Shown piece by piece: positions 1 to 53,475 of a stretch of 53,475 bases of DNA. The stretch covers positions 1 to 53,475 of the forward strand of contig JAZRHU010000016.1 of the NCBI GenBank assembly GCA_045644945.1, read 5' to 3'. Position 1 is the first letter of the stretch. Each line of letters begins with the position of its first letter. This stretch comes from Candidatus Fimimonas sp. (GTDB lineage Bacteria > Bacillota > Clostridia > Christensenellales > CAG-314). The translations under genes were made by a program, and so were the position numbers. The notes under the pieces are model-generated. The model ran no database searches. It was not told the origin of the DNA and saw nothing but the letters and a program-made list of their open reading frames with translations.

Positions 1-58
<58 letters not shown>

Positions 59-64
59 AAGGGA

Positions 65-112
65 GTAGACAGAAATGTCTACCATCCAAGTCGAGTAAGC
101 AGAAATGCTTAC
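65..112 (+). other. Two 18-nt GAAA-tetraloop hairpins immediately after the 16S end
   Basis: GTAGACA-GAAA-TGTCTAC (65-82) and GTAAGCA-GAAA-TGCTTAC (95-112). The two differ by compensatory changes (GA/TC versus AG/CT) that preserve pairing. Confidence 0.6.
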
Positions 113-244
113 GGAATTACGAAAAAAGTGGAGTTACCCACTCAAAACAGTAACAAACCCGAAACTGTGCATTTCTTCTTCTGTTCTGTTAAAGCATCAT
201 TAAAAAAAACAACGCCATCACAGGCGACAATATATATTCGGTAG

Positions 245-276
245 ACATCACTAAAAAGTGGTGTTATTTTTTTTGC
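245..276 (+). terminator. Putative intrinsic terminator downstream of the 16S gene
   Basis: Stem ACATCAC/GTGGTGT (one G-U pair), 6-nt loop, followed by TATTTTTTTT. Confidence 0.5.
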
Positions 277-285
277 TTTTTTCTA

Positions 286-318
286 ATCGAAAACCCTACC
301 TGTTTTGACGGTAGGGTT
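286..318 (-). terminator. Intrinsic terminator for the minus-strand gene 337-1050
   Basis: Perfect 9-bp stem AACCCTACC/GGTAGGGTT. A T-run follows on the minus strand (plus-strand CGAAAA). Confidence 0.6.
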
Positions 319-336
319 ATGTATTAATGATGAGCT

Positions 337-1050
337 TTATGAAAAATCAATGCCACAATATTTATTTAGATCAACAATTTCAACTACTTCAAATTTAACA
401 TCCTTTGTAATTACCATAGCTCCGCGGAGAGTTTCAACATCATCGCTATAGCGCATAAACTTTTTAGATATATGCGAGAAATTTAAGTTGTACTCTACTT
501 TAAGGGGACAACGTAGCACTATTATGCAAGGAATTGATATCTTACGCAATTTTTCTTTAATTTCTTGCTGTTCTTGAGGCGAAAAATCTTTGGAGTAGGG
601 GTTATCATAGTATTTGTAAATACTTTCTCCTCCCCAATTTTTTAGAAAAATTTTATCATAGGCGGGGTCATTGTCGAGATCAAGAAAACCATACGAAAAG
701 CAGATTTGGTCATCTGCTTGAGTTGAGTTATCTTGATGAATAAGATCAACAAGTTTGAGTTTGTATTTGTTTAACTCGTTAGGCAAATTACTCACTTTTT
801 TTATTATTAGTTCTTTGCCTCCAAACGAAAGTCCATGATTTTTAATATTTTCGATCTCGAATTTGGTTAAGCGGGTACAATGGTAACCAATTATCGAATA
901 ATTGCTTTCGTAGAGTTTAGAATAAAACAATTCTTCTAGATCTTCTTCATAAGGTCCTGTTCTAAGGTAAAGCAAATCGGGTGGGTATGTATCTTCCACA
1001 TTTGGTAGCCAGTCAGTATTATTTAGGTTAGTTCTCAGTTTATATTTCAT
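337..1050 (-). CDS. Hypothetical protein, 237 aa
   Basis: Long uninterrupted ORF with a terminator behind it. It sits in a visibly AT-rich block. No family recognised by eye. Confidence 0.6.
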   Translation of the reverse strand: MKYKLRTNLNNTDWLPNVEDTYPPDLLYLRTGPYEEDLEELFYSKLYESNYSIIGYHCTRLTKFEIENIKNHGLSFGGKELIIKKVSNLPNELNKYKLKLVDLIHQDNSTQADDQICFSYGFLDLDNDPAYDKIFLKNWGGESIYKYYDNPYSKDFSPQEQQEIKEKLRKISIPCIIVLRCPLKVEYNLNFSHISKKFMRYSDDVETLRGAMVITKDVKFEVVEIVDLNKYCGIDFS

Positions 1051-1115
1051 ATGCTTGTGTTTTAAATATGGATCGTTAAATTTTAATGTATGAGTTAATA
1101 ATTTGTGACAATAGT

Positions 1116-2633
1116 TTAAATAGAATAAAGAGCGGTTTTCAAGGTGTTGATACAGTCCTCGATCAAATAGTGATGATCAATCTTATTCATCTGATTAATT
1201 AGAAAATAAAGTTTTTTGCAGAAATCCGCAGATAAACTCCCAAAATCTCGTTTTATTTTATCTGTCAAATTCCAATAATAATAATCCCAACCAGTATTTT
1301 TGTAAGAATCTAAAACTGTTTCACAAAATTCATCCATTACATTAGGGGAATCAAAGATGTTCAGTGAAATGAAAGAAAAGTGTTCTATTCCCCAAAATGT
1401 TAGGTTATTAATTACTATATTTGGATTGAGAGTATTGTCTACAAAAATACGAATATCTGTAATACTACCATTCTTATTTTTCTTTACAACCTTTCCAGAT
1501 AGAATGTCTTTAGTTTTTTGAATTAATGTTGGTGCATTTTTGCCAACGCTAGCAATATAGTCGATTAATTCGAATTGTTCAAAAGATGATCTGCCGATTC
1601 CGAGTGAGTTTATTGTCATGAAGAAATCTACAATTTCATTGCTACTTATAGTATATTTTTCTGTTTCAAGTTTTGAATAAAATTTCTGTTTTTCTTTTAG
1701 CCAAATGTAGTGCGGATTTTTTACTATTGTAGCCGAACAAGGAAAATTGTTAATTTGCAGTTTTTTATATTTTATAAAGTTATAACTACTTCGTACTACT
1801 GGAGCCCATTTGGAAATGTATTGGAGAGTATTAATAGATTCTTGATAAACATTACAATGCAGTTTGCAGTCATGTGCACCTACTAACGCTGGACAAAAAT
1901 GCAATATGCATTGTTTGCATTTTGCGGATTTCTTAGCGTGTAAAAATTTGTAGTGGGAAGGTTTTATACAATAACTGTGACCTTTATGACAAGTTAGAGT
2001 AATATCAATACTGGATTTTATACTAACATTCTCAGGACGAAGATTGCCATTCTTTTCGTAGTCCCAATACTTTATAAGACAGCTATTGGCTATACTATCT
2101 TCTTGAGGTGTGGTGTAATATTGTGCATAAATATTGGGTTGATCTTCTACAAGTTTCTCTGAGTTGGAGTAAAATGTATCAAGTAACACTCTTATATCGT
2201 GGGGTAGAATTAATTGATCTCGTTCAATATATTTTTTTATGGCACTGAATACTTCATTAATTACTTTGCTCAAAGTAAGCATAAGGTCATAAGAGTGATA
2301 CTCACGATATATTATTTCTCCAAAATTATATTCAAGGTCATTAAGACCATTTTCTCTAACACGTATTAAGTATACACCAGCATTTGAAAGAACAAGGTTT
2401 TTGTAGTTATCTCGCGCAGACTTATTCTTATGCCAGTATGCTCCATCGTATTCAATCGCAAGATGTAAAGAGGGAACATATATATCTAATTCTATGTTGT
2501 CATTTTCTGTGAAGTAGAAAGTTTCACGATTGATCGCATCTGGGAATACTTTTTTTATGTAATAAAAGATTGCTTGTTCAGAAAAAGATGTTGATGCTGA
2601 AGAATACGCTTGTTTAACAGGATGGGTATTCAT
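1116..2633 (-). CDS. Predicted nuclease-fold plus zinc-finger protein, 505 aa
   Basis: The N-terminal ELDIYVPSLHLAIEYDGAYWHKNK...GVYLIRVRE resembles the Vsr/DUF559 restriction-endonuclease-like core. The central Cys/His-rich segment (KYWDYEKNGNLRPENV...LTCHKGHSY) resembles treble-clef zinc-ribbon repeats. The C-terminal half is unknown. Confidence 0.65.
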   Translation of the reverse strand: MNTHPVKQAYSSASTSFSEQAIFYYIKKVFPDAINRETFYFTENDNIELDIYVPSLHLAIEYDGAYWHKNKSARDNYKNLVLSNAGVYLIRVRENGLNDLEYNFGEIIYREYHSYDLMLTLSKVINEVFSAIKKYIERDQLILPHDIRVLLDTFYSNSEKLVEDQPNIYAQYYTTPQEDSIANSCLIKYWDYEKNGNLRPENVSIKSSIDITLTCHKGHSYCIKPSHYKFLHAKKSAKCKQCILHFCPALVGAHDCKLHCNVYQESINTLQYISKWAPVVRSSYNFIKYKKLQINNFPCSATIVKNPHYIWLKEKQKFYSKLETEKYTISSNEIVDFFMTINSLGIGRSSFEQFELIDYIASVGKNAPTLIQKTKDILSGKVVKKNKNGSITDIRIFVDNTLNPNIVINNLTFWGIEHFSFISLNIFDSPNVMDEFCETVLDSYKNTGWDYYYWNLTDKIKRDFGSLSADFCKKLYFLINQMNKIDHHYLIEDCINTLKTALYSI

Positions 2634-2852
2634 AGGTTATCGCTCCTTCTTATAGGATTATAAAAGATAGACCTCATACATCTTATCACAAAATTAAGAC
2701 ATTTTCAATACTAGAATATAAATTGTATTAAATGCAGTCAAAAAATAAGATGCATCCAGCATTTTATATCTATCATTTTGTTTTTCCTATTGCACAAACA
2801 TATTTTCTTTGCTATAATAATTGTAATATCAGTAGTGCAAAGGAGCAAAACT

Positions 2853-3608
2853 ATGCTAAAAAGCATCCTACTCAAGGCTGTGCCTGTTCCCAAAATTCAA
2901 GATTTTGATACATACCTTTTTGTTGGCCCACATCCTGATGACATAGAGGTGGCGTGTGGTGCAACGGTGGCAAAGCTGGTTTCCATGGGCAAAAAGGTCA
3001 CTTTTGTCATTTGCACCGATGGTCGAATTGGTGCTTTGGACGAAAGCTTGACAAGCGAACAAATCGTGGAAATTCGCCGTCAAGAGGCGCTAGCTTCCGC
3101 CAAACTTTTGGGCGTTGATGACGTAAGATTTTTGCCTTTTCACGATGGCGGAAACTACACGGCTGACGACCTTGCCAACGCACTTGTGCCACACATTTTG
3201 GAAATCAAGCCACAAATGGTATTTTGCCCCGACCACACTGTGCCAAGCGAATGCCATCCCGACCACTTGAAGACTGGCCAAGCGGTAACAAAGGCGGTAT
3301 TTTTAGCAAGCTGGCCAAAGTTGACTGCACAACTTGGCTTGCAGGGTAGTGTACCCAACATCAATTTGGCCTACTACTACACCCACAAACCCAACCGCTA
3401 CTTCGGTATCAAAAAGTTCCGCAAAGTGCACCTTGATGCTATTGCCTGCCACAAGTCGCAGTTTGACGAAAACAACCTAAAGGTGTTCAAAACCTACTTT
3501 GGTGTGCGCCAGTTGCGCTTTGGTTTGCGTTGTGGAAAGGGTCGTGCCGATGGTTATCGTGTCCTTTCGCCAACACATCAACATTGCTTCCCCGAGATTG
3601 GCGAGTAA
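2853..3608 (+). CDS. PIG-L/LmbE family deacetylase
   Basis: Motifs FVGPHPDDIEVACGAT and CHPDH. I moved the start to ATG 2853 (AGGAGC about 8 nt upstream) instead of the TTG at 2778 given in the ORF track. Confidence 0.85.
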   Translation: MLKSILLKAVPVPKIQDFDTYLFVGPHPDDIEVACGATVAKLVSMGKKVTFVICTDGRIGALDESLTSEQIVEIRRQEALASAKLLGVDDVRFLPFHDGGNYTADDLANALVPHILEIKPQMVFCPDHTVPSECHPDHLKTGQAVTKAVFLASWPKLTAQLGLQGSVPNINLAYYYTHKPNRYFGIKKFRKVHLDAIACHKSQFDENNLKVFKTYFGVRQLRFGLRCGKGRADGYRVLSPTHQHCFPEIGE

Positions 3609-3786
3609 CAAAAAACCGCGACACGTGGTGTGTTTTTGCACATTTTTGCAAAATATCACGCCAAATATATAGCAAAACAATCTAAAAAAGATGTCCTTTG
3701 TAGGGCGTCTTTTTGTTTGTATTACAACCTACTTGTTGCATCAAAACGTGCCACGATTATAAATACAACAATCTTGTGTTATTCAA

Positions 3787-3815
3787 TAGTCAAACAGGCT
3801 ACATTGTGGTATAAT
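3787..3815 (+). promoter_or_regulatory. Putative extended -10 promoter for mntP
   Basis: TGgTATAAT at 3807-3815 and a weak -35 TAGTCA at 3787-3792 (17-nt spacer). Confidence 0.45.
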
Positions 3816-3870
3816 ATCTCACGTTAGAACAAAGTTCTGTTACTTTTCAACAAACAAATTTGGAGTTACA

Positions 3871-4467
3871 ATGAATTTCGATTTTTTCCTTTCAGCAGCG
3901 TTATTGGGCCTTGGCCTTGCAATGGATGCTTGTGCAGTATCAATGGCAAATGGCCTAAAAGAGCCATGCATGAAAGTTGGTAAAATAACACTAATTGCAT
4001 TTCTTTTTGCACTCTTCCAAGCAGCAATGCCCCTGATTGGTTGGGTTTGCGTGCACACAGTGGTGGAAAAGTTCCAAGCATTTGGCAAAGCAGTGCCATT
4101 TATTGCATTGGGATTGTTGGGCTTTATCGGTGGCAAGATGCTTTACGAAGGTCTCACTCACAAGGACTGCGAAACTCAAGACGAGTGCGGTTGTGCAAAG
4201 CCATTGACATTTGGCGCTTTGATTGTGCAAGCAATTGCAACCAGTATCGATGCACTTTCCGTCGGTTTTACCATTGCCGACTACAACTTTAACGAGGCAC
4301 TTGTTGCTGTGGCAGTGATCGCTGTTGTAACATTTATCGCTTGTTTTGTAGCCGTTTTCCTTGGCAAAAAGTTCGGCACAAAGCTCGGTAACAAAGCGGA
4401 AATTTTGGGCGGATTGATTCTTATCGGCATTGGTATCGAGATTTTTATCAGCGGTGTTTTCTTCTAA
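3871..4467 (+). CDS. mntP: Manganese efflux pump MntP family, 198 aa
   Basis: The N-terminus LLGLGLAMDACAVSMANGL and an internal duplication (SIDALSVGF) in a six-helix membrane protein are typical of MntP/YebN. GGAG RBS. Confidence 0.8.
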   Translation: MNFDFFLSAALLGLGLAMDACAVSMANGLKEPCMKVGKITLIAFLFALFQAAMPLIGWVCVHTVVEKFQAFGKAVPFIALGLLGFIGGKMLYEGLTHKDCETQDECGCAKPLTFGALIVQAIATSIDALSVGFTIADYNFNEALVAVAVIAVVTFIACFVAVFLGKKFGTKLGNKAEILGGLILIGIGIEIFISGVFF

Positions 4468-4669
4468 AAACGCAACACGTGTCCGCGATTTTGAGTAATT
4501 ATGCAATTATTTGCGTTGGTTTTATTACCAAATTCCATTGCAAAATTACTAAACAATTTATTTCGGCATTTTAGTAGCATACAATGTTTGTAAAACACCC
4601 AAAGCCAACGCGCAGTTGTGTCTAAATGTAAATTATTTTAGCATTTGCTTGCATAAACTACACTAACTA

Positions 4670-4698
4670 TTGACAATGTCGCCAAAGTGGTGTAATAT
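4670..4698 (+). promoter_or_regulatory. Sigma-70-type promoter for tRNA-Ser(CGA)
   Basis: TTGACA (4670-4675), 17-nt spacer ending in TG, then TAATAT (4693-4698). The tRNA starts 20 nt downstream. Confidence 0.6.
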
Positions 4699-4718
4699 AT
4701 GCAAGCAAACAAAAACAT

Positions 4719-4810
4719 GGAGAGTTGTCCGAGAGGTCGATGGTGCAGCACTCGAAATGCTGTGTTCTCCTTCAAGAGAACCTAGGGTTCAAATCCCTAA
4801 CTCTCCGCCA
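4719..4810 (+). tRNA. tRNA-Ser (anticodon CGA), class II with long variable arm, CCA encoded
   Basis: Acceptor GGAGAGT/ACTCTCC, anticodon arm CAGCA-CTCGAAA-TGCTG, variable arm GTTCTCCTTCAAGAGAAC, T-arm GGGTTCAAATCCC. Confidence 0.9.
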
Positions 4811-4814
4811 ACAA

Positions 4815-4850
4815 AAAAGGAACTTTTGTCTACCAAAAGTTCCTTTTTTG
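4815..4850 (+). terminator. Intrinsic terminator after tRNA-Ser(CGA)
   Basis: 14-bp stem AAAAGGAACTTTTG/CAAAAGTTCCTTTT followed by a T-run. Confidence 0.8.
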
Positions 4851-4872
4851 TTTATCCATTGCGAAAGCGATG

Positions 4873-4983
4873 GCATATCATCACGCTTTAGCGTGTATAT
4901 CATCGCCGCAGGCGTATATCATCAACCGCAGGTTGTATCGCTTCCGCAATGATGATATACAAAACTGCGTTTTGATGATATAC
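4873..4983. repeat. Array of five copies of a 10-mer (G[T/C]ATATCATC): three direct and two inverted
   Basis: Direct copies at 4873, 4895 and 4914. Inverted copies (GATGATATAC) at 4951 and 4974. Spacing is 19-23 bp. Confidence 0.7.
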
Positions 4984-5127
4984 CACACCAAGTTGCGGAT
5001 GTAAGGAGCAAAGCGACGGAATAGCGAGCTTGCGAGCGCCTATACAAGGCTTACGCCTTGATTTGTTTGCGAAAGTGTGATATAATAAACTCATCGATAA
5101 ATAAGAACGTGACAGAGGGAGAGAACC

Positions 5128-5673
5128 GTGGGATTGTTGAATTGGTTAAAAAACAAGTCTAATAAAGGAAATCTCAATGCAGACTTGCAACAAGCATTGA
5201 GTTTATCAAGAGAAGGAAAGCATATAGAGGCATATCCGATTTTTGAAAGATTATATTATAAGCAACGCAATGCAACCAATAGGTTTAATTTGTTTCAATG
5301 TGCTGTATATTGCGGAAAAACCGAAATTGAAAATAAATTATATGAGGAGTTGAAGTGCTATTCCCCAAATCCGAAAAAAGAGCCGATGGAGTTAAGTGGT
5401 TGCTTTGTTAGATATTCTTATGCCTATATTCTTTGCGATGTGGGTAGAAATCGTGAAGCGATTGAAATAGTTGATTATCTTATTTATGTTATTTCTCATT
5501 ACAAAATCACTGATCCTACGTTTTTGTACATAAGAGGAATTCCCACGGCACAAATGGTTTATGAATTGATCAAAAAAACATTTGACGATGATAAAGTACA
5601 ACTCGAGGAATATAAGATTAAACTTGTATCATTGTTGGATGATGATACAAAAAAATACATTCTTGAAGAATAA
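5128..5673 (+). CDS. Hypothetical protein, 181 aa (GTG start)
   Basis: ORF with a GAGGGAG-like RBS. It ends 6 nt before the radical SAM gene. No family recognised. Confidence 0.55.
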   Translation: MGLLNWLKNKSNKGNLNADLQQALSLSREGKHIEAYPIFERLYYKQRNATNRFNLFQCAVYCGKTEIENKLYEELKCYSPNPKKEPMELSGCFVRYSYAYILCDVGRNREAIEIVDYLIYVISHYKITDPTFLYIRGIPTAQMVYELIKKTFDDDKVQLEEYKIKLVSLLDDDTKKYILEE

Positions 5674-5679
5674 ATATGT

Positions 5680-6543
5680 ATGAGAAAGTTTAAGCAAATT
5701 TATGTAGAAATAACCAACATATGCAATCTGGATTGTTCATTTTGTCCCAAAAACAGTCGCCCCAAAAGGTTTATGACTGTGGAGGAGTTTGATAAAATCA
5801 CAGACGAAATTTCTCCCCTAACAAACACCATTTGTTTGCATCTAATGGGGGAGCCTTTGTTGCACCCAAATATTAGCCAAATATTTGAAATTTGCAATGC
5901 AAAAAATTTGAAAGTGCATCTAACAACAAACGGAACGCTTATCAAACAAAATTTGGACTTGCTAAAATCTGGTTGTGCAAAAAAGATTTCCGTCAGTTTG
6001 CACAGTTTCGAAGCAAACAACAATGCCAATTCCTTGCAAAACTATCTACAAGATACACTTTCTTCTTGCAAGCAAATTGCCGAAAACAGCCCAACCTATA
6101 TCGAGTTTAGATTGTGGAATGAGTCTAGTGACGAAAGTGCTAAAAACTCACTAAACAAAAAGATACTGGAAGTTATCGACAAAACATTTAACACAAATCT
6201 GCTCACGATGGAGTTGCAACGTAACACAAGGATAACGGACAAAATTATTCTAAGCCTTGCCGATGTTTTCGAGTGGCCCATCAACACAGAGCACAAAGCA
6301 AAAAACAGCGTAAAATTCTGCTACGGATTACGTTCGCATTTTGGAATTTTGTGTGATGGAACAGTGGTTGCTTGTTGTTTGGATGGCGAAGGAAAGCTTG
6401 CGCTTGGAAATATATTCGAAGACAGTATATCCAACATCTTGAACTGTACGCGGGCGCAAAACATTTACAAAGGATTCACCGACAGAAACACAACGGAGGA
6501 ATTTTGCAAAACTTGTACTTTTGCAAACAAGTTTGTCCGTTAA
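5680..6543 (+). CDS. Radical SAM protein with a Cys-rich SPASM-like C-terminus, 287 aa
   Basis: CNLDCSFC (CxxxCxxC) at the N-terminus. C-terminal cysteines: CYGLRSHFGILCDGTVVACCLD ... CKTCTF. Confidence 0.85.
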   Translation: MRKFKQIYVEITNICNLDCSFCPKNSRPKRFMTVEEFDKITDEISPLTNTICLHLMGEPLLHPNISQIFEICNAKNLKVHLTTNGTLIKQNLDLLKSGCAKKISVSLHSFEANNNANSLQNYLQDTLSSCKQIAENSPTYIEFRLWNESSDESAKNSLNKKILEVIDKTFNTNLLTMELQRNTRITDKIILSLADVFEWPINTEHKAKNSVKFCYGLRSHFGILCDGTVVACCLDGEGKLALGNIFEDSISNILNCTRAQNIYKGFTDRNTTEEFCKTCTFANKFVR

Positions 6544-6656
6544 ATAGCTATTTTAAAGCATCGGTAGATATTTCCATTGGAAAAAATGTCTCAACTAAAC
6601 CATTGGTAGGTGTACTTTGTGCTAAATAGTGTCTAAAATGTATGCGGAGGTGACCT

Positions 6657-7262
6657 ATGAACCAAGTAAAGATAGGAAAATTTATTGCCGAATGTCGAAA
6701 AAAGGCAAACTTAACACAAGCGCAGTTGGCGGAAAAACTCAACATCACCGACAAAGCAATTTCCAAGTGGGAAAGAGGCATCGCAATGCCTGATGCTTCC
6801 ATCATGCTTGAGCTTTGCGATATCCTTGGTATCAGCGTAAACGAGCTACTAGTTGGCGACAAAATCAGCGCAGAAAACAACACCAAACAAAACGAACAAC
6901 TTTTGCTCAACATGGCTAACGAATTGCAAAGCAAAAACAAAACAATTTGGAGTGCAATGTGGACAATCATGATAGTAAGTATCATTGGATTGATTGGCGG
7001 TTTGGCAGTTGTAGCATTTTTTGTACCAGAGGGTGTATGGCAACTTGTTGCCATCTTGGTTCTTTGCGCGCTCTTCATCATTCCTTGTTTTTACGCACTA
7101 AAACTTGAGGTCAGCGTAGGCGCTTACAAATGCAAAAATTGCGGTCACGAGATTGTTCCCACCTACAAAGAAGCACTCAATGCCATGCACATGGGAACCA
7201 CCCGTTATCTAAAGTGTCCCAAATGCAACAAGCGTACGTGGTGTAAAAAGGTGCTAAAATAG
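6657..7262 (+). CDS. XRE-family helix-turn-helix regulator with transmembrane segments and a C-terminal zinc ribbon
   Basis: IGKFIAECRKKANLTQAQLAEKLNITDKAISKWERG is a classic Cro/C1 HTH. Two hydrophobic helices follow, then CKNCGH...CPKCNK. Confidence 0.85.
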   Translation: MNQVKIGKFIAECRKKANLTQAQLAEKLNITDKAISKWERGIAMPDASIMLELCDILGISVNELLVGDKISAENNTKQNEQLLLNMANELQSKNKTIWSAMWTIMIVSIIGLIGGLAVVAFFVPEGVWQLVAILVLCALFIIPCFYALKLEVSVGAYKCKNCGHEIVPTYKEALNAMHMGTTRYLKCPKCNKRTWCKKVLK

Positions 7263-7470
7263 TAAACTGAATTTTTATCGAGGGGTTTATAAAGTCATAT
7301 TGGAAGACACTCGTGTTCTTTGCAATTGTGGGTGTTGTCGGTGGCTTTTTTACAGGCATTTACTTGTTGGACAGCTATCCAGCTGATATCAAACAGCAAC
7401 TTGTCAAGTGGTGTATTTTGTGTCAGTTATCATTTGACAATTTGCTCAATTTTGATAATATTTTAGCGGT

Positions 7471-7507
7471 AAAAAGCGGTACACATTGCGTGGCCGCTTT
7501 TTTTTTG
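7471..7507 (+). terminator. Putative intrinsic terminator
   Basis: AAAGCGG...CCGCTTT stem followed by TTTTTTTTT. Confidence 0.55.
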
Positions 7508-7697
7508 ATGTTTCAATGAAATCCCAATACCTCTTTTACCAACAAAAGCCTAGCAAACTCTACGGCATTTTACCAACGATAGGACGGTATAGCCAAAAAT
7601 TGCTTTCATTATTTGCATAATTATTGATATTATCTTGATTTATGTGCTGTGTTGTGATATCATAAATGTATTATAAAGTGAAATTTGGAGGCACCAA

Positions 7698-9599
7698 TTG
7701 AAGCTTAAACATATTGGCAATTTCAATACCATCGATGCCTTTGTTTCTGACAAGATCGAGCGTGCAAGCGGTTGCGAAAAGTCTTTTGGACAACTATTTG
7801 AGCTTATGTTTGAACAAACAGACAACGTTTTTTGCGAGATGACAAGTGGTTACCGCATACAACAAGTTACCTATGGTCAGTGCAAACAGCAAATTGTCGA
7901 GTTGGCTCAAAAACTAAAAACATCCCTTGCTGATTTGCCATGTGGCGCAACAGTTGGTTTGCAAATGGACAATGGCGTTGGATTTGTGCAAAGCTTTTGG
8001 GCGATTTTGATGTGTGGATTCAATCCTTTGCTCATCAACTTGCGCTTGCCACAAAATTTGTTGGAGCGTGCGCTTGCCGATGCAAAAGTTCAAGCAATTG
8101 TTGCGTGCGAGGCAACACCTATTTTGCGCACCGTCACATTGGACAGTTTGCAAAATCAACCCCCAACACAACTAACCGAGTGGGGTAGCCATGTTGTGTT
8201 CACGTCCTCTGGCACAAGCGACAATGTAAAGTTGTGCTACTACAATGCGGAAAACTTTTTTTACCAAATTTCCACAAGTTTCGATATCATCAAAGCCTGC
8301 CCACAAATAGTTTCCAACTACGAAGGGGAAATCAAGTTGCTAGCATTGCTACCATTGTACCACGTGTTTGGCTTTATTGCCGTGTACTTGTGGTTTGCAT
8401 TTTTTGGACGCACCCTCGTGTTTTTAAAAGATTTAGCACCCCAAACCCTTGTGTCTACCATACGCAAGCACAAGGTAACTCACGTGTTTGCCGTACCGAT
8501 GGTTTTTGAAAAAATCTACAAACAAGCCATCAAGACAATCAAAGGCAAAGGGGACAAGACCTACAATAAATTTTGCAAGGCACTTAGAGTTTGCAACAAA
8601 AACAAAATTTTGGGCAAATTTATTGGCAAAGTGGCCTTCAAAGAAATTCGCGAAAAGATTTTTGGTAACTCTATCCGAATGTTTATATCTGGTGGTAGCG
8701 CCATCTCTAGGGAAACCGTGCAATTTTTCAATGCGATTGGCTACTTTATGGTAAATGGCTATGGCATGACGGAAATTGGCATTACTTCGGTGGAAACATC
8801 CGCCAACCCTCTACTTCGCAACCTTTGCTCCATCGGCAAACCATTTGGAGTTGCAAGCTACAAGGTGCAAGATGGTCAGTTGTACGTCAAAAGTAGGGCG
8901 CGTGCAAGCAAAATTGTACAAGACGGCAACGCCTTGATTGCCAATTTGGACGACTGGTTTGCAACAGGCGATTGTGCTTATCAGCAAAAAGGCCGTTTCT
9001 ACATCACCGGCCGAAATGACGACCTAATCATCTCATCCGCAGGCGAAAACATCAATCCTCAAGCCATCGAGGAGTGTATCAAAGTAGATGGTGTAGTGGA
9101 AAAGTGCCTTGTCAAAGGGGATAACGGCGCAATATTGGTGGCTTGCGTAAGGGCATTTTTGTCAACCAGCCAAATTGAACGTATCGAAAGTCAAATTGTC
9201 GAAGTTCTAAAGGCGCAAGGGATTTTGAGTGAACTAGAAAAAATCATCATCACCCAAACACCTCTCACAACGGAAGACGAGTTCAAAGTTAGTCGCGAGC
9301 GTATTCGCAAACGTATTCAAAGTGGCGAAATTATCGCTTGTCAACCAAAGACTCAACAAGAGCAAGCCAACGACCTCGAACAAGAACTAATTGCAATGCT
9401 AGCCGATGTTCTAGGTACCGATGTGCAAATTCAACCAAGTTCCGACATCTTTGTCGACCTAAATGGCACAAGCTTGGACTACTTTACGTTTACCTACAAA
9501 GTTAGGGATAGATTCGAGCTTGCCGAAGACTTTTTCCAAGGTGTATCCCTTACCACCGTAAAAGAATTTGCCAACAAAATAATGGATAGTTTAAAGTAA
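7698..9599 (+). CDS. AMP-dependent synthetase/ligase fused to a C-terminal carrier (PP-binding-like) domain, 633 aa (TTG start)
   Basis: Adenylation motifs FTSSGTSDNVK, NGYGMTE and TGDCAYQQKGRFYITGRNDDLIISSAGENINP. The C-terminal ~80 aa carries DLNGTSLDYF (carrier-protein Ser motif). GGAGG RBS. Confidence 0.85.
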   Translation: MKLKHIGNFNTIDAFVSDKIERASGCEKSFGQLFELMFEQTDNVFCEMTSGYRIQQVTYGQCKQQIVELAQKLKTSLADLPCGATVGLQMDNGVGFVQSFWAILMCGFNPLLINLRLPQNLLERALADAKVQAIVACEATPILRTVTLDSLQNQPPTQLTEWGSHVVFTSSGTSDNVKLCYYNAENFFYQISTSFDIIKACPQIVSNYEGEIKLLALLPLYHVFGFIAVYLWFAFFGRTLVFLKDLAPQTLVSTIRKHKVTHVFAVPMVFEKIYKQAIKTIKGKGDKTYNKFCKALRVCNKNKILGKFIGKVAFKEIREKIFGNSIRMFISGGSAISRETVQFFNAIGYFMVNGYGMTEIGITSVETSANPLLRNLCSIGKPFGVASYKVQDGQLYVKSRARASKIVQDGNALIANLDDWFATGDCAYQQKGRFYITGRNDDLIISSAGENINPQAIEECIKVDGVVEKCLVKGDNGAILVACVRAFLSTSQIERIESQIVEVLKAQGILSELEKIIITQTPLTTEDEFKVSRERIRKRIQSGEIIACQPKTQQEQANDLEQELIAMLADVLGTDVQIQPSSDIFVDLNGTSLDYFTFTYKVRDRFELAEDFFQGVSLTTVKEFANKIMDSLK

Positions 9600-10237
9600 T
9601 GAAGAAAAAAGGTAATAAAAAAATAGGCCAATACTTTTTGTACGATTTTGTCAAAGCAACGGGCTTTTTGCCCGCATGGATTTGGCTTCGTCCCAAAATT
9701 ATACGCGAAAGCGACAAAGTGCCTAAACGTATCAAGGGTGGCGTACTGATTGCATCCAATCACGTTACCTACATCGACCCAATAATCTTACACTTGGCAT
9801 TTTTGCACCGCAGATTGCACAGCATTGCAACAAAAGACGTTGCCCAAAACAAGCTTCGCAAAATGTTCTTTACTGTGGCAAACTGCATTTTTATCGACAA
9901 ACAAAACTTTTCGATGTCAAGCCTGCGCGAAATTTGCGATCGCCTCCGAGAGGAAAAGGCCGTAGTCATTTTTCCCGAGAGTTCCGTACACGAGCAAAAT
10001 GTAGTGCGCGAGTACAAAAGTGGTGTTGTGTTGATGTCCGCACTTAGCAAAAAACCCATTTTGCCGGTGTGCATTATCAAAGGCAAAAAGAAACTTTCAC
10101 GCGTAAAGGTGGTAATTGGCGAGCCAATTGATATTGTGTCTATGTATGGGCCTATGCCCACAGCAGATCAAATAGATCAAGTTTGTCAAATGCTCAAACT
10201 CAAAACGGAAGAGTTGTTAAACAAGTACAATAACTAG
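9599..10237 (+). CDS. PlsC-family (lysophospholipid) acyltransferase, 212 aa
   Basis: HX4D motif NHVTYIDP and FPES motif. The start overlaps the upstream stop by 1 nt (TAATG). Confidence 0.8.
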   Translation: MKKKGNKKIGQYFLYDFVKATGFLPAWIWLRPKIIRESDKVPKRIKGGVLIASNHVTYIDPIILHLAFLHRRLHSIATKDVAQNKLRKMFFTVANCIFIDKQNFSMSSLREICDRLREEKAVVIFPESSVHEQNVVREYKSGVVLMSALSKKPILPVCIIKGKKKLSRVKVVIGEPIDIVSMYGPMPTADQIDQVCQMLKLKTEELLNKYNN

Positions 10238-10258
10238 CAATGTAAAAAGGGTAAGTTT

Positions 10259-11758
10259 ATGACAGAATCAGTTTTTAAAAAATACACGTCAGCAGAAAAT
10301 TGGAACAAGATTGTCGACTACGCAAACGTAACACGCATGTGGAAAGACTGCACAAGTTGCTACGCGGATTGTGTTGCGATTGTGGATAACGACACGTACA
10401 CGTATGCTCAGCTTGACGAACAAGTGGCACTTGTACGAGGACTTTTGACGGCCAATGGCATCGCTCAAGGCGACAGAGTGGGTATCTACATGCCAAACTC
10501 TGTTCACTTTGCAATTTCCTACTTGGCAGTAACAACACTTGGTGCGGTTGCAGTGTTGTTGCCTCCACATCTCGATCAAAACGCATTGTTTGGTTGCTCG
10601 TTTAAGTATCAACTAAAGGGTTTGTTCTACCATTCGACATTGGCAGACAAATTGCCATTGCTACAAAACAACAATCCTTCAGTTTTGCTTTGGAACGAGT
10701 GCGATCGTGCACAATTACCCGCCCCTGCTGTGGACGTTGATGGAAGTGCGCCATGCACAGTCATCTTTACCGGTGGCACAACAGGCAAAAACAAAGGCGC
10801 ATTGCTATCCCATCAAGCAGTTATGCGCGGTGTAAAAAATGGGTGCTATGGCACAAGCGATGTGTTTGGTCTTAGATATCTACTCATTTTGCCTCTAACA
10901 CACGTATTTGGTCTAATTCGCAACCTCCTAACAAGTTTCTACACAGGTAGCACCTTGTTTATTTGCAAAAATAACAAGGACATGTTCCGTGATATTGCAA
11001 TGTTCAAGCCAACAATTTTGGTGCTTGTTCCAGCGCTTGCGGAAATGGCCCTCAACCTGTCTAAACAATTTGGAAAAAACATGTTGGGCCCCGACCTTAA
11101 AACCATCATCTGTGGTGCGGCAACAGTCAATCCCTACCTTGTAAAGGAGTACCAAAAGTTTGGTATCACACTTTTGCCTGGCTACGGCCTTACCGAAAGT
11201 GCCAACCTTGTAAGTGGCAACCCTCGTAGTTTGGAAAAACCCGAGTCGGTTGGCTACATCTACGATGGTATCGACTACAAAATTGTAGATGGCGAGTTGT
11301 GGATCAAGGGCATCAACGTTATGGATTGCTACATCGACGAGCCACAGGAAAATCAAATGTCCTTTGAGGATGGCTACTTCAAAACGGGCGACCTTGTTCG
11401 TTTGGACGAGGATGGCATGCTCTACATTGTTGGTCGCATCAAGGAAGTGATAGTTCTTCCAAGTGGCGAAAAGGTTTCCCCTGCGGAAGTGGAGTGCGCC
11501 TTCAACGAGTTGGAAGAGGTTCAAGATAGCCTTGTTTACCTAAACGAGGATGGAACTCTCACCCTGGAAATTTTGCCAAGAGCCGTTGTAATGGCAACAG
11601 TTTCTGGCGACAAAAACGCACACCTAAAAGAACAAATCGACATGGTCAACAACAAGTTGCCATCCTTTATGAGAATTAGCAAAATCGTAGTACGTACCTC
11701 CGATTTTGTACGTTCTCCCAGTATGAAAATAGTGAGAAATAACAATGCAAAGAAGTGA
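10259..11758 (+). CDS. AMP-dependent acyl-CoA/acyl-ACP synthetase-like ligase, 499 aa
   Basis: FTGGTTGKNKG, PGYGLTES and TGDLVRLDEDGMLYIVGRIKEVIVLPSGEKVSPAEVE. Confidence 0.85.
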   Translation: MTESVFKKYTSAENWNKIVDYANVTRMWKDCTSCYADCVAIVDNDTYTYAQLDEQVALVRGLLTANGIAQGDRVGIYMPNSVHFAISYLAVTTLGAVAVLLPPHLDQNALFGCSFKYQLKGLFYHSTLADKLPLLQNNNPSVLLWNECDRAQLPAPAVDVDGSAPCTVIFTGGTTGKNKGALLSHQAVMRGVKNGCYGTSDVFGLRYLLILPLTHVFGLIRNLLTSFYTGSTLFICKNNKDMFRDIAMFKPTILVLVPALAEMALNLSKQFGKNMLGPDLKTIICGAATVNPYLVKEYQKFGITLLPGYGLTESANLVSGNPRSLEKPESVGYIYDGIDYKIVDGELWIKGINVMDCYIDEPQENQMSFEDGYFKTGDLVRLDEDGMLYIVGRIKEVIVLPSGEKVSPAEVECAFNELEEVQDSLVYLNEDGTLTLEILPRAVVMATVSGDKNAHLKEQIDMVNNKLPSFMRISKIVVRTSDFVRSPSMKIVRNNNAKK

Positions 11759-11993
11759 AATCAGACAAAAACTAAATGACATTTTTGCCCTTACTGTAAA
11801 GGGTGCTCAAAACGTTGCAGATATCGACGAAAACTGCAACCTTGTAACAGACTTGGGGCTAAACTCCATTGGATTGCTTTACACAGTAATTGCCATCGAG
11901 GAGTTTTTTAACATGCGCTTTGACGATTTGTCATTTGGCGATTTGCAAACTGTCAAGGATGTTATTGACTACATTCAATCCAAGGTCGACTAA
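11745..11993 (+). CDS. Stand-alone acyl carrier protein, 82 aa
   Basis: DLGLNSIGLLYTVIAIEEFF carrier-protein helix II with the Ser attachment site. Overlaps the upstream gene by 14 nt. Confidence 0.8.
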   Translation: MQRSEIRQKLNDIFALTVKGAQNVADIDENCNLVTDLGLNSIGLLYTVIAIEEFFNMRFDDLSFGDLQTVKDVIDYIQSKVD

Positions 11994-12997
11994 TGAAGTG
12001 GGACTACAACCAACCACAAAGTGGTGATGCAGTAAGGGTAAAGCTTGGCGAAATCTATCACTACGGCATTTTTGTATCTTTGGACGAAGTCATTCAATTT
12101 GGCCTTGCCCCCAACCTAAATGTCAACATCAAAAGCCAAGATATTGCCGTTTGCACATCCACTATCGAGGAGTTTGCGCAAGGCGGTTTTGTGGAACGTG
12201 GCATTGCGGAAAAGGCCGATGGCAAAAAGCGCAACGCTAAACAAATCATCAAATTTGCTAGGAGCAAACTAGGTCAAAAGGGTTACAACATCATTCACAA
12301 CAACTGCGAGCATTTTGTCTACGAATGCATTTTTGGTGTCAAAAAGTGTAGCCAAACAGACCAAGTTCGACAATTCTTTTTGTCTATCCCCATTTGTCAC
12401 GTCTACACAGCAAAAATTCCTCAAGATATCACAATTTTGCCACTTGCTTGCATCGAGCGCACCAAGGAAATTGATTCCGTTTCCCATCCTCAAGTCAAAT
12501 TGGAAAAGTACTGCGTATGGAAGTTGTTGGAGTACGCGCTAAACAAGTCCTTTGGCTACAAGGCGCAAGACATGCTTTTCGAAAAGTCCAAAGGCAAGTG
12601 GAAAACTTCCAATTGCTTTTTCTCCCTATCCCACAGTAACGGTGTGGTTGCATGTGCCGTATCTCGCCGGGAAGTTGGTGTCGATATCGAGTTGATTGAT
12701 GCATCTCGTACCAATGCGATAATGCGCGTGCTAAACGCTTCCGAAAAGGAAAAAATCAAAGGCCTTGATGGTGTTGAGTTGGATAGTGCACTTGTTGCCA
12801 TTTGGTCGCAAAAGGAAAGTATCTTCAAAACACTAGATAGCAAGCATTTTGTGCCAAACAAAGTGGATACCACCGGTCAAAACGTAACAAGCAAAATTAT
12901 CGATGTGGACGGCAAGCAGTATGTTTTGTCTACTGCAACCCCATTTGTGGAAAAAATCCGCTATTTCGAAGAGGTCGATTTGCAAAACTTGGTTTAA
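11993..12997 (+). CDS. Fusion of an LRAT/NlpC-P60-like domain and a 4'-phosphopantetheinyl transferase, 334 aa
   Basis: The N-terminal HYGIF ... NNCEHFVYE pair matches the His and Cys boxes of LRAT/PLAAT-type thiol acyltransferases. The C-terminal GVDIE and WSQKESIFK match Sfp/AcpS-type PPTase motifs. 1-nt stop/start overlap with the ACP gene. Confidence 0.75.
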   Translation: MKWDYNQPQSGDAVRVKLGEIYHYGIFVSLDEVIQFGLAPNLNVNIKSQDIAVCTSTIEEFAQGGFVERGIAEKADGKKRNAKQIIKFARSKLGQKGYNIIHNNCEHFVYECIFGVKKCSQTDQVRQFFLSIPICHVYTAKIPQDITILPLACIERTKEIDSVSHPQVKLEKYCVWKLLEYALNKSFGYKAQDMLFEKSKGKWKTSNCFFSLSHSNGVVACAVSRREVGVDIELIDASRTNAIMRVLNASEKEKIKGLDGVELDSALVAIWSQKESIFKTLDSKHFVPNKVDTTGQNVTSKIIDVDGKQYVLSTATPFVEKIRYFEEVDLQNLV

Positions 12998-13025
12998 ATT
13001 TGTATAACTTGTCAACACAAAAGGT

Positions 13026-14054
13026 ATGATGGATTTCATGCCTTTTTTTCTTGTCCTAGTGGTAATTTGTTGTGGTCTAAACGCCATTGCATCGCTAGTT
13101 TATCTGTTGTTATTCCGCCGAAAGAACCGCCCCAACTATGCCCTTCAACCGGGCGAATATTGTGTGGAAAAAATGCAAAATTGTCCCTGCAGACAAGAGT
13201 TTTACTATCTTGCAGGCCACTCTACTCTAAAGGGATACTACTACCCATCTACGACCCAAAAACTAGTGGTGCTGGTGCACGGATTTCGTTCCGGTGCGGA
13301 CGATTTTTTGCCACTAACTAGGTCGCTTGTCAACAATGGTTTTTGTGTTTTTGCCTTTGATGCGACAGGAACCTACGACTCCAAAGGTGGGTCTCTTGTA
13401 GGCATGTGCCAGACGTTGGTTGACTTGGACAACACACTAAAATTCATTCAAACAACTCCGCTAAACAAGCACCAATTGTACCTTATTGGACACAGTTTGG
13501 GCGGGTATGCTGTGCTTTCCGCGTTGCAACTGCACCCCAACATAAAGGGCTGTGTTGCCCTTGCTCCGGTGTGCGATGCCACCAAAATATTCGTGCAAAA
13601 AGCACGCCAGTACATTGGCGTGCTAGCAACAATTTGTCAGCCAATTTTCGATACAATCCAAAGGATAACTTTTGGCAAGTATGTCAACTGCAACAGCATC
13701 AACGGCATCAATTCTACGACTGCCCCGGTGCTAATTGTGCAGGGCACAAAGGACAAGGTTGTCCCACCAAATACCATATCGGTTACCGCGTACAAATCAC
13801 AAATTGCAAATCCCAATGTTTGTTTTTGCCAAGTGGAAGGCGTCTTTGGCGGTCATAGCAATGTGTGGCACTCGCGTGAGTCTGTCGAGTACAAAAACGC
13901 CGTTGTCAAATGTGCCAAACGCATCAAAAGTCGCACAATGCGCAACAGTCAAAAACTTGCAAGCTACTACCAAAAGGTGGATGATGCTTTGTACAGCCAA
14001 GTAGACAACAATCTCGTAGAAAAAATAGTGGAAACGTTTTCAAAAGCCCTCTAA
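13026..14054 (+). CDS. Membrane-anchored alpha/beta hydrolase, 342 aa
   Basis: N-terminal hydrophobic helix, nucleophile elbow GHSLGG, VLVHGF oxyanion region. Confidence 0.8.
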   Translation: MMDFMPFFLVLVVICCGLNAIASLVYLLLFRRKNRPNYALQPGEYCVEKMQNCPCRQEFYYLAGHSTLKGYYYPSTTQKLVVLVHGFRSGADDFLPLTRSLVNNGFCVFAFDATGTYDSKGGSLVGMCQTLVDLDNTLKFIQTTPLNKHQLYLIGHSLGGYAVLSALQLHPNIKGCVALAPVCDATKIFVQKARQYIGVLATICQPIFDTIQRITFGKYVNCNSINGINSTTAPVLIVQGTKDKVVPPNTISVTAYKSQIANPNVCFCQVEGVFGGHSNVWHSRESVEYKNAVVKCAKRIKSRTMRNSQKLASYYQKVDDALYSQVDNNLVEKIVETFSKAL

Positions 14055-14131
14055 AATGATGGCTTTTTTCTTTTTTATGCGTCCATATCACGATTTGGGG
14101 CGCAATTAATATCGGAATTCTTCCAATTTAC

Positions 14132-14160
14132 TTTACAAGCCATTTTTTGTGTGCTAAAAT
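14132..14160 (+). promoter_or_regulatory. Putative promoter for the degV-fakA operon
   Basis: TTTACA (14132-14137), 17-nt spacer, then TAAAAT (14155-14160). Confidence 0.45.
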
Positions 14161-14213
14161 GTTATACTAGAAAAGTATATTTTTTAGTATAAAAAATAAA
14201 GAGGATTAAATTT

Positions 14214-15146
14214 ATGGAAAAATTTGTAATTTTGCCCGATGTAACTTGCGATTTGGGTCCCGAAATTAGAGAGTTTTTTGGCTTGACAGACTATGTGCCT
14301 GGCTATGTAAATATCGATGGAAGAGAAATCAAAGTTGATTTGGATTGGCAATGCATTTCTCGAAATGAATTTTACAAAACATTGATGGACAAAAAGGTAA
14401 AAGTTACTAGTGCATCAGCTAGCCCCGAAGAGTTTTACCAAGCGTTCAAAAAATACACAGATCAAGGATATGCCGTTTTGAGCATGACTCTTTCCTCCAA
14501 GATCAGCGTAACATACAATGTGGCATGTGGTGCAAGAGACAGACTTTTGCAAGAGTGCCCCAATGCCAAGGTGTACTGCTTGGATTCTTTGAGAATGTCC
14601 GGCTCTTTTGGCTTGCTTGTTGCCTATGCTTTGCAACTTCAACAACAAGGCAAAAGCTTCGAGGAAGTTATTGCTTGGTTGGAGCAAAACAAAGTCAAAG
14701 TTCACCAAATGGGCCCCATTGATGACCTCAGATTTATCGCTAGACGTGGCAGAATTTCCACAGGCAAGGCAATTTTCGGCAACTTGGTGGGCGTAAAACC
14801 CATGGGCGACTCCAATGCAGATGGCTACGTAACAGTTTTGTCCAAGGTAAAAGGTATCAAAAAAGCCATTTCCGCAACTGCTTTGTACCTCAAGGCAATG
14901 GCTACGGATATCGAAAATCAGTATGTATTTATCTACCACAGCGATAGGGAAGAGTTGGCTTTGGAACTAAAGAACAAGGTAGAGCAAACTGTAAACTGCA
15001 AAAAGATTTTTATTTCCGATGTTTACCCATCTTGTGGCACAAACATCGGCCCAGGTATGCTTAGTGTGTACTTTTTAGGAGAGGAAATTTCCGCCGATAG
15101 CGCAACGGAAAAACAAGCGCTTTTGGATGCAATTGCAAACAGCTAA
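14214..15146 (+). CDS. DegV family fatty-acid-binding protein (FakB-like), 310 aa
   Basis: Length and overall DegV-like sequence (ILPDVTCDL..., SSKISVTYN). It sits directly upstream of a DAK2/FakA-like gene. Confidence 0.75.
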   Translation: MEKFVILPDVTCDLGPEIREFFGLTDYVPGYVNIDGREIKVDLDWQCISRNEFYKTLMDKKVKVTSASASPEEFYQAFKKYTDQGYAVLSMTLSSKISVTYNVACGARDRLLQECPNAKVYCLDSLRMSGSFGLLVAYALQLQQQGKSFEEVIAWLEQNKVKVHQMGPIDDLRFIARRGRISTGKAIFGNLVGVKPMGDSNADGYVTVLSKVKGIKKAISATALYLKAMATDIENQYVFIYHSDREELALELKNKVEQTVNCKKIFISDVYPSCGTNIGPGMLSVYFLGEEISADSATEKQALLDAIANS

Positions 15147-15161
15147 TTGAGAGGAACACAA

Positions 15162-16790
15162 ATGATAAACACAATAACCGGCTGTACCTACCTTCAAATG
15201 GTGGAAAGCGGTATAAACAATGTTCAAAAGAACAAACAAATGCTCAACGATCTAAATGTATTCCCCGTTCCCGATGGCGATACCGGCACAAACATGGCCA
15301 TGACGCTAAAGTACGGTTTGGGCGGATTTGTCGAAAACGACAGTTTGGAGTTGGCAGCAAAAAGTTTTGCATCCTTTGCCGTGTTTGGCGCAAGGGGTAA
15401 CTCTGGTGTAATTTTGTCGCAATTCCTCAAAGGTGTTGCCGAGGGCTTTGATGGTTATCAAAGTGCCGATACATCCGTTTTCTTCAATGCATTGAAAAAA
15501 GGTTGCGAGTTTGCCTATGCATCAGTAGCCAAACCTGTCGAAGGCACAATGCTAACAGTCATTCGCGAAGCTATCGAAGCTGTCGAGCCCAAAATGCCCA
15601 TGGAAAGTTTCCAAGACCTATTGGATTTGTTCACAACCATGGCGGAGCACTCTCTTAGCGAAACTCCCAACAAATTGCCTGTACTCAAAAAGGCAGGCGT
15701 TGTGGATAGCGGTGGAGCAGGTATTGTTTGTTTCTTCGATGGCATGGCTAAGTACCTCAACGGTCAACAGGTCAATGTTCTCGAGGAGCACGACAATCAA
15801 ACAGTGGTGGACTTTTCTTCCATCAACAAGGACACTCCACTTGACTACGGCTATTGCACCGAAGGATTGATTCAGCTAAAAATTGATGTTTCCGATTTCC
15901 AAATCGAGGAGTTCCGTCAAGAACTTTCCCATTTGGGCACATCGGTGGTTTGCACCTTGGAGGTGGACAAAGTCAAAATGCATGTCCACACCAAAAAGTT
16001 AGACAAAGTTTTCCGTTTTTGCCAAAAGTTTGGCGAGTTTTTGACCATCAAGATTGAAAATATGAGTGTTCAAAAACTGCAAAACAAGGCGGAGGAAACT
16101 CGCAAGTTCTTGGTTAGCGAACAAATGGGTAGCAATTTTAACATCGTTGCTGTTGCTTCCAACCCCTACCTGCAAAAAGAGTTTGTCAACATGGGTGCAG
16201 ACGTTGTTATCATGAGCGAAATTACCCCCGCCTCACAAGACTACATCGATGCTTTTTCGCACACAAACGCCAAGGAAATTTTGGTGTTCCCCAATGGATC
16301 AAATGCTATTTTGACAGCCATTCAAGCGGGCGGTTTGGTGCGTGACAAAAAAATCACCGTTCTCAACAGCCGTTCCATGGCCGAGTGTATGTTGGCTTTG
16401 CCCGTAATCGACTTTGATGGCACAGTTGACGACGCATTTGATTCGGCAAATCAAGTAATCAACAATTGTTCCAAAGCTTTTGTTTACCATGCCGTAAAGG
16501 AAATCACTTTCGGCAAAGACCAAGTTCGCAAAAACGACTTCTTCTCCATGGCAAACAGCAAGCAAATCATCACCATCCAAGAAACTTTGGACAAAGCCGT
16601 TTTGGAAACGGTAAAAATTGTACTCAACCAAAGGGAAGCAAGTCTAATCACCATTTTCTATGGCGATGGTATGGCAGAGGAGTACATCGACTATCTGTCC
16701 GAAAAAATCACATCGCTTGGCTTGGATGTGGAAATCAACACCGTTTGCACAATGGAAAGTTTCTACAGTATTGTGCTAACGTTCGAGTAA
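15162..16790 (+). CDS. fakA: DAK2-domain fusion protein, YloV/FakA family (fatty acid kinase subunit)
   Basis: LNVFPVPDGDTGTNMAMT and GARGNSGVILSQ are DAK2 motifs, and about 540 aa is the YloV length. Start set to ATG 15162 (GAGAGGAA RBS) rather than TTG 15147. Confidence 0.75.
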   Translation: MINTITGCTYLQMVESGINNVQKNKQMLNDLNVFPVPDGDTGTNMAMTLKYGLGGFVENDSLELAAKSFASFAVFGARGNSGVILSQFLKGVAEGFDGYQSADTSVFFNALKKGCEFAYASVAKPVEGTMLTVIREAIEAVEPKMPMESFQDLLDLFTTMAEHSLSETPNKLPVLKKAGVVDSGGAGIVCFFDGMAKYLNGQQVNVLEEHDNQTVVDFSSINKDTPLDYGYCTEGLIQLKIDVSDFQIEEFRQELSHLGTSVVCTLEVDKVKMHVHTKKLDKVFRFCQKFGEFLTIKIENMSVQKLQNKAEETRKFLVSEQMGSNFNIVAVASNPYLQKEFVNMGADVVIMSEITPASQDYIDAFSHTNAKEILVFPNGSNAILTAIQAGGLVRDKKITVLNSRSMAECMLALPVIDFDGTVDDAFDSANQVINNCSKAFVYHAVKEITFGKDQVRKNDFFSMANSKQIITIQETLDKAVLETVKIVLNQREASLITIFYGDGMAEEYIDYLSEKITSLGLDVEINTVCTMESFYSIVLTFE

Positions 16791-16808
16791 TACCAAAGGA
16801 GAAATATT

Positions 16809-18176
16809 ATGCAAAAGATCACTAGCAGAAAAAAACTCACACTGTACGGATGTGCTGGTATGGGTGTAAACATGCTCAACATCATCATGGGTTCCTACCT
16901 TTGTAGCGCTTTGTTGGTAGGTGGCTTCGAAAGCAAAATCGAGTCCTGGACATATCTTGGCAAAGACCTTGTTGTTGCCGGTTTGTGGGCTGTGTTTGTA
17001 TTTATTGCAAAGGCATTGGATGGTATCATCGACCTTCCATTTGCTACTCTTGCCGACAAAATGAAAACAAAATTGGGCCGTCGTAAGACTGCAATTTTGG
17101 TAGGTTTTATCCCAATGATTGTTGCTTACTTGTTGTTCCTTGTGCCAATCAACCCCTACGAGTCCATTGGCAACACCATTTGGTTTGGCCTTTTGCTTTG
17201 CATTTTCTATGCATTCTACACATTGACCATGCTCACTTACTACGCAACTTTTGCCGAAGTGTGCAAGGACGAAAGAGACATGATCTACCTATCCAATGTC
17301 AAGTCAATTTTGGACGTTGTGTACTTTAGCTTGGGCTTTGCGCTTTTGCCAGTATTCATCAGCATGGATATCAACATTCGTATTGTTGCGCTCATTTTCT
17401 TGCCACTTTCTTTGACTATGCTCATTCCAATGTTCATGCTCAAGGAAGGCCAACAGGAAGGTCAACAAGAAATTCGCACACTTACACTTGGTCGTGCACT
17501 CAAATGCTCCTTTAGCAACAAAAACTACATCTTCTGGTTGTTTACTATTTCTGTATCCACCATTGGTTTGCAATTGTTCCTTGGTGGTATCAACGAAGTG
17601 TTCTCTACAACAGGCCTAAACATGACCTTTGTTATGGCTTCCTCCTTCGCTCCGGTACCATTCACACTCATTTTGTATAACAAAGTAGTCAAAAAGTATG
17701 GTATCGCAACGGCATACAGATACTCTTTGATAATCTTCTCCCTCGGCATGATCATCATGTTCTTGTGTTGTATGTTCCACGCTCAAATGCAACCACTCCA
17801 CTTGAACTTGATTGCTATTTTGGGCGGTATCTTTGTATCCTTCTCCCTCGGTTCATTCTTCTCCATCACATACACCGTACCAACAACTTTGGCCAATCGC
17901 GAGTTCGAAAAAACAGGCAATGGTGTGTCCGGCATGTACTTTGCCGTTCAAGGTTTGTTCGAAGGTATCGCAGCAGGTATCGCAACAGGCCTAATCTTGG
18001 TAACACTCAAAAAGTACGATGTAATTCAGTTGTTGCCAATCATCGCTTGTGTTGCTTGCGGTATCACATTTGTAATGACAATGTTCTTCCCCAAGGAACT
18101 TTCCACAATTGGTAAGGTGCAAGCAGATTGCCAACTTCAATCACCATCCGAGCCACAAACGGATTCTATCAACTAA
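16809..18176 (+). CDS. MFS transporter (MFS_2/GPH-like), 455 aa
   Basis: About 12 hydrophobic helices. The conserved DGIIDLPFATLADK loop after TM2 is typical of the GPH/MFS_2 group. Confidence 0.75.
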   Translation: MQKITSRKKLTLYGCAGMGVNMLNIIMGSYLCSALLVGGFESKIESWTYLGKDLVVAGLWAVFVFIAKALDGIIDLPFATLADKMKTKLGRRKTAILVGFIPMIVAYLLFLVPINPYESIGNTIWFGLLLCIFYAFYTLTMLTYYATFAEVCKDERDMIYLSNVKSILDVVYFSLGFALLPVFISMDINIRIVALIFLPLSLTMLIPMFMLKEGQQEGQQEIRTLTLGRALKCSFSNKNYIFWLFTISVSTIGLQLFLGGINEVFSTTGLNMTFVMASSFAPVPFTLILYNKVVKKYGIATAYRYSLIIFSLGMIIMFLCCMFHAQMQPLHLNLIAILGGIFVSFSLGSFFSITYTVPTTLANREFEKTGNGVSGMYFAVQGLFEGIAAGIATGLILVTLKKYDVIQLLPIIACVACGITFVMTMFFPKELSTIGKVQADCQLQSPSEPQTDSIN

Positions 18177-18192
18177 TCTAACAGGTAAATCG

Positions 18193-18843
18193 ATGTTTTT
18201 TTACGAGTTTTTTCGCATCTTCGGTTTGTTGATGGGCTGGCCCATCCAATGGATATTTTTCAAGAAAAAAGTCTATTACGAAGACAAAAAGTACAAAAAC
18301 TGGAAAAAGGGCGGAAAACTATTTATTTCCAATCACTACAACGTATTTGACTACGGCCTAAACTGCTTTATGGTCTTCCCACGAAAGCTTTTTGCTGTGA
18401 CGTCAGAGTTACCATTCAAAAGCAAGTTGTTGCGATTTGGAATGAAGTTTTTCGGCACGATACAAGCCAATCGCATCACAGGCGACATGAGTTTTATCGA
18501 CAAGTCTGCCGAAGTCATTCAAAAGGGCAAACTTGTGCAAATCTTCCCCGAAGGACGTAACACTCCCGATGGCCAAATGCACCCTTTCAAACCCAGTTAT
18601 ATCATGATTGCCTCCATGGCAAATTGTAAAATTGTCCCCATTATCAGCGATGGTAACTATGGACTTTTCAAGCGTGTAAGTGTTATTGTAGGTAACGAAA
18701 TTGACCTAGGCGAACTGTTGGGCAAGGATCCAGCCGAGTTTACCAAGGAAGATATCCAACTTGCAAACGACTTGATTTATCAAAAGTCGCTACAATTGCG
18801 TCAAACGCTGGAACAACTAAAACAAAGGAAAGGCAAAAAATAA
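18193..18843 (+). CDS. PlsC-family acyltransferase, 216 aa
   Basis: HX4D variant SNHYNVFDY and the FPEGR motif. Start moved to ATG 18193, just after the MFS stop. Confidence 0.75.
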   Translation: MFFYEFFRIFGLLMGWPIQWIFFKKKVYYEDKKYKNWKKGGKLFISNHYNVFDYGLNCFMVFPRKLFAVTSELPFKSKLLRFGMKFFGTIQANRITGDMSFIDKSAEVIQKGKLVQIFPEGRNTPDGQMHPFKPSYIMIASMANCKIVPIISDGNYGLFKRVSVIVGNEIDLGELLGKDPAEFTKEDIQLANDLIYQKSLQLRQTLEQLKQRKGKK

Positions 18844-19823
18844 TGCAACATCTATTACTTAACTTTTTTACACATCCTGCATTTTTGTGGACAGTAGCGG
18901 GGCTACTTATTTCTGGTGTAGCGTTTTGGATTGTATCCTACCTTGTTGCATCACACTTGGTGTATGTAAAAACACTCAAGCGCAACTCCAAAGACCAATG
19001 GGGCCGAGACTACCCATCCGATTTGAACGAGCGTTCCGTTGCAATGTACCAAGCAGGTATCGCTTGGGCGGAACTCAACAAGCAACACAAAATTGATGTT
19101 CACATCGTAAACGAAGGCCTCAACTTGTACGGAGAGTACTACGACTTTGGCTACGACAGATGTGTGTTCATTTTGTCCGGCCGAACCGAGGCACTCAAGT
19201 ATGGCTACTACTTTGCTATCCCCTACGCTAAACTTGGTTTTAACGTACTAGTTGTCGATCCACGTGGCCATGGTCTTTCCGATGGCGACTACAATACCAT
19301 TGGCTTTGAGGAAAGCAAAGACCAAGTTGCTTGGATACGTCACCTTCAACAAAAGTTTGGTGTCAAAAGCGTGGTTTTGCATGGCATTTGCATTGGTTCA
19401 GCAGGTGGCTCGTACGCCCTCACTTCTGGAAACTGCCCACCAATTGTCAAGGGATTTGTTGCCGAAGGTATGTATGCAACATTTTACGAATCAATGAAAA
19501 ACCACCTCATAGAAAGGAAAAAACCCGTATTTATCATGATTGATTTGATTGATGCTCAAATGAAAAAGCACACAGGTCACACAATGAAATATGGGCCAAT
19601 CAATGTGATCGACAAACTTGATGTGCCATTCATGATGTTGCACAGCAAAAAGGATCAATATTCCAAGGCCGATCTTGCGCGAAAACTCTTTGACAAAGCC
19701 GGTTCAAAGCAAAAAGAAATTGTTTGGTTTCCCGAAGGCGATCACTCCATGTTGCGCATAACCGACACTCAAAGATATGACGAAAGTATCGAAAATTTTG
19801 TTAATAAAATATACAATGAATAA
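18843..19823 (+). CDS. Membrane-anchored alpha/beta hydrolase, 326 aa
   Basis: N-terminal TM helix, hydrolase-like core (DPRGHGLSDG; GICIGS nucleophile-elbow variant). 1-nt overlap with the upstream stop. Confidence 0.7.
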   Translation: MQHLLLNFFTHPAFLWTVAGLLISGVAFWIVSYLVASHLVYVKTLKRNSKDQWGRDYPSDLNERSVAMYQAGIAWAELNKQHKIDVHIVNEGLNLYGEYYDFGYDRCVFILSGRTEALKYGYYFAIPYAKLGFNVLVVDPRGHGLSDGDYNTIGFEESKDQVAWIRHLQQKFGVKSVVLHGICIGSAGGSYALTSGNCPPIVKGFVAEGMYATFYESMKNHLIERKKPVFIMIDLIDAQMKKHTGHTMKYGPINVIDKLDVPFMMLHSKKDQYSKADLARKLFDKAGSKQKEIVWFPEGDHSMLRITDTQRYDESIENFVNKIYNE

Positions 19824-19834
19824 GGAGCTAAACT

Positions 19835-20326
19835 GTGAAGAATTGCAATTACTGTGGTAGCAAGCTTGATGATTCTGCAACGTTTTGTTCAACTTGTGGC
19901 AAATTAGTAAACGACTCTCAAGACAACCTTACCAAACAATCCACAACAGAGTATGTCAATCCCATCACCGAAGACAAAAAGTCCTCTTTGGGCCGAAAAC
20001 TTTTGATAGATTCTATCATTGGACTTGTACTAAGCATTGTTGCGCTTATCATTCATGTGAGTTTTTGTCCGATGTTTTTGATGATGGATATGTTCGGAGA
20101 TGCGTTCGGCATTATGCTTGTGTCAATACCTGTAAACATTGTAGGCACTTGTTTTAGCGGTAGTGCACGTGCCAAACTCAAAAAGTACAAGTCAATGTAT
20201 GGACAAACAAGTGGACCTGCAAGCGTAGGCAAGGGACTGTCCATTCCAGCCAATATCATAAATATATTCCTGTTGGCTTTCCAAACATTTATGTTTGTTT
20301 TTACATGCGTAATGTTGAATATCTAG
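19835..20326 (+). CDS. Zinc-ribbon membrane protein, paralog 1 (GTG start)
   Basis: CNYCGSKLDDSATFCSTCG followed by hydrophobic helices. Same architecture as the next three genes. Confidence 0.7.
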   Translation: MKNCNYCGSKLDDSATFCSTCGKLVNDSQDNLTKQSTTEYVNPITEDKKSSLGRKLLIDSIIGLVLSIVALIIHVSFCPMFLMMDMFGDAFGIMLVSIPVNIVGTCFSGSARAKLKKYKSMYGQTSGPASVGKGLSIPANIINIFLLAFQTFMFVFTCVMLNI

Positions 20327-20408
20327 TACCAATTTTATAACATGTCAATCTTCAGCTCAGGGCAAAGCTGTAAAAAATTTGTCCAACTTTACATAGGAGG
20401 TAAAAAAT

Positions 20409-20912
20409 ATGTATTGTAAGTATTGTGGAACTCAAATTTCAAACGACTCAAAATTTTGCCACAACTGCGGAAGTAATGTTGAACCTCAAGGTGATGTTGC
20501 GCTTCAACCAGTTGTAGAGCAACCTGTGGTAGCTGAACCAATCGAACCTGTCAAACCAAAAGTTAGCATTTCCAAAAGTATCAAATCTTTGGTGTTCGGT
20601 GCAATCGGTATGGAGTTTGCCATCATGGCAATGATATTCATTATTGAATTTATTGCAGTATTTTCAATTAGTGTTGGAACAGAGGACAACGGAGCAATCA
20701 TTGCACTTGTGATTGTATTTTTGCCAATTTCCATCATTGGCCTATGCTTTGCTAATGCAGCAAAGAGCAATTCGGACGAGTACTGTGCATTGTCTGGTAG
20801 TCCAAATGGTTTTTCAAAAACCGGCCGTATTTTGGGCATCACAGCCAGAGTGCTTAGCATCATTAGTATTGCAATTTACGCGTTGTTTGGTACCATTGCT
20901 ATGTTCCAATAA
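20409..20912 (+). CDS. Zinc-ribbon membrane protein, paralog 2
   Basis: CKYCGTQISNDSKFCHNCG plus helices. AGGAGG RBS in a leader shared with paralog 4. Confidence 0.75.
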   Translation: MYCKYCGTQISNDSKFCHNCGSNVEPQGDVALQPVVEQPVVAEPIEPVKPKVSISKSIKSLVFGAIGMEFAIMAMIFIIEFIAVFSISVGTEDNGAIIALVIVFLPISIIGLCFANAAKSNSDEYCALSGSPNGFSKTGRILGITARVLSIISIAIYALFGTIAMFQ

Positions 20913-20969
20913 CAGTTTGAGTGCAGTAAAAATAGTCCCAAAGCTAAAAAATAATAGGAGGAACTTCTA

Positions 20970-21458
20970 ATGAATTGTAAGTATTGTGGAAAAGACCTAT
21001 TAGACGGTTCAAAGTTTTGCCCAACATGTGGCAAAATGGTTATTGACGAACAAAACATAACAACCGAGTATGTTGCTGACGAAGTAGTTGATCCAACTGT
21101 AGCAGCATCAAAAAACTATCTTGCGGGCCAAATTCTTTCCAAGGCTATCACAAGTTTGGTGCTTTCGGCTGTATCTATCACGTTTTCAATGTTTATGTTC
21201 GTGATTGGGGGTGTGATGGAATCTGTAGGCGTAATTGTAATTGGAACGTTTATCGGATTGGCGCTAAATATTTTTGGATTGGGCGTCAAAAACAAAGCAA
21301 AGGCAAATGCTCGCGTATTTGCATCTAAATACGGCGAAACAACTGGTAAAGCTAAAATTGGAAAAATTTTGTGTATTCCTGCAACAATTTTGAACATAAT
21401 CCTACTTGTTTACCACGCTATGATGTTTTTACCACTCCTCGCAGCGATAACTCAATAA
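20970..21458 (+). CDS. Zinc-ribbon membrane protein, paralog 3
   Basis: MNCKYCGKDLLDGSKFCPTCGK is identical to the first 22 aa of paralog 4. The C-terminal GKILCIPATILNIILLVY is also shared. Confidence 0.75.
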   Translation: MNCKYCGKDLLDGSKFCPTCGKMVIDEQNITTEYVADEVVDPTVAASKNYLAGQILSKAITSLVLSAVSITFSMFMFVIGGVMESVGVIVIGTFIGLALNIFGLGVKNKAKANARVFASKYGETTGKAKIGKILCIPATILNIILLVYHAMMFLPLLAAITQ

Positions 21459-21564
21459 TGTATCTAAAGTGGCAGTTTGCAAATGTGTAGATAGTCAACA
21501 AACACTCTGCATAAAATTGCAAAGCTGTAAAAACTTGTCCAACCATACACAGGAGGCAAAAAAT

Positions 21565-22050
21565 ATGAATTGTAAGTATTGTGGAAAAGACCTATTAGAC
21601 GGTTCAAAATTTTGCCCAACATGTGGCAAGAATGTATCTGACACAACGGACGACTTGGTAGACGAAACTCTCATCGAGGTGGGTGCTCCGGTAGATGATG
21701 AACAAAAAAACAGCCTCAGTAACAAGATTTTGTCAAGCGCTATTGTAAGTTTGGCTCTTTGCATTTTGGCTGCCATATCTATTTCTATCATTCCATTTGT
21801 TTTGGCTGCAACGAAAGATCTTGTATCTATTACAGCCGGATCATTCGTAGCATTGGTTATCAACATTGTGGCATTGTGTATCAAAGGCTCCGCAAAGAGA
21901 AAAGTTCGCCAATTTTCCGCATTGTACGGCGACTTGACAGCCAAGGCTAGAGTGGGAAAAATATTGTGTATTCCTTCCACAATCCTAAACATTGTTTTGC
22001 TTGTTTACGATGTAATCTTTTTCCTTGCAGGTTTGGCTGCAAATCAATAG
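21565..22050 (+). CDS. Zinc-ribbon membrane protein, paralog 4
   Basis: Start moved to ATG 21565 (AGGAGG RBS). The N-terminus is identical to paralog 3. Confidence 0.75.
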   Translation: MNCKYCGKDLLDGSKFCPTCGKNVSDTTDDLVDETLIEVGAPVDDEQKNSLSNKILSSAIVSLALCILAAISISIIPFVLAATKDLVSITAGSFVALVINIVALCIKGSAKRKVRQFSALYGDLTAKARVGKILCIPSTILNIVLLVYDVIFFLAGLAANQ

Positions 22051-22140
22051 TAAATGAGTATCTAAATCAACAGCAAATTGCTAAAAAGCAAACTATGCAA
22101 ATAGTCTAAATAATTGCTAAACTAGCAAACGAGTATTAAA

Positions 22141-22181
22141 AAATACGAACGTCGAGTTTATTCAACGTTCGTATTTTTTTT
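22141..22181 (+). terminator. Intrinsic terminator after the paralog array
   Basis: 12-bp stem AAATACGAACGT/ACGTTCGTATTT followed by TTTTTT. Confidence 0.8.
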
Positions 22182-22196
22182 ACTAAAAACAAACCG

Positions 22197-22325
22197 CAAC
22201 CGAAACTCCCAAGGGAGCCCTCTCGGTTGACGCAAGCGCCGAACTAAGGGTTCTCATCCCTCGGCAAACAAAAAACCCACACTTTTTCAAGTGCAGGTTT
22301 AGTTTGGCGGAAGTGGAGGGATTCG
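22197..22325 (-). repeat. Duplicate of the tRNA-Ser(UGA) downstream block plus the last 21 nt of the tRNA (displaced 3' fragment)
   Basis: About 129 bp, near-identical to 22505-22634. Identity stops in the T-loop (…GGGATTCG|). Confidence 0.8.
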
Positions 22326-22576
22326 TAAGGAGCAAAGCGACGGAATAGGGATTTGTCTGCAAATCCCGTCACGGATTGTTAATGATTCCCGCTACAACAC
22401 ACTCAAGATTGCGCACCTCAAAAGAGAAAAAGAAAAGTAGCTCACGTCTGTGAACTACTTTCTTTTGCGACTAAATGGTGTCGCACATTTGCCTAAACGG
22501 GATACAACCGAAACTCCCAAGGGAGCCCTCTCGGTTGACGCAAGCGCCGAACCCAAGGGTTCTCATCCCTCGGCAA

Positions 22577-22607
22577 ACAAAAAACCCACACTTTTTCAAG
22601 TGCAGGT
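22577..22607 (-). terminator. Terminator of tRNA-Ser(UGA)
   Basis: The minus strand reads ACCTGCACTT-GAAA-AAGTGTGGGT followed by TTTTTT. Confidence 0.6.
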
Positions 22608-22613
22608 TTAGTT

Positions 22614-22702
22614 TGGCGGAAGTGGAGGGATTCGAACCCCCGGGGGCTTTCACCCAAACGGTTTTCAAGACCGCCTCGTTATGACCGCTTCGATACACTT
22701 CC
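22614..22702 (-). tRNA. tRNA-Ser (anticodon UGA), class II, CCA encoded
   Basis: The reverse complement gives GGAAGTG...GCGGT-CTTGAAA-ACCGT...GGGGGTTCGAATCCCTC-CACTTCC-G-CCA. Confidence 0.9.
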
Positions 22703-22791
22703 ATATAAAATATTCAATTTTTAGCTATCGGTAGTGCAATCGAGTCAACTCTCAACAACCGCGGTCGACGTTCGCTTCGCTCGGTTGAGGA

Positions 22792-22810
22792 GCCGCTTCG
22801 ATACACTTCC
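22792..22810 (-). pseudogene. Orphan 5' fragment of tRNA-Ser(UGA): acceptor and D-arm up to the D-loop
   Basis: A 21-nt identity (CCGCTTCGATACACTTCCATA) with 22685-22705. It diverges after the D-loop into a short palindromic insert. Confidence 0.7.
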
Positions 22811-22825
22811 ATAAATTGCTTACTA

Positions 22826-22854
22826 ATTATATCAACAATAGGACAAACTGTCAA
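22826..22854 (-). promoter_or_regulatory. Consensus sigma-70 promoter reading into the tRNA-Ser fragment and the intact gene
   Basis: The minus strand reads TTGACA, a 17-nt spacer, then TATAAT. The -10 element ends 15 nt upstream of the 5' fragment. Confidence 0.7.
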
Positions 22855-22887
22855 ACTGTTTTACAGTATTTCCAAATAATATTTCAA

Positions 22888-23082
22888 TGGTGCTAGTGGG
22901 GACTTGCAAGTAGTGCAGCGACGGAATAGGGATTAAAACCCACTCATATAAGGTAATTTGTGACTACAATCCCGTCACACACATGTAGTCACCTACATCG
23001 GATTTTGAGTCCGCCTGTCTGCCCTCAGCCGAGCGAAGCGAACGCCACGTAGCGTAGCGGAGTATTCCACCACAGTGGTGTA
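22888..23082 (-). pseudogene. tRNA-Leu(CAA)-like pseudogene interrupted by two short insertions (D-loop and T-loop)
   Basis: Its anticodon and variable arms are identical to the intact tRNA-Leu (ACATGTAGTCACCTACATCGGATTTTGAGTCCG). Inserts of ~39 nt and ~73 nt are present, and the acceptor halves no longer pair. Confidence 0.65.
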
Positions 23083-23101
23083 AAGCAGTGAATTAAAACA
23101 A

Positions 23102-23131
23102 TAAAAAAAGTCGCATCCTATTGGATACGAC
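23102..23131 (-). terminator. Terminator of tRNA-Leu(CAA)
   Basis: The minus strand reads GTCGTATCC-AATA-GGATGCGAC followed by TTTTTTT. Confidence 0.75.
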
Positions 23132-23135
23132 TCTT

Positions 23136-23221
23136 TGGTGCTGGTGGTGGGACTTGAACCCACATGTAGTCACCTACATCGGATTTTGAGTCCGACGCGT
23201 CTGCCATTCCACCACACCAGC
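23136..23221 (-). tRNA. tRNA-Leu (anticodon CAA), class II, CCA encoded
   Basis: The reverse complement gives GCTGGTG...TCGGA-CTCAAAA-TCCGA-variable arm-GTGGGTTCAAGTCCCAC-CACCAGC-A-CCA. Confidence 0.9.
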
Positions 23222-23237
23222 ACGATTTAGCTTACAT

Positions 23238-23266
23238 AATATACCACAGTTGTCGGAAAAAATCAA
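23238..23266 (-). promoter_or_regulatory. Promoter of tRNA-Leu(CAA)
   Basis: The minus strand reads TTGATT, a 17-nt spacer ending TGG, then TATATT. The tRNA 5' end is about 16 nt downstream of the -10. Confidence 0.6.
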
Positions 23267-23280
23267 CAGTTTTACATCAC

Positions 23281-23433
23281 TTTTTTTAAAGATTGTTCCA
23301 AAATCTAAACTTTTTTTAAAGATTGTTTACAAAACAAAATCTTTTTCAAACATTGTCGTCAAATCCTGACTTTTTCGCAAATACCCCCACAAAATCTAAG
23401 CTTTTTCCATTGTCCCATCGCCAAACCGCAAAC
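23281..23433. repeat. Degenerate ~30-bp tandem repeat (5 units), each unit starting with a T5-7 tract
   Basis: Units start at 23281, 23311, 23342, 23371 and 23402 (TTTTTTTAAAGATTGTTCCAAAATCTAAAC and decaying variants). Confidence 0.65.
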
Positions 23434-23559
23434 TTTGCGCGCATTGACACCTTGCAATCTTGCAACAAATCCCAACTCCTCTTTGCGGATGCTTTTCGGC
23501 CCCTCACAGCCAACCATAGCCGACGATGCGCCCGCGCACCCAAATACCAATCTTGCCAA

Positions 23560-23597
23560 ACAAAAAAGCTCTCACGCGCTGTGAGAGCTTTTGTTTT
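23560..23597 (-). terminator. Terminator of the giant surface-protein gene
   Basis: Stem AGCTCTCAC/GTGAGAGCT (23568-23589) with a T-run on the minus strand. Confidence 0.75.
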
Positions 23598-23647
23598 GAT
23601 GTTTTGTTGTTGTGCGCAACTTCGATACCGCAATAGCCGTGCAAACG

Positions 23648-26600
23648 TTACTCGTCAGTTCCGCCATCGGCGCTATCATCATCCCCATCGCCATCGCTGG
23701 ACGATTCCTCGCTCAACACAACTGGCGGTGGCAAAGTTGCCTCTACCACCTCAGTCGTGGGTGATGTTTCTTGTGGTGTGGATGGAACACTTTGTTCCAA
23801 CCCCATGCCAACAATGTAGCGTTCAATCAAGTATTGCAAGTACTCTTCCGTCATCAAGCCCTTGCCCAAGGATACGCCAATGTATTGCGCTGGGAAGCAA
23901 CAATATACGTCGTAACTCATGTAGTCGGCAAAGTCTTCGTAACTCATCAAGCCGTAGATTGCAATGTCGTTTGCCATTGCTTGCTCGTCGTAGGCAAGTG
24001 TTGCTTGGTCGTAATCGAAGAAGTTAAACATACCTGCAATACCACCAGGCATACTCAACAATCCGTCAACAATCAAGTTCAAGTGGTAAACTGTTGTTGG
24101 ACTGTAGCAACCTGTGTACTCTTCCACAACGTACGCTTCCACTAGCTTTGTCGTGCCCGCATTTGGAGTGCCATCAGGTAGTGCTGTTGCAAACTCGTGA
24201 CCGATGTAATCACGCATGTTGAACTCGTCAATGTAAACGTACTTGTTCAACGTCCTATCGAAGAAGCCGTGTTCGTAGATGATTCGGCTAGTAGTGCCGT
24301 TATCAAATACAAGGTAAACAACTCTCCAAACTTGCCATCCATCGTAGTCGATAAACAATACCTTGCTTGCCTCGTACTGACCAGTTTCGTGGTTGAATAC
24401 CAACAAATAGTCGTCAGTAGTCAAGTCTTCAACTTTCTTGATGGAGCCATCCGCCATAGTGATTAGTGTACCCGCCGCAAGACAGCCACTAGATGTAGCA
24501 TTGATGGTTACTTCTTGCGCTGGCATTGTAAATGGACTTGTATAAGTTGTACCATCTGCACCTTTGATAGTGGTGCTTCTATCATTACTTTGACTATAAG
24601 TTACTGAAACTGTTACTTGAGTTCCATATAGAACTGAATACTTGCCGCTACCATTATCAACGACACCAGATCCACTGATAGTTACTGTTGCATTTGAAGA
24701 TGTAACAACAATTGAGTAACTATTAACTGTCCATTGAACATACAATGTGCTTGGTGTGTCATTAGTGATGGTTGTGTATGTGGTACCACCAGATGTAGCA
24801 CTAGCAAATTTTCCACTATAACCTGTAAGAGTTGCTTTTGCAACAGTATCATCAATGGCTACAGTTGTTCCATAAACATGTGTGTAAGTGCCTGGTTTTA
24901 CAGTTCCACCATTACCATCAAATGTGATTGTCCTTGTGTACATAGCGTACAATGCATGGTCATCTGGTGTCGTTACAGTTGATGGTTTAGCTGTAGTAAA
25001 TTCGCTATCCATATACCAACCAGCAAATGAGTATCCGTTTGGTGCTGGAGGATCTGCAAGACTACCATATGATTGTCCGTATGTAACTTGAATATCAACT
25101 GTTGTGTTGGATTCTCCAAGATAATAGAGTGTTACATTGTAAGTGTTTGCAATCCAAACTGCGTACAATGTTACTGTTGTATCGGTTGTTGCAAGATTAC
25201 TGATGTTTTCGCCATCAGTATACTTAACAGTTCCATTAGCGGTTGTCGACCAACCTGCAAATGTGTAACCAATGCGACTGAATACGTTTGTTGACAATGG
25301 TTGACCGATATCGTAAGTGAACTCTTGGTCACTCATTGCGCCATCGCCACCATTTGCGTTGAATGCAACAGTGTACTCAATTGCAGACCACTCTGCAGTG
25401 ATGGTTACTATTGCGCCATTTTGAGTTGTAAGGTTGGATACACTTGCTCCAGGAGCATATTCGGAGTCATTTACAAGCCACTTGAGTGTGTAACCTGTTC
25501 GCAATGATGTTCCAAGTGTGAACGATGTATCGTAGGTTGCGCTGACATTATCAAGAGTAGTGCCACCCTTTGTGTCGTAAACAACTGTGTAGGTTATTGG
25601 AGTTTTTGTGGCTTGTACTGTTACATTTGTGCCAATTTCTACATCAGTTGGAGCGGTGGTGGAGCCGTTTTCGTCCGTCCATGTGATGATGTAACCAGTT
25701 GCGGAGTAGTTGTAGGTGTATGCCGATCCGAAGCTTGTCTTGATTGGTGCCGTATCGGTGCCACCAAGTACATTTCCATTTTCGTCAACATAGGTTACAT
25801 CGACATAATCAGCCAACTCTTTCCAATGCGCCCAAAGAGTTTGACTTGTCGTCAAATTGTAAACATCACTACCATCGATTTGCTCGCCAGATACTTCGTC
25901 CGTAAACCAACCAACAAATTCGTAACCATCAGGTGCAGTTATTGTAGGTAAGATGGTGTTGTATGTCGAGCCGTAAGTTATTTGTTTGGATTCTTCAATA
26001 GGCGATTCGCCATAGTTGTGGTTGAATGTTACAGTAAATTGTTTTGCAGTCCAGTGAGCATACAATGTTTGTGCTGATGTGATAGTGACAGTAGTAGTAT
26101 CGGTAACTTCTGTTCCGCCACTTGCAGATGTCCACCAACCAGCAAAGTCGTAACCTGTGCGTTCAGGTGTTGGTAGGATGTTGTATGGTTGGTCATAAGT
26201 TACTGTTCTGTTTGTTTCGCCAACAGTACCACCATTTGCATTAAATGATACGTTGTAGGTATTAGCAACCCACTTAGCATAGATTGTGACATCTCCGTAG
26301 TACTTTTGATTGTAATCAATTGGTAGTGTGCAATCTGTATTCAAGTACCATCCATCAAACTTGTAACCAGTTCGAGTTGGTAGTTTGGATGTATCACTTG
26401 CTGTGATTGCAGTAGCAAAGGCTTTTGTAATGCTTTCATTTGTCGCGCCATCATAGTTCATGTTGTAAGTAAGAGTGTAATTGCCACTTTCGTACCAAGC
26501 ATTACCAGTAGAGTAGTAAGTACCTGCTGTAAATGTTGATGTTGCAGGTGTACCAATTGCATCGCTTACAATTGGACCGATAGATGGTATGGACCAATCA

Positions 26601-29600
26601 ATGCACATTGTGTCATCTTGTGATTCGCTGAGTACTGCAGTTCCGGCATCTGTACTACTTGCATATTTTTTAGAAGACCACAATGCCGAGTCAATGCGTC
26701 TCATCAATGCTGATGGATTATTGATCGTCAATTTGGCATCTTGATTTGTTGTTGTTATCAATCCACCAATGCTACCATTGACTATAACTTCTCCATCAAC
26801 CTGCAAGTAAGCAGCATCATTGCTTCCTATTATTTTCCAATCGAATAATTCAGAATAAGATGTTGCATCTACGGAGTCTAAATAACTCAAGAAAGCAACT
26901 TTAGAGTTTGCTCCAATTTCTAACAGACCGCCCTGATCAACGATAATCTTTGTTCCTGCAAAGAATTTGTAAGAAAGATCTTCAAACTTCAGGTGGCCGC
27001 CATTGCGAATATAAATTTCACTATGCGCCATTGGTAGCGCTGTAGTTGTTGAGGCTTTGAAATGTCTTGTGATAGTAATTACAAGGCTAACGCTAATTGA
27101 CAATGTAACTGGATTATCACTGACAGTTCCGCAAATCTCGATTACGTCAGTTTGAGTATTATCTTGACAGTGTGTCGTTGGATTTGTTATTGGGTTACCA
27201 CTTGCATCTTTTGCGGATTTAATAATGTAACCGTCAGTTACTTCATACATTCCGCCTGGGCCTACAAATATGATTTCACTTGTAATGTGAGTATTAAAAT
27301 ATACGGAGTATTTTGTTTTGTAGTAAACCCCTGGATGAATAGTGGTTTTGCAGGAGATATTATGTGCACTGTATTGGTTTACAGGGAATTGGGTCTTAGC
27401 CATCTTGTAAATTGAAACGGCATTTGTTCCGCCAGGGAAGTCGTAAATCATAAAGACATCGAACACTGTACCACTCAACAAATTGAGTTCACCAGTGCCC
27501 ATAATGAAGCCGTATGCATTGATTACAGTAGCTGTGCCTCGGTTATTGGACACATTGATTGTGCCATTGTTCACAATTACACTATGTTGACCAACATAAC
27601 CTTGGTGGGAACCTTTAGTACTATCAGCACTAATACCTTGTCCATAGGAGTAAATATGTCCACCAACATTAATGATGCCGTTGTTCATCAAGGTTATACC
27701 CTCGGCAATTTGTAAGACGGAGTAAACGTAGGAATTTGCAGGCTTTGAGTCGTCTGTTTTAATTGCGTAACCACTTGTGTCACCACTTGCGTATGGCAAC
27801 AGTAGTGTGGAGCTTAGGGTGTAGTTGAAGTCTTTTGCGTAATTCTTGAACGCATCAAGTGATGTATCCAAGGTAAGCTTTGTAAATGCTGTTGTTACAT
27901 AAGTTGATGCATTCGTGCTATTGCCAATCAATGTAATATTTGCATTTTGTGCAAGGGCATCCTCTATTGTATAGTACGAGCCGCCAACTTGAGCTGTCTT
28001 GTACTTAACAAAACAGTAGTTTTCATCAGCATCAAGTGTGTAGTTCGTTGCGTTAAGCACTACAGTAGCTTTGTATGTACCACCAAACACATTTCCTGTT
28101 TTTGTAGGATATGTGTTGACACCATCAGTAATCTCAACAATAGAATAGTTTGTGCCGAAGGTAAGCGTATCACCATCAATGAGGCCATCGAATGTTACTT
28201 TCGATGTATCAGCATTAGTAAACAAGTTGTCAAATGTGCGATAGCTTGCGTTGTAATCGACATTGATTACTGAACTTGCAGACAATGTGATTGTCTTTTT
28301 GCTAATTGCTTTGTTCTTTAAGATTTCTTGTCCAGATACATAGTTTTGTTGGAATTCTTCTGGCAATATTGCTGTAAATACAGCGTATCTAGTGCCAGCG
28401 TTTGCATTTTCGACATAAACGCCATCAATCAAGTCGCAATATTTGCCGACAACAGTCCAACTTGTGATAGTATCGCCATTTGCAAAGTTGCCTAGTGCAC
28501 CGTTGCCAGTTACTTTAACATCGGCTGTACCATCGTAGTTTTTGGAAGTCATACCAACGCCAGAAAGTGTCAAAACGCGTTTCTCCACCACAAAACTCAT
28601 TTTGCTTTCAGCGCTATCAAAGTTGTTGCCATCGCCTGCGGATACCGCTTTTGCCCAGTAAGTGCCAGCATTTGTGATGTTAGCAAAGTCAATTGGGTTT
28701 GTACAAGCTTTGTCTGTGTAGTAAGAGATTGGCAAACTGTTGCCAAACACGGTATCAGTTGCACTGTGTGCGACAGGTGTACCACCATAGGTCCAACCAA
28801 CAAGTGTAGTGTCGTCAATTTTGCAGTCAGCATCCCAAACAACTTCGTTTGGTGCCTTGTTGATGGTAAATGTGGTTGTTGAGCTTGCGGCAAGGTAGTT
28901 GTCGCTTTCGGGGATTTCCACCTTGATGTAGTAAGTGCCAGCGTCAGTAGGCACAGTAGCGGTAAATTCGCCATCTTGTGCAGTACTATAGGTGTAAACA
29001 GCATTGTCCATGTATGTTGCTTGTAGGACAGGTGTGTTTGCTGGTTGGCCAAATGTCCAGTTGTCAACCACAAATCTGTCGATTGCGTTCGTTGCCTTTG
29101 CAATGGTGAAGTCCGCTGTTTTTGCGGTTGCGGCAAGGTAGTTGTCGCTCTCGGGGATTTCCGCCTTGATTTTGTAGTTGCCTGCATTGGTTGGAATGGT
29201 GGATGTGTAAGTTACTCCGCCATCGGCACTGTAGGTGTAAACGGCGCCAGTAGTAAACGTTGCTTCGAGTACAGGTGTGCTTGCAGTTTGGCCAAATGTC
29301 CAGCCGGCAATGCTAAGATTTGTTATTGTGTTTTGCGCTTTTGCGATTGTAAATGTAAACGTTAGTGTTTCGGTTGTGTTGTCCGCCCAAACATAGTTTG
29401 TTTTGTCCTTGAGCTCTACAGTAACCGTTTGAGAGCCCGCATTGGTGCGTTTGTTGTTTGCAACTGTGTAGTCGGCATTTGGAGCGATGGTGTAGGTTTG
29501 CTCGCCACCATTGTAGGTAAACACAGTTGTATCTGCCGTTGGCTTTGTTACAGGCTTTGGTTTGATTACAAAACCTTTTGTTGGGTTGTCTAGGTTGTAG

Positions 29601-31930
29601 TTGCCCGCTTTTTCGCCTGTAAGCGTTGCAGTAGCGGTGTGGTTTGTGCCTGCATCTGTTTGCGCACCGGTAATTGTGATGTTGACTGTGTCGCCATCAA
29701 CAACGCCTGTTAGGGATGCAGTTGGCAATTTGGGCGTTCCATCGTATGTGAAGGTCGTTTCGCCCCAAGTAATGGAGACTTGTTTTCTAGCGATGGTAAA
29801 TGTAAATGTAAGCGCATCAGTTGTGCCGTCCGCCCAAACGTAGTTTGTTGTGTCCTTGAGCTCTACAGTAACCGCTTGAGAGCCGGCATTTGTGCGTTTG
29901 TTGTTTGAGATTGTATAGTCGGCATTTGGAGCGATTGTGTAGGTTTGCTCGCCACCATTGTAGGTAAACGCAGTTGTATCCGCTGTGGGCTTTGTTACAG
30001 GCTTTGGATTGATAGTAAATTGCTTTGTCGCATTAGTTGCGGTGTAGTTGTTGTTAGAAAGCGTTGCAGTAGCGGTGTAAGTGCCTGCATTTCTACTTTC
30101 TCTATCGGCAGTAACGGAAAGTGTGCAAACGTCTCCAGCGAAAAGTTGACCATCTGCGATTTCTGCAGGTGGAATTTGTACATCGCCAGTGTATGTTAAG
30201 TCGGTTTCGCCCCAAGTGAGGTCAATTTTCTTTGGTGTGATATTGTATTTAAAGCCAATGCGAGGATTGTTCTCGTCGCCTGTTTCGTTTACCCAGTTAT
30301 CCCCAAGATTATCGCAAGTGAGGAAGTAGTTGGGGCCGACAGACGCCCAAACGGTGTAGTTGCCAGCATTTTTGGGTGCATCAGTAAATACGGCATCATC
30401 ATCCGTTATGCTCCAAGTGTATTCGAGAACTGCGTCGTAGCCGTTTGTGTAACTTGTTACCGATGGGGATTGTGCTTTGCTATTGTATTCTGTTTGGTTG
30501 TTTTCCCATTGTGTCCAACTATCAATTTTGATTTCGCGTCTCAAAATTGTGTAGTGAACAACAGGGTTAATGATTTGATAGTTAGGGTCAGGACTAAATC
30601 CGTAAGTGGTGTAGTAGTGGTTTGCACTTTCGTCCCAAACTTGGCCTTCGTCCAAAAGCTCGTTCAATGCATTTGCGTTTGTAAACAAGTATTCGCTAGC
30701 CGGGAAGCTAACATTGATGTTGCCATCAAGAGTTTCAAATGTGGACGAGATGGAGATTTCATATCCAACACCGCCGTAAGTAACGTAGAAGCTGTTAGTG
30801 TTGCCGTTGATGGCGAAATCAGATCCCGTACTTGAAGCTTCGGCAGTATCCGCAAGAGGCATGGTGTTACCAAGGCTAAATCTAGCCATGACTTGTTGCT
30901 CGGTTGATTCGTCATAAGAGTGGTCAATTTTTGCCATTGTGGCATCGCGAGGCAAAATGGCATAGGTTACTTGTGCTGCATAGTTGATGCTCTCGTCAAG
31001 CGCATCGCTAAGTGTGTTCAATTGCGCAATTGCTTGGTTAGCAGCGTATTTGTGATCAGTATTGCCAGCAGACTTTTGTTCATCTAATTGTGCAGTGATA
31101 CGACATTGGTAAACGCCTGCATTGGTGGGGACATCGTCTACCCAACCATCTTGCTTGGTAGCAATTGAAAATGGTGTAAAGCCCTTTACGCCAACGGAAA
31201 CACTATCGTCAACTGTTTTAACAGTAACCTTTTGCTTGATGCTGTTGATTTGTTGTTCTGTTAAACCTTGGGCATTGGTAAGCTCAACATTAAAGTCTGT
31301 GCAAATTCCCCCAGACAGCAAAAGCTCAACCAGGACATTTTCGCCTTGGTTGTTGCCATTGTTACCATTTTTCCATGTAAGGTAAACTTCTATTTTATTT
31401 TCTTTGTACACAATTGCGTTAATTTCGCAATAGTTGTTAGAGTTGCCCTTTTGAGCATAGGGCATTGCTATCAGGCGGTATTCGTATTTGAACTTGATTT
31501 CGTCAAATACATTCTCAATTCCCCAATCTAAGTTAAGTGCGCCATCAGCAAGGAACAAATCATCTGGATATTTCTCCGATCCCTTGATATCTCCCTCGGA
31601 TGGAACAAAAACAGTTGGAGTATGTTCATTGCCATCGTAAACATAGGTAAAGATGCTTTCTGGTGCGCCACGACCAATTGGGTAGTTTTGCTTTTTGGTA
31701 GTGATGTTACCATCTGAGTCTGTAGCGATGTTACCGTTTATGTCTTTAGCAGGAGTAAAGTAGATGTAGCGGTTCAAGATGCTATCTTCGGTGTCGGGGT
31801 CATTTGCTGTAAAATCGATATTTCCCACAATTGCTTGGTAGTGGATGTTCCAAGTGGAAAGTCCTACGCTTGTGGTTGCCAAAACCAACAGTAGAAGCAC
31901 GATTACGATGTATTTAGTTTTTGATGTCAT
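23648..31930 (-). CDS. Giant (2760 aa) secreted repeat protein: signal anchor, MBG-like repeats, beta-helix-like region, Listeria-Bacteroides (Flg_new) repeats, C-terminal Hint domain and acidic tail
   Basis: Start set at ATG 31930 (AAGGAGG 8 nt upstream; the track gives 31963). There are many YDG...NAG(T/N)Y...NY modules. At least 8 repeats follow the pattern GY.F.GW...LYA.W. The Hint motif is SSG|CLAAGTLITMADGS. Confidence 0.9.
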   Translation of the reverse strand: MTSKTKYIVIVLLLLVLATTSVGLSTWNIHYQAIVGNIDFTANDPDTEDSILNRYIYFTPAKDINGNIATDSDGNITTKKQNYPIGRGAPESIFTYVYDGNEHTPTVFVPSEGDIKGSEKYPDDLFLADGALNLDWGIENVFDEIKFKYEYRLIAMPYAQKGNSNNYCEINAIVYKENKIEVYLTWKNGNNGNNQGENVLVELLLSGGICTDFNVELTNAQGLTEQQINSIKQKVTVKTVDDSVSVGVKGFTPFSIATKQDGWVDDVPTNAGVYQCRITAQLDEQKSAGNTDHKYAANQAIAQLNTLSDALDESINYAAQVTYAILPRDATMAKIDHSYDESTEQQVMARFSLGNTMPLADTAEASSTGSDFAINGNTNSFYVTYGGVGYEISISSTFETLDGNINVSFPASEYLFTNANALNELLDEGQVWDESANHYYTTYGFSPDPNYQIINPVVHYTILRREIKIDSWTQWENNQTEYNSKAQSPSVTSYTNGYDAVLEYTWSITDDDAVFTDAPKNAGNYTVWASVGPNYFLTCDNLGDNWVNETGDENNPRIGFKYNITPKKIDLTWGETDLTYTGDVQIPPAEIADGQLFAGDVCTLSVTADRESRNAGTYTATATLSNNNYTATNATKQFTINPKPVTKPTADTTAFTYNGGEQTYTIAPNADYTISNNKRTNAGSQAVTVELKDTTNYVWADGTTDALTFTFTIARKQVSITWGETTFTYDGTPKLPTASLTGVVDGDTVNITITGAQTDAGTNHTATATLTGEKAGNYNLDNPTKGFVIKPKPVTKPTADTTVFTYNGGEQTYTIAPNADYTVANNKRTNAGSQTVTVELKDKTNYVWADNTTETLTFTFTIAKAQNTITNLSIAGWTFGQTASTPVLEATFTTGAVYTYSADGGVTYTSTIPTNAGNYKIKAEIPESDNYLAATAKTADFTIAKATNAIDRFVVDNWTFGQPANTPVLQATYMDNAVYTYSTAQDGEFTATVPTDAGTYYIKVEIPESDNYLAASSTTTFTINKAPNEVVWDADCKIDDTTLVGWTYGGTPVAHSATDTVFGNSLPISYYTDKACTNPIDFANITNAGTYWAKAVSAGDGNNFDSAESKMSFVVEKRVLTLSGVGMTSKNYDGTADVKVTGNGALGNFANGDTITSWTVVGKYCDLIDGVYVENANAGTRYAVFTAILPEEFQQNYVSGQEILKNKAISKKTITLSASSVINVDYNASYRTFDNLFTNADTSKVTFDGLIDGDTLTFGTNYSIVEITDGVNTYPTKTGNVFGGTYKATVVLNATNYTLDADENYCFVKYKTAQVGGSYYTIEDALAQNANITLIGNSTNASTYVTTAFTKLTLDTSLDAFKNYAKDFNYTLSSTLLLPYASGDTSGYAIKTDDSKPANSYVYSVLQIAEGITLMNNGIINVGGHIYSYGQGISADSTKGSHQGYVGQHSVIVNNGTINVSNNRGTATVINAYGFIMGTGELNLLSGTVFDVFMIYDFPGGTNAVSIYKMAKTQFPVNQYSAHNISCKTTIHPGVYYKTKYSVYFNTHITSEIIFVGPGGMYEVTDGYIIKSAKDASGNPITNPTTHCQDNTQTDVIEICGTVSDNPVTLSISVSLVITITRHFKASTTTALPMAHSEIYIRNGGHLKFEDLSYKFFAGTKIIVDQGGLLEIGANSKVAFLSYLDSVDATSYSELFDWKIIGSNDAAYLQVDGEVIVNGSIGGLITTTNQDAKLTINNPSALMRRIDSALWSSKKYASSTDAGTAVLSESQDDTMCIDWSIPSIGPIVSDAIGTPATSTFTAGTYYSTGNAWYESGNYTLTYNMNYDGATNESITKAFATAITASDTSKLPTRTGYKFDGWYLNTDCTLPIDYNQKYYGDVTIYAKWVANTYNVSFNANGGTVGETNRTVTYDQPYNILPTPERTGYDFAGWWTSASGGTEVTDTTTVTITSAQTLYAHWTAKQFTVTFNHNYGESPIEESKQITYGSTYNTILPTITAPDGYEFVGWFTDEVSGEQIDGSDVYNLTTSQTLWAHWKELADYVDVTYVDENGNVLGGTDTAPIKTSFGSAYTYNYSATGYIITWTDENGSTTAPTDVEIGTNVTVQATKTPITYTVVYDTKGGTTLDNVSATYDTSFTLGTSLRTGYTLKWLVNDSEYAPGASVSNLTTQNGAIVTITAEWSAIEYTVAFNANGGDGAMSDQEFTYDIGQPLSTNVFSRIGYTFAGWSTTANGTVKYTDGENISNLATTDTTVTLYAVWIANTYNVTLYYLGESNTTVDIQVTYGQSYGSLADPPAPNGYSFAGWYMDSEFTTAKPSTVTTPDDHALYAMYTRTITFDGNGGTVKPGTYTHVYGTTVAIDDTVAKATLTGYSGKFASATSGGTTYTTITNDTPSTLYVQWTVNSYSIVVTSSNATVTISGSGVVDNGSGKYSVLYGTQVTVSVTYSQSNDRSTTIKGADGTTYTSPFTMPAQEVTINATSSGCLAAGTLITMADGSIKKVEDLTTDDYLLVFNHETGQYEASKVLFIDYDGWQVWRVVYLVFDNGTTSRIIYEHGFFDRTLNKYVYIDEFNMRDYIGHEFATALPDGTPNAGTTKLVEAYVVEEYTGCYSPTTVYHLNLIVDGLLSMPGGIAGMFNFFDYDQATLAYDEQAMANDIAIYGLMSYEDFADYMSYDVYCCFPAQYIGVSLGKGLMTEEYLQYLIERYIVGMGLEQSVPSTPQETSPTTEVVEATLPPPVVLSEESSSDGDGDDDSADGGTDE
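24060..24484 (-). other. Hint (Hedgehog/intein-like) autoprocessing domain inside the giant protein
   Basis: G-C junction followed by LAAGTLITMADGS (intein block A-like) and a distal TTVYHLNLIVDGLLS. It lies 278 aa from the C-terminus. Confidence 0.7.
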
Positions 31931-31999
31931 AACCGATACCTCCTTGTTAGATTTGGCTGACATTTGTTTATTTATCCGCGGCCAAATGCGGATGGGATA

Positions 32000-32836
32000 T
32001 TATTGCATTTCGTATGGTGCGTAGTCGGTGATGCGTACGTCACTCATCAGCGATTTGCTTTTGCCTGTTTCGCCAAACACAACATCCATCAATGCGCGGT
32101 AGTGTTGTGCGGATTGTGGTGTAAGTGTGTAGTTGATGGTTAGATCTGCAACAATGTTCGATGCGATGTATTTGTATCCAGCTCCTTCAGCGGGGAAGTG
32201 CAACTGCAAAACGAACACGTAGGTGCTACTTGTTGCGGCTTCGGTTGCGTAGTCGGCCTTTTCGTCCGCCTTGAAGGATTTGATTGTTGCAGTTACGCCC
32301 GTGTCTGCCATCAACTCTGTTGTCACGGCAGTTGTGCTTGTACCAACATTTTCGCCACCAATGGTAACTGCCACTTCAAAGTTTTTAGCATCGAACAAGG
32401 TTGATTCCATTCGGTCGGCAAAGCAAAGTGCAAATGTAAAGTACAAGTCACCGCCCGCTTCGCTATCAAACAAAGCTTGGCATTGACCTAGCTCAATGTC
32501 GAACTTAACACCCAACGTTGTTTTATCGGTGACGATGTGTTCCGTTTTTCCATCTGGCAACTGGTTCTCAATCACAAATCCACCAACAGTAGTAGTGGCA
32601 GTGAATGGCGTGTTATGGTCATCCAAGCTGATGTACTTGGTGCTGTCCAACAATTGGTTGCCCACAAATGATCCGTTTGTGATAAAGCCAAACTCAGGGG
32701 TTACAATTGTCCAGCTTGCAAAGCCAACTGCAAAGATGAAAATTGGCGCAAGAATGTAAGCCATCAAAACAACACGGCTAATCTTTTTGTTGCCCAAAAT
32801 GGCAGCTATAAAGTTGTTAGATTTTGATTTGTTCAT
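32000..32836 (-). CDS. Secreted or membrane-anchored protein, 278 aa, with the VGFASW N-terminal motif
   Basis: N-terminus K-rich, then a hydrophobic helix ending AVGFASWTIV. It lies 69 nt upstream of the giant gene on the same strand. Confidence 0.75.
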   Translation of the reverse strand: MNKSKSNNFIAAILGNKKISRVVLMAYILAPIFIFAVGFASWTIVTPEFGFITNGSFVGNQLLDSTKYISLDDHNTPFTATTTVGGFVIENQLPDGKTEHIVTDKTTLGVKFDIELGQCQALFDSEAGGDLYFTFALCFADRMESTLFDAKNFEVAVTIGGENVGTSTTAVTTELMADTGVTATIKSFKADEKADYATEAATSSTYVFVLQLHFPAEGAGYKYIASNIVADLTINYTLTPQSAQHYRALMDVVFGETGKSKSLMSDVRITDYAPYEMQ

Positions 32837-32919
32837 GTCCAGATTTTCCTGTTCGAGTTTGTCTAAATTTTGCCGATTTTATACGCGCGTACACACGTAT
32901 AAAAATAAAACTTTTTTCT

Positions 32920-32948
32920 ACTATACATTACTTGAAATTATTTGTCAA
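32920..32948 (-). promoter_or_regulatory. Promoter of the minus-strand surface operon
   Basis: The minus strand reads TTGACA, a 17-nt spacer, then TATAGT. Confidence 0.55.
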
Positions 32949-33136
32949 TACTTTTACAACAAAATAACAATTTTATTACCGATTTTTTTGCGAATTTTGC
33001 GTGCAGGAGGGTTTTGCGGATTGTTGAGCGTTTGGGTGTCTATTTCGCAAAATCAATGTAAAATACTCTCAAAATATCACACACGTACTGCGTTTTTTGC
33101 AAATTTGAGCAAAATTTTATTTGCAAACTGATTGCA

Positions 33137-33324
33137 TTTTTCGTGAAAAATTCAAGTGATTTTTAGCTAATTTTTGACGTTAAAAACGCCAGGAAAATAC
33201 CCCAAATTTTGCGCAAAAATCAGGCCTAAAATGCATCAAAATTTGGCCCAAATTTACCCCGAAATCATGCGCTTTTTTACACCCAAAAATCGCATTTTTT
33301 TACATCAAAATTGCACTAAAATTT
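33137..33324. repeat. Run of 17 phased A/T tracts (mean spacing ~11.4 bp by hand count) in a ~1 kb non-coding spacer
   Basis: Tract centres are near 33139, 149, 162, 172, 183, 195, 207, 217, 229, 241, 252, 263, 275, 287, 298, 309 and 321. Confidence 0.7.
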
Positions 33325-33928
33325 ATTCACAACTCGCATAGCGAAATATCCGTTTTGTACATGTGTTTTATGCTCGGTATTTTGTAAATTTTTCCCGCAA
33401 GTTCCTCGCGAATTTAGTAATAAATTTACCTAAGTTTTTTGCAAATTTATTGCTTAGAAATATTCAACAAAAATTCGTTTGCATATATTATATTATATCT
33501 TCTACTCGCGTAGGCGAGGCAACATACAAATTAGTGCAAGTGATGCACATTGCAAGTTTTAGTCAATCTTTTGTTTCTATTTTGTGTGTCAATTTTGTTT
33601 GTCGTCTAGGGGTGTGTTTACCTTGCATTTTTCCCGTTGTTTTGTGGGACAATTTTCAAACAATTTTATGCGCCCAGTTTGTGCCAAATTCCAATGTGCT
33701 TTTTTGAGTTTTGCCGAGATGGTTTTGTTGGTGGCTCACGTTGTTTTGCAAATATCAACAATTTGTGTCAAGTAGTGCCGTCATGTTGCAAATTTTTTCC
33801 GCTAAACTAAAAGTAATCTTTTGGTCGAAAAAAATGTCGCAAAATTTCAATTTTCTTAAATTTTGCTCAAAATCTTCAAAAAAAACGGCATTTTTTGCCA
33901 CAAAAATGTTATTTTTCCAAAAAAACTA

Positions 33929-33957
33929 TTGACACAAACGTAGTTTGGGTGTAAAAT
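33929..33957 (+). promoter_or_regulatory. Promoter of the plus-strand surface operon
   Basis: TTGACA (33929-33934), 17-nt spacer, then TAAAAT (33952-33957). Confidence 0.6.
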
Positions 33958-34052
33958 TGTTTGACAGTATAGACTTAAAAAAGCCACACTTATGCACTTT
34001 TTTCGGTGTGGGTGGCAGTTTGTCATACTTGCAAAAACTTTTGGAGTAAACC

Positions 34053-34565
34053 ATGGCACTTGTCAACATCGGACAATACCTATCAACCTTGGCCATCATT
34101 TGGGGCGGATTTTTGTTGCTAACTCGTATCAAACGAGCTTTTACAACAAGCAAAATTCCACACCTATCTTTTGTGCTGGGATTTTTAGCTAAGGTAGTCA
34201 AGCTGTTGGCAATTGTTAGCACGGTTACGATGTTGACATGTTTCCTCGATGTTAAGGATGTGTTGTCCACCATCCGCGAGTCCATCAGTGCCGAACTTGA
34301 GACGTTCCTTCGTGAGATCATCGACGTTCTGTTCAACACTCGTTCCTTCTTTACTGTGTTCCAAATTGTTGTAGATGGTGTGGTTGTAGTTTCCGCAACA
34401 TTCTGCAGTGTAGTGGTGTTCCTTGGCAACTTGGCTTACTTGTGTTTGGTTCTTATCAAGCGCGCAAGCCGTCCAACAAAACTTATTGCTGAGCAAGCAC
34501 ACTCAGTCCAAGCTTTTTCAACAAACGCATACAATTTCCAACGTAAATACTTCATTCGCGCATAG
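34053..34565 (+). CDS. Small membrane protein, 170 aa
   Basis: GGAG lies 7 nt upstream of the ATG. Three to four hydrophobic helices. It is preferred over the overlapping minus-strand ORF 33926-34429, whose composition is Thr/Asn/Arg-rich. Confidence 0.5.
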   Translation: MALVNIGQYLSTLAIIWGGFLLLTRIKRAFTTSKIPHLSFVLGFLAKVVKLLAIVSTVTMLTCFLDVKDVLSTIRESISAELETFLREIIDVLFNTRSFFTVFQIVVDGVVVVSATFCSVVVFLGNLAYLCLVLIKRASRPTKLIAEQAHSVQAFSTNAYNFQRKYFIRA

Positions 34566-34920
34566 AGCAAGAGGATTTTTTCCGCTTGTGGTCTTTTGGC
34601 GTACTTTTTGTACGTTCGTTTGATCACACATGCCAATACGTACGGAGTAGTGCACATATTTGTGTACTGTCCTCCCTATTGACATCAACGGCGGTCAAAA
34701 TCACTCTTTTTTTGTTGCGATTTGCACGTCCAACATTCGTATAGCAAATTTATAACTTAGTTATCCAGCTGTACTTGTTTGATTGCAAATTCGCACATGC
34801 GTGTATGAGGTATTTTTTTGTTACACATTTTGTCGAATTTTGGCACATTGCGTAACACCTCACAAGATTATCAAGGCAAATTGCCTGTTAATAAAAAAAC
34901 AAAACACAAGGAGAAAAGTT

Positions 34921-36084
34921 ATGATGACAAAAAAGACAATGACTATTTTGAGCGTATTCATGATAGTCGCACTCACAGCAGTCGGTTTTGCTGCATGGTT
35001 GATTGTTGGTACAATCGACGCTGAAACAACCGGCTCATTCGTTTCTAACGAACTCAAGGACAAGTACTTCAAGGTTGAAGTTGAGTTTGACACAACAGAC
35101 TCCAAAGAGAATGGTAAAATTGTATTCGGTAGACCAGCTACTGCTTACAATAATTCTTCCGATGCATGGTTGTCTTACTCCAACAAGGATGCAGTAGAAC
35201 ACCTTACTTCAAGAGCTACTGTAAAGTTCATCCCTGATGATGGCTTCCTTAAAAACGACACAAAGCCAGAAGAAAATCGTGACATGAAATACTACTTGGA
35301 AGAAGTAATCGAAAACGAAGATGCTACTTCCAGTACAGTGCAACACCGCACAGTTCGTGTAGTTATTGACATTCTTGATGTAATCGGCGAAGGTGCAACA
35401 CACAACTACAAGTGGTTTGACATGGCAGTTGAACTTGGTTACATCCAATACCCAACAGCATACGTTCTTGAAAGGGATGCAGGCGGCACAATTATAGCCG
35501 ACCAAACTTATGCAACAGCATCTCATCCACTTAAATGGTACACAAACGAATCTGCTACAGTTGCAGAAGAAGAATTGGTTACACTTGATGAAAGTGCGAA
35601 CGAATTCAAAAAATTCGAAAAAGGTGTTCTTGCTATTGACCTCGATGCAGATATGTTCTTTGTTAACTATGACGGAGATGGCAAAGCTAAAGAAGCTACA
35701 GTAGAAATTATGATCGATTTTGCTTGGGGCAAAATGATGAAGTTGATTGAAAGCGGAAAGGAAGTATTTGCTAACCCATACAAATACTTTAGCACAGTAA
35801 AACCCGAAGATGCTGTTGATGTTACTAAGTATCTCATTGAGTCAACAGGAATTCTTGGCGATACTAGACCATATCCACAAAAAGATGAAATTGCTGGCAT
35901 TGAAGGTGTTGAAAACGATGATGCAGCAACAATCCGTTACAAAGACCTTGCACAAAAAATGCTCGATTATCTTCGTGACTATTTGAATTATGTACCAGCT
36001 GACGCGGAAGCTGACCCAGTAGTACAAGAATCGGGTGTTAGATTCAGCATTATTTTGCTCGAAGGCAAACCTGATGTTGCATAA
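34921..36084 (+). CDS. Secreted acidic protein, 387 aa, with the VGFAAW N-terminal motif
   Basis: Start set at ATG 34921 (AAGGAGAA RBS). N-terminus MMTKKTMTILSVFMIVALTAVGFAAWLIVG. Confidence 0.8.
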   Translation: MMTKKTMTILSVFMIVALTAVGFAAWLIVGTIDAETTGSFVSNELKDKYFKVEVEFDTTDSKENGKIVFGRPATAYNNSSDAWLSYSNKDAVEHLTSRATVKFIPDDGFLKNDTKPEENRDMKYYLEEVIENEDATSSTVQHRTVRVVIDILDVIGEGATHNYKWFDMAVELGYIQYPTAYVLERDAGGTIIADQTYATASHPLKWYTNESATVAEEELVTLDESANEFKKFEKGVLAIDLDADMFFVNYDGDGKAKEATVEIMIDFAWGKMMKLIESGKEVFANPYKYFSTVKPEDAVDVTKYLIESTGILGDTRPYPQKDEIAGIEGVENDDAATIRYKDLAQKMLDYLRDYLNYVPADAEADPVVQESGVRFSIILLEGKPDVA

Positions 36085-36131
36085 TAACATCTTTAGCTAA
36101 CCCCCAAAAATCTCAAAAAGGAGAAAAAACT

Positions 36132-37328
36132 ATGAGATCTACAAGACGTGGATTTGGTCGCAGAGCTTTGTCCTTTGGTTTGGCAATTTTCTGCGCAATC
36201 ACACTTATGTCCGTCGGTTTCGCTGCATGGGTATTGTCCAACAATGCCAATCTCGAATCCGGTGGCGGAATCACAACTGAAACAATCACAGACAAATCCG
36301 TTAACATTGTTATCACCAATGCTGACAAAAACAAGGTGCTCTACGACTCCGTTGACGAAAATGGTGTAGGTACAGGTAAACAAAACCTTGTATTTGGTCA
36401 CTTGCCAGTAGATAACCCAGATGCTAACAAGGGCTTTATCCAAACTGACGGCGAAGATGGCAAGGCAGATAACGAAGACTTGCAATTTGTTGTTAAGGGT
36501 ACCGTTGATAACGTAGACAAAATCGGTCAATTGCACTTCCAAGTGCGCGTTCCCGATAGTCTTATTGCTGCAGCTGGTCTTAGCAAGGTTGCTGATACTT
36601 GGTCCTACGACCCTGCAAAGGCATTCATCAGATTGCCAAGCTTTGCAAGAGATAGCCAAGGTAACCAAATTCCTTACATCACAGGCACACTTACAGCTCC
36701 AGATGCTGACGGCAAAGTTAAGTACGAATTCCCAGCTAAAACAGACAACTGGACAGGACGAATGACAGAGGACGTTCTTTGGGAAGATCCATCTGCTTTG
36801 TTGACATCTGGTTCCGGTACTGCTGTTATCACAGACTTGGACGGCAATCAATACACAATCAAGTATGTTTCCGGCAGAACTGACAAGTTGGAATTCGAAT
36901 TGACAGTTAACTTCTACTGGGGTGCAAGATACCTTGGTATGAATCCTAACTACTTCTACGACGTAAACGAAAGAGTAAAGGGTACACACGACCAACTTAC
37001 AACTGATGTTCCAAACCCATACACCACAACCAACATGGATTTGGTTAACTACGACTTGTTGCTTGTTCAAGCCGTTATCAATGGCCTTAGCCTTGAAGAC
37101 TACTTGACAGCTAACAACGTTGATGCAACTGAAATCTACAAAGATACAGGTATCGAGTTGAATGGTGCAACTTTGGAAGACTACATCAAGTCTAATCCAG
37201 ATGGCATCAAGGCAAAACTTGGCATTTTGCAAGAAAACATTGCAACAGCAATTGCAAACTTGGGCAAGGACGACAACCACAAGAATGCTCCACTTTACGC
37301 ATTCTGGATTTACGCAGACGTAAAATAG
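36132..37328 (+). CDS. Secreted acidic protein, 398 aa, with the VGFAAW N-terminal motif
   Basis: AAGGAGAA RBS. N-terminus MRSTRRGFGRRALSFGLAIFCAITLMSVGFAAWVLSN. Confidence 0.85.
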   Translation: MRSTRRGFGRRALSFGLAIFCAITLMSVGFAAWVLSNNANLESGGGITTETITDKSVNIVITNADKNKVLYDSVDENGVGTGKQNLVFGHLPVDNPDANKGFIQTDGEDGKADNEDLQFVVKGTVDNVDKIGQLHFQVRVPDSLIAAAGLSKVADTWSYDPAKAFIRLPSFARDSQGNQIPYITGTLTAPDADGKVKYEFPAKTDNWTGRMTEDVLWEDPSALLTSGSGTAVITDLDGNQYTIKYVSGRTDKLEFELTVNFYWGARYLGMNPNYFYDVNERVKGTHDQLTTDVPNPYTTTNMDLVNYDLLLVQAVINGLSLEDYLTANNVDATEIYKDTGIELNGATLEDYIKSNPDGIKAKLGILQENIATAIANLGKDDNHKNAPLYAFWIYADVK

Positions 37329-37531
37329 TTTGCGAGTTCTGCAACCTTAGGCAACTTATGCTAAGTAGGCAAAGTATTTAGCTAACTAAAAAAGCTAAAA
37401 CTATGCTTGCATTAAGGTTGCAATGGCACACCAAAACTGTGCAAAACTTGTGTAATCACAAGATGGCGAGTGTGCCACGTTGGTACACTGCACACAAAAA
37501 CACAACATACAAAACTATGCTTTTCTAAACT

Positions 37532-37574
37532 TGTATAATGATAGTTCACCCAAGGCAATACGCGGCCTTGGGTG
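37532..37574 (+). promoter_or_regulatory. Extended -10 element (TGTATAAT) followed directly by a perfect 10-bp hairpin in the sipW-like leader
   Basis: TGTATAAT at 37532-37539. Hairpin CACCCAAGGC/GCCTTGGGTG at 37547-37574, followed by CTATGTGTTTT. Confidence 0.4.
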
Positions 37575-37657
37575 GCTATGTGTTTTAGAAAGTGTTTAAA
37601 TCGCGTATGTGCTAACATCTGTTAGCCCAAAAAATATCTAAAATCAAGGTTTTTAAC

Positions 37658-38722
37658 ATGTCTCAACAACAAATCATCGCATTGGTGGTCACAGCCATCG
37701 GTGTGGGAAGTTTCTTGGTGGTGTTTACCATTTTGTTTGCAAACTTCCGCAAGTTTTCCGTCAACGAAATCAAAAGTGGAAAACGCGACATCGAGCTGAT
37801 TCAGGACTACTTCCATAACAAAAATCCCAAAGTTATCGCGCGCAGAAAGGCAAACAAGGTCGTTCGCGACGTGTTATTTGTGCTGTTTTTGTTGCTTGTG
37901 TTGTTTAGCATTTCCTTTACTTTGGTATCGCGTTTTACCGACAAATTACCTATTGGAACAAAAACTTTGATGGTTGTCGCAACCGACTCGATGAGCGAGA
38001 AACATTCCGACAACGACTACCTACAAAACTACGACAATCAATTTCAACAATACAGTATCATCGTTTTGGAAAAGGTGGATCCAAACGATTTGGAAAAGTA
38101 CGATGTAATTGCTTACAAAACATCTACAGTAACACTAATTCACCGTATTGTTGGCATAGAAAAAACCACCACAAGCACACGCTATGTTACCTGTGGCGAC
38201 AAGTATTCTCACGAAACCAAAACCGACCCCTACAAACCTTCACAAAAGGACGTTATTGGTCGCTATACCGGTGTGGAAATACCCTTCTTTGGCTCAATTG
38301 TTTTGTTTTTGCAAGCCCCCGCAGGACTCATCACAATGTTAGCGCTACTTGTTTGTATGTTGATGTTCGACACCAACAGCGGACAAATCAGCAAGGAACA
38401 ACAAAAGCGCACCGATTTTCTTTTGACAATTCTCGATATCGACAACATGACGGACAAAACGAAACTAAGTGTCGATTTCGTTGAAAAAATATATCTCGAC
38501 AAAGTTGCTTACTCTTTTAGTAGCGAAGGACTTGTTAGCAAGGATGTTGCAACGGAAGTGCTAATTAGCCATCACCGCTTGCCTCCACAAGATGCCATCA
38601 CGCAAGTGGTGCAACCTGTCGAACCCTCAACGGACGTGACGGAAATTTCCTCCGACACTCCAGCCGATGTGCCAACAAACACATCGGTATCCCCAACCGA
38701 CACAGACGAAAGCAATAGCTAA
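37658..38722 (+). CDS. Signal peptidase I of the archaeal/ER (SipW, S26B) type with an extra N-terminal helix and a long C-terminal extension, 354 aa
   Basis: VVATDSMSE (Ser box), VTLIHRIVGI (His box rather than Lys) and CGDKYSHETKTD (GD box). There is a further TM helix and a ~110-aa Ser/Thr/Pro/Asp-rich tail. Confidence 0.75.
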   Translation: MSQQQIIALVVTAIGVGSFLVVFTILFANFRKFSVNEIKSGKRDIELIQDYFHNKNPKVIARRKANKVVRDVLFVLFLLLVLFSISFTLVSRFTDKLPIGTKTLMVVATDSMSEKHSDNDYLQNYDNQFQQYSIIVLEKVDPNDLEKYDVIAYKTSTVTLIHRIVGIEKTTTSTRYVTCGDKYSHETKTDPYKPSQKDVIGRYTGVEIPFFGSIVLFLQAPAGLITMLALLVCMLMFDTNSGQISKEQQKRTDFLLTILDIDNMTDKTKLSVDFVEKIYLDKVAYSFSSEGLVSKDVATEVLISHHRLPPQDAITQVVQPVEPSTDVTEISSDTPADVPTNTSVSPTDTDESNS

Positions 38723-38858
38723 ATTTGCGCTGTCCTTTGGGAGCAATATTTAATATGATATTTTTACAATCATATTGATATTGATTAACTATCTTATTGA
38801 TATATTAAAATATATATAATACAAAAGTAACAATTCTACTTAACATAGGAGAAACATC

Positions 38859-40640
38859 ATGTTAAAGGCAATTTATACTCGTAAAAACTACATCACAATC
38901 GCATTGGCTTGTATGTACTCATTTTTGATGGTTTTTGTTGGTCTTTGCTTGGACAATGGTTCCACAATGCTTAGCCCCAAGAACCCCATCAACATGTTGG
39001 GTGCAGCCATCGGTTTGCCCGCAGTAACACCAAACATCAATGGTATCATCACGCTGTTTTTGTGTGGCGTGTTCTTTGCAGTGTTTGTAGCCGCTGTTAT
39101 CTACCAACATCGCGTAGCAGTTGTGGCAGGCAGAAAACCATTCTCTTTCAAGATGGTGATGGCTTACATTCTTACTGCATTTGTGTGCTTGGCACTTTCC
39201 GTTGGTGTTGGTATTTTGATCCAAAGCCCAATCACAGCGGAAAATTTGAGCATTTTGCTTAGATACTTGTTCAACACAGTGGTGCTTTCCGCATTGATTT
39301 ACGCAGTTTTGTTTGTTGGTATTGGTTCTGTTGTGATGCTTGTTGTTAACTTTATTTTGATCGACAAGCCATTTAGAGGTACCGAACAAGATGAACCTGT
39401 CTTTGACGATGACGATATCCACGACGTTTCCGGCAGTTTTGACGTTGATGCAAACTCCAACACAACAGGTGCAGCAGGTGGCACAGGTGGTGCTGGTGGC
39501 GAAGGCGGCGGTGGCGGTGGTGGCCAAACAATGAATCTTGGCGACCGCGAAAAGGTATTCCCCGAGCTTTCAAGCATCGACAACAAGTACGATGGTTTTG
39601 ATGCTATCCCAGTAGATAGCGATCCAGTATCTTTGGAAGAACTTGCAACTGGATTTAGAAATTTCCTTGCAAAAAACCATCAATTGTACTTCGATATTGA
39701 TGTAATCCGCTTCTTTATCAGCGGTTTTGGCGCATCTCACTTCGAAATTTTGGAAGGTTTGTCTGGTACAGGTAAGTCCTCCTTGCCAAGATACTTTGCA
39801 AAGTATGTTAACGGTAACGTTTTGTTCATGCCAGTACAAGCAACATGGCGTGACAAGACAAGTATTTTGGGCTTTTTCAACGAATTCTCTCAAACCTATT
39901 CCGAAACAGAGTTTTTGACAAAGTTGTACGAATCTGCTTACAACACAGACGAAGTAAACATCTACGTTTTGGACGAAATGAACATCAGCCGTGTAGAATA
40001 CTACTTTGCTGACCTTCTTTCCGTACTTGAGTACCCAGTTGAAGATTGGAAGCTTAAGATTATGAACGTTCCTCACACATTTGTTCCACCAATCAAGTTG
40101 GAAGATGGTTACGTTCGCATCCCAGAAAACAGCTACTTTGTTGGTACAGCCAACCGAGACGACAGTACATTTACCATCACAGACAAGGTTTACGACCGTG
40201 CCATCACTTTGGACTTCGAAGCGCGCAACACACCATTCAAAGTTGACCACGAAGTTTCCTCCATTCGTCTTTCTGGCTCCTATTTCCGTCAATTGTTCAA
40301 TGATGCAATGGCAAACGGAACACACCTTACAGAGGAAGACAAGGCCAAGTTGGACAAGGTTATCAACTTTGTATTCGACAAGTTTGACCTTACAATCGGT
40401 AACCGTATCATGAACCAAATCTACAACATCGTTCCTGTGTTTGTAGCTTGTGGCGGTACAAAGGAAGATGCACTTGACTTTATGCTTTGCAAAAAGTTGT
40501 TTGCCAAGTTGGAAGGCCGTTTCGAAGAATACGTAAAAGTAGCTCTTAGTGAAACATTGAGCTTGATTCGCAATGTCTACGGCAAAGGCGTGCTCAAGCG
40601 TTGCGAAAGAGTTTTGGAAAAGATCGAAAGATCCTTGTAA
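38859..40640 (+). CDS. Polytopic membrane domain plus Gly-rich linker plus McrB-type (COG1401-like) AAA+ NTPase, 593 aa
   Basis: 4-5 hydrophobic helices in aa 1-170. Linker GAAGGTGGAGGEGGGGGGGQ. Walker A GLSGTGKS. IYVLDEMNISRVEYYFADLLSVLE and FVGTANRDDSTF resemble the McrB-family signature. Confidence 0.7.
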   Translation: MLKAIYTRKNYITIALACMYSFLMVFVGLCLDNGSTMLSPKNPINMLGAAIGLPAVTPNINGIITLFLCGVFFAVFVAAVIYQHRVAVVAGRKPFSFKMVMAYILTAFVCLALSVGVGILIQSPITAENLSILLRYLFNTVVLSALIYAVLFVGIGSVVMLVVNFILIDKPFRGTEQDEPVFDDDDIHDVSGSFDVDANSNTTGAAGGTGGAGGEGGGGGGGQTMNLGDREKVFPELSSIDNKYDGFDAIPVDSDPVSLEELATGFRNFLAKNHQLYFDIDVIRFFISGFGASHFEILEGLSGTGKSSLPRYFAKYVNGNVLFMPVQATWRDKTSILGFFNEFSQTYSETEFLTKLYESAYNTDEVNIYVLDEMNISRVEYYFADLLSVLEYPVEDWKLKIMNVPHTFVPPIKLEDGYVRIPENSYFVGTANRDDSTFTITDKVYDRAITLDFEARNTPFKVDHEVSSIRLSGSYFRQLFNDAMANGTHLTEEDKAKLDKVINFVFDKFDLTIGNRIMNQIYNIVPVFVACGGTKEDALDFMLCKKLFAKLEGRFEEYVKVALSETLSLIRNVYGKGVLKRCERVLEKIERSL

Positions 40641-40800
40641 TTTGGTGTATTTTTGTACATCCATCAACATTGTTTCTTACTACACATCAGCACTTGTGCA
40701 ACACAAAAATGACCTTGTTGCACAGTGTTGAAATAGTGGTGCAAAATATCAAAAACACACCACGTATAGCCAAAAAATTGAAAGTAACCGGAGTCTTTTT

Positions 40801-42087
40801 ATGAGAAGTGTCGAAAAAGTTTCATTACAGGAATTTGTTTCCGATATGAAAGATTACTGCGTGAGTTATCCAACTGGTCTGGATTTTTATTCCAATCTGG
40901 ACAAGTTGCCAATGAACTCATTGCAGTCCTTGTCATGCGAAAAAGACCGCGACTATCTCAAGCAAGTGGACCGCATTTTGCGCATTGTTATGTCCATCAT
41001 TTCCCATCCACACATTTCCAACAAGCGCGAGGAAATTGTAACTCGTATCGAGCAAGCAAAACAACTTTCCGAAGAAGAGTTTAGACGTGTTTTGCAAAGT
41101 GGTAACATGTGGAAACGTCACGATGCCAAGATGGTGCCAGAAGACGTCTACTACTACCAACACGTAGACGAACTTGCCATCTACGAAAACCAATTTATTT
41201 GTTTGCTGATTGATTTGTTAGACAAAGACTTGGCAATGTATGGCGAGTTTTACATCGCTTTGTTGCCTAGCTATACCGAAGACCATCCCGAAATGATTTC
41301 CGGCGAGGAGTCGCAACTGGTTTTGCGTCAAATCGACAGATTGCGCAAACGCATCAGCTTCATCAAGAACACCCATTTCTACAAGGAAGTTAGCAAAGTT
41401 AAACGAATTTCTCGCAACATCCAACGTACAAACATTTTGCTCAAAGATAACTTGTACAAGCAAACTTTCCGTTTTTACAGACAGTTTATCAGCTACGAAA
41501 ACGAAGGCGTAGTGTACGAGGACTTGCAAAACTTCTACTTTGTTTTGATTCTCAAGGATTTGTTCAAACGCGGATTTAAGTTTGATGGTTCTGCAACTGT
41601 TTTTGGCAAACCCGTTTGGAACTTTGTTGGCGAGCAGTTCAAGATCAAGTTAACATTTGACAAAAACAAATTCGGCTTCGACTTTGTAATTGCCGACCAA
41701 TACAGCAACAGATTGGCTCGTCACTTGTTGCTTTTGTCACCAACAATCAGTTTTTCCGAGGTTCGTGATCCCGAAATCGACGTTTGGGATACTGTCGATG
41801 CACTTTCTTTGTGGAACTGTGTCGATATGGAAGATAATATCAAACGACCCATCGAAAAGCCTTTGAGCGAGGCGCAATTGGTAGCAAACTGGTTGGATAA
41901 CAAACTTGCACACACCATTGCAAACGAGGATGTGTACAGCCATTACTGCCCCGTATGCAAAAACAAAAATATCGATATCAAGGATGGTTTGCATATCTGC
42001 ATGAAGTGCAAATCTCACTACGTATTTACTCGCAATAAAAATAGCAACACAGTTTTGTGGTTTACAAAACTTCGGAGAGCAAAATGA
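40801..42087 (+). CDS. McrC/DUF2357-like partner protein with a C-terminal zinc ribbon, 428 aa (tentative assignment)
   Basis: It sits directly after the McrB-like gene. AIYENQFICLLIDLL resembles the N-terminal McrC/DUF2357 region. C-terminal CPVCKNK...CMKCKSHY. I could not see a clear PD-(D/E)xK motif. Confidence 0.45.
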   Translation: MRSVEKVSLQEFVSDMKDYCVSYPTGLDFYSNLDKLPMNSLQSLSCEKDRDYLKQVDRILRIVMSIISHPHISNKREEIVTRIEQAKQLSEEEFRRVLQSGNMWKRHDAKMVPEDVYYYQHVDELAIYENQFICLLIDLLDKDLAMYGEFYIALLPSYTEDHPEMISGEESQLVLRQIDRLRKRISFIKNTHFYKEVSKVKRISRNIQRTNILLKDNLYKQTFRFYRQFISYENEGVVYEDLQNFYFVLILKDLFKRGFKFDGSATVFGKPVWNFVGEQFKIKLTFDKNKFGFDFVIADQYSNRLARHLLLLSPTISFSEVRDPEIDVWDTVDALSLWNCVDMEDNIKRPIEKPLSEAQLVANWLDNKLAHTIANEDVYSHYCPVCKNKNIDIKDGLHICMKCKSHYVFTRNKNSNTVLWFTKLRRAK

Positions 42088-42842
42088 GCGTAAACGAAAA
42101 CAACAATCAAACAAAAACGCCCTCTATTGTCATAACGGAACTGCACAAGTCCTATGGCAAAAAGCAGGTGCTAAAAGGCCTCAACTTGGAAGTGTTCCCT
42201 GGCGAGTTGTTTGGCTTTATCGGTAAGAACGGTATTGGTAAATCTACCACAATCGACTGTGTTATTGGTAGCAAAAAGTTCAATTCCGGTACCATCTTGC
42301 TAAATGGTTACGACATCAAAAATGAGCCATTGCTTGCAAAATCGCAATTTGGCTACGTTGCAAGTGAGCCATCCTGCTACGACGTTATGACCGGCTACGA
42401 GTACTTGGAGTTTATTGCCAGCATCTACAACGTTTCCGAAGGTGATTTTGTCCGCAACATGCGTTACCTTTGCAATCGTTTGAAGCTAGACCAAAAGGAA
42501 CTTGGCAACCGCATTGCTAACTACTCCCACGGTATGAAACAAAAACTTTGTTTGGTGGGTAGCTTGTTGTACAATCCATCCATTTGGATTTTGGACGAAC
42601 CAACTGTTGGTTTGGATATCATGGCGGTGGAAGAACTAAAACGAATGATGCGCGAATATGCAAATCATGGCAAAACAGTTTTTGTAACATCACACAACAT
42701 CGACTTGGTAAGCCGACTTTGCGACCGAGTTGCAATCATAAACGAAGGTCAAGTAGCGGTGCTATACGACCTCAACAAAGAACCAAACCGTCGCTTGCAC
42801 CTATCTCGTGCATTTATGAAAATTTACGGAGAAGAAGAGTAA
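42084..42842 (+). CDS. ABC transporter ATP-binding protein
   Basis: Walker A GKNGIGKST, signature YSHGMKQKL, Walker B ILDEP. Start at ATG 42084, overlapping the upstream stop (ATGA). Confidence 0.9.
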   Translation: MSVNENNNQTKTPSIVITELHKSYGKKQVLKGLNLEVFPGELFGFIGKNGIGKSTTIDCVIGSKKFNSGTILLNGYDIKNEPLLAKSQFGYVASEPSCYDVMTGYEYLEFIASIYNVSEGDFVRNMRYLCNRLKLDQKELGNRIANYSHGMKQKLCLVGSLLYNPSIWILDEPTVGLDIMAVEELKRMMREYANHGKTVFVTSHNIDLVSRLCDRVAIINEGQVAVLYDLNKEPNRRLHLSRAFMKIYGEEE

Positions 42843-42846
42843 CTCA

Positions 42847-44439
42847 ATGATCAATCTACTGATAAAAGACTTTAGACTTATGTTCGGAAACAAACAGAGT
42901 GCGTCACAACGTATTATCTCTGGTGTTTTTTCCGTACTGTTTTTCGTGGCTTTTATCGTGATTGAAGTGTTTTTGTTCCGTACAATCCTAAAAACTATCA
43001 AAGACATCAAACATGCATCTACTGCATTTTTGACAGTATTTTTACTTATCACAACGATATTTATCACAATTGGTAACCTTTTCCAAGCAAAAAGATTATT
43101 TTTCGACGCAAAGGATATAGAGCAACTTTCCAATCGCCCCGTATCCAATACTCAAATCATTTTGTCTAAACTTTTGTACTTGTTTTTGATCCACTACGCA
43201 ACAAGCTTGATGTTTGAGTATCCACTTTTTGTGGCGTATGGTCTATTGGCTAACAAAATGCCAATGTTCTACTACTTGTGTTTGTTCTACCCAGTTGCAA
43301 CATTTTTCTTCTCGATGGGTGTTGCGTTGCTTCTTGTTTACCCACTTTGGTTGTTTACAAAGTTTATCAAACGCCATTTTTGGTTGGAAATGAGTGTTTC
43401 GTTGGTACTTATTTGTGGTCTTACCATTGCATACTCCTATGTCTTGGATATTTTCATCAAATTGGTTGCCAATAACGACCTTCTTTCCTTGTTCTCGCAA
43501 GAGTCCATCAATAGCTTTATCAAATTCCAAAACTATGCCTTCCCTGTAAACTTTTTGGTAGATATTTTCTTCAATAAGCATGCAACGGCATTGTTCCCAT
43601 ATCTTTGTATATCCATTGGCGTGTTCGGATTGGGACTTTCGGTGGCAATTTTTGCATTTGGTGATGTTCGTAACATTTCTTCGAACACAACAGTCAACCA
43701 AAAGGAACGCCCCTACAAGTCCACATCCGTAACTACTGCGCTAATCAAAAAGGAGTTTAGCTTGATCGGCAAAAACTCCGACTATATATTCAGCTACACA
43801 GGACTATTAATTGCTCAGCCACTTTTGTTGTACTTTGTTACAAAGTCCATGAACACAGTGCTTGGCAGTGGCACAATCCAATACTTTGCAAAGCTTGTTC
43901 CTGGTCTAATTGACTATGTTGATATTTTGCTGATGATGCTATTTACCGTTATCATCAACCAAGGTGCAAACAGTTACATCACCATGGAAGAGCGCACAAT
44001 CAAAAACATGAAGACAATTCCTGTGCCATTTGGCAAGCAATTGTTCATCAAGGTAGCAATTCCATTTGGACTTTCCACAATTTCGCTGATTGTCAGTTGT
44101 TTGGTTTTGTGGTTGACAAAAACAGTAACATTGCAACTTGCATTGTTTGCATTGCTAATTTCGGTAGTGCTTTTGTTTGTATTCCAAATCATCTCCCTTT
44201 GGGAGGAGTTGTCCATTCGTCACGGCAAACCCAGGACATCGTCTATGTCCACATTGTTTGCATACCTTTTGCCCATTGTATATGCGGTTACCGCTATCAT
44301 TTTGTCATACACAGGCCTTCCAACAGCAGTCACAATTTTGGGTGGTCTTGGTGTTATTGCAGTTATTGGTGCCATTCCCGTTATCATCGTATTTACGCGC
44401 GCCAATGATATGTTCTTAAGTTTGGAGGCAATCAACTAA
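42847..44439 (+). CDS. ABC exporter permease-like polytopic membrane protein, 530 aa
   Basis: About 10-12 hydrophobic helices. It starts 4 nt after the ATPase gene. Confidence 0.7.
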   Translation: MINLLIKDFRLMFGNKQSASQRIISGVFSVLFFVAFIVIEVFLFRTILKTIKDIKHASTAFLTVFLLITTIFITIGNLFQAKRLFFDAKDIEQLSNRPVSNTQIILSKLLYLFLIHYATSLMFEYPLFVAYGLLANKMPMFYYLCLFYPVATFFFSMGVALLLVYPLWLFTKFIKRHFWLEMSVSLVLICGLTIAYSYVLDIFIKLVANNDLLSLFSQESINSFIKFQNYAFPVNFLVDIFFNKHATALFPYLCISIGVFGLGLSVAIFAFGDVRNISSNTTVNQKERPYKSTSVTTALIKKEFSLIGKNSDYIFSYTGLLIAQPLLLYFVTKSMNTVLGSGTIQYFAKLVPGLIDYVDILLMMLFTVIINQGANSYITMEERTIKNMKTIPVPFGKQLFIKVAIPFGLSTISLIVSCLVLWLTKTVTLQLALFALLISVVLLFVFQIISLWEELSIRHGKPRTSSMSTLFAYLLPIVYAVTAIILSYTGLPTAVTILGGLGVIAVIGAIPVIIVFTRANDMFLSLEAIN

Positions 44440-47057
44440 TGAAAAAGAAAAATTTATTGGTTCTTTTGATGATTCCATTCTTAATTTCCACCCTTACCAT
44501 TGTTTCCGTTAACATGACGTACGACTTGGTAGACGTGGATATCTCCTATATCGAGTGGGAATACGAAGATATTGTTGCCTACCAAATAACAAACGAGCTT
44601 ATTCCACTAAATGCAAAGGGCGTAAACCAACGTCATAACGAAGTAAGTTCCGGCAACAACCTTATTTGGACTGTTACCAATCAAGATGGAAGCCCCGACC
44701 CCTATGCAACAATCGTCAAGCAAGGGGATAGCTACTTCCTAAAAACATTGCTCGAAGGTGACGTAATAGTTACCTGTTCCAATCAAAAGGGCAATGTATC
44801 ACGTAGCTTTAGCTGTATCGTATTCAAGGATGGCTACATCTCCATTCGTCCAGCAATTGCAAACAGTCGTGTAGGCAAGGTGGACGATACCATCTACTTT
44901 GGCGAGTACGACTTTACCCCAAGTGGCGAAAGAGGCAGTGCTTCCTTCGATATCGTGGTGGAGTGTCGTCCAGCAAGCGTAATTTCCAGTTTGTCTCAAG
45001 AGTCCATCACACTTTCTGATACGCTCACATTGGATATTGATTTTGCCGATGCAACGGAGTCTCAAGGCGCAGTTCGCGTGATGGGTACTGTAAATGTGGA
45101 CGTTACCAACTGGAATCAACAAAATTCCCAAGCAAACATAACAGTTACATCATCCATTGATAGCTACAAACCAGGTATTTTCGATTTCCAAATTGTTCGA
45201 GATGGCTACAATGTTTACAACTATCAACAATTGTTGGACTGCACAAATCGTTCTGTCGAAGGCAAAATCGCCGTTTTGCAAGTATCTTTCGATAGCGAGC
45301 ATAACTATGCCGACTACCTTGCTACAACAAGTCATCAAGTCAAGTATCACAATGTCAAGTGTATGGGCGACCTAGATGGTAATGGCAAAGCAGATTTTGC
45401 ACTAGATAACGGCACAGTAGTGCCCATCAGAACAAAGTACAATCACTTGTACCTTGACCAATGGAACAAAACCAACCCCGACTCCAAAATTAGTTTGGAT
45501 GTTTTAACGGGTTTGTACGTTCAAAAAGATTTCTACGGAAATGGCCACTCTATCAACTTCCACGATTTGACATACCCATCTAGAGGCGGTACCATTGTTG
45601 ATGGCAATGTAACACCTCCCGAACTTGCTGATGAAGACTTGTTTAGAGGCCCTAAATCCTTCTACACAGTAGGCACACCAAGTGGCGAAGGTATCAACCT
45701 CATCACAATCTACGGCCAAGATAACTCCGGCATGTATGCGCGAGGTAACCTTGTTATCAACGATGTTTCCTTGCAAAACTGCGATAACGATGGTAAACCA
45801 CTTAGCTTTTTGGATACTGTCGGCACAGTTTTGGATGTAGATACCGACTTGGATAACAACTTGGAGCCAGACAGAGACGTAAAAGTTATTGTACAAAACT
45901 GCCGACTTTCCAATGGCAAAAACATTGTACGTAGTTTTAGTAGCAATTTGCTTTTAGATAACTGCATGCTATCCAACGCTCACAACTTCCTGTTCTTTAC
46001 AGGTTCCAACAAGTTTGTTCAAGCTGATGGCAACAAAACTCACTCATTTGTTTCCAAAGAGGGAAATGTTTCCTCAACGTTGTACGATTTCTTGAGCAAA
46101 AATGGCCCAGCAAATGCAATTTTGGACGACTATCTTGCTGCAAAGTACGGCGAAGGTCATGTATTCAAGGACTCCGTTCAAATGCAAAACTGCCTGTATG
46201 GTACAGGTGGCAAAATGAATCCTAACTCCATTCAAGCTGCACTTACAACCAACTTGGCAGGTCAATTCAAGGGCGAAGCAGAAATCAAGGATTGCATAAT
46301 GAACACATCTGGCATTGCAGCAATTGCAATGGAAAGTTTGTTCAATGGCCCATACCTGTTCAATAACAGTATCCCTAACACAATTTCCGGCTTGTTCGAG
46401 TTTGCCGATAGCCTTGGCTTGTCTGCGTTCAATTGCTCTAACATTTCCGGCACATCCTACCCTGTAAAAGTAACGCTTAGTGGTTCCACCAAGTTCTACG
46501 ACTACAAGGAGCTGGACAAAATTGACCTAAGCGGTTTGGTTCACGAGGATATTTCCGACTTCCTAAGTATGTTTGGAAGTTTGACGGGTAACAACAACTA
46601 CAACGTCACAATTGACGAAATCTTCCCCATCAAGAACCTGCTAAACAGATACGCTACCCAAAATGGTTACAACGGCGAAAACAGCCAATACAAGGGCAAA
46701 GTGAATATTCCTGTTGTATTCTATGGGGGTGGCGCAAACTACTCCGAGTTGACAATTGACGAAGGTGCCGATTTGTTCAACGACAGTTACATTGGTCTGC
46801 GCGAAGGCACCGTGCAATCTGCACAAGTAAACCTTTTGGATAGATACATGTATCTGCCAAAGGTTTCCCCAATCGGTTTGGTACAACAATATGCCAAAAT
46901 TGATTTGGACAAAAACACACTTATCAAAACAGTAACAATTGTTACCGGTTACGAGCCATTTGAGTTTGTGTTTGTAAAAGGCACAAGCTACTACGATAAC
47001 TACCTGTCCAAGCAACCAACCAACTTGCTTGAACAACTCAAGAACAACGCAAAGTAG
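44439..47057 (+). CDS. Membrane-anchored extracellular protein with a parallel beta-helix-like region, 872 aa
   Basis: N-terminal anchor KKKNLLVLLMIPFLISTLTIVSV. Repeated N-x-hydrophobic rungs (NCRLSNGKNIVRSFSSNLLLDNCMLSNAHNFLFF). 1-nt overlap with the permease stop. Confidence 0.7.
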   Translation: MKKKNLLVLLMIPFLISTLTIVSVNMTYDLVDVDISYIEWEYEDIVAYQITNELIPLNAKGVNQRHNEVSSGNNLIWTVTNQDGSPDPYATIVKQGDSYFLKTLLEGDVIVTCSNQKGNVSRSFSCIVFKDGYISIRPAIANSRVGKVDDTIYFGEYDFTPSGERGSASFDIVVECRPASVISSLSQESITLSDTLTLDIDFADATESQGAVRVMGTVNVDVTNWNQQNSQANITVTSSIDSYKPGIFDFQIVRDGYNVYNYQQLLDCTNRSVEGKIAVLQVSFDSEHNYADYLATTSHQVKYHNVKCMGDLDGNGKADFALDNGTVVPIRTKYNHLYLDQWNKTNPDSKISLDVLTGLYVQKDFYGNGHSINFHDLTYPSRGGTIVDGNVTPPELADEDLFRGPKSFYTVGTPSGEGINLITIYGQDNSGMYARGNLVINDVSLQNCDNDGKPLSFLDTVGTVLDVDTDLDNNLEPDRDVKVIVQNCRLSNGKNIVRSFSSNLLLDNCMLSNAHNFLFFTGSNKFVQADGNKTHSFVSKEGNVSSTLYDFLSKNGPANAILDDYLAAKYGEGHVFKDSVQMQNCLYGTGGKMNPNSIQAALTTNLAGQFKGEAEIKDCIMNTSGIAAIAMESLFNGPYLFNNSIPNTISGLFEFADSLGLSAFNCSNISGTSYPVKVTLSGSTKFYDYKELDKIDLSGLVHEDISDFLSMFGSLTGNNNYNVTIDEIFPIKNLLNRYATQNGYNGENSQYKGKVNIPVVFYGGGANYSELTIDEGADLFNDSYIGLREGTVQSAQVNLLDRYMYLPKVSPIGLVQQYAKIDLDKNTLIKTVTIVTGYEPFEFVFVKGTSYYDNYLSKQPTNLLEQLKNNAK

Positions 47058-47064
47058 GAGGACT

Positions 47065-48318
47065 ATGTTTATGCGTAAGACAATTCCACTAATAGCATTG
47101 CTAATTGCAATGTGCTTTATATTGACTGCCTGTGGATCCTTTATGGAATGGGGCAACGAGGAAGTAAAGCAAATTGAAAAGATTGACAAACACACCGATG
47201 CAAATGGTGTGGTTTACATGGATATCTATTTTGTTGGCGAGGATAATCCTCAAAGTATCCCATTGCCAAGCGGTGCCGATGGTACAAGTATCAGCTTTGA
47301 TGCCAAGTACAATCAAGACGAACGCAAAACAGTTGTAACTGTGTCCTTTAGCGATGGTTCCCCAAACAAGGTGTTTGATATCAAAGACGGTCAATCCATC
47401 ACAAGTGTGGTTATTTCCGAAGGGGAAATTGGTATTGGCGACGTTTTGTGTTTCTACTGCGGTAACGATTTGGTTGGCGAAATCCCAATGTCTCAAATCA
47501 GAGGTAAGGATGGTGCAACTTGGTTAACAGGTACATCCGCTCCAGATGATGCAGTAGGCAAGGATGGCGACTTCTATCTCAACACAGCAAAATTTGATGT
47601 GTACATCAAAAAGGGCGAAACTTGGACAACTGTTGGCAATCTTACTGGTGCAGGTATCGACAAGATTGAAACCTACGAGTCTGCAGATGGCAGTGGTATC
47701 AAAATTACCTACAACGAACAAAGTGGCTGGGAGCCAACAATCGTTCTTTGCCCAGGTATCACAGATATTAACCTCAAACTTTCCGATGACAAAAAGGAAT
47801 TTGTTTTCGAAGTTGTTTTGAGTAACGGCATTGTAGACGAAAATGGCGTTACACAAACTTTCAGCAAGGAGTTTGCTATTGCTCGTTTCCCACAATGGGA
47901 GTCTGGCACAAACTTCCCCGGCGAAGATGATGGTATCGTTGGCGACTTCTACTTCTACGAACCAACCCAAACAATCTTGCACAAAAAGTCCACTGGTTGG
48001 GTAACAATCATCAGCTTTAACGAACTTTTGAACCAAGGCAACGACAAAGTTAATGTTACTTTTGATGCTCTTGGTGGCCAAATGACAATCACAGGTTACA
48101 CTAATCCTACCGAAAAGTACGAAATGTCCGTAACAAAGGGAGCATTTGTTCATTGTGACCTCATTCCAATTCCAACAAAGGACGGCTTTACATTTGGTGG
48201 TTGGTACACAGTACCTAATCCAAACCCACTTGTAAATGGCAGATTTACCGACATGGTTCCAGTATCTCAAAACATCACATTGTACGCTTACTGGATTCCC
48301 AATGGCTCTTCCAATTAG
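47065..48318 (+). CDS. Lipoprotein with a C-terminal Listeria-Bacteroides (Flg_new) repeat
   Basis: Lipobox ILTAC|GS after MFMRKTIPLIALLIAMCF. C-terminal GFTFGGWYTV...ITLYAYW. AGGAGG RBS. Confidence 0.8.
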   Translation: MFMRKTIPLIALLIAMCFILTACGSFMEWGNEEVKQIEKIDKHTDANGVVYMDIYFVGEDNPQSIPLPSGADGTSISFDAKYNQDERKTVVTVSFSDGSPNKVFDIKDGQSITSVVISEGEIGIGDVLCFYCGNDLVGEIPMSQIRGKDGATWLTGTSAPDDAVGKDGDFYLNTAKFDVYIKKGETWTTVGNLTGAGIDKIETYESADGSGIKITYNEQSGWEPTIVLCPGITDINLKLSDDKKEFVFEVVLSNGIVDENGVTQTFSKEFAIARFPQWESGTNFPGEDDGIVGDFYFYEPTQTILHKKSTGWVTIISFNELLNQGNDKVNVTFDALGGQMTITGYTNPTEKYEMSVTKGAFVHCDLIPIPTKDGFTFGGWYTVPNPNPLVNGRFTDMVPVSQNITLYAYWIPNGSSN

Positions 48319-48321
48319 TAA

Positions 48322-48352
48322 AAAAACCTCGTTCAACAGAACGAGGTTTTTG
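48322..48352 (+). terminator. Intrinsic terminator ending the surface operon
   Basis: AAACCTCGT/ACGAGGTTT stem followed by TTTT. Confidence 0.8.
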
Positions 48353-48353
48353 C

Positions 48354-48382
48354 TTGACAAACATAGTAAACGTTGTTATGAT
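48354..48382 (+). promoter_or_regulatory. Promoter upstream of the riboswitch
   Basis: TTGACA (48354-48359), 17-nt spacer, then TATGAT (48377-48382). Confidence 0.6.
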
Positions 48383-48384
48383 AG

Positions 48385-48520
48385 TTTTACCATAAAGAGT
48401 GCGTGAGGGACAGCCCCACAGACCGCACAGCAACCTACTAGATTGGCAAGGTGCTAAAGGCTGAACGATGGGTAAAATTGTAGTCGTGCGAACCCATCGT
48501 CATCGATGGGTTTTTCTTTT
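48385..48520 (+). promoter_or_regulatory. SAM-I clan (S-box-like) riboswitch with terminator expression platform
   Basis: The P1 stem pairs TTTTACCAT with ATGG(G)TAAAA. Conserved elements are AGAG, GAGGGA, GCAACC and AAGGTGCTAA, and the P2 stem pairs GTGCG with CGCAC. P4 is short or absent. The terminator AACCCATCG/CGATGGGTT plus a T-run (48491-48520) can alternatively pair with the P1 3' strand. Confidence 0.65.
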
Positions 48521-48557
48521 CGCCTCTTTGTGGAATTTTTTACAAGGAGGCATTTTT

Positions 48558-48734
48558 ATGCAAAATTTTATCATTAACAAACTGGACGAAAACTTCGATG
48601 TTGTAGCAAAAGTAGGGCAACACCCAACCTATCAAAAAGCGTTAGAGCATATTTTGTCCATTGACGAAAAGGGCGACTATGTGCTTGTGGGTATCGATAA
48701 CGATGGCAACGAACATCTCTTGCTATTTAGATAG
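48558..48734 (+). CDS. Small hypothetical protein, 58 aa
   Basis: AAGGAGG RBS 7 nt upstream of ATG 48558. It is the first ORF after the riboswitch. The longer version in the track (48468) would overlap the riboswitch terminator. Confidence 0.55.
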   Translation: MQNFIINKLDENFDVVAKVGQHPTYQKALEHILSIDEKGDYVLVGIDNDGNEHLLLFR

Positions 48735-48867
48735 CATTGCTTTGTAGCAGTTTCTAGGCGCAATGAGCTAATAAAACACACAAAATTGCAACAAATTGCG
48801 CCAAATTCTTTACAATCGTGTCGCTAACTGCTAAAATAGTAGCATATTTATTTGGGAGGTAATCTAA

Positions 48868-50283
48868 ATGAGTGTTAAACATCAACAAGTCTTTGGCATC
48901 ACACCAGAAGTAGCCAAGCAAATTTTGGACGTTGCTCTTTCCACAGGTGGACAATTTGCCGAAGTATTTATGGAAAACGCTACAAGCGAAGTGCTTCGTA
49001 TGCGTCAAGGCAAGCTTGAAAGCACAAACATCTCCAGTACAAAGGGTGCAGCAGTACGTGTAATCAAAGATGGCACCGAAGTTAGCGCATCTGTTACTCT
49101 TGCCACAGTAGAAAAACTTTTGGAAACTGCCAAAACTTTGGCGGATAGTTTTGTTGGCGAACAAACAACACAAGTTGCTCCATTTGCCGAAAAGGTTGTG
49201 GATATTGTTGTAAATCCACTTCAGGTTCGTGGCGAAGATAACTCCAAGGAACTTCAACTTTTGTCCGACTCTACACGTGGTGCAAAGGAATACAGTCAAG
49301 AAATTATTCAAGTAATTGCTCTTTTGACTAAAAACGAACGCAATGTTTTTGTGTTTGCTAGTGACGGAACATGGCAAACTGACCGCCGTTGCAACACACG
49401 TCTTATTTGCCAAGCAATTGCATCCGATGGCAAAGATATGCAAAATGGCTCAAACTCTTTCGGCCGTAACCAAGGTATGGAAATGTTCGAGGGCTTTGAT
49501 GCGGTAGAGTTTGGTAAAGAAGCAGCATTCAATGCTGTGGAAATGCTTCACGCGGAAGAAATGACCGGTGGCGAAATGCCCGTTGTTATTCACAATGGCT
49601 TTGGTGGTGTAATTTTGCACGAAGCTTGCGTTCACGGCCTCGAAGCCACATCAGTTGCAAAGGGTATGAGTGTATTTTGTGGCAAAATCGGCCAAAAGGT
49701 TGCAAGCGACATTGTAAATGCAGTTGACGATGGTACACAACCTGACCTTTGGGGTTCCATCAACGTGGATGATGAAGGTACACCCTCTAAGCGCAATTTG
49801 CTTATCGAAAATGGCATTTTGAAATCCTACTTGGTAGACAAGCGCAACAGCTTCAAGATGAACCATCCAATCACAGGCTCTTCTCGTCGTGAGTCCTACA
49901 AGTACCAAACAACATCTCGTATGACAAACACCTACTTCTTGCCTGGCGAATCCACTTTTGAAGAAATCATTGCTAACACAAAGTTTGGTTTGTTTGCCAA
50001 GGAAATGGGTGGTGGCTCCGTTAACCCTGCAACAGGCGAATTCAACTTTGCAGTTAACGTTGCCTATATGATTGAAGATGGCAAAATCACCCGTCCAGTA
50101 AAGGGCGCAACACTTGTTGGCTCTGGTAAGGATGTTCTTTTGCGTATTGATATGATTGGCAACAACTTGGACTACGGCTATGGTATGTGCGGATCTCAAT
50201 CTGGTTCCATTCCTACAATCGTAGGCCAACCCACAATCAGAGTTTCCCACATGACAGTTGGTGGCAAAGGAGGTAACAAGTAA
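48868..50283 (+). CDS. tldD: TldD family metalloprotease
   Basis: The HEACVHGLE (HExxxH) motif, a length of 471 aa, and pairing with a PmbA-like gene. Confidence 0.85.
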   Translation: MSVKHQQVFGITPEVAKQILDVALSTGGQFAEVFMENATSEVLRMRQGKLESTNISSTKGAAVRVIKDGTEVSASVTLATVEKLLETAKTLADSFVGEQTTQVAPFAEKVVDIVVNPLQVRGEDNSKELQLLSDSTRGAKEYSQEIIQVIALLTKNERNVFVFASDGTWQTDRRCNTRLICQAIASDGKDMQNGSNSFGRNQGMEMFEGFDAVEFGKEAAFNAVEMLHAEEMTGGEMPVVIHNGFGGVILHEACVHGLEATSVAKGMSVFCGKIGQKVASDIVNAVDDGTQPDLWGSINVDDEGTPSKRNLLIENGILKSYLVDKRNSFKMNHPITGSSRRESYKYQTTSRMTNTYFLPGESTFEEIIANTKFGLFAKEMGGGSVNPATGEFNFAVNVAYMIEDGKITRPVKGATLVGSGKDVLLRIDMIGNNLDYGYGMCGSQSGSIPTIVGQPTIRVSHMTVGGKGGNK

Positions 50284-51611
50284 TGACATTGGATCAAATC
50301 ATCAAACGTGGCCTCGAACTTGGCCTCGAAGCGGTGGAAGTGTATGCATCCACTACCGAAAGCAACGCATTGAAATTGGACGAAGGAAAGCTTGAGTCTT
50401 ACTCTATGAAAGAACTTTTCAATGTTTCTATTCGCGGTCTCAAAAATGGCAAAATGGCAAGTGTTACTACCGAATCTCTCGATGACGAAGTGGTAGAAAC
50501 CCTTTTGCAATCACTTGTTCGCAATGTAAACGCTTTGGACGCACTTGAACCAGAGTTTATGTTCGAAGGTGGTAGCACCTACCAACCAGTTGAAGAACTA
50601 AAAGCTAACTACAAAGATTTTACTGTTGCGCAAAAGGTAGAACTACTCAAAACTTTGGAACGTCGTTGCCTTGCTACAAGTGACAAAATCAAAAAGGTTG
50701 GCTACTGCCAATACAGCGAAACTGCACGCAAAGTTCAACTCAAAAACTCCAAGGGACTCGACCTTGCTCAATCCTACTCCTATATTTCCACATTTGTTGG
50801 GCCATTAGCTGCTGAAGCGGATCAAACTGCAGTTGGTTGGAGTAGCGATATCACAACTGACTTTTCCGCTATCGAAGTGGACCGCATGGTGGACGAAGCT
50901 ACCAAGTCTGCACTTGATCAACTTGGCGCAGGTAGCATCCAAACTGGCAAATACCCAGTTGTATTCAAACGCGATGTTGCTAGCGAAATTTTGTCAGCAT
51001 TTTCTTCCGTATTCCTTGGCGACTCTGCATTGCGCCGTATGACAATTTTGACGGACAAAGTTGGTCAAAAGGTATTTGGCGAAAATATCACAATTTGTGA
51101 CGATCCATTCTGCCCAATGGCGCTTGTAAAGAACTCATTCGACGACGAAGGTGTTCCATGCGTTACTAAAAACGTGGTAGAAAATGGTGTTTTCAAAGGC
51201 TTTATGCACACCTTGAAGAGCGCCAATGCGCTTGGTGCAAAGCCAACTGGTAACGGATTTAAAGCGGGTGGTGGTGCAATTAGCTCTCAACCAACTAACT
51301 TGTACCTTCAAGCAGGCGAACTTACAAAGGACGAAATCATTGCAACTGTGGAAGATGGTATCTACCTTACAGAGGTTGGTGGCTTGCATGCAGGTTTGAA
51401 CCCAATTTCTGGCGACTTTAACGTTCAAGGTACAGGTTTTGTTATCAAAAATGGCAAAATTGACCGTCCAATCACATTGTTTGTAGTTTCCGGCAACTTC
51501 TACGAAATGATGAACAATGTAGAGCTTATCGGTAACGATATCGAAAAACGCTTTGTTGGCGTTGCTTGCCCAACTTTGAAGATCAAATCCTTGGCAATTT
51601 CCGGTAAATAA
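50283..51611 (+). CDS. pmbA: PmbA/TldE family protein
   Basis: 442-aa paralog of TldD without HExxxH. C-terminal GDFNVQGTGFVIKNGKI motif. 1-nt overlap with the tldD stop. Confidence 0.85.
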   Translation: MTLDQIIKRGLELGLEAVEVYASTTESNALKLDEGKLESYSMKELFNVSIRGLKNGKMASVTTESLDDEVVETLLQSLVRNVNALDALEPEFMFEGGSTYQPVEELKANYKDFTVAQKVELLKTLERRCLATSDKIKKVGYCQYSETARKVQLKNSKGLDLAQSYSYISTFVGPLAAEADQTAVGWSSDITTDFSAIEVDRMVDEATKSALDQLGAGSIQTGKYPVVFKRDVASEILSAFSSVFLGDSALRRMTILTDKVGQKVFGENITICDDPFCPMALVKNSFDDEGVPCVTKNVVENGVFKGFMHTLKSANALGAKPTGNGFKAGGGAISSQPTNLYLQAGELTKDEIIATVEDGIYLTEVGGLHAGLNPISGDFNVQGTGFVIKNGKIDRPITLFVVSGNFYEMMNNVELIGNDIEKRFVGVACPTLKIKSLAISGK

Positions 51612-51687
51612 CAGCAAGTGCACTTGTTAGGTTGTATTTAATTTACTACAATCTAAAAACAATTGGTGCATCAAATAGCACGTAGCA

Positions 51688-51719
51688 AAACGAGATTGAG
51701 CAATCGATCTCGTTTTTTG
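51688..51719 (+). terminator. Intrinsic terminator after pmbA
   Basis: AAACGAGAT/ATCTCGTTT stem followed by TTTT. Confidence 0.75.
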
Positions 51720-51789
51720 TTGCAAAAATGTTTGTAACTATTTTTCCATTGTTGTCATAAGATATATCGACAGATAAAGGAGGTTGTCT

Positions 51790-52452
51790 ATGCCCACAAA
51801 CAATTTTGATGGCAACGGAACGGAACGCATTTGCATCCAAGCGACAAAAGTTTTCGATGCCTGCATGAAACAAATAACTTTGCAACAAACAACAGTTAAC
51901 ATCACCGATGTTACTACAACGCCAACATTGCCTCTACGATTTGTAAATGGCAGATCTACAACTACCACAGGCACTATCGAAAATCTAGTGGTAGAACGGC
52001 TTGTGGAGCGTCCAAAGTATGGTCGTGTGCAAGGTGATGTGGTTGTTCCTGTAGAAATTACATACATCGACGCCAACAACGTGGAGGGTAGTGGTACGGG
52101 CACAATAACAATCCCCGTTGATGTAGTCATGTATTTGCCCGAACCAAGCATCCTGCCTTACCAAATCAGGGCGAGTGTATCTGCTGTAATACCCGATGGC
52201 ACCTACACCGGTGTAGAAGTCATCGACGAACAAACCTACTACACATTTGCGGTAAATGCTTGCCTTACCATAATCTTGAAGGTAACAATGGATGTCGAAC
52301 TGATTGTACCAACAAACGGCTACGCAGTGATTCCACCTTGTCAAGACTACACCGAGGAAGTGTGCTCTGGCTACTTCGAGTTGCCACTTTACCCAAACAG
52401 TACACGTGGCGCAACACCACAAGGTGGATGCAACAACGGCAGTCATAACTAG
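51790..52452 (+). CDS. Hypothetical protein, ~220 aa
   Basis: AAGGAGG lies 6 nt upstream of ATG 51790. A terminator follows. No family recognised. Confidence 0.65.
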   Translation: MPTNNFDGNGTERICIQATKVFDACMKQITLQQTTVNITDVTTTPTLPLRFVNGRSTTTTGTIENLVVERLVERPKYGRVQGDVVVPVEITYIDANNVEGSGTGTITIPVDVVMYLPEPSILPYQIRASVSAVIPDGTYTGVEVIDEQTYYTFAVNACLTIILKVTMDVELIVPTNGYAVIPPCQDYTEEVCSGYFELPLYPNSTRGATPQGGCNNGSHN

Positions 52453-52458
52453 CAGTAA

Positions 52459-52488
52459 ATGTCACGCTTTTTGCGTGGCATTTTTTTG
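52459..52488 (+). terminator. Intrinsic terminator
   Basis: ATGTCACGC/GCGTGGCAT stem followed by TTTTTTT. Confidence 0.7.
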
Positions 52489-52728
52489 TTGCAGTAGTGT
52501 GAGTGCCACAACGGGTGTTCTTCTGCTAATGTACTATTGACACGCAATGGCAATTCAACTGATACGTTACTCCAAATGGTGTTAAAAAGTTATTGCAGTT
52601 GTAGTTGCATGATTGTCGAAAATAGAACACGTGTCCGCGTTTTTTGCTAATTTTGTCGTAAAATTACTGGCAAATATTCACACAATTTGTTGCAAAATCA
52701 TAGTGTGGTATAGTAGTGGAGATTTACC

Positions 52729-52944
52729 TTGAAATACAAAAAATGTCCTCGTTGTCAACTAAATTACATTCGCGAGGATTGGAATATTTGTTCTGTTTGC
52801 CAAAACGAAATTGCCGGTAAAAAATCAATATTTGATGATGACGAAGTTTTGCTTTGTCCCTACTGCAACAAGCACGAATTGGATGTTGATGAGATAATGT
52901 GCAGTTACTGCCAAGCCAAACGAAACAGGCATTTGGATGACTGA
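52729..52944 (+). CDS. Small double zinc-ribbon protein, 71 aa (TTG start)
   Basis: CPRC...CSVC and CPYC...CSYC pairs. GGAG RBS. Confidence 0.55.
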   Translation: MKYKKCPRCQLNYIREDWNICSVCQNEIAGKKSIFDDDEVLLCPYCNKHELDVDEIMCSYCQAKRNRHLDD

Positions 52945-53023
52945 TGGACTATCGCTAACATTTGATTGTGGTTAATTTCAAATATGTGTAGACAAATTTC
53001 CCCTTTTGTGATACAATGCACAC

Positions 53024-53475
53024 ATGAAAATTTTTGCAATTTCCGATTTGCACTTGTCCAGTGTTTGTCAAAAACCAATGGACATTTTCGGCAAAGCCTG
53101 GGAAAACTATTTTGAAGAAATTTGCGCCGATTGGCGCGCCAAAGTTGCCGAGGATGATATCGTACTTCTCCCCGGCGATTTGTCGTGGGGTATGCGCATG
53201 GAAGAGGCCCTGCCAGATTTTGCGCTTATTGCACAACTACCTGGCAAAAAGGTAATTTTGCGTGGCAATCACGACTATTGGTGGAACACTCTTTCTCAAG
53301 TGCGCAATTCTTTGCCACAAGGTTTTTATGTTTTGCAAAACGATTGTTTCCGCTTTGAAAACGTTCTTGTTTGCGGAACTCGTGGTTGGACTTGTCCCGA
53401 TGGCAACAATTTGTCCGAGCACGACCAAAAAATCTACAATCGCGAAGTGGAACGTTTGAAACTTTCCATCCAACA
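53024..53475 (+). CDS. Metallophosphoesterase (calcineurin-like), 5' partial, running off the window end and absent from the ORF track
   Basis: My own translation from ATG 53024 gives MKIFAISDLHLS...LLPGDLSWG...ILRGNHDYWW. These are the DxH, GD and GNHD/E phosphoesterase motifs, with no stop before 53475. Confidence 0.8.
   Translation, partial: MKIFAISDLHLSSVCQKPMDIFGKAWENYFEEICADWRAKVAEDDIVLLPGDLSWGMRMEEALPDFALIAQLPGKKVILRGNHDYWWNTLSQVRNSLPQGFYVLQNDCFRFENVLVCGTRGWTCPDGNNLSEHDQKIYNREVERLKLSIQ

Follow-up and report, generated by a model that had tools for sequence, protein, structure and literature searches.

Why would a bacterial protein join a domain of the LRAT/PLAAT family to a phosphopantetheinyl transferase (PPTase)? 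LRAT/PLAAT proteins are known as phospholipid-remodelling enzymes of animals and as viral 2A proteins, and their more distant permuted relatives are bacterial toxins. The question is raised by an open reading frame at positions 11993-12997 on the plus strand of contig JAZRHU010000016.1 from Candidatus Fimimonas sp., which encodes a protein of 334 aa and lies within a window of 53,475 nucleotides, the whole stretch of DNA that was analysed here. All coordinates given below refer to the plus strand of this window. A sequence-only reading had proposed that the protein combines the priming of an acyl carrier protein (ACP) with a lipid-directed acyl-Cys transferase, and that its gene adjoins a dedicated ACP gene inside a run of acyl-activating and acyl-transfer genes. 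Three points are at issue: whether both domains are what they seem, how the gene is embedded, and which acyl donor the LRAT half would use.

An LRAT/PLAAT-like domain with a predicted intact active site

Pfam, profile, fold and residue conservation all assign aa 1-126 (11993-12370) to an LRAT/PLAAT-like permuted NlpC/P60 domain. The Pfam LRAT model (PF04970) matched aa 7-116 with E 3.2e-16 and 60.2 bits (cutoff 24.3), covering model positions 2-118 of 120, and a family profile searched against PDB sequences retrieved PLAAT3/PLA2G16 at E 8e-7. The AlphaFold model compared with the catalytic domain of PLAAT3 (7zom) gave a target TM-score of 0.83 at an rmsd of 2.6 Å; superposing the AF2 model on PLAAT3, PLAAT4 and HRASLS2 gave target TM-scores of 0.77-0.84, and the best fold matches were all PLAAT/HRASLS structures.

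Both motifs on which the sequence-only reading had based this domain are present, IYHYGIF at aa 21-27 and HNNCEHFVYE at aa 102-111, and they contain the putative catalytic residues His23 (codon 12059-12061) and Cys105 (codon 12305-12307). His23 lies N-terminal to Cys105, the permuted order of the catalytic residues, and the third position of the triad is taken by Gln35 (codon 12095-12097), a polar residue but not a His, on the strand that follows the His strand. Across 121 sequences, His23, Gln35 and N104-C105-E106-H107 are invariant and F108 is nearly so, and the HQCH pattern is found in nearly all of 268 relatives in an HMM alignment, in which the third triad position is also taken by Ala, Glu, Ser or His. 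Mutagenesis of LRAT suggests that the third triad residue may be non-essential (PMC3142127).

The permuted fold, the His-then-Cys order, the NCEHF box and a catalytic His on the second strand are all shared with mammalian PLAAT1-5 (HRASLS) and LRAT. In contrast to these proteins, the fusion has Gln35 aligned with His35 of PLAAT3, has no C-terminal membrane anchor, its PPTase domain following directly, and is prokaryotic, operon-encoded and coupled to an ACP. Without this anchor, the protein falls outside the mammalian PLAAT subfamily but stays within the Pfam family. Judged from its residues and predicted fold, aa 1-126 is a permuted papain-fold domain of the LRAT/PLAAT family with its putative His23/Gln35/Cys105 active site intact. 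A type II editing thioesterase of the alpha/beta-hydrolase fold (Ser-His-Asp) was also considered and rejected: the N-terminal domain is a papain-fold Cys enzyme, and an editing role would hold by analogy only.

A predicted Sfp-type PPTase in the same chain

The remainder of the protein, aa ~131-334 (12383-12997 with the stop codon), was assigned to the Sfp-type PPTases by the same four kinds of evidence. Pfam ACPS (PF01648) matched with E 8.3e-9 and 35.9 bits (cutoff 25), the family profile retrieved Sfp from the PDB sequences at E 1.4e-14, and the AlphaFold model aligned with Sfp (1qr0/4mrt) at E 4e-12 over 230 columns. Fold alignments to Sfp, AASDHPPT and PptT extended over 213-252 columns with E 4e-12 to 3e-5. 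Scores against the NCBIfam PPTase equivalogs were far below every cutoff.

The candidate PPTase residues are His214 (in FSLSHS), Asp231 (codon 12683-12685) and Glu233 in GVDIE at aa 229-233, and Trp271, Lys274, Glu275 and Lys279 in WSQKESIFK at aa 271-279; GVDIE and WSQKESIFK are the two motifs by which this half had been recognised at the outset. Residues of these motifs align with Sfp H90, D107, E109, E151 and K155, and their roles, among them the binding of Mg2+ by Asp, Glu and Glu, are taken over from the Sfp literature. The candidate residues are invariant or nearly so in the 121 sequences, and the full RHDEWKEK pattern occurs in 166 of the 268 relatives in the HMM alignment. The two-lobed fold and the motifs FSLSHS, GVDIE and WSQKESIFK are shared with Sfp-type PPTases (Sfp, AcpT, EntD, AusB and PptT), from which the fusion differs in its additional N-terminal LRAT domain and in sister lineages whose PPTase domain is dead or absent. 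Going by these features, aa ~131-334 is a complete Sfp-type PPTase domain. From the intact motifs, and from two adjacent carrier domains with a conserved Ser, I infer that this half would prime carriers.

A sequence scan found neither a TM-like segment nor a signal peptide, and the fusion protein is predicted to be a soluble, two-domain enzyme. Its AlphaFold model (pLDDT 90.7) shows a single chain with no long linker, and the open reading frame is unbroken in the 80 loci that were retrieved out of 525 relatives detected. Both domain assignments hold at the levels of sequence profile, structure and catalytic residues. The earlier suspicion that the architecture had not been described was also borne out: databases file it under generic names only ('lecithin retinol acyltransferase family protein' or '4'-phosphopantetheinyl transferase superfamily protein'), no NCBIfam equivalog for the LRAT::PPTase architecture was found, and no description of such a fusion was found in the literature searched.

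Genes surrounding the fusion

The surroundings are indeed rich in acyl genes, with AMP-ligases, PlsC acyltransferases, alpha/beta hydrolases and a DegV/FakA pair flanking the fusion gene. A promoter-like site, TTGACA-16-TAATAT with an upstream TG (7434-7461), was picked up by a consensus scan only, and lies in the 435-nt gap between an HTH regulator gene and the first gene of the operon. This gene (7698-9599) encodes a 633-aa AMP-ligase (AMP-binding, E 4e-37) with a C-terminal carrier domain (PP-binding, aa 562-625) whose Ser is found in LNGTSLDYF. Its stop is overlapped by 1 nt by the start of a PlsC-type acyltransferase of 212 aa (PlsC1, 9599-10237; PF01553, E 2e-19), the HX4D motif of which reads HVTYID. 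A fatty-acid AMP-ligase of 499 aa follows (10259-11758; AMP-binding, E 4e-60), with long-chain fatty-acid ligases as its best NCBIfam matches, and its gene overlaps the start of the next by 14 nt.

That next gene encodes the dedicated ACP, of 82 aa (11745-11993; PP-binding, E 8e-6; Ser in DLGLNSIG). The ACP is divergent, since its matches to NCBIfam ACP models, at E 1e-10, all fall under the cutoffs. The overlap of 1 nt between its stop and the fusion gene was confirmed, with nt 11993 shared in the arrangement TAATG. Downstream of the fusion lies a gene for a membrane-anchored alpha/beta hydrolase of 342 aa (13026-14054; Hydrolase_4, E 1e-21), with an N-terminal TM segment at aa 1-31 and the nucleophile elbow GHSLG. 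Pfam identified the genes at 14214-16790 as a DegV (FakB-like) and FakA fatty-acid kinase pair; this pair adjoins the operon here and in a few other loci (e.g. L004, L067 and L086).

The operon continues with an MFS_2-family transporter of 455 aa with 11 hydrophobic TM-like segments (16809-18176; MFS_2, E 2e-24). It had no NCBIfam match, and neither the single protein nor a 10-sequence profile gave a match to PDB sequences. A second PlsC-type acyltransferase (PlsC2, 18109-18843; PF01553, E 4e-17; motifs HYNVFD and FPEG) probably starts further downstream than the listed TTG, which would give a 68-nt overlap with the MFS gene, and it is followed by a second membrane-anchored alpha/beta hydrolase of 326 aa (18843-19823; TM segment at aa 12-40; GLSDG). 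Beyond the generic AGPAT domain model, both PlsC paralogs match the Aas models of NCBIfam ('acyl-[ACP]--phospholipid O-acyltransferase'). The carrier Ser is kept in both carriers and HX4D in both PlsC paralogs, and the partner proteins look functional from their sequences. Transcript evidence was also sought, and related sequence was detected only in DNA gut metagenome runs, at <=20% of sampled words.

Conservation of the operon

Species-representative genomes yielded 525 loci with the fusion, and the 80 loci retrieved from these are all metagenome-assembled genomes of Clostridia from gut or rumen. The conserved gene set comprises the AMP-ligase::carrier protein, the MFS_2 transporter, two PlsC enzymes, the fatty-acid AMP-ligase, the ACP, the LRAT::PPTase fusion and an anchored hydrolase. 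Counted among the 80 retrieved loci with denominators that differ by gene, PlsC1 is present in 70/73, the fatty-acid AMP-ligase in 68/75, PlsC2 in 59/71 and MFS_2 in 53/65 loci, the latter usually between the AMP-ligase::carrier gene and PlsC2; the AMP-ligase::carrier gene lies upstream of the fusion in 51/59 eligible loci, and an anchored hydrolase follows it in 37/69. Five loci keep the free ACP while its ligase is missing.

The association with the ACP is tight: its gene lies directly upstream of the LRAT gene in 77/80 loci, and in 66/74 the stop of the ACP gene runs into the start of LRAT (-4 or -1 nt). This arrangement indicates translational coupling of LRAT::PPTase to its dedicated ACP gene.

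Variants in the LRAT slot

The 268 relatives were sorted into architecture classes by HMM alignment, with kinship taken from nearest-neighbour identities. In 28 of them the LRAT triad is kept while the PPTase half is dead: His214, GVDIE and the WxxKESxxK helix are all gone. These degenerate forms, one type of which has 283 aa, occupy the same operon slot and are interspersed among intact fusions, and structure prediction of a dead PPTase half gave a compact, confident domain (pLDDT 91.8) that still matched Sfp at E 2e-4. An Aichivirus 2A structure was also among the fold matches. Stand-alone LRAT genes encoding 138 and 146 aa sit in the same slot after the ACP gene, in the same operon, and no PPTase gene was found beside them in the retrieved flanks. 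Finally, the slot can be filled by a PlsC::LRAT fusion, which was seen in two clusters with 61% identity to each other, in an operon without a free ACP gene.

Because the stand-alone, dead-PPTase and PlsC::LRAT forms all keep LRAT, the LRAT domain is the core, indispensable part of the operon. The PPTase is an accessory, which repeatedly decayed or disappeared. The idea that the LRAT half serves purely in 'PPTase proofreading' was downgraded, as LRAT persists wherever the PPTase was lost.

Comparison with known systems

The closest parallel for the operon as a whole is found in E. coli Aas/LplT and in the MFS-PlsC-ligase fusion PRK08633, which likewise combine a carrier-loading AMP-ligase, a PlsC enzyme with HX4D and an MFS transporter (for the biology of Aas/LplT as a lysophospholipid re-acylation system, see PMC11416262). 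In contrast to Aas/LplT, the parts are separate and duplicated here, with two ligases, two carriers and two PlsC enzymes, the transporter is of the MFS_2 and not the LplT type, and the operon has dedicated carriers, its own PPTase and an LRAT-family enzyme that Aas/LplT lacks. As the LplT-type flippase is missing, the operon resembles Aas/LplT in its logic and is not classed as that system.

In the alpha-subunit of fungal type I FAS, too, a PPTase is built into a protein that processes acyl chains and primes the carrier of that protein, and FAS PPT domains were among the PDB matches of the family profile. The fungal domain has only one, AcpS-like lobe and lies C-terminally in a megasynthase, whereas here a full Sfp-type domain sits on a small papain-fold enzyme. 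The T6SS toxins Tox-Act1 and TseH and YiiX/YaeF-like proteins share the permuted superfamily and a lipid-directed activity (PMC12994826; PMC3142127), but they represent secreted toxins or clades of their own (DUF4105, YiiX), while the fusion belongs to the LRAT family proper and differs from Tox-Act1 and TseH in being cytosolic and in a context of housekeeping-like lipid metabolism, not of conflict systems. A functional analogy exists with BtrH, the ACP:aminoglycoside acyltransferase of butirosin synthesis, which is a papain-like Cys enzyme with an ACP-thioester donor (PMC10318531). BtrH differs in belonging to another papain-like family (BtrH_N, near C39/C70), in being non-permuted and in serving antibiotic tailoring.

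Discussion

The reading preferred here, which I consider to have roughly even chances, is that the PPTase half primes the carriers and the LRAT half makes a lyso-lipid from a glycerolipid via Cys105, to be re-acylated by PlsC. With CoA and Mg2+, the PPTase half would convert two carriers from apo to holo, namely the free ACP and the carrier domain within the 633-aa ligase, and with this priming of its own the operon would not depend on other PPTases of the cell. Both ligases would then load fatty acids onto the two carriers; like Aas, the PlsC enzymes may transfer these acyl groups onward to lyso-glycerolipids as acceptors. The LRAT half would contribute a deacylating or transacylating step through an acyl-Cys105 thioester: like its PLAAT relatives, it would strip an acyl chain from a glycerolipid ester, and the resulting lyso-lipid could be re-acylated by PlsC with exogenous fatty acids, amounting to a Lands-cycle-like remodelling or to salvage.

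The prior for a phospholipid donor comes from the chemistry of the family, as characterised LRAT/PLAAT members are phospholipase A1/2 acyltransferases acting on glycerophospholipid esters (PMC3142127; PMC10318531; PMC12994826). That LRAT is also found joined to a membrane-bound PlsC fits action at the membrane beside a re-acylating enzyme. Several features count against phospholipid remodelling, namely the missing membrane anchor, which mammalian PLAATs and LRAT need, Gln instead of the PLAAT His at the third triad position, a transporter that is MFS_2 and not of the LplT type, and the presence of two PlsC enzymes and two ligases that could make lipid without any deacylation. The coupling of the ACP and LRAT genes, taken with the retention of the dead PPTase fold, makes an ACP at least as likely a partner as a phospholipid.

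In a less probable reading, Cys105 of the LRAT half would be acylated by acyl-ACP and not by a phospholipid, which would make this half a third acyltransferase if an acceptor receives the group, or an editing enzyme akin to a type II thioesterase if water does, clearing mis-primed or mis-loaded carriers; the PPTase fold would double as a docking surface for ACP. The position of the ACP gene next to LRAT points in this direction, and it holds for the stand-alone and degenerate forms too, as do the solubility of the protein, a fusion partner that is itself an ACP-binding enzyme, the loci with a free ACP but without its ligase, and the precedent of BtrH with its ACP-bound acyl donor (PMC10318531). 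A dead PPTase half that still folds likewise suggests a non-catalytic role. Yet none of the LRAT/PLAAT enzymes characterised so far draws on a thioester donor (PMC10318531; PMC3142127), the stand-alone LRAT sits in the same operon without any PPTase fold, the operon with PlsC::LRAT has no free ACP gene, and editing linked to priming fails to explain why LRAT is retained whenever the PPTase is lost.

Family chemistry and ACP coupling, along with the retention of the PPTase fold, would be reconciled by a reversible phospholipid:ACP transacylase that moves acyl groups between a glycerolipid ester, Cys105 and the thiol of holo-ACP, and so yields acyl-ACP without ATP. I regard this as quite improbable: it would suit the loci whose free ACP has no cognate ligase, but it is purely inferential and has no precedent in the LRAT family, and most operons have two ATP-dependent ligases that make ATP-independent loading needless. 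A carrier-coupled transacylase in which the PPTase fold, active or dead, serves as a built-in ACP docking module is a speculative and rather unlikely proposal as well. Far less credible than any of these is the idea that the N-terminal domain is no lipid enzyme at all (an NlpC/P60 peptidase, an inactive or regulatory domain or a spurious match), or that two genes were misread as one. Peptidoglycan hydrolases make up most of the broad NlpC/P60 superfamily, and some relatives give weak secondary matches to PPPDE/Peptidase_C97. Against this stand His23 preceding Cys105, the NCEHF box, the LRAT score and best fold matches to PLAAT3 and other PLAAT/HRASLS structures, a triad that is invariant in >250 relatives, the lack of a signal peptide or TM segment, and an unbroken frame in all retrieved loci that is modelled as one chain.

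These findings place an LRAT-family member at the core of a housekeeping-type operon, probably for lipid acylation, in uncultured gut and rumen Clostridia. The operon points to an uncharacterised route of lipid uptake or remodelling, possibly of host or dietary fatty acids, in dominant gut anaerobes, with a bearing on membrane adaptation, resistance to fatty-acid-synthesis inhibitors and the production of bioactive lipids. The series of intact PPTase, dead fold, no PPTase and PlsC::LRAT is a natural set of constructs to test the reuse of a PPTase fold as an ACP adaptor. A carrier-coupled transacylase, if true, would link a member of the LRAT/PLAAT family to ACP for the first time, and a transacylase would connect membrane lipid and acyl-ACP without ATP, at the heart of a so far undescribed remodelling pathway in hundreds of species of gut Clostridia. 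The fusion is a good lead on how gut Clostridia build or remodel their membrane lipids.

Results

The 334-aa open reading frame on the forward strand at 11993-12997 contains all four motifs (IYHYGIF, HNNCEHFVYE, GVDIE and WSQKESIFK) from which the sequence-only reading had proposed an LRAT/PLAAT-like domain with His and Cys boxes fused to a phosphopantetheinyl transferase (PPTase), and both halves of that proposal were borne out. Pfam LRAT (PF04970) matched aa 7-116 (E 3.2e-16, 60 bits against a cutoff of 24.3) and ACPS (PF01648) matched aa 228-285 (E 8.3e-9), a two-domain match far above chance. The homolog-alignment profile, compared with PDB sequences, matched PLAAT3/PLA2G16 over query 4-126 (E 8e-7) and Sfp over query 179-287 (E 1.4e-14). 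The AlphaFold model was confident (pLDDT 90.7, pTM 0.71), and Foldseek aligned its N-terminal ~115 aa to the catalytic domains of PLAAT3, PLAAT4 and HRASLS2 (target TM-scores 0.77-0.84, rmsd 2.6-3.3 Å) and its C-terminal ~210 aa to Sfp, AASDHPPT and PptT (E down to 4e-12 over ~230 aligned columns). Across a 121-sequence homolog alignment, H23, Q35 and N104-C105-E106-H107 were invariant in the N-terminal half, as were H214, G229, D231, W271, K274, E275 and K279 in the PPTase half, where E233 was >90% conserved.

By all sequence and structure criteria applied, the C-terminal domain classifies as an Sfp-type PPTase, and profile, predicted fold and cysteine box place the N-terminal domain in Pfam LRAT. 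Its catalytic His precedes the Cys; within NlpC/P60, this circular permutation is the defining mark of the LRAT-like and YiiX-like branches (PMC3142127; PMC12994826). A search of the fusion sequence for a hydrophobic segment found none, so the protein is predicted to be soluble, whereas mammalian PLAATs are membrane-anchored; and where that subfamily has the third His of its triad, the fusion has Gln (PLAAT3 His35 aligns with Gln35 in the profile alignment). On these two grounds the domain falls outside the mammalian PLAAT subfamily.

Directly 5' of the fusion lies a PP-binding/ACP gene (11745-11993, + strand), and the proposed 1-nt overlap is real: its TAA stop and the ATG of the fusion have nt 11993 in common (TAATG). 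In 66 of 74 loci the ACP stop likewise overlaps the fusion start, by -4 or -1 nt. The setting amid acyl-activating and acyl-transfer genes also held, with the same-strand neighbourhood strongly conserved across 80 genome loci. Counted as present/eligible loci, ACP was found in 77/80, PlsC1 in 70/73, the fatty-acid AMP-ligase in 68/75, the AMP-ligase with fused carrier domain in 51/59, PlsC2 in 59/71 and the MFS_2 transporter in 53/65, while a membrane-anchored alpha/beta hydrolase (37/69) and zinc-ribbon membrane proteins (33/66, in 1-5 copies) lie 3' of the fusion.

The window carries a rearranged variant of this operon, in which MFS_2 (16809-18176), PlsC2 (18109-18843) and a second hydrolase (18843-19823) stand 3' of the DegV/FakA fatty-acid kinase pair (14214-16790). 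The genes from 7698 to 14054 are closely packed (overlaps of -1, -14 and -1 nt) and are preceded by a promoter-like site at 7434-7461. Both carriers, the free ACP and the carrier domain of the AMP-ligase, have the conserved Ser, and both PlsC paralogs have HX4D and match the NCBIfam Aas models ('acyl-[ACP]--phospholipid O-acyltransferase') besides the generic AGPAT domain model. A search for transcript evidence found related sequence in DNA gut metagenome runs only, the share of sampled words reaching 20% at most. Four tandem zinc-ribbon paralogs of 163-193 aa follow at 19835-22050 (+), each with an N-terminal zinc ribbon, about three TM segments and just a weak TcaA-like N-terminal match.

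Operon content varies at some loci. In seven, the 499-aa fatty-acid ligase is missing from its place between PlsC1 and ACP; five of them (L007, L008, L039, L044 and L046) keep the free ACP, and in L034 and L060 ACP was also not detected. At L001, L018 and L021 the module of AMP-ligase::carrier, MFS_2 and PlsC2 is missing, and its place, ~4.3-2.6 kb upstream of the fusion, is filled by a gene for a TMEM164-family membrane protein together with a flavin-reductase-like gene. Since human TMEM164 is a Cys-dependent phospholipid transacylase, this replacement may be a functional swap.

The fusion is common, with 439 matching database clusters; 119 of the best 120 carry both Pfam domains in their records, and relatives are encoded at 525 loci in a one-genome-per-species collection. 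All 80 loci retrieved from these belong to uncultured gut or rumen Clostridia (Christensenellaceae, Oscillospiraceae, Acutalibacteraceae, Ca. Scatosoma, Ca. Coproplasma and others). L025 and L062 each have a ligase-ACP-LRAT::PPTase block, on two different contigs of one Faecousia MAG, which points either to paralogous operons within a single genome or to a duplicate from binning. The supposition that the fusion is undescribed stood only in part: no paper treating LRAT together with PPTase was found in the searchable library, but databases already catalogue the architecture, without a role, under the generic names 'lecithin retinol acyltransferase family protein' or '4'-phosphopantetheinyl transferase superfamily protein', and no NCBIfam equivalog was found to cover it.

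Searching the N-terminal domain alone against 1.84 billion representative proteins gave 1420 matches (274 at E <= 1e-10), and the best 150 were mostly ~330-aa fusions, together with three other architectures. The first comprises stand-alone LRAT proteins of 130-150 aa; two verified on contigs (L085 and L086) occupy the identical slot after ACP in the same operon, and no PPTase gene was found in their retrieved flanks. The second, 28 of 268 retrieved proteins (250-326 aa), occupies the same ligase-ACP-LRAT slot with LRAT residues intact and a dead PPTase half, which has lost His214 and GVDIE and, through a ~50-aa deletion, the WxxKESxxK helix. Structure prediction still gives what is left of this half a compact fold (pLDDT 91.8; Sfp match of the predicted structure, E 2e-4), and because the nearest neighbours of these dead forms are intact fusions (60-74% identity in the LRAT domain), PPTase decay was a repeated event. 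The third is a PlsC::LRAT fusion (L084, 5505-6668), whose operon also has AMP-ligase and PlsC genes but neither a free ACP nor a PPTase; two clusters, 61% identical, carry it, which argues that it is real. The fusion operon, the PPTase decay series and PlsC::LRAT all appear to be undescribed.

Two further proteins are odd in architecture. L086 encodes a 423-aa protein (4993-6264) where two PlsC genes normally stand, likely a PlsC-PlsC fusion, and P0141, a 299-aa protein from the same search, joins an LRAT domain to the C-terminal end of a GH123 catalytic domain (E 1.5e-23) and could be a genuine odd fusion or a chimeric/frameshifted metagenomic call.

Elsewhere in the window, a 181-aa ORF without Pfam match lies directly 5' of a 287-aa radical SAM/SPASM enzyme (5128-6543, +), and an XRE-type HTH membrane regulator (6657-7262) separates this pair from the operon. 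A direct repeat of ~129 nt (22197-22325 and 22505-22634), with a spacing of 308-309 nt, is near-exact, two blocks of 48 nt and 80 nt being identical. Its second copy covers the last 21 nt at the 3' end of tRNA-Ser(tga) (minus strand, 22614-22702), and the repeat may be a remnant of integration or duplication at the tRNA; tRNA-Leu(caa) lies at 23136-23221. In a giant 2770-aa ORF (23648-31963, -), which probably encodes a cell-surface protein, a YDG domain accompanies five matches to the Listeria-Bacteroides repeat (Flg_new), and this repeat also occurs in a 429-aa protein at 47029-48318. Large ORFs of 354-872 aa, mostly without Pfam match, run from 34783 to 47057 (+); among them, 40801-42087 encodes a DUF2357 protein and 42057-42842 an ABC/AAA_21 ATPase. 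TldD and PmbA genes form a pair at 48868-51611.

Discussion

A pathway is well supported in which the PPTase half would prime both operon carriers, the ligases would charge these with fatty acids and the PlsC enzymes would acylate lyso-lipid acceptors; with moderate support, the LRAT half may form an acyl-Cys105 intermediate. The operon's logic resembles that of Aas/LplT, a lysophospholipid re-acylation system (PMC11416262), but here the parts are duplicated and separate, the carriers are dedicated, an LRAT enzyme is added and the transporter family differs, and because of that transporter the operon is not classed as Aas/LplT.

The readings differ in the acyl donor of the LRAT half. All characterised LRAT/PLAAT enzymes use glycerophospholipid esters (PMC10318531; PMC3142127), a family prior that favours a phospholipid donor and weighs against acyl-ACP as the direct partner; fusion to a membrane PlsC also fits the phospholipid. 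An acyl-ACP thioester partner, the less probable of the two, is favoured by the translational coupling of ACP to LRAT, by the protein's predicted solubility, by an ACP-binding (PPTase) fold that is kept even when dead and by the loci that have free ACP but no ligase; BtrH, a papain fold with an ACP partner, is a precedent (PMC10318531). A hybrid, in which the LRAT half would be a phospholipid:ACP transacylase, seems unlikely, and non-lipid or artefactual readings of the domain or the fusion are very improbable.

The best overall explanation, which I hold at about even confidence, is a lipid-acylation operon with carrier priming and an LRAT phospholipid step, where the LRAT half would act as a phospholipase A/transacylase feeding a Lands-cycle-like remodelling or salvage pathway. 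Across fusions, stand-alone, dead-PPTase and PlsC::LRAT forms, the H-Q-C-H pattern of LRAT is all but invariant (some relatives have Ala, Glu, Ser or His in place of Gln35). The operon's selected core is therefore the LRAT domain, with the PPTase as an accessory.

What the first reader, a model, noticed from the sequence alone, without database searches (positions are those of the whole stretch)
38859..42087. Membrane-anchored McrB-type AAA+ NTPase with a zinc-ribbon partner that shows no nuclease motif
**ATPase gene (593 aa).**
- It starts with 4-5 predicted transmembrane helices (aa 1-170).
- An acidic stretch and a pure Gly/Ala linker follow (GAAGGTGGAGGEGGGGGGGQ).
- The C-terminal NTPase has motifs GLSGTGKS, VQATWRDKTSILGF, IYVLDEMNISRVEYYFADLLSVLE, FVGTANRDDSTF and DRA. 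These match what I recall as the McrB/COG1401 branch of AAA+ (LDEMN...EYYF.D.LS..E, N..D.S).

**Why this is unusual.** Characterised McrB homologs carry N-terminal nucleic-acid reader domains. I know of no described family in which a polytopic membrane domain replaces the reader.

**Partner gene (428 aa).**
- It sits where McrC would sit.
- It has a YENQF...LL segment reminiscent of McrC/DUF2357 N-termini.
- I cannot find a PD-(D/E)xK nuclease motif. It ends in a CxxC...CxxC zinc ribbon.

Together this suggests an McrBC-derived motor repurposed at the membrane. The function could be defence signalling or non-defence.
Basis: partly seen in the sequence, partly recalled or inferred. Interest (0 to 1): 0.85.

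Follow-up and report, generated by a model that had tools for sequence, protein, structure and literature searches.

The report
Membrane-anchored McrBC-like motor in secretion operon
Two genes derived from the McrBC DNA-restriction machine have lost their DNA reader and nuclease active site, gained a four-helix membrane anchor, and sit inside a strictly conserved nine-gene operon of gut Firmicutes that looks built to process and export surface proteins.

Summary
ORF 38859-40640 encodes four transmembrane helices, a disordered acidic/Gly linker and an intact P-loop NTPase. ORF 40801-42087 encodes a McrC N-terminal domain (Pfam DUF2357, above threshold), a poorly conserved beta-rich middle and a conserved C-terminal zinc ribbon. 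No nuclease family or conserved catalytic triad was found. The fusion is real: full-length homologs occur in over 100 protein clusters and 47 genomes.

The NTPase profile aligns to E. coli McrB (hhalign E 1.9e-5) but not to the MoxR protein RavA. It carries the N-x-D-[D/E] signature of the 'NxD' McrB branch (Bell et al., eLife 2024).

The pair sits in a conserved operon: 2-3 secreted proteins with an invariant G-F-A-x-W signal, an active SipW-type signal peptidase, TM-McrB, the McrC-like protein, an ABC-2 exporter, a ~850-aa anchored protein and a lipoprotein. Searching from the 850-aa gene, 65 of 65 sufficiently long loci carry both McrB- and McrC-like genes. Median gene gaps are 3-5 nt.

The closest described relative is 'CoCoPALM', named only in passing and uncharacterised. 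It has a different membrane module, coiled coils and no ABC transporter.

Most likely this is a cytoplasmic NTPase ring driving or gating assembly or export of SipW-processed surface proteins, not restriction. The function is inferred, not shown.

The parts
34783..36084 (+). g03: secreted or anchored protein, paralog class of g04. The likely true start is the ATG near 34921 (MMTKK...). The N-terminus is K/R-rich, then about 20 hydrophobic residues, then VGFAAW.
   Evidence: motif shared with g04 homologs; partial conservation in related loci
36132..37328 (+). g04: putative SipW substrate or structural subunit. The N-terminal signal ends in an invariant G-F-A-[AST]-W. The rest is fast-evolving and has no known family.
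   Evidence: G29 F30 A31 invariant, W33 >=90%; no Pfam/PDB/NCBIfam match; present in 62/65 loci
37546..37575 (+). Terminator-like hairpin (11-bp stem, 7 G-C) in the 330-nt gap between g04 and the signal peptidase gene. It may attenuate transcription after the subunit genes.
   Evidence: consensus scan only
37658..38722 (+). g05: SipW/archaeal-type signal peptidase I with extra N-terminal TM hairpin and C-terminal tail. The catalytic Ser, His and Asp boxes are intact.
   Evidence: TIGR02228 55.5 bits > cut-off 51.85; S111-M112, H162-R163, G180-D181, D190 invariant in 28 sequences; present in 64/65 loci
38859..39365 (+). TM-McrB, membrane module (aa 1-169): four TM helices, N-in/C-in. Conserved residues lie in the outer loops (N42, P124, E128, N129).
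39366..39542 (+). TM-McrB, flexible tether (aa 170-228): acidic stretch plus a Gly/Ala-rich low-complexity linker, variable in length and sequence among homologs.
   Evidence: pLDDT < 50 for 167-224; variable columns
39543..40640 (+). TM-McrB, McrB-type AAA+ NTPase domain (aa ~229-593). Motifs: Walker A G300-S307, Walker B D372-E373, sensor-1/signature N432-R-D434-D435, R447.
   Evidence: hhalign vs E. coli McrB E 1.9e-5, prob 77.8%, RavA control 0.6%; AAA_5 E 0.0025; PADLOC PDC-M26A 2.3e-30; N-x-D-[DE] in 134/150 representatives
40801..42087 (+). McrC-like partner. DUF2357 lies at aa 57-226 (nt 40969-41478). A weakly conserved beta-rich middle at aa ~257-370 sits where a nuclease domain would be. 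The Zn ribbon lies at aa ~379-425 (nt 41935-42075).
42057..42842 (+). g08: ABC-2-type exporter ATPase (DrrA/GldA-like). Its ORF overlaps the partner's stop.
   Evidence: Pfam ABC_tran 2.5e-23, TIGR01188 7.8e-49; 65-98% identical in all related loci
42847..44439 (+). g09: 530-aa polytopic ABC-2-like permease.
   Evidence: weak ABC2_membrane_4; conserved at the same length in all loci
44439..47057 (+). g10: 872-aa protein with an N-terminal signal or anchor and a large, well-conserved extracytoplasmic part of no known family.
   Evidence: relatives in 269 genome loci
47029..48318 (+). g11: lipoprotein (invariant Cys after L-x-G; likely start near 47071) with a C-terminal Listeria-Bacteroides repeat (Flg_new).
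   Evidence: Flg_new in 22/23 homologs

Best explanation
The two genes encode a McrBC-derived NTPase pair that has been taken out of DNA restriction and built into a membrane machine.

**Shown.**
- The 593-aa protein is a four-helix membrane anchor joined by a floppy acidic/Gly tether to an intact McrB-type ('NxD' branch) AAA+ domain.
- The 428-aa partner keeps the McrC N-terminal domain (DUF2357). In the one profile comparison run, against E. coli McrC, it gave no significant match.
- No nuclease family or conserved catalytic residues were detected in the partner, and it ends in a conserved zinc ribbon.
- Both genes are obligate, tightly packed members of one operon. The operon also holds 2-3 secreted proteins with a family-specific G-F-A-x-W signal peptide, an active SipW-type signal peptidase, an ABC-2 exporter, a large anchored extracytoplasmic protein and a lipoprotein.

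**Inferred.**
- By homology with McrB and McrC, six TM-McrB subunits would form a cytoplasmic ring held under the membrane by 24 TM helices.
- The McrC-like protein would plug the ring and trigger NTP (probably GTP) hydrolysis, as McrC does for McrB.
- The resulting conformational work, or an on/off timer, would be passed to the membrane module to drive or gate processing, extraction and assembly or export of the SipW substrates.
- The end product would be a surface structure, that is a filament, matrix or coat. The logic parallels TasA/SipW or BsaA/SipW with an added motor and ABC exporter.
For: **Anatomy.**
- ORFs, TM helices, linker and motifs.
- The catalytic motifs are invariant in 30 homologs: G300-S307, D372-E373, N432, D434-D435, R447.

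**McrB assignment.**
- hhalign against E. coli McrB gives E 1.9e-5 over 145 columns. The RavA control gives prob 0.6%.
- phmmer against the PDB gives McrB as the only AAA+ hit.
- PADLOC PDC-M26A matches at 2.3e-30.
- The N-x-D-[DE] motif is present in 134/150 representatives. This matches the NxD branch defined in PMC11090510.

**Partner.**
- DUF2357 scores 33 bits against a GA of 23.3 and is found in 29/44 homologs. No PD-(D/E)xK family matches in any.
- The Cys ligands are invariant.

**Operon coupling.**
- Gene order is conserved down to 44% ATPase identity.
- From the g10 side, 65/65 loci have McrB-like and McrC-like genes, 64/65 have SipW and 62/65 have a g04-like gene.
- Median gaps are 3 nt (sipW to mcrB) and 5 nt (mcrB to mcrC).
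- Flanks outside the operon differ between lineages.

**Independent support.**
- A sister clade in Acholeplasma, Izemoplasma and RF39-like Bacilli links a McrB-like protein with SipW peptidases and proteins bearing a G-V-[FY]-A-W-F signal. It has a different membrane module and gene order.

**SipW.** It is catalytically intact.
Against: - No experiment exists for this or the sister clade.
- The putative substrates and g10 have no detectable homology to TasA or any known fibre protein. 'Surface filament' therefore rests on operon logic.
- TIGR04088-type SipW-cognate signals were not detected by HMM.
- Fold search places the NTPase only in the broad H2-insert AAA+ group, with MoxR, MCM and dynein above McrB.
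- The family profile finds nothing in the PDB.
- The partner profile does not align significantly to E. coli McrC, and its model has no PDB fold match.
- The best PADLOC match is to a candidate defence protein, so a defence role is not excluded.
- How a McrB-type ring would act on proteins or membranes has no precedent.
Confidence: 0.6

Rival explanations
1. It is an anti-phage defence system: a Type IV-restriction-derived sensor. The Zn-ribbon partner would detect foreign nucleic acid and the NTPase would then activate its own four-helix membrane domain as an abortive-infection effector. The neighbouring secretion genes would be unrelated.
For: The NTPase domain matches PADLOC candidate defence protein PDC-M26A at 2.3e-30. 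Its wider relatives include the CoCoNuT-type predicted defence systems. TM effectors fused to NTPase sensors are common in defence (general knowledge). Zn ribbons often bind nucleic acids.
Against: - The pair is never found away from the SipW/ABC/g10 genes in 65/65 loci, and gene gaps are 3-5 nt.
- It appears as one locus per genome record recovered.
- It shows strong purifying selection: over 130 invariant positions at 55-85% identity.
- No nuclease, methyltransferase or other defence gene lies in the operon.
- The partner has no PADLOC hit.
- The sister clade is also tied to signal peptidases.
Confidence: 0.15
2. It is a regulatory or quality-control switch rather than a motor. The NTPase ring with its McrC-like activator would act as a timer. 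It would license the ABC exporter or the SipW peptidase, or couple envelope status to the cytoplasm through the Zn ribbon, without doing mechanical work on substrates.
For: McrC-stimulated hydrolysis in McrBC is a switch-like step (Niu et al. 2020 as summarised in PMC11090510). The operon already contains a dedicated transport ATPase. The SipW homolog has conserved cytoplasmic extensions that could be docking sites.
Against: Nothing distinguishes this from the motor model with present data. The extreme conservation of the whole AAA+ domain and the tether architecture fit either.
Confidence: 0.2
3. The NTPase is a MoxR/NorQ-type chaperone AAA+ rather than McrB-type, and the partner's DUF2357 match is fortuitous.
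For: The top Foldseek hit is the MoxR-like ATPase 2r44 (E 2.5e-5). NorQ, dynein and MCM follow. McrB is not among the 50 listed. Pfam AAA_5 is below its gathering score.
Against: The hhalign profile matches E. coli McrB (E 1.9e-5, 145 columns) and not E. coli RavA (prob 0.6%). DUF2357 is above the gathering score and recurs in 29/44 homologs. No VWA partner typical of MoxR is present. The N-x-D-[DE] signature is present.
Confidence: 0.04
4. The TM region and the NTPase are separate genes joined by an assembly or frameshift error.
For: The low-complexity Gly-rich linker (39350-39650) is the kind of sequence where indels arise.
Against: The single-ORF architecture is present in over 100 protein clusters and 47 independent genome assemblies. 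It persists even though linker length varies.
Confidence: 0.01

Closest known systems
[quoted passage not shown]
   Same: - It has an NxD-branch McrB-type NTPase anchored in the membrane.
- Its partner is a DUF2357 McrC homolog without an evident nuclease.
- It is linked to SipW-type signal peptidases and to secreted proteins whose signal ends in an x-A-W motif.
- Examples seen here are Acholeplasma granularum and A. oculi.
   Different: - CoCoPALM as described has a bitopic FtsB-like TM plus coiled coil on McrB and long coiled coils on McrC.
- The window's system has a polytopic 4-TM module, no coiled coils and a Zn-ribbon partner.
- Its peptidase lies upstream instead of downstream.
- It has three extra conserved components: an ABC-2 exporter, g10 and the g11 lipoprotein.
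- The two form separate clades in a rough NJ tree.
CoCoNuT systems (CnuB/CnuC), NxD branch of McrBC
   Same: It has the N-x-D-[D/E] signature. McrC homologs often carry an inactivated PD-(D/E)xK fold and a C-terminal zinc ribbon. The soluble 700-800-aa relatives found and the PADLOC PDC-M26A hit probably belong here.
   Different: CoCoNuTs are soluble and have long coiled coils. They are always next to HEPN or other nucleases and are predicted RNA-targeting defence systems. Here there is a membrane anchor, no coiled coil, and no nuclease anywhere in the operon.
Canonical McrBC (E. coli K-12 Type IV restriction enzyme)
   Same: It has an AAA+ core with Walker A/B, a sensor-1 Asn and a downstream Arg. 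It has a partner with the DUF2357 domain encoded immediately downstream.
   Different: There is no N-terminal DNA-reading domain and no PD-(D/E)xK active site. The signature is N-x-D-D rather than N-T-A-D. It is membrane anchored and lies in a secretion-type operon.
TapA-SipW-TasA (Bacillus subtilis) and SipW-BsaA-BsaB-BsaC (Clostridium perfringens) matrix-fibre operons
   Same: A dedicated SipW-type signal peptidase is encoded beside 2-3 paralogous secreted proteins with a distinctive signal peptide. BsaA export past the wall is reported to be helped by a separate ATP-driven apparatus (PMC11580942).
   Different: The window's putative subunits show no detectable sequence similarity to TasA or BsaA. 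Those operons contain no McrBC-like pair and no ABC exporter.
PADLOC candidate system PDC-M26
   Same: Protein A matches the NTPase domain at 2.3e-30.
   Different: Only part of the 724-position profile is matched (positions 307-431 in the best stretch). The partner matches no PADLOC model. No paper on PDC-M26 was found.

Membership tests
McrB-type AAA+ GTPase (Pfam AAA_5 / COG1401) | AAA+ core with Walker A, Walker B (DExN) and sensor-1 Asn, alignable to McrB | tested here: met
   hhalign family profile vs E. coli McrB: prob 77.8%, E 1.9e-5, aa 282-447 vs 183-348. The control vs RavA gives prob 0.6%. Pfam AAA_5 scores only 18.3 bits against a GA of 22.
McrB-type AAA+ GTPase (Pfam AAA_5 / COG1401) | NxxD / NxD GTPase signature motif | tested here: met
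   N432-R-D434-D435 is invariant in 30 homologs. N-x-D-[DE] is present in 134/150 representatives. This matches the 'NxD followed by D/E' definition in PMC11090510. Pairwise alignment cannot tell a deletion from N-R-D-D read as NxxD.
McrB-type AAA+ GTPase (Pfam AAA_5 / COG1401) | N-terminal nucleic-acid-binding specificity domain | tested here: not met
   It is replaced by four TM helices plus a disordered linker. There is no Pfam hit in aa 1-290.
McrB-type AAA+ GTPase (Pfam AAA_5 / COG1401) | Fold closest to solved McrB structures | tested here: inconclusive
   The Foldseek top 50 are MoxR-like 2r44, MCM, Lon, NorQ, dynein and BrxL. McrB chains are not listed. The whole 593-aa model, including the TM domain, was the query.
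McrB-type AAA+ GTPase (Pfam AAA_5 / COG1401) | Hexamer with GTP-specific hydrolysis stimulated by McrC | not testable with these tools
   This needs biochemistry or a multimer model.
McrC | N-terminal DUF2357 domain | tested here: met
   PF09823 scores 33 bits against a GA of 23.3, aa 57-226. 29 of 44 homologs match at E <= 0.01. hhalign against single-sequence E. coli McrC is not significant.
McrC | C-terminal PD-(D/E)xK endonuclease with catalytic D...(D/E)xK | tested here: not met
   No nuclease family matches in 44 homologs. Region 240-370 has only H308, L310 and E357 near-invariant. Whether the beta-rich region 272-342 is a degenerate PD-(D/E)xK fold could not be resolved, because the whole-model Foldseek search gave no hit.
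CoCoPALM (PMC11090510) | NxD-type McrB GTPase | tested here: met
CoCoPALM (PMC11090510) | GTPase fused to FtsB-like TM plus coiled-coil domain | tested here: not met
   It has four TM helices and a Gly/acidic linker, with no coiled coil. The Acholeplasma-type relatives do have a TM plus a leucine-zipper-like segment.
CoCoPALM (PMC11090510) | Association with signal-peptidase-family genes | tested here: met
   A SipW-type peptidase lies directly upstream and is present in 64/65 loci.
CoCoPALM (PMC11090510) | Coiled coil fused to the McrC homolog | tested here: not met
   The partner ends in a Zn ribbon. Sister-clade partners end in K/E-rich coiled coils without CxxC.
CoCoNuT (PMC11090510) | Long coiled coils plus an adjacent HEPN or other nuclease | tested here: not met
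   No such domains are in the pair or its neighbours.
SipW/TasA-type matrix-fibre operon | SipW (archaeal/ER-type) signal peptidase with a catalytic Ser/His/Asp | tested here: met
   TIGR02228 scores 55.5 bits against a cut-off of 51.85. S111, H162, D181 and D190 are invariant.
SipW/TasA-type matrix-fibre operon | TasA-family (camelysin-like) subunit | tested here: inconclusive
   No Pfam, NCBIfam or PDB sequence match for g03/g04. Only the conserved G-F-A-x-W signal and the adjacency to SipW point this way.
PADLOC PDC-M26 | Both component proteins present | tested here: not met
   Protein A matches (2.3e-30). The partner and neighbours have no PADLOC hit.

The most novel reading that the evidence does not exclude
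The McrBC GTPase engine, known only from DNA restriction and predicted RNA-targeting defence, has been exapted as the cytoplasmic motor of a previously unrecognised protein-export or surface-filament assembly machine. The machine would comprise SipW, 4TM-McrB, McrC-ZnR, an ABC-2 exporter and an anchored 850-aa protein. It is a conserved module of hundreds of gut Bacillota species, including wall-less Anaeroplasma and Acholeplasmatales lineages as well as Christensenellales. That would amount to a new kind of secretion or assembly system.
Probability: 0.4. Interest if true: 0.85.

Novelty: new variant of a known kind. Interest (0 to 1): 0.68.

Why it matters
McrBC is a textbook nucleic-acid-directed restriction motor. 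A branch that has shed the DNA reader and the nuclease and is hard-wired into a membrane and secretion operon would show that this AAA+ engine can be redeployed for envelope biogenesis.

The module is widespread in abundant but poorly cultured gut lineages: Christensenellales, RF39/Acholeplasmatales-like Bacilli and Anaeroplasmataceae. Their surface structures and host interactions are essentially unknown.

All nine proteins are annotated 'hypothetical'. A defined gene set, conserved motifs and cultured carriers of the sister system (Acholeplasma granularum ATCC 19168, A. oculi ATCC 27350) make the question directly testable. The result also cautions against scoring every McrB-like hit, for example PADLOC PDC-M26A, as defence.

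Tried and rejected
- **Family profiles against PDB sequences.** The ATPase profile A2 found nothing. The partner profile A1 found only ribosomal L37ae-type Zn ribbons. These profiles are too narrow.
- **hhalign of the partner profile against E. coli McrC.** Not significant.
- **Foldseek of the partner model.** No hit at E < 0.001, so the middle domain's fold stays unassigned.
- **Foldseek of the ATPase model.** Generic AAA+ hits only; McrB is not in the list.
- **Literature.** No paper on PDC-M26. No follow-up on CoCoPALM. The eLife supplement held does not list CoCoPALM accessions. The one 'McrB + SipW' paper mentions mcrBC only in an E. coli genotype.
- **SipW-cognate signal model.** Searches of the putative substrates' N-termini and full lengths against NCBIfam at permissive E-values gave no TIGR04088-type hit.
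- **g04 family.** The profile against the PDB, Pfam and the 5.8-billion-protein set returned only hypothetical proteins.
- **G-[FWY]-[AST]-[AST]-[WFY] motif in sister-clade loci.** Found none. Their motif is G-V-[FY]-A-W-F, recovered with a looser pattern.
- **Frameshift or fusion artefact.** Rejected.
- **MoxR assignment.** Rejected on the RavA control and the DUF2357 partner.

Full report
**1. The observation**

All quoted motifs are in the translations.

A Kyte-Doolittle scan finds hydrophobic spans at about 10-33, 55-91, 94-127 and 130-172. The AlphaFold2 model (mean pLDDT 75.6) resolves these as four long helices at 8-30, 60-89, 97-120 and 127-167. A segment with pLDDT below 50 follows at 167-224, and then an alpha/beta NTPase domain with a C-terminal helical lid. 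Lys/Arg residues cluster at the N-terminus and in the 82-100 loop. This gives an N-in/C-in topology with a cytoplasmic NTPase.

The fusion is not an assembly artefact.
- More than 100 listed protein clusters at 54-97% identity cover the whole query at about 600 aa.
- 47 independent genome assemblies encode the same single ORF.
- Only the Gly-rich linker varies in the alignment of 30 homologs. The NTPase core has over 130 invariant positions: Walker A G300-S307, Walker B D372-E373, N432, D434-D435 and R447.

**2. What the NTPase is**

Sequence evidence for a McrB assignment:
- Single-sequence searches are weak. Pfam AAA_5 gives E 0.0025, below the gathering score. phmmer against the PDB gives E. 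coli McrB at E 0.045 as the only AAA+ hit.
- The family profile aligns to E. coli McrB over 145 columns from Walker A to beyond sensor 1 (hhalign prob 77.8%, E 1.9e-5).
- The same profile against the E. coli MoxR-family protein RavA gives prob 0.6%, covering the P-loop only.
- PADLOC's candidate defence protein PDC-M26A matches at 2.3e-30.

An exhaustive search with the NTPase domain finds 7670 representatives at 50% clustering, 669 of them below 1e-30. Of the best 150, 134 carry N-x-D-[D/E] at the sensor-1 position. Bell et al. (eLife 2024, PMC11090510) use this signature to define the 'NxD' branch of McrB GTPases, which holds the CoCoNuT and CoCoPALM systems.

Structure comparison is less specific. 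Foldseek's top hits are a MoxR-like ATPase (2r44, E 2.5e-5), MCM, Lon, NorQ, dynein and BrxL, and no McrB chain is among the 50 listed. The fold therefore says only 'H2-insert-type AAA+'. The McrB assignment rests on sequence profiles, the signature motif and the partner.

**3. What the partner is**

- Pfam DUF2357, the McrC N-terminal domain, matches above threshold at 33 bits against 23.3, aa 57-226. It recurs in 29 of 44 homologs.
- The alignment of 44 homologs shows a highly conserved N-terminal half with invariant P70, H71, R82, W104, P113, D123 and Y128-E-N130-x-F132.
- Much of that half is modelled with low confidence (75-86 and 113-123). That would be expected of a segment that folds only inside a ring, though this is an inference.
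- The middle region (240-370) is poorly conserved.
- The C-terminal CPxC...CxxC zinc ribbon is invariant. It resembles ribosomal L37ae-type ribbons.
- No PD-(D/E)xK family matches any of the 44 sequences, and no D...(D/E)xK pattern is conserved.
- The beta-rich region 272-342 lies where McrC has its nuclease. According to Bell et al., NxD-branch McrC homologs often have an inactivated PD-(D/E)xK fold followed by a zinc ribbon. I could not test the fold of this region alone, because the whole-model Foldseek search gave nothing.

**4. The context, which is the main clue**

The pair lies in a same-strand run of nine genes.
- **g03 and g04:** two paralogous proteins.
- **g05:** a SipW/archaeal-type signal peptidase. 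TIGR02228 scores 55.5 bits against a cut-off of 51.85. S111, H162, D181 and D190 are invariant in 28 homologs.
- **TM-McrB and the McrC-like protein.**
- **g08 and g09:** an ABC-2 exporter ATPase and a 530-aa permease.
- **g10:** an 872-aa protein with an N-terminal anchor.
- **g11:** a lipoprotein with a Listeria-Bacteroides repeat.

g03, g04 and their homologs share a striking N-terminus: a K/R-rich start, about 20 hydrophobic residues, then an invariant G-F-A-[AST]-W. The rest of these proteins evolves fast and matches nothing known.

Evidence that the nine genes form one functional unit:
- The gene order is kept in essentially every related locus, down to 44% ATPase identity.
- The flanks beyond the nine genes differ between lineages.
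- Approached from the other side, the g10 family has relatives in 269 genome loci. Of the 65 kept loci with at least 7 kb upstream, 65 have a McrB-like gene, 65 a McrC-like gene, 64 a SipW gene and 62 a g04-like gene.
- Median intergenic distances are 3 nt (sipW to mcrB) and 5 nt (mcrB to mcrC). In the window the partner's stop overlaps the ABC ATPase ORF.

This is a single operon, not a defence island. Carriers are uncultured gut Clostridia labelled Christensenellaceae, Christensenella, CAG:552, CAG:727 and Pumilibacteraceae. Others are Bacilli-type MAGs labelled Anaeroplasma bactoclasticum, Anaeroplasmataceae, Acholeplasmatales, Erysipelotrichaceae and 'Staphylococcus sp. CAG:324'. The nearest genome to the window is a goat-colon Clostridia MAG at 96%.

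**5. Relatives with other membrane modules**

Among the 150 best representatives, the N-terminal extension defines clades in a rough NJ tree:
- a 4-TM clade of about 50 clusters, including the window;
- a 1-2-TM clade of 450-520 aa;
- several soluble clades of 700-800 aa, probably coiled-coil CoCoNuT-like proteins;
- a clade of about 900 aa with 10-12 TM helices.

The 1-2-TM clade splits by context.
- Lachnospiraceae have McrB-McrC-McrB triplets without a peptidase.
- Acholeplasma, Izemoplasmatales and RF39-like Bacilli have McrB-McrC followed and/or preceded by SipW-type peptidases. These score 57 and 83 bits on TIGR02228 in A. granularum. They also have three or four proteins whose signal ends in G-V-[FY]-A-W-F.
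- Their McrB has a TM segment plus a leucine-zipper-like stretch. Their McrC homologs end in long K/E-rich coiled coils with no CxxC.

[quoted passage not shown] I found no follow-up and no accession list to check membership directly.

A McrBC-like pair is therefore tied to SipW and x-A-W-signal proteins in two clades with different membrane modules and gene orders. That is independent evidence that the link is functional.

**6. How it most likely works**

Shown:
- an intact McrB-type NTPase tethered to a four-helix membrane domain;
- a DUF2357 partner with no detected nuclease family or conserved catalytic triad, ending in a Zn ribbon;
- obligate operonic coupling to an active SipW, its probable substrates, an ABC-2 exporter and two further envelope proteins.

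Inferred from McrBC homology (structural and GTPase-stimulation work summarised in PMC11090510; this partner's profile did not align significantly to E. coli McrC):
- Six subunits form a ring under the membrane.
- The partner's conserved N-terminal segment inserts into the ring and switches on NTP hydrolysis.

Inferred from context:
- The energy or timing is passed through the tether to the 24-helix membrane assembly.
- That assembly drives or gates cleavage, extraction and assembly or export of the G-F-A-x-W proteins.
- The ABC exporter, g10 and g11 complete the envelope part.

The analogy is TapA-SipW-TasA in Bacillus and SipW-BsaA in Clostridium perfringens. BsaA fibre export appears to need help from a separate ATP-driven apparatus (PMC11580942). 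A terminator-like hairpin after g04 would fit high expression of subunit genes, but it is only a pattern match.

I put about 0.6 on 'envelope assembly or export motor or gate'. About a third of that mass could equally be a regulatory switch rather than a mechanical motor. I put 0.15 on a defence role and very little on the MoxR or artefact readings.

**7. Comparison and novelty**

The system works like, and descends from, McrBC. It fails two of McrBC's defining features, the DNA-reading domain and the nuclease. It shares the NxD motif and the signal-peptidase link with CoCoPALM but fails the FtsB-like and coiled-coil features. It adds a Zn-ribbon partner and three conserved genes.

I therefore file it as a new variant of a known but only named and uncharacterised kind. 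All its proteins are 'hypothetical' in public records.

**8. Limits**

- Function is inferred entirely from sequence and context.
- The tree is a quick NJ on 225 residues.
- TM counts for relatives come from hydropathy only.
- The partner's middle domain, g03/g04 and g10 still need structure prediction.
- MAG taxonomic labels are as deposited, and some are plainly binning errors. Examples are loci titled Escherichia coli, Parasutterella and Bacteroidales.

Noticed in passing
window 48387-48474 (+) and 48868-51611 (+): A SAM riboswitch (Rfam RF00162, 51.3 bits) sits directly upstream of a TldD/PmbA metallopeptidase gene pair. This is not the usual methionine/cysteine/SAM regulon for this riboswitch.
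   Followed up: no
window 23648-31963 (-): A giant 2771-aa ORF has five Listeria-Bacteroides (Flg_new) repeats and a YDG domain. It is divergently oriented upstream of the operon. A comparable giant Flg_new/MBG_2 protein occupies the same position in a relative at 56% ATPase identity. It could be cargo or an associated surface protein.
   Followed up: partly
window 37546-37575 (+): A strong terminator-like hairpin (11-bp stem, 7 G-C) lies in the 330-nt gap between the putative subunit gene g04 and the signal peptidase gene. It is reminiscent of attenuation after major-subunit genes in pilus operons.
   Followed up: no
loci L052-L077 (Lachnospiraceae MAGs), e.g. L060 7737-11962: These loci hold McrB-like, McrC-like and McrB-like gene triplets: two paralogous 1-2-TM NTPases flanking one coiled-coil DUF2357 protein. 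No signal peptidase lies within 8 kb. This is a third context type for membrane-anchored McrB homologs.
   Followed up: partly
proteins P0369, P0373, P0376, P0378, P0380, P0384: A clade of roughly 900-aa McrB-like NTPases has 10-12 predicted TM helices N-terminal to the AAA+ domain. Their genomic context was not examined.
   Followed up: no
L109 (Acholeplasma granularum ATCC 19168) 4081-14582; L111/L116 (A. oculi ATCC 27350): Cultured, wall-less Acholeplasma species carry the sister system. It has two SipW-type peptidases, four proteins with a G-V-[FY]-A-W-F signal (one a 767-aa protein with CBM_5_12 chitin-binding modules), and an adjacent GGDEF-EAL protein. They are candidates for experimental study.
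   Followed up: partly
L003/L010 (uncultured Christensenella sp.) 4623-8144: In this lineage a solute-binding-protein gene and the SipW gene are inserted between the TM-McrB and McrC-like genes. The pair therefore need not be adjacent for the module to persist.
   Followed up: no
window 37658-38722 (+): The SipW homolog is almost twice the usual length. It has a conserved extra N-terminal TM hairpin with a cytoplasmic G-K-R-D-I-E-L-I motif and a conserved C-terminal cytoplasmic F-V-E-x-I-Y segment. These could be docking sites for the NTPase ring.
   Followed up: no
loci L011/L197, L180, L205: Contigs carrying this Firmicute operon are deposited under the names Parasutterella excrementihominis, Bacteroidales and Escherichia coli. 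This is most likely metagenomic binning contamination in the public records.
   Followed up: no

Follow-up and report, generated by a model that had tools for sequence, protein, structure and literature searches.

In the window (that is, the whole stretch of Candidatus Fimimonas sp. DNA analysed here, 53,475 nucleotides), positions 37658-48318 are predicted to form one conserved seven-gene operon that encodes, in order, a SipW-type signal peptidase, a McrB-like GTPase with four transmembrane (TM) helices, a nuclease-less McrC-like protein, an ABC ATPase, a 12-TM permease, an 872-aa protein and a Flg_new lipoprotein. Judged from sequence, this operon and the neighbouring proteins that carry a GFAAW-type signal probably constitute an envelope machine of monoderm gut Clostridia rather than a DNA restriction system (a reading to which we assign a probability of about 0.6), and the McrBC-like module most likely helps to build or export cell-surface proteins rather than to cut DNA. 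McrBC is the textbook example of a modification-dependent restriction enzyme; the version of its GTPase/activator core found here is under strong selection, has lost both DNA-handling parts and is firmly tied to a signal peptidase, an ABC transporter and surface proteins. The family to which the block belongs is abundant in Clostridia of the human gut, rumen and goat colon, and is entirely unannotated.

Extent and conservation of the unit

The features of the unit and its surroundings, with their coordinates in the window, strand and basis, are as follows.
23648-31963, minus strand: giant surface protein, 2771 aa, candidate substrate (Pfam; signal motif scan)
32000-32836, minus strand: secreted protein, 278 aa, GFASW-type signal (signal motif scan)
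34921-36084, plus strand: secreted protein, about 387 aa, GFAAW-type signal (signal motif scan)
36132-37328, plus strand: GFAAW-signal protein, 398 aa (tblastn; alignment A3)
37546-37575, plus strand: stable hairpin separating the subunit-like gene from the machinery genes (-24.9 kcal/mol, z = -3.8; weak U tract)
37658-38722, plus strand: SipW/archaeal-type signal peptidase I, 354 aa, 3 TM (TIGR02228 5.7e-15, above cut-off; catalytic boxes; hydropathy)
38859-40640, plus strand: McrB-like AAA+ GTPase, 593 aa (weak AAA_5, PADLOC PDC-M26A, motif alignment, hydropathy)
about 40686-40731, plus strand: stable hairpin without U tract in the 160-nt McrB/McrC spacer (folding analysis)
40801-42087, plus strand: McrC-like protein, 428 aa (Pfam PF09823, DUF2357; alignment A1; AF2 model)
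42084-42842, plus strand: ABC transporter ATPase, 252 aa (ABC_tran PF00005 2.5e-23)
42847-44439, plus strand: permease, 12 TM, 530 aa (hydropathy; weak ABC2_membrane_4)
44439-47057, plus strand: bitopic membrane protein, 872 aa (AF2 model, Foldseek, alignment A2)
47065-48318, plus strand: lipoprotein, 417 aa, lipobox LTAC, C-terminal Flg_new (6.5e-9)
48317-48354, plus strand: intrinsic terminator at the end of the unit (-18.3 kcal/mol, z = -5.4, 0/200 shuffles as good), followed by a U run

The initial annotation had delimited a block at 38859-48318; that block proves to be conserved as a unit, but its extent needs correcting, as the unit starts with the SipW-type peptidase at 37658 and has the GFAAW-signal proteins (32000-37328) upstream. 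The four junctions described there were recovered by direct reading: the McrC-like stop overlaps the ABC ATPase start in ATGA (42084-42087), the ATPase stop TAA (42840-42842) is followed after 4 nt by the permease ATG at 42847, permease and 872-aa genes overlap by 1 nt in TAATG (44437-44441), and 7 nt separate the TAG of the 872-aa gene (47055-47057) from the lipoprotein ATG at 47065. Each of these starts is preceded by a GGAG-type Shine-Dalgarno sequence located within the preceding gene. The terminator claimed at 48322-48352 corresponds to the slightly longer hairpin at 48317-48354 and, given that the hairpin in the McrB/McrC spacer has no U tract, the statement that this spacer holds no terminator is also sound. 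The spacer hairpin is lineage-specific: according to gene calls in relatives, the same spacer measures 1-5 nt in most of them, and most have the genes from peptidase through lipoprotein packed with gaps of 0-5 nt or overlaps. In the window, the spacers on either side of the McrB-like gene are long (136 nt after the peptidase gene, 160 nt before the McrC-like gene), which, with the hairpin in the second, makes more than one transcript possible. The hairpin at 37546-37575 might attenuate or partly terminate transcription.

Co-occurrence was assessed in 63 independent loci, metagenomic or genomic, that carry an orthologue of the McrC-like gene, counting for each neighbour only the loci that reach far enough to show it. 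Downstream of the McrC-like gene, the ABC ATPase (49/49), permease (45/45), 872-aa protein (38/38) and Flg_new lipoprotein (36/36) follow in unchanged order, counts that span 13-19 sequence clusters at 95% nucleotide identity; the McrB-like gene is present in 54 of 55 loci and the SipW-like peptidase in 52 of 53, the lone missing case being a chimeric gene fragment. Conversely, all six loci reached through homologues of the 872-aa protein contain the whole block, including the McrB-like/McrC-like pair. The pair and the ABC block had been proposed to belong together, and a search for their independent occurrence found them together throughout (49/49 and 6/6 loci), the pair always lying inside the seven-gene block and never as a self-contained two-gene cassette. 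Co-occurrence and order hold over lineages as distant as 31-45% McrC-like identity. Since the surroundings vary from locus to locus (capsule genes, rplU/rpmA/spoIIA, amylase, sugar metabolism), the block is kept as a unit. The family of the 872-aa protein comprises at least 527 clusters at 90% identity, and the GTPase and its NxD-clade relatives comprise thousands of clusters.

Components of the predicted machine

By hydropathy, the McrB-like protein begins with four TM helices (about residues 12-168), which an acidic/Gly-rich linker connects to the GTPase domain. Its match to AAA_5 is under the Pfam cut-off (E = 0.0025), and phmmer aligns it with E. coli McrB (6HZ4) from Walker B to the signature (E = 0.045). 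The motifs GLSGTGKS, VLDE[ML]N and GTAN[RK]DDST (in the window GLSGTGKS, VLDEMN and GTANRDDSTF) hold without exception in 121/121 homologues, which argues that selection maintains the gene and that it is not decaying. Among the 150 closest representatives at 50% identity, the signature reads GTAN-x-D-[DE]-STF, and the variants NQDE, NRDE and NHDE, beside N-R-D-D in the window, place the conserved D at +2; on this alignment the family has an NxD-type signature with D or E directly after it. A DNA-binding (modified-base reader) domain was looked for in residues 1-170, which gave no domain match and contain the four TM segments and linker instead, and, with TM4 at 168 and the conserved GTPase region at about 230, no room is left between them for a coiled coil, which was also sought.

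The McrC-like protein matches DUF2357 (E = 4.6e-8, 33 bits versus a cut-off of 23.3), a domain that is also precomputed for many of its homologues; this helical domain is followed by a beta-rich domain that is poorly conserved and by a CPxC...CxxC zinc ribbon. In an alignment of 37 sequences, the C-terminal half retains as invariant residues only C383, P384, C386 and C400 of the zinc ribbon, with H308, E357, Y379, C403 and W420 nearly invariant; a conserved D...(D/E)xK, as in PD-(D/E)xK nucleases, is absent from this alignment, and no match to a nuclease family was found among Pfam, NCBIfam and PADLOC profiles. The AF2 model (pLDDT 83) has longest helices of about 28 residues and ends in the zinc ribbon. 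As a search of the PDB with this model found zero neighbours, McrC included, the McrC assignment rests on the Pfam profile and the pairing with the McrB-like GTPase.

The signal peptidase is predicted to be catalytically intact; its Ser-His-Asp boxes (S111-M112, H162-R163, G180-D181 and D190) are invariant in ten sequences, sister systems included (see below). In addition, it has an extra N-terminal TM helix with a loop on the cytoplasmic side, and a conserved C-terminal tail that is likewise cytoplasmic. In the window, proteins with the signal motif (a basic stretch, a hydrophobic stretch and [ST][VT]GF[AS][AS]W) lie only beside the cassette, and such proteins occur in 42 of 44 loci of 15 kb or more, with two to five per locus and the motif conserved. 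The 398-aa protein is, by tblastn, the orthologue of the gene directly 5' of the peptidase in all related loci, and its family alignment displays invariant G29, F30, A32 and W33 and a WG..NP motif; for the protein of about 387 aa, the mechanical open reading frame begins at TTG 34783 and the likely start is at MMTKK. Neither Pfam nor NCBIfam gave a match for the 278-, 387- and 398-aa proteins, the TasA/camelysin family included, and the profile of the 398-aa family found nothing in the PDB, so that these putative substrates have no detectable likeness to TasA or to solved structures. The signal motif itself had no NCBIfam match of any kind, a negative that may not cover the signal-peptide model TIGR04088. 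The 2771-aa adhesin shares the signal motif with the small secreted proteins, its N-terminal signal ending in VGLSTW; Pfam finds in it five Flg_new repeats and a YDG domain, together with a weak match to Hint at the C-terminus. Flg_new is thus common to the adhesin and the lipoprotein, as first noticed, and in three further loci (L002, L007 and L008) the cassette adjoins adhesin relatives at least 1600 aa long that have Flg_new and the same signal.

The ABC ATPase has complete motifs (Walker A GKNGIGKST, signature YSHGMKQ, Walker B ILDEP and H-loop TSH) and is 68-81% identical across loci; in NCBIfam it resembles generic DrrA/GldA/lantibiotic-protection exporters, GldA being among the best matches (7.4e-43, far below its cut-off). 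The permease is composed of two 6-TM halves, each beginning with a KDF/KKEF motif, and matches ABC2_membrane_4 weakly (E = 0.0069, 16.8 bits versus a cut-off of 27), a homologue giving a weak match to 12TM_1. In the 872-aa protein, a highly conserved N-terminal TM helix precedes two Ig/BIG2-like domains (about residues 35-260), after which comes a large C-terminal domain (AF2 model, pLDDT 82, pTM 0.83). The beta-helix label that this protein had received could not be confirmed, given that no beta-helix/pectate-lyase family appeared in Pfam (E up to 10) or in a PDB profile search, and that all best-ranked Foldseek matches of the full-length query in the PDB and BFVD were to the two Ig/BIG2-like domains.

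Proposed function and alternative explanations

The initial proposal of a composite envelope machine rather than a DNA restriction system gains support from the co-occurrence data, the 4-TM McrB-like protein, the absence of a nuclease motif and the invariably attached peptidase and signal-motif proteins. For such a machine, we infer substrates, a cleavage site, roles of both NTPases and physical contacts as follows. The small GFAAW-signal proteins and the giant Flg_new adhesin would leave via Sec and be held by their signal peptides, whereupon the SipW-type peptidase would cut at GF(A/S)↓(A/S)W and bare a conserved hydrophobic N-terminus that may serve polymerisation or attachment, as in SipW/TasA-type fibres. 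On the cytoplasmic face, a membrane-anchored McrB-like hexamer, activated by the McrC-like protein, would represent a GTP-driven switch or motor that may act through the lineage-specific cytoplasmic loop and tail of the peptidase. The ABC transporter, the 872-aa protein (via its conserved TM helix) and the lipoprotein would make up an ATP-driven extracytoplasmic part that, by mechanotransmission or export, moves the products through the wall or anchors them there. Were this role true, the block would be an example of an AAA+ GTPase ring re-used at the membrane, and would reveal how giant Flg_new adhesins and small fibre-like proteins are produced in gut Firmicutes that have received little study. 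A bolder and decidedly tentative version is that the McrB-type ring, with four TM helices per subunit and a nuclease-less McrC plug, could be the motor or gate for SipW-processed fibres and giant adhesins, mechanically coupled to the ABC transporter and its partners in a previously undescribed secretion/assembly apparatus; if so, a domesticated restriction enzyme would have given rise to a new kind of protein export/assembly system.

A single promoter might instead serve two modules, in which a fibre-making, CoCoPALM-like core (signal-motif proteins, SipW-type peptidase, McrB-like and McrC-like proteins; for CoCoPALM see below) works without contact between its GTPase module and the ABC transporter, 872-aa protein and lipoprotein, these exporting, for example, a wall polymer, lipid or peptide separately. 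Although the sister systems do operate without the latter genes and the ABC ATPase resembles generic exporters, we consider this unlikely given the perfect co-occurrence and order over divergent lineages, the recurrence in relatives of the ATGA overlap or a 1-5 nt gap at the McrC/ABC junction, and the additions to the peptidase (extra TM, cytoplasmic tail) and the McrB-like protein (4 TM), which appear only alongside the ABC block. Less likely still is a membrane-associated anti-phage or conflict system; there, the NxD-type McrBC module would detect invading nucleic acid or act on it, and effector or exclusion functions would fall to the ABC transporter and surface proteins. The GTPase domain does match the PADLOC phage-defence candidate PDC-M26A (2.3e-30), the zinc ribbon of the McrC-like protein could bind nucleic acid, and the remainder of the NxD clade, the CoCoNuTs (Bell et al. 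2024, PMC11090510), is predicted to act in defence. Against this, the block has neither the nuclease motif nor other nucleases, its McrB-like protein lacks a nucleic-acid reader domain, the linkage to a signal peptidase and secreted proteins is strict, the flanks are housekeeping genes rather than defence islands, and PADLOC matches none of the other six proteins, generic ABC/AAA similarity aside. Fortuitous adjacency of a degenerate McrBC cassette and an unrelated ABC operon in this genome, to which the long spacers around the McrB-like gene might point, is refuted by co-occurrence in both directions across orthologous loci and by the invariant NTPase motifs of a gene under selection.

Comparison with known systems

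With canonical McrBC (E. coli McrB/McrC; PDB 6HZ4, 6UT6), the window shares an AAA+ GTPase whose motifs comprise Walker A, Walker B and an N-x(-x)-D signature, and an adjacent gene for a DUF2357 partner (the McrC N-terminal domain), but TM helices replace the DNA-binding N-terminal domain, the PD-(D/E)xK motif is missing, the signature is NxD[DE] and the pair is not a two-gene cassette. ABC transporters that work with extracytoplasmic partners include MacB, LolCDE, FtsEX-type mechanotransmission systems and GldAFG, in which, as here, the genes for an ATPase and a permease accompany one for an extracytoplasmic partner that is bitopic or lipid-anchored; unlike MacB/FtsX-like permeases, that of the window is 12-TM and ABC-2-like, and we do not claim membership in these systems. 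SipW-dependent fibre operons (C. perfringens sipW-bsaA-bsaB-bsaC, PMC11580942; B. subtilis counterpart tapA-sipW-tasA) likewise place a dedicated ER/archaeal-type peptidase beside several paralogous secreted proteins with a special signal end, and their role in surface fibres or matrix is the model for the function proposed here; however, they have neither a McrBC-like GTPase pair nor an ABC transporter, and the secreted proteins of the window have no detectable TasA/camelysin similarity.

The CoCoNuTs (CnuB/CnuC; Bell et al. 2024) belong to the same NxD GTPase clade, and type II CnuC (DUF2357, an inactivated nuclease fold and CPxC zinc-binding motifs) resembles the McrC-like protein in layout, whereas the system in the window lacks long coiled coils and HEPN or other nucleases, is membrane-anchored and has an envelope gene context. 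McrBC relatives have been linked independently to signal peptidases and pilus assembly (PMC11090510), and one paragraph of the same study describes CoCoPALM, characterized by an NxD signature usually followed by D/E, an FtsB-like fusion (one TM and a coiled coil), signal-peptidase association and a coiled-coil-fused McrC homologue. A group of sister loci (L066-L087), sharing 36-42% identity with the window family in the GTPase domain, fits this description: they encode a McrB-like protein with one TM helix and a heptad-like coiled-coil stretch, a McrC-like protein with a coiled coil and long K/E-rich tails, a SipW-type peptidase, and three or four proteins with the signal end TFAW[FY]T. This signal resembles the TasA/camelysin signal, GGTFAYFSD; beyond the signal, homology between the substrate families of the two sister systems was not detectable (hhalign E = 0.19). 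An EAL/GGDEF gene adjoins the sister loci.

The window family and CoCoPALM share a membrane-anchored NxD-type McrB-like GTPase, a DUF2357 McrC-like partner without nuclease, an obligatory SipW/archaeal-type peptidase and several adjoining secreted proteins with an ...AW-type signal end. They differ in that the window family has four TM helices and a Gly-rich linker in place of one FtsB-like TM helix and a coiled coil, a McrC-like protein with a CPxC zinc ribbon and without a coiled-coil tail, a peptidase with an extra TM helix and cytoplasmic tail, and, in every case, the ABC ATPase, 12-TM permease, Ig-domain protein of ~800 aa and Flg_new lipoprotein, none of which occurs in the sister loci. 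In the literature on such McrBC relatives, including Bell et al. 2024, we looked for the ABC-linked form and found no mention of it. If the proposed role is true, CoCoPALM, hitherto just a name, would gain a testable gene set; it is the closest described relative of the system in the window, whose ABC-linked, 4-TM and coiled-coil-free form is a distinct variant.

The gene block and its putative transcription unit

The features on which the analysis draws are listed here, with transmembrane segments abbreviated as TM.

Features of the block and its surroundings in the window
23648-31963, minus strand: Flg_new adhesin, 2771 aa, with a signal end as in the three signal-motif proteins
32000-32836, minus strand: signal-motif secreted protein, found by signal-motif scan
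about 34921-36084: signal-motif secreted protein, found by signal-motif scan
36132-37328: signal-motif secreted protein, found by signal-motif scan
37658-38722: SipW/archaeal-type signal peptidase I, 354 aa; TIGR02228 5.7e-15, 3 TM segments
38859-40640: McrB-like protein, 593 aa; four TM helices, acidic/Gly-rich linker, McrB-like AAA+ domain
40801-42087: McrC-like protein, 428 aa; DUF2357 (McrC N-terminal domain) 4.6e-8, above cut-off; C-terminal CPVC...CMKC
42084-42842: ABC ATPase, complete, 252 aa
42847-44439: 12-TM permease, 530 aa, weakly ABC-2-like
44439-47057: 872-aa protein without a family match
47065-48318: lipoprotein, 417 aa; LTAC lipobox, one Flg_new repeat

The initial annotation had described the McrC-like gene as tightly coupled to an ABC exporter and two extracytoplasmic proteins, and direct reading confirms this observation: the McrC-like and ABC ATPase genes share an ATGA overlap at 42084-42087, TAA is followed after 4 nt by ATG at 42847, TAATG stands at 44437-44441, and TAG is followed after 7 nt by ATG at 47065; each of these starts has its GGAG-type ribosome-binding site within the gene before it. 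The strong intrinsic terminator is likewise present (hairpin 48317-48354, -18.3 kcal/mol, z = -5.4, then a U run). In the 160-nt spacer that precedes the McrC-like gene, where no terminator had been seen, there is a stable hairpin that lacks a U tract. Given that a promoter-like site and a SAM riboswitch lie directly after the terminator, the unit ends at 48317-48354 as annotated; its true start, by contrast with the earlier proposal, lies one to two genes further upstream. In most relatives, the genes from peptidase to lipoprotein are separated by gaps of 0-5 nt or overlap.

Right behind the cassette terminator stands the promoter-like site (TTGACA-17-TATGAT with TG, 48354-48382, plus strand), followed by the riboswitch (RF00162, 51.3 bits, 48387-48474, plus strand; own terminator hairpin 48490-48513). 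Downstream of both lie one small ORF plus the TldD/PmbA pair (48868-51611), genes that an S-box does not usually control. The block is surrounded by common chromosomal genes, namely those for acyl-CoA ligases, FakA, an MFS transporter and TldD/PmbA. Elsewhere, the window holds a 16S rRNA gene 3' end (1-58), two tRNA genes just downstream of the adhesin gene (22617-22702 and 23139-23221, minus strand) and a 505-aa protein (1116-2633, minus strand) that matches the DUF4379 zinc finger and, weakly, restriction-endonuclease-like families (DUF2726, MTES_1575) and is unrelated to the cassette. The GFASW gene (minus) and the GFAAW gene (plus) diverge from a region of ~2 kb (32837-34920; G+C about 0.37-0.38) that contains only two ORFs, mutually overlapping and unmatched, together with strong promoter-like sites in both directions (32948-32920, minus; 33929-33957, plus), and is probably a long regulatory region.

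Conservation of the block as a unit

The McrC-like protein has full-length, unnamed homologues in Clostridia MAGs (30-95% identity), and homologues of the 872-aa protein form no fewer than 527 clusters at 90% identity. Whether reached from McrC-like or from 872-aa matches, all neighbourhoods present the same gene order: at least two small proteins, a peptidase (~320-355 aa), the McrB-like (~600 aa) and McrC-like (~411-453 aa) proteins, the ABC ATPase, a permease (500-531 aa, 530 aa in most loci), a ~800-870-aa protein and the Flg_new lipoprotein. At one locus (L001), an inserted solute-binding-protein gene has moved the McrB-like gene upstream of the peptidase, so that the order differs for this gene alone. 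A search of genome contigs with one protein found a close match (96% identity) in the goat colon MAG Clostridia bacterium RGIG2098, and a metagenome scan with the family alignment contributed 79 more loci.

The counts cover 63 loci whose McrC-like gene is orthologous (26 clusters at 95% nucleotide identity), and the denominator for each neighbour is the number of loci that extend to its expected position. On this basis, the ABC ATPase (49/49), the permease (45/45), the 872-aa protein (38/38) and the lipoprotein (36/36) are always present, as are the McrB-like protein in 54 of 55 loci and the SipW-like peptidase in 52 of 53, while the block's flanks vary from locus to locus. The single miss (L065) lies at the end of a 3-kb contig on which phage-like genes are found as well: there a GIY-YIG-like ORF continues in frame into 85 residues of McrC-like sequence (1877-3034; YENIFIV... 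region). The fusion is an assembly chimera or else reflects insertion of a homing endonuclease.

Independent occurrence of the McrBC-like pair and the ABC block had been named in the initial annotation as grounds for refutation; in homologous neighbourhoods they constantly co-occur, so that this refutation fails. Adjacency in this genome only is rejected by the counts over orthologous loci, and chance adjacency of an McrBC-like cassette and an ABC operon is refuted. Because the genes co-occur in the same order, between variable flanks and with tight spacing in most relatives, the interpretation of the block as an envelope machine stands.

Components and proposed role

The McrB-like protein carries the motifs GLSGTGKS, VLDEMN and GTANRDDSTF; its matches are AAA_5 (weak), the PADLOC model PDC-M26A (2.3e-30) and E. 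coli McrB (weak, spanning Walker B and the signature). The GTPase motifs are invariant in 121/121 homologues, and the McrB-like NTPase is therefore under selection. A library-wide search returned 7648 relatives of the GTPase (670 below 1e-30), the closest 150 representatives of which have the signature GTAN-x-D-[D/E]-STF. Their N-terminal regions vary, with 4 TM in the window's family and 1-2, 0 or 10-12 TM in others; those without TM have long N-termini, one with coiled-coil-type matches. The NxD-type proteins of ~900-930 aa with 10-12 predicted N-terminal TM helices (P0484, P0495, P0497, P0498, P0501, P0502 and P0504) are a further membrane-embedded architecture.

Across the 37 aligned McrC-like sequences, the DUF2357 half is strongly conserved, the only invariant residues of the C-terminal half are those of the zinc ribbon (C383, P384, C386 and C400), H308, E357, Y379, C403 and W420 are nearly invariant, and the C-terminal half has no conserved D...(D/E)xK motif. 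The McrC-like protein has lost the nuclease motif, and membrane anchoring resides on the McrB-like partner. The AF2 model of the McrC-like protein (pLDDT 83) retrieved nothing from the PDB below E = 0.4 with Foldseek, McrC itself included, and profiles of the McrC-like, 872-aa and both secreted subunit families (window-type and sister-type) found only zinc-ribbon or Ig-like noise among PDB sequences.

For the permease, hydropathy gives 12 TM segments and profile search a weak resemblance to ABC-2. The beta-helix label first given to the 872-aa protein is unconfirmed, with no support in Pfam at E up to 10, in a PDB profile search or in Foldseek against PDB and BFVD; in the AF2 model (pLDDT 82, pTM 0.83), a conserved TM helix at the N-terminus is accompanied by two Ig/BIG2-like domains (Foldseek E ~3e-6 to S-layer and Ig tandems) and a large unassigned domain. 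Streptococcal SipA-type pilus chaperones are inactive; in contrast, the window's peptidase is predicted to be active, given that the SM, HR, GD and D boxes are kept in 10/10 aligned peptidases. Signal-motif proteins, whose shared signal end in the three upstream proteins of the window is V/T-G-F/L-A/S-A/S/T-W, lie beside the cassette in 42/44 loci of at least 15 kb, and the two loci missed by the strict pattern carry YAW variants. An NCBIfam scan of the GFAAW proteins (that is, the small secreted proteins upstream of the peptidase that end their signal in GF(A/S)(A/S)W) matched no signal-peptide or TasA-type model. A weak match to the Hint module lies in the C-terminal part of the adhesin (residues 2485-2634, beginning CLAAGTLITMADGS), with ~130 residues after it; a neighbour at another locus (L007) also has a Hint match. 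In the adhesin, the module could let a C-terminal piece be released or attached by autoproteolysis.

The analysis shows the composition and conservation of the block, its intact motifs, the membrane anchor and the loss of the nuclease motif, and supports the initial proposal of an envelope machine rather than a restriction system. The best-supported reading is a machine that processes, exports and/or anchors the Flg_new adhesin and surface proteins with the GFAAW signal. Which proteins it acts on, where their signal is cut, which parts touch and what each of the two NTPases does are inferred: the SipW-type peptidase would work on the outer face, that the membrane-anchored McrB-like/McrC-like GTPase may be a cytoplasmic switch or motor, and that the ABC transporter with its two extracytoplasmic partners may form an ATP-driven outer module. 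A membrane-associated defence system is an unlikely rival reading to which the PADLOC match lends itself; that defence candidate is matched by the GTPase domain only, and the ABC matches are generic. Two independent modules sharing one operon are a further, less likely rival than the single machine; the absence of the ABC, permease, 872-aa and lipoprotein genes from 23 distant loci (L066-L087) speaks for it, and the constant co-occurrence within the window's family speaks against it.

Relation to CoCoPALM

These distant loci encode McrC-like proteins of 21-27% and McrB-like proteins of 36-42% identity. Representative loci examined in detail contain an McrB-like protein of ~507 aa in which a heptad-like stretch follows a single TM, an McrC-like protein whose tails are long and rich in K/E, a SipW-type peptidase (TIGR02228 8.4e-14) and three or four proteins with the signal end TFAW[FY]T. 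When the window-type and sister-type subunit families were compared by hhalign, the signal end alone aligned (E = 0.19), and we claim no homology of substrates. L071-type sister loci include an EAL/GGDEF membrane protein, and such c-di-GMP genes directly follow the signal peptidase in L071 (12043-13629), L084 (12031-13617) and L085 (12013-13596); another lies near an ABC-type cassette (L088, 15983-18201). These neighbours hint at biofilm-type regulation.

The GTAN-x-D-[D/E]-STF signature of the McrB-like relatives is the NxD variant, which defines the CoCoNuT/CoCoPALM branch (Bell et al. 2024, PMC11090510). CoCoPALM, described there in one paragraph, combines a GTPase fused to an FtsB-like TM and coiled coil with proteins of the signal-peptidase family, and its McrB and McrC each bear coiled coils (Bell et al. 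2024, PMC11090510); the supplementary files contain no text on it, and a literature search found no follow-up publication. Judged by their predicted proteins, the sister loci examined match this description. The window's system shares the core with CoCoPALM, yet its McrB-like protein is anchored by 4 TM, a zinc ribbon takes the place of the coiled coils, the peptidase is extended by one more TM and, on the cytoplasmic side, by a loop (GKRDIELI) and a conserved tail, and the ABC, 872-aa and lipoprotein genes are constantly added. It is a new, ABC-linked variant, abundant and entirely unannotated, of a system known until now by little more than its name.
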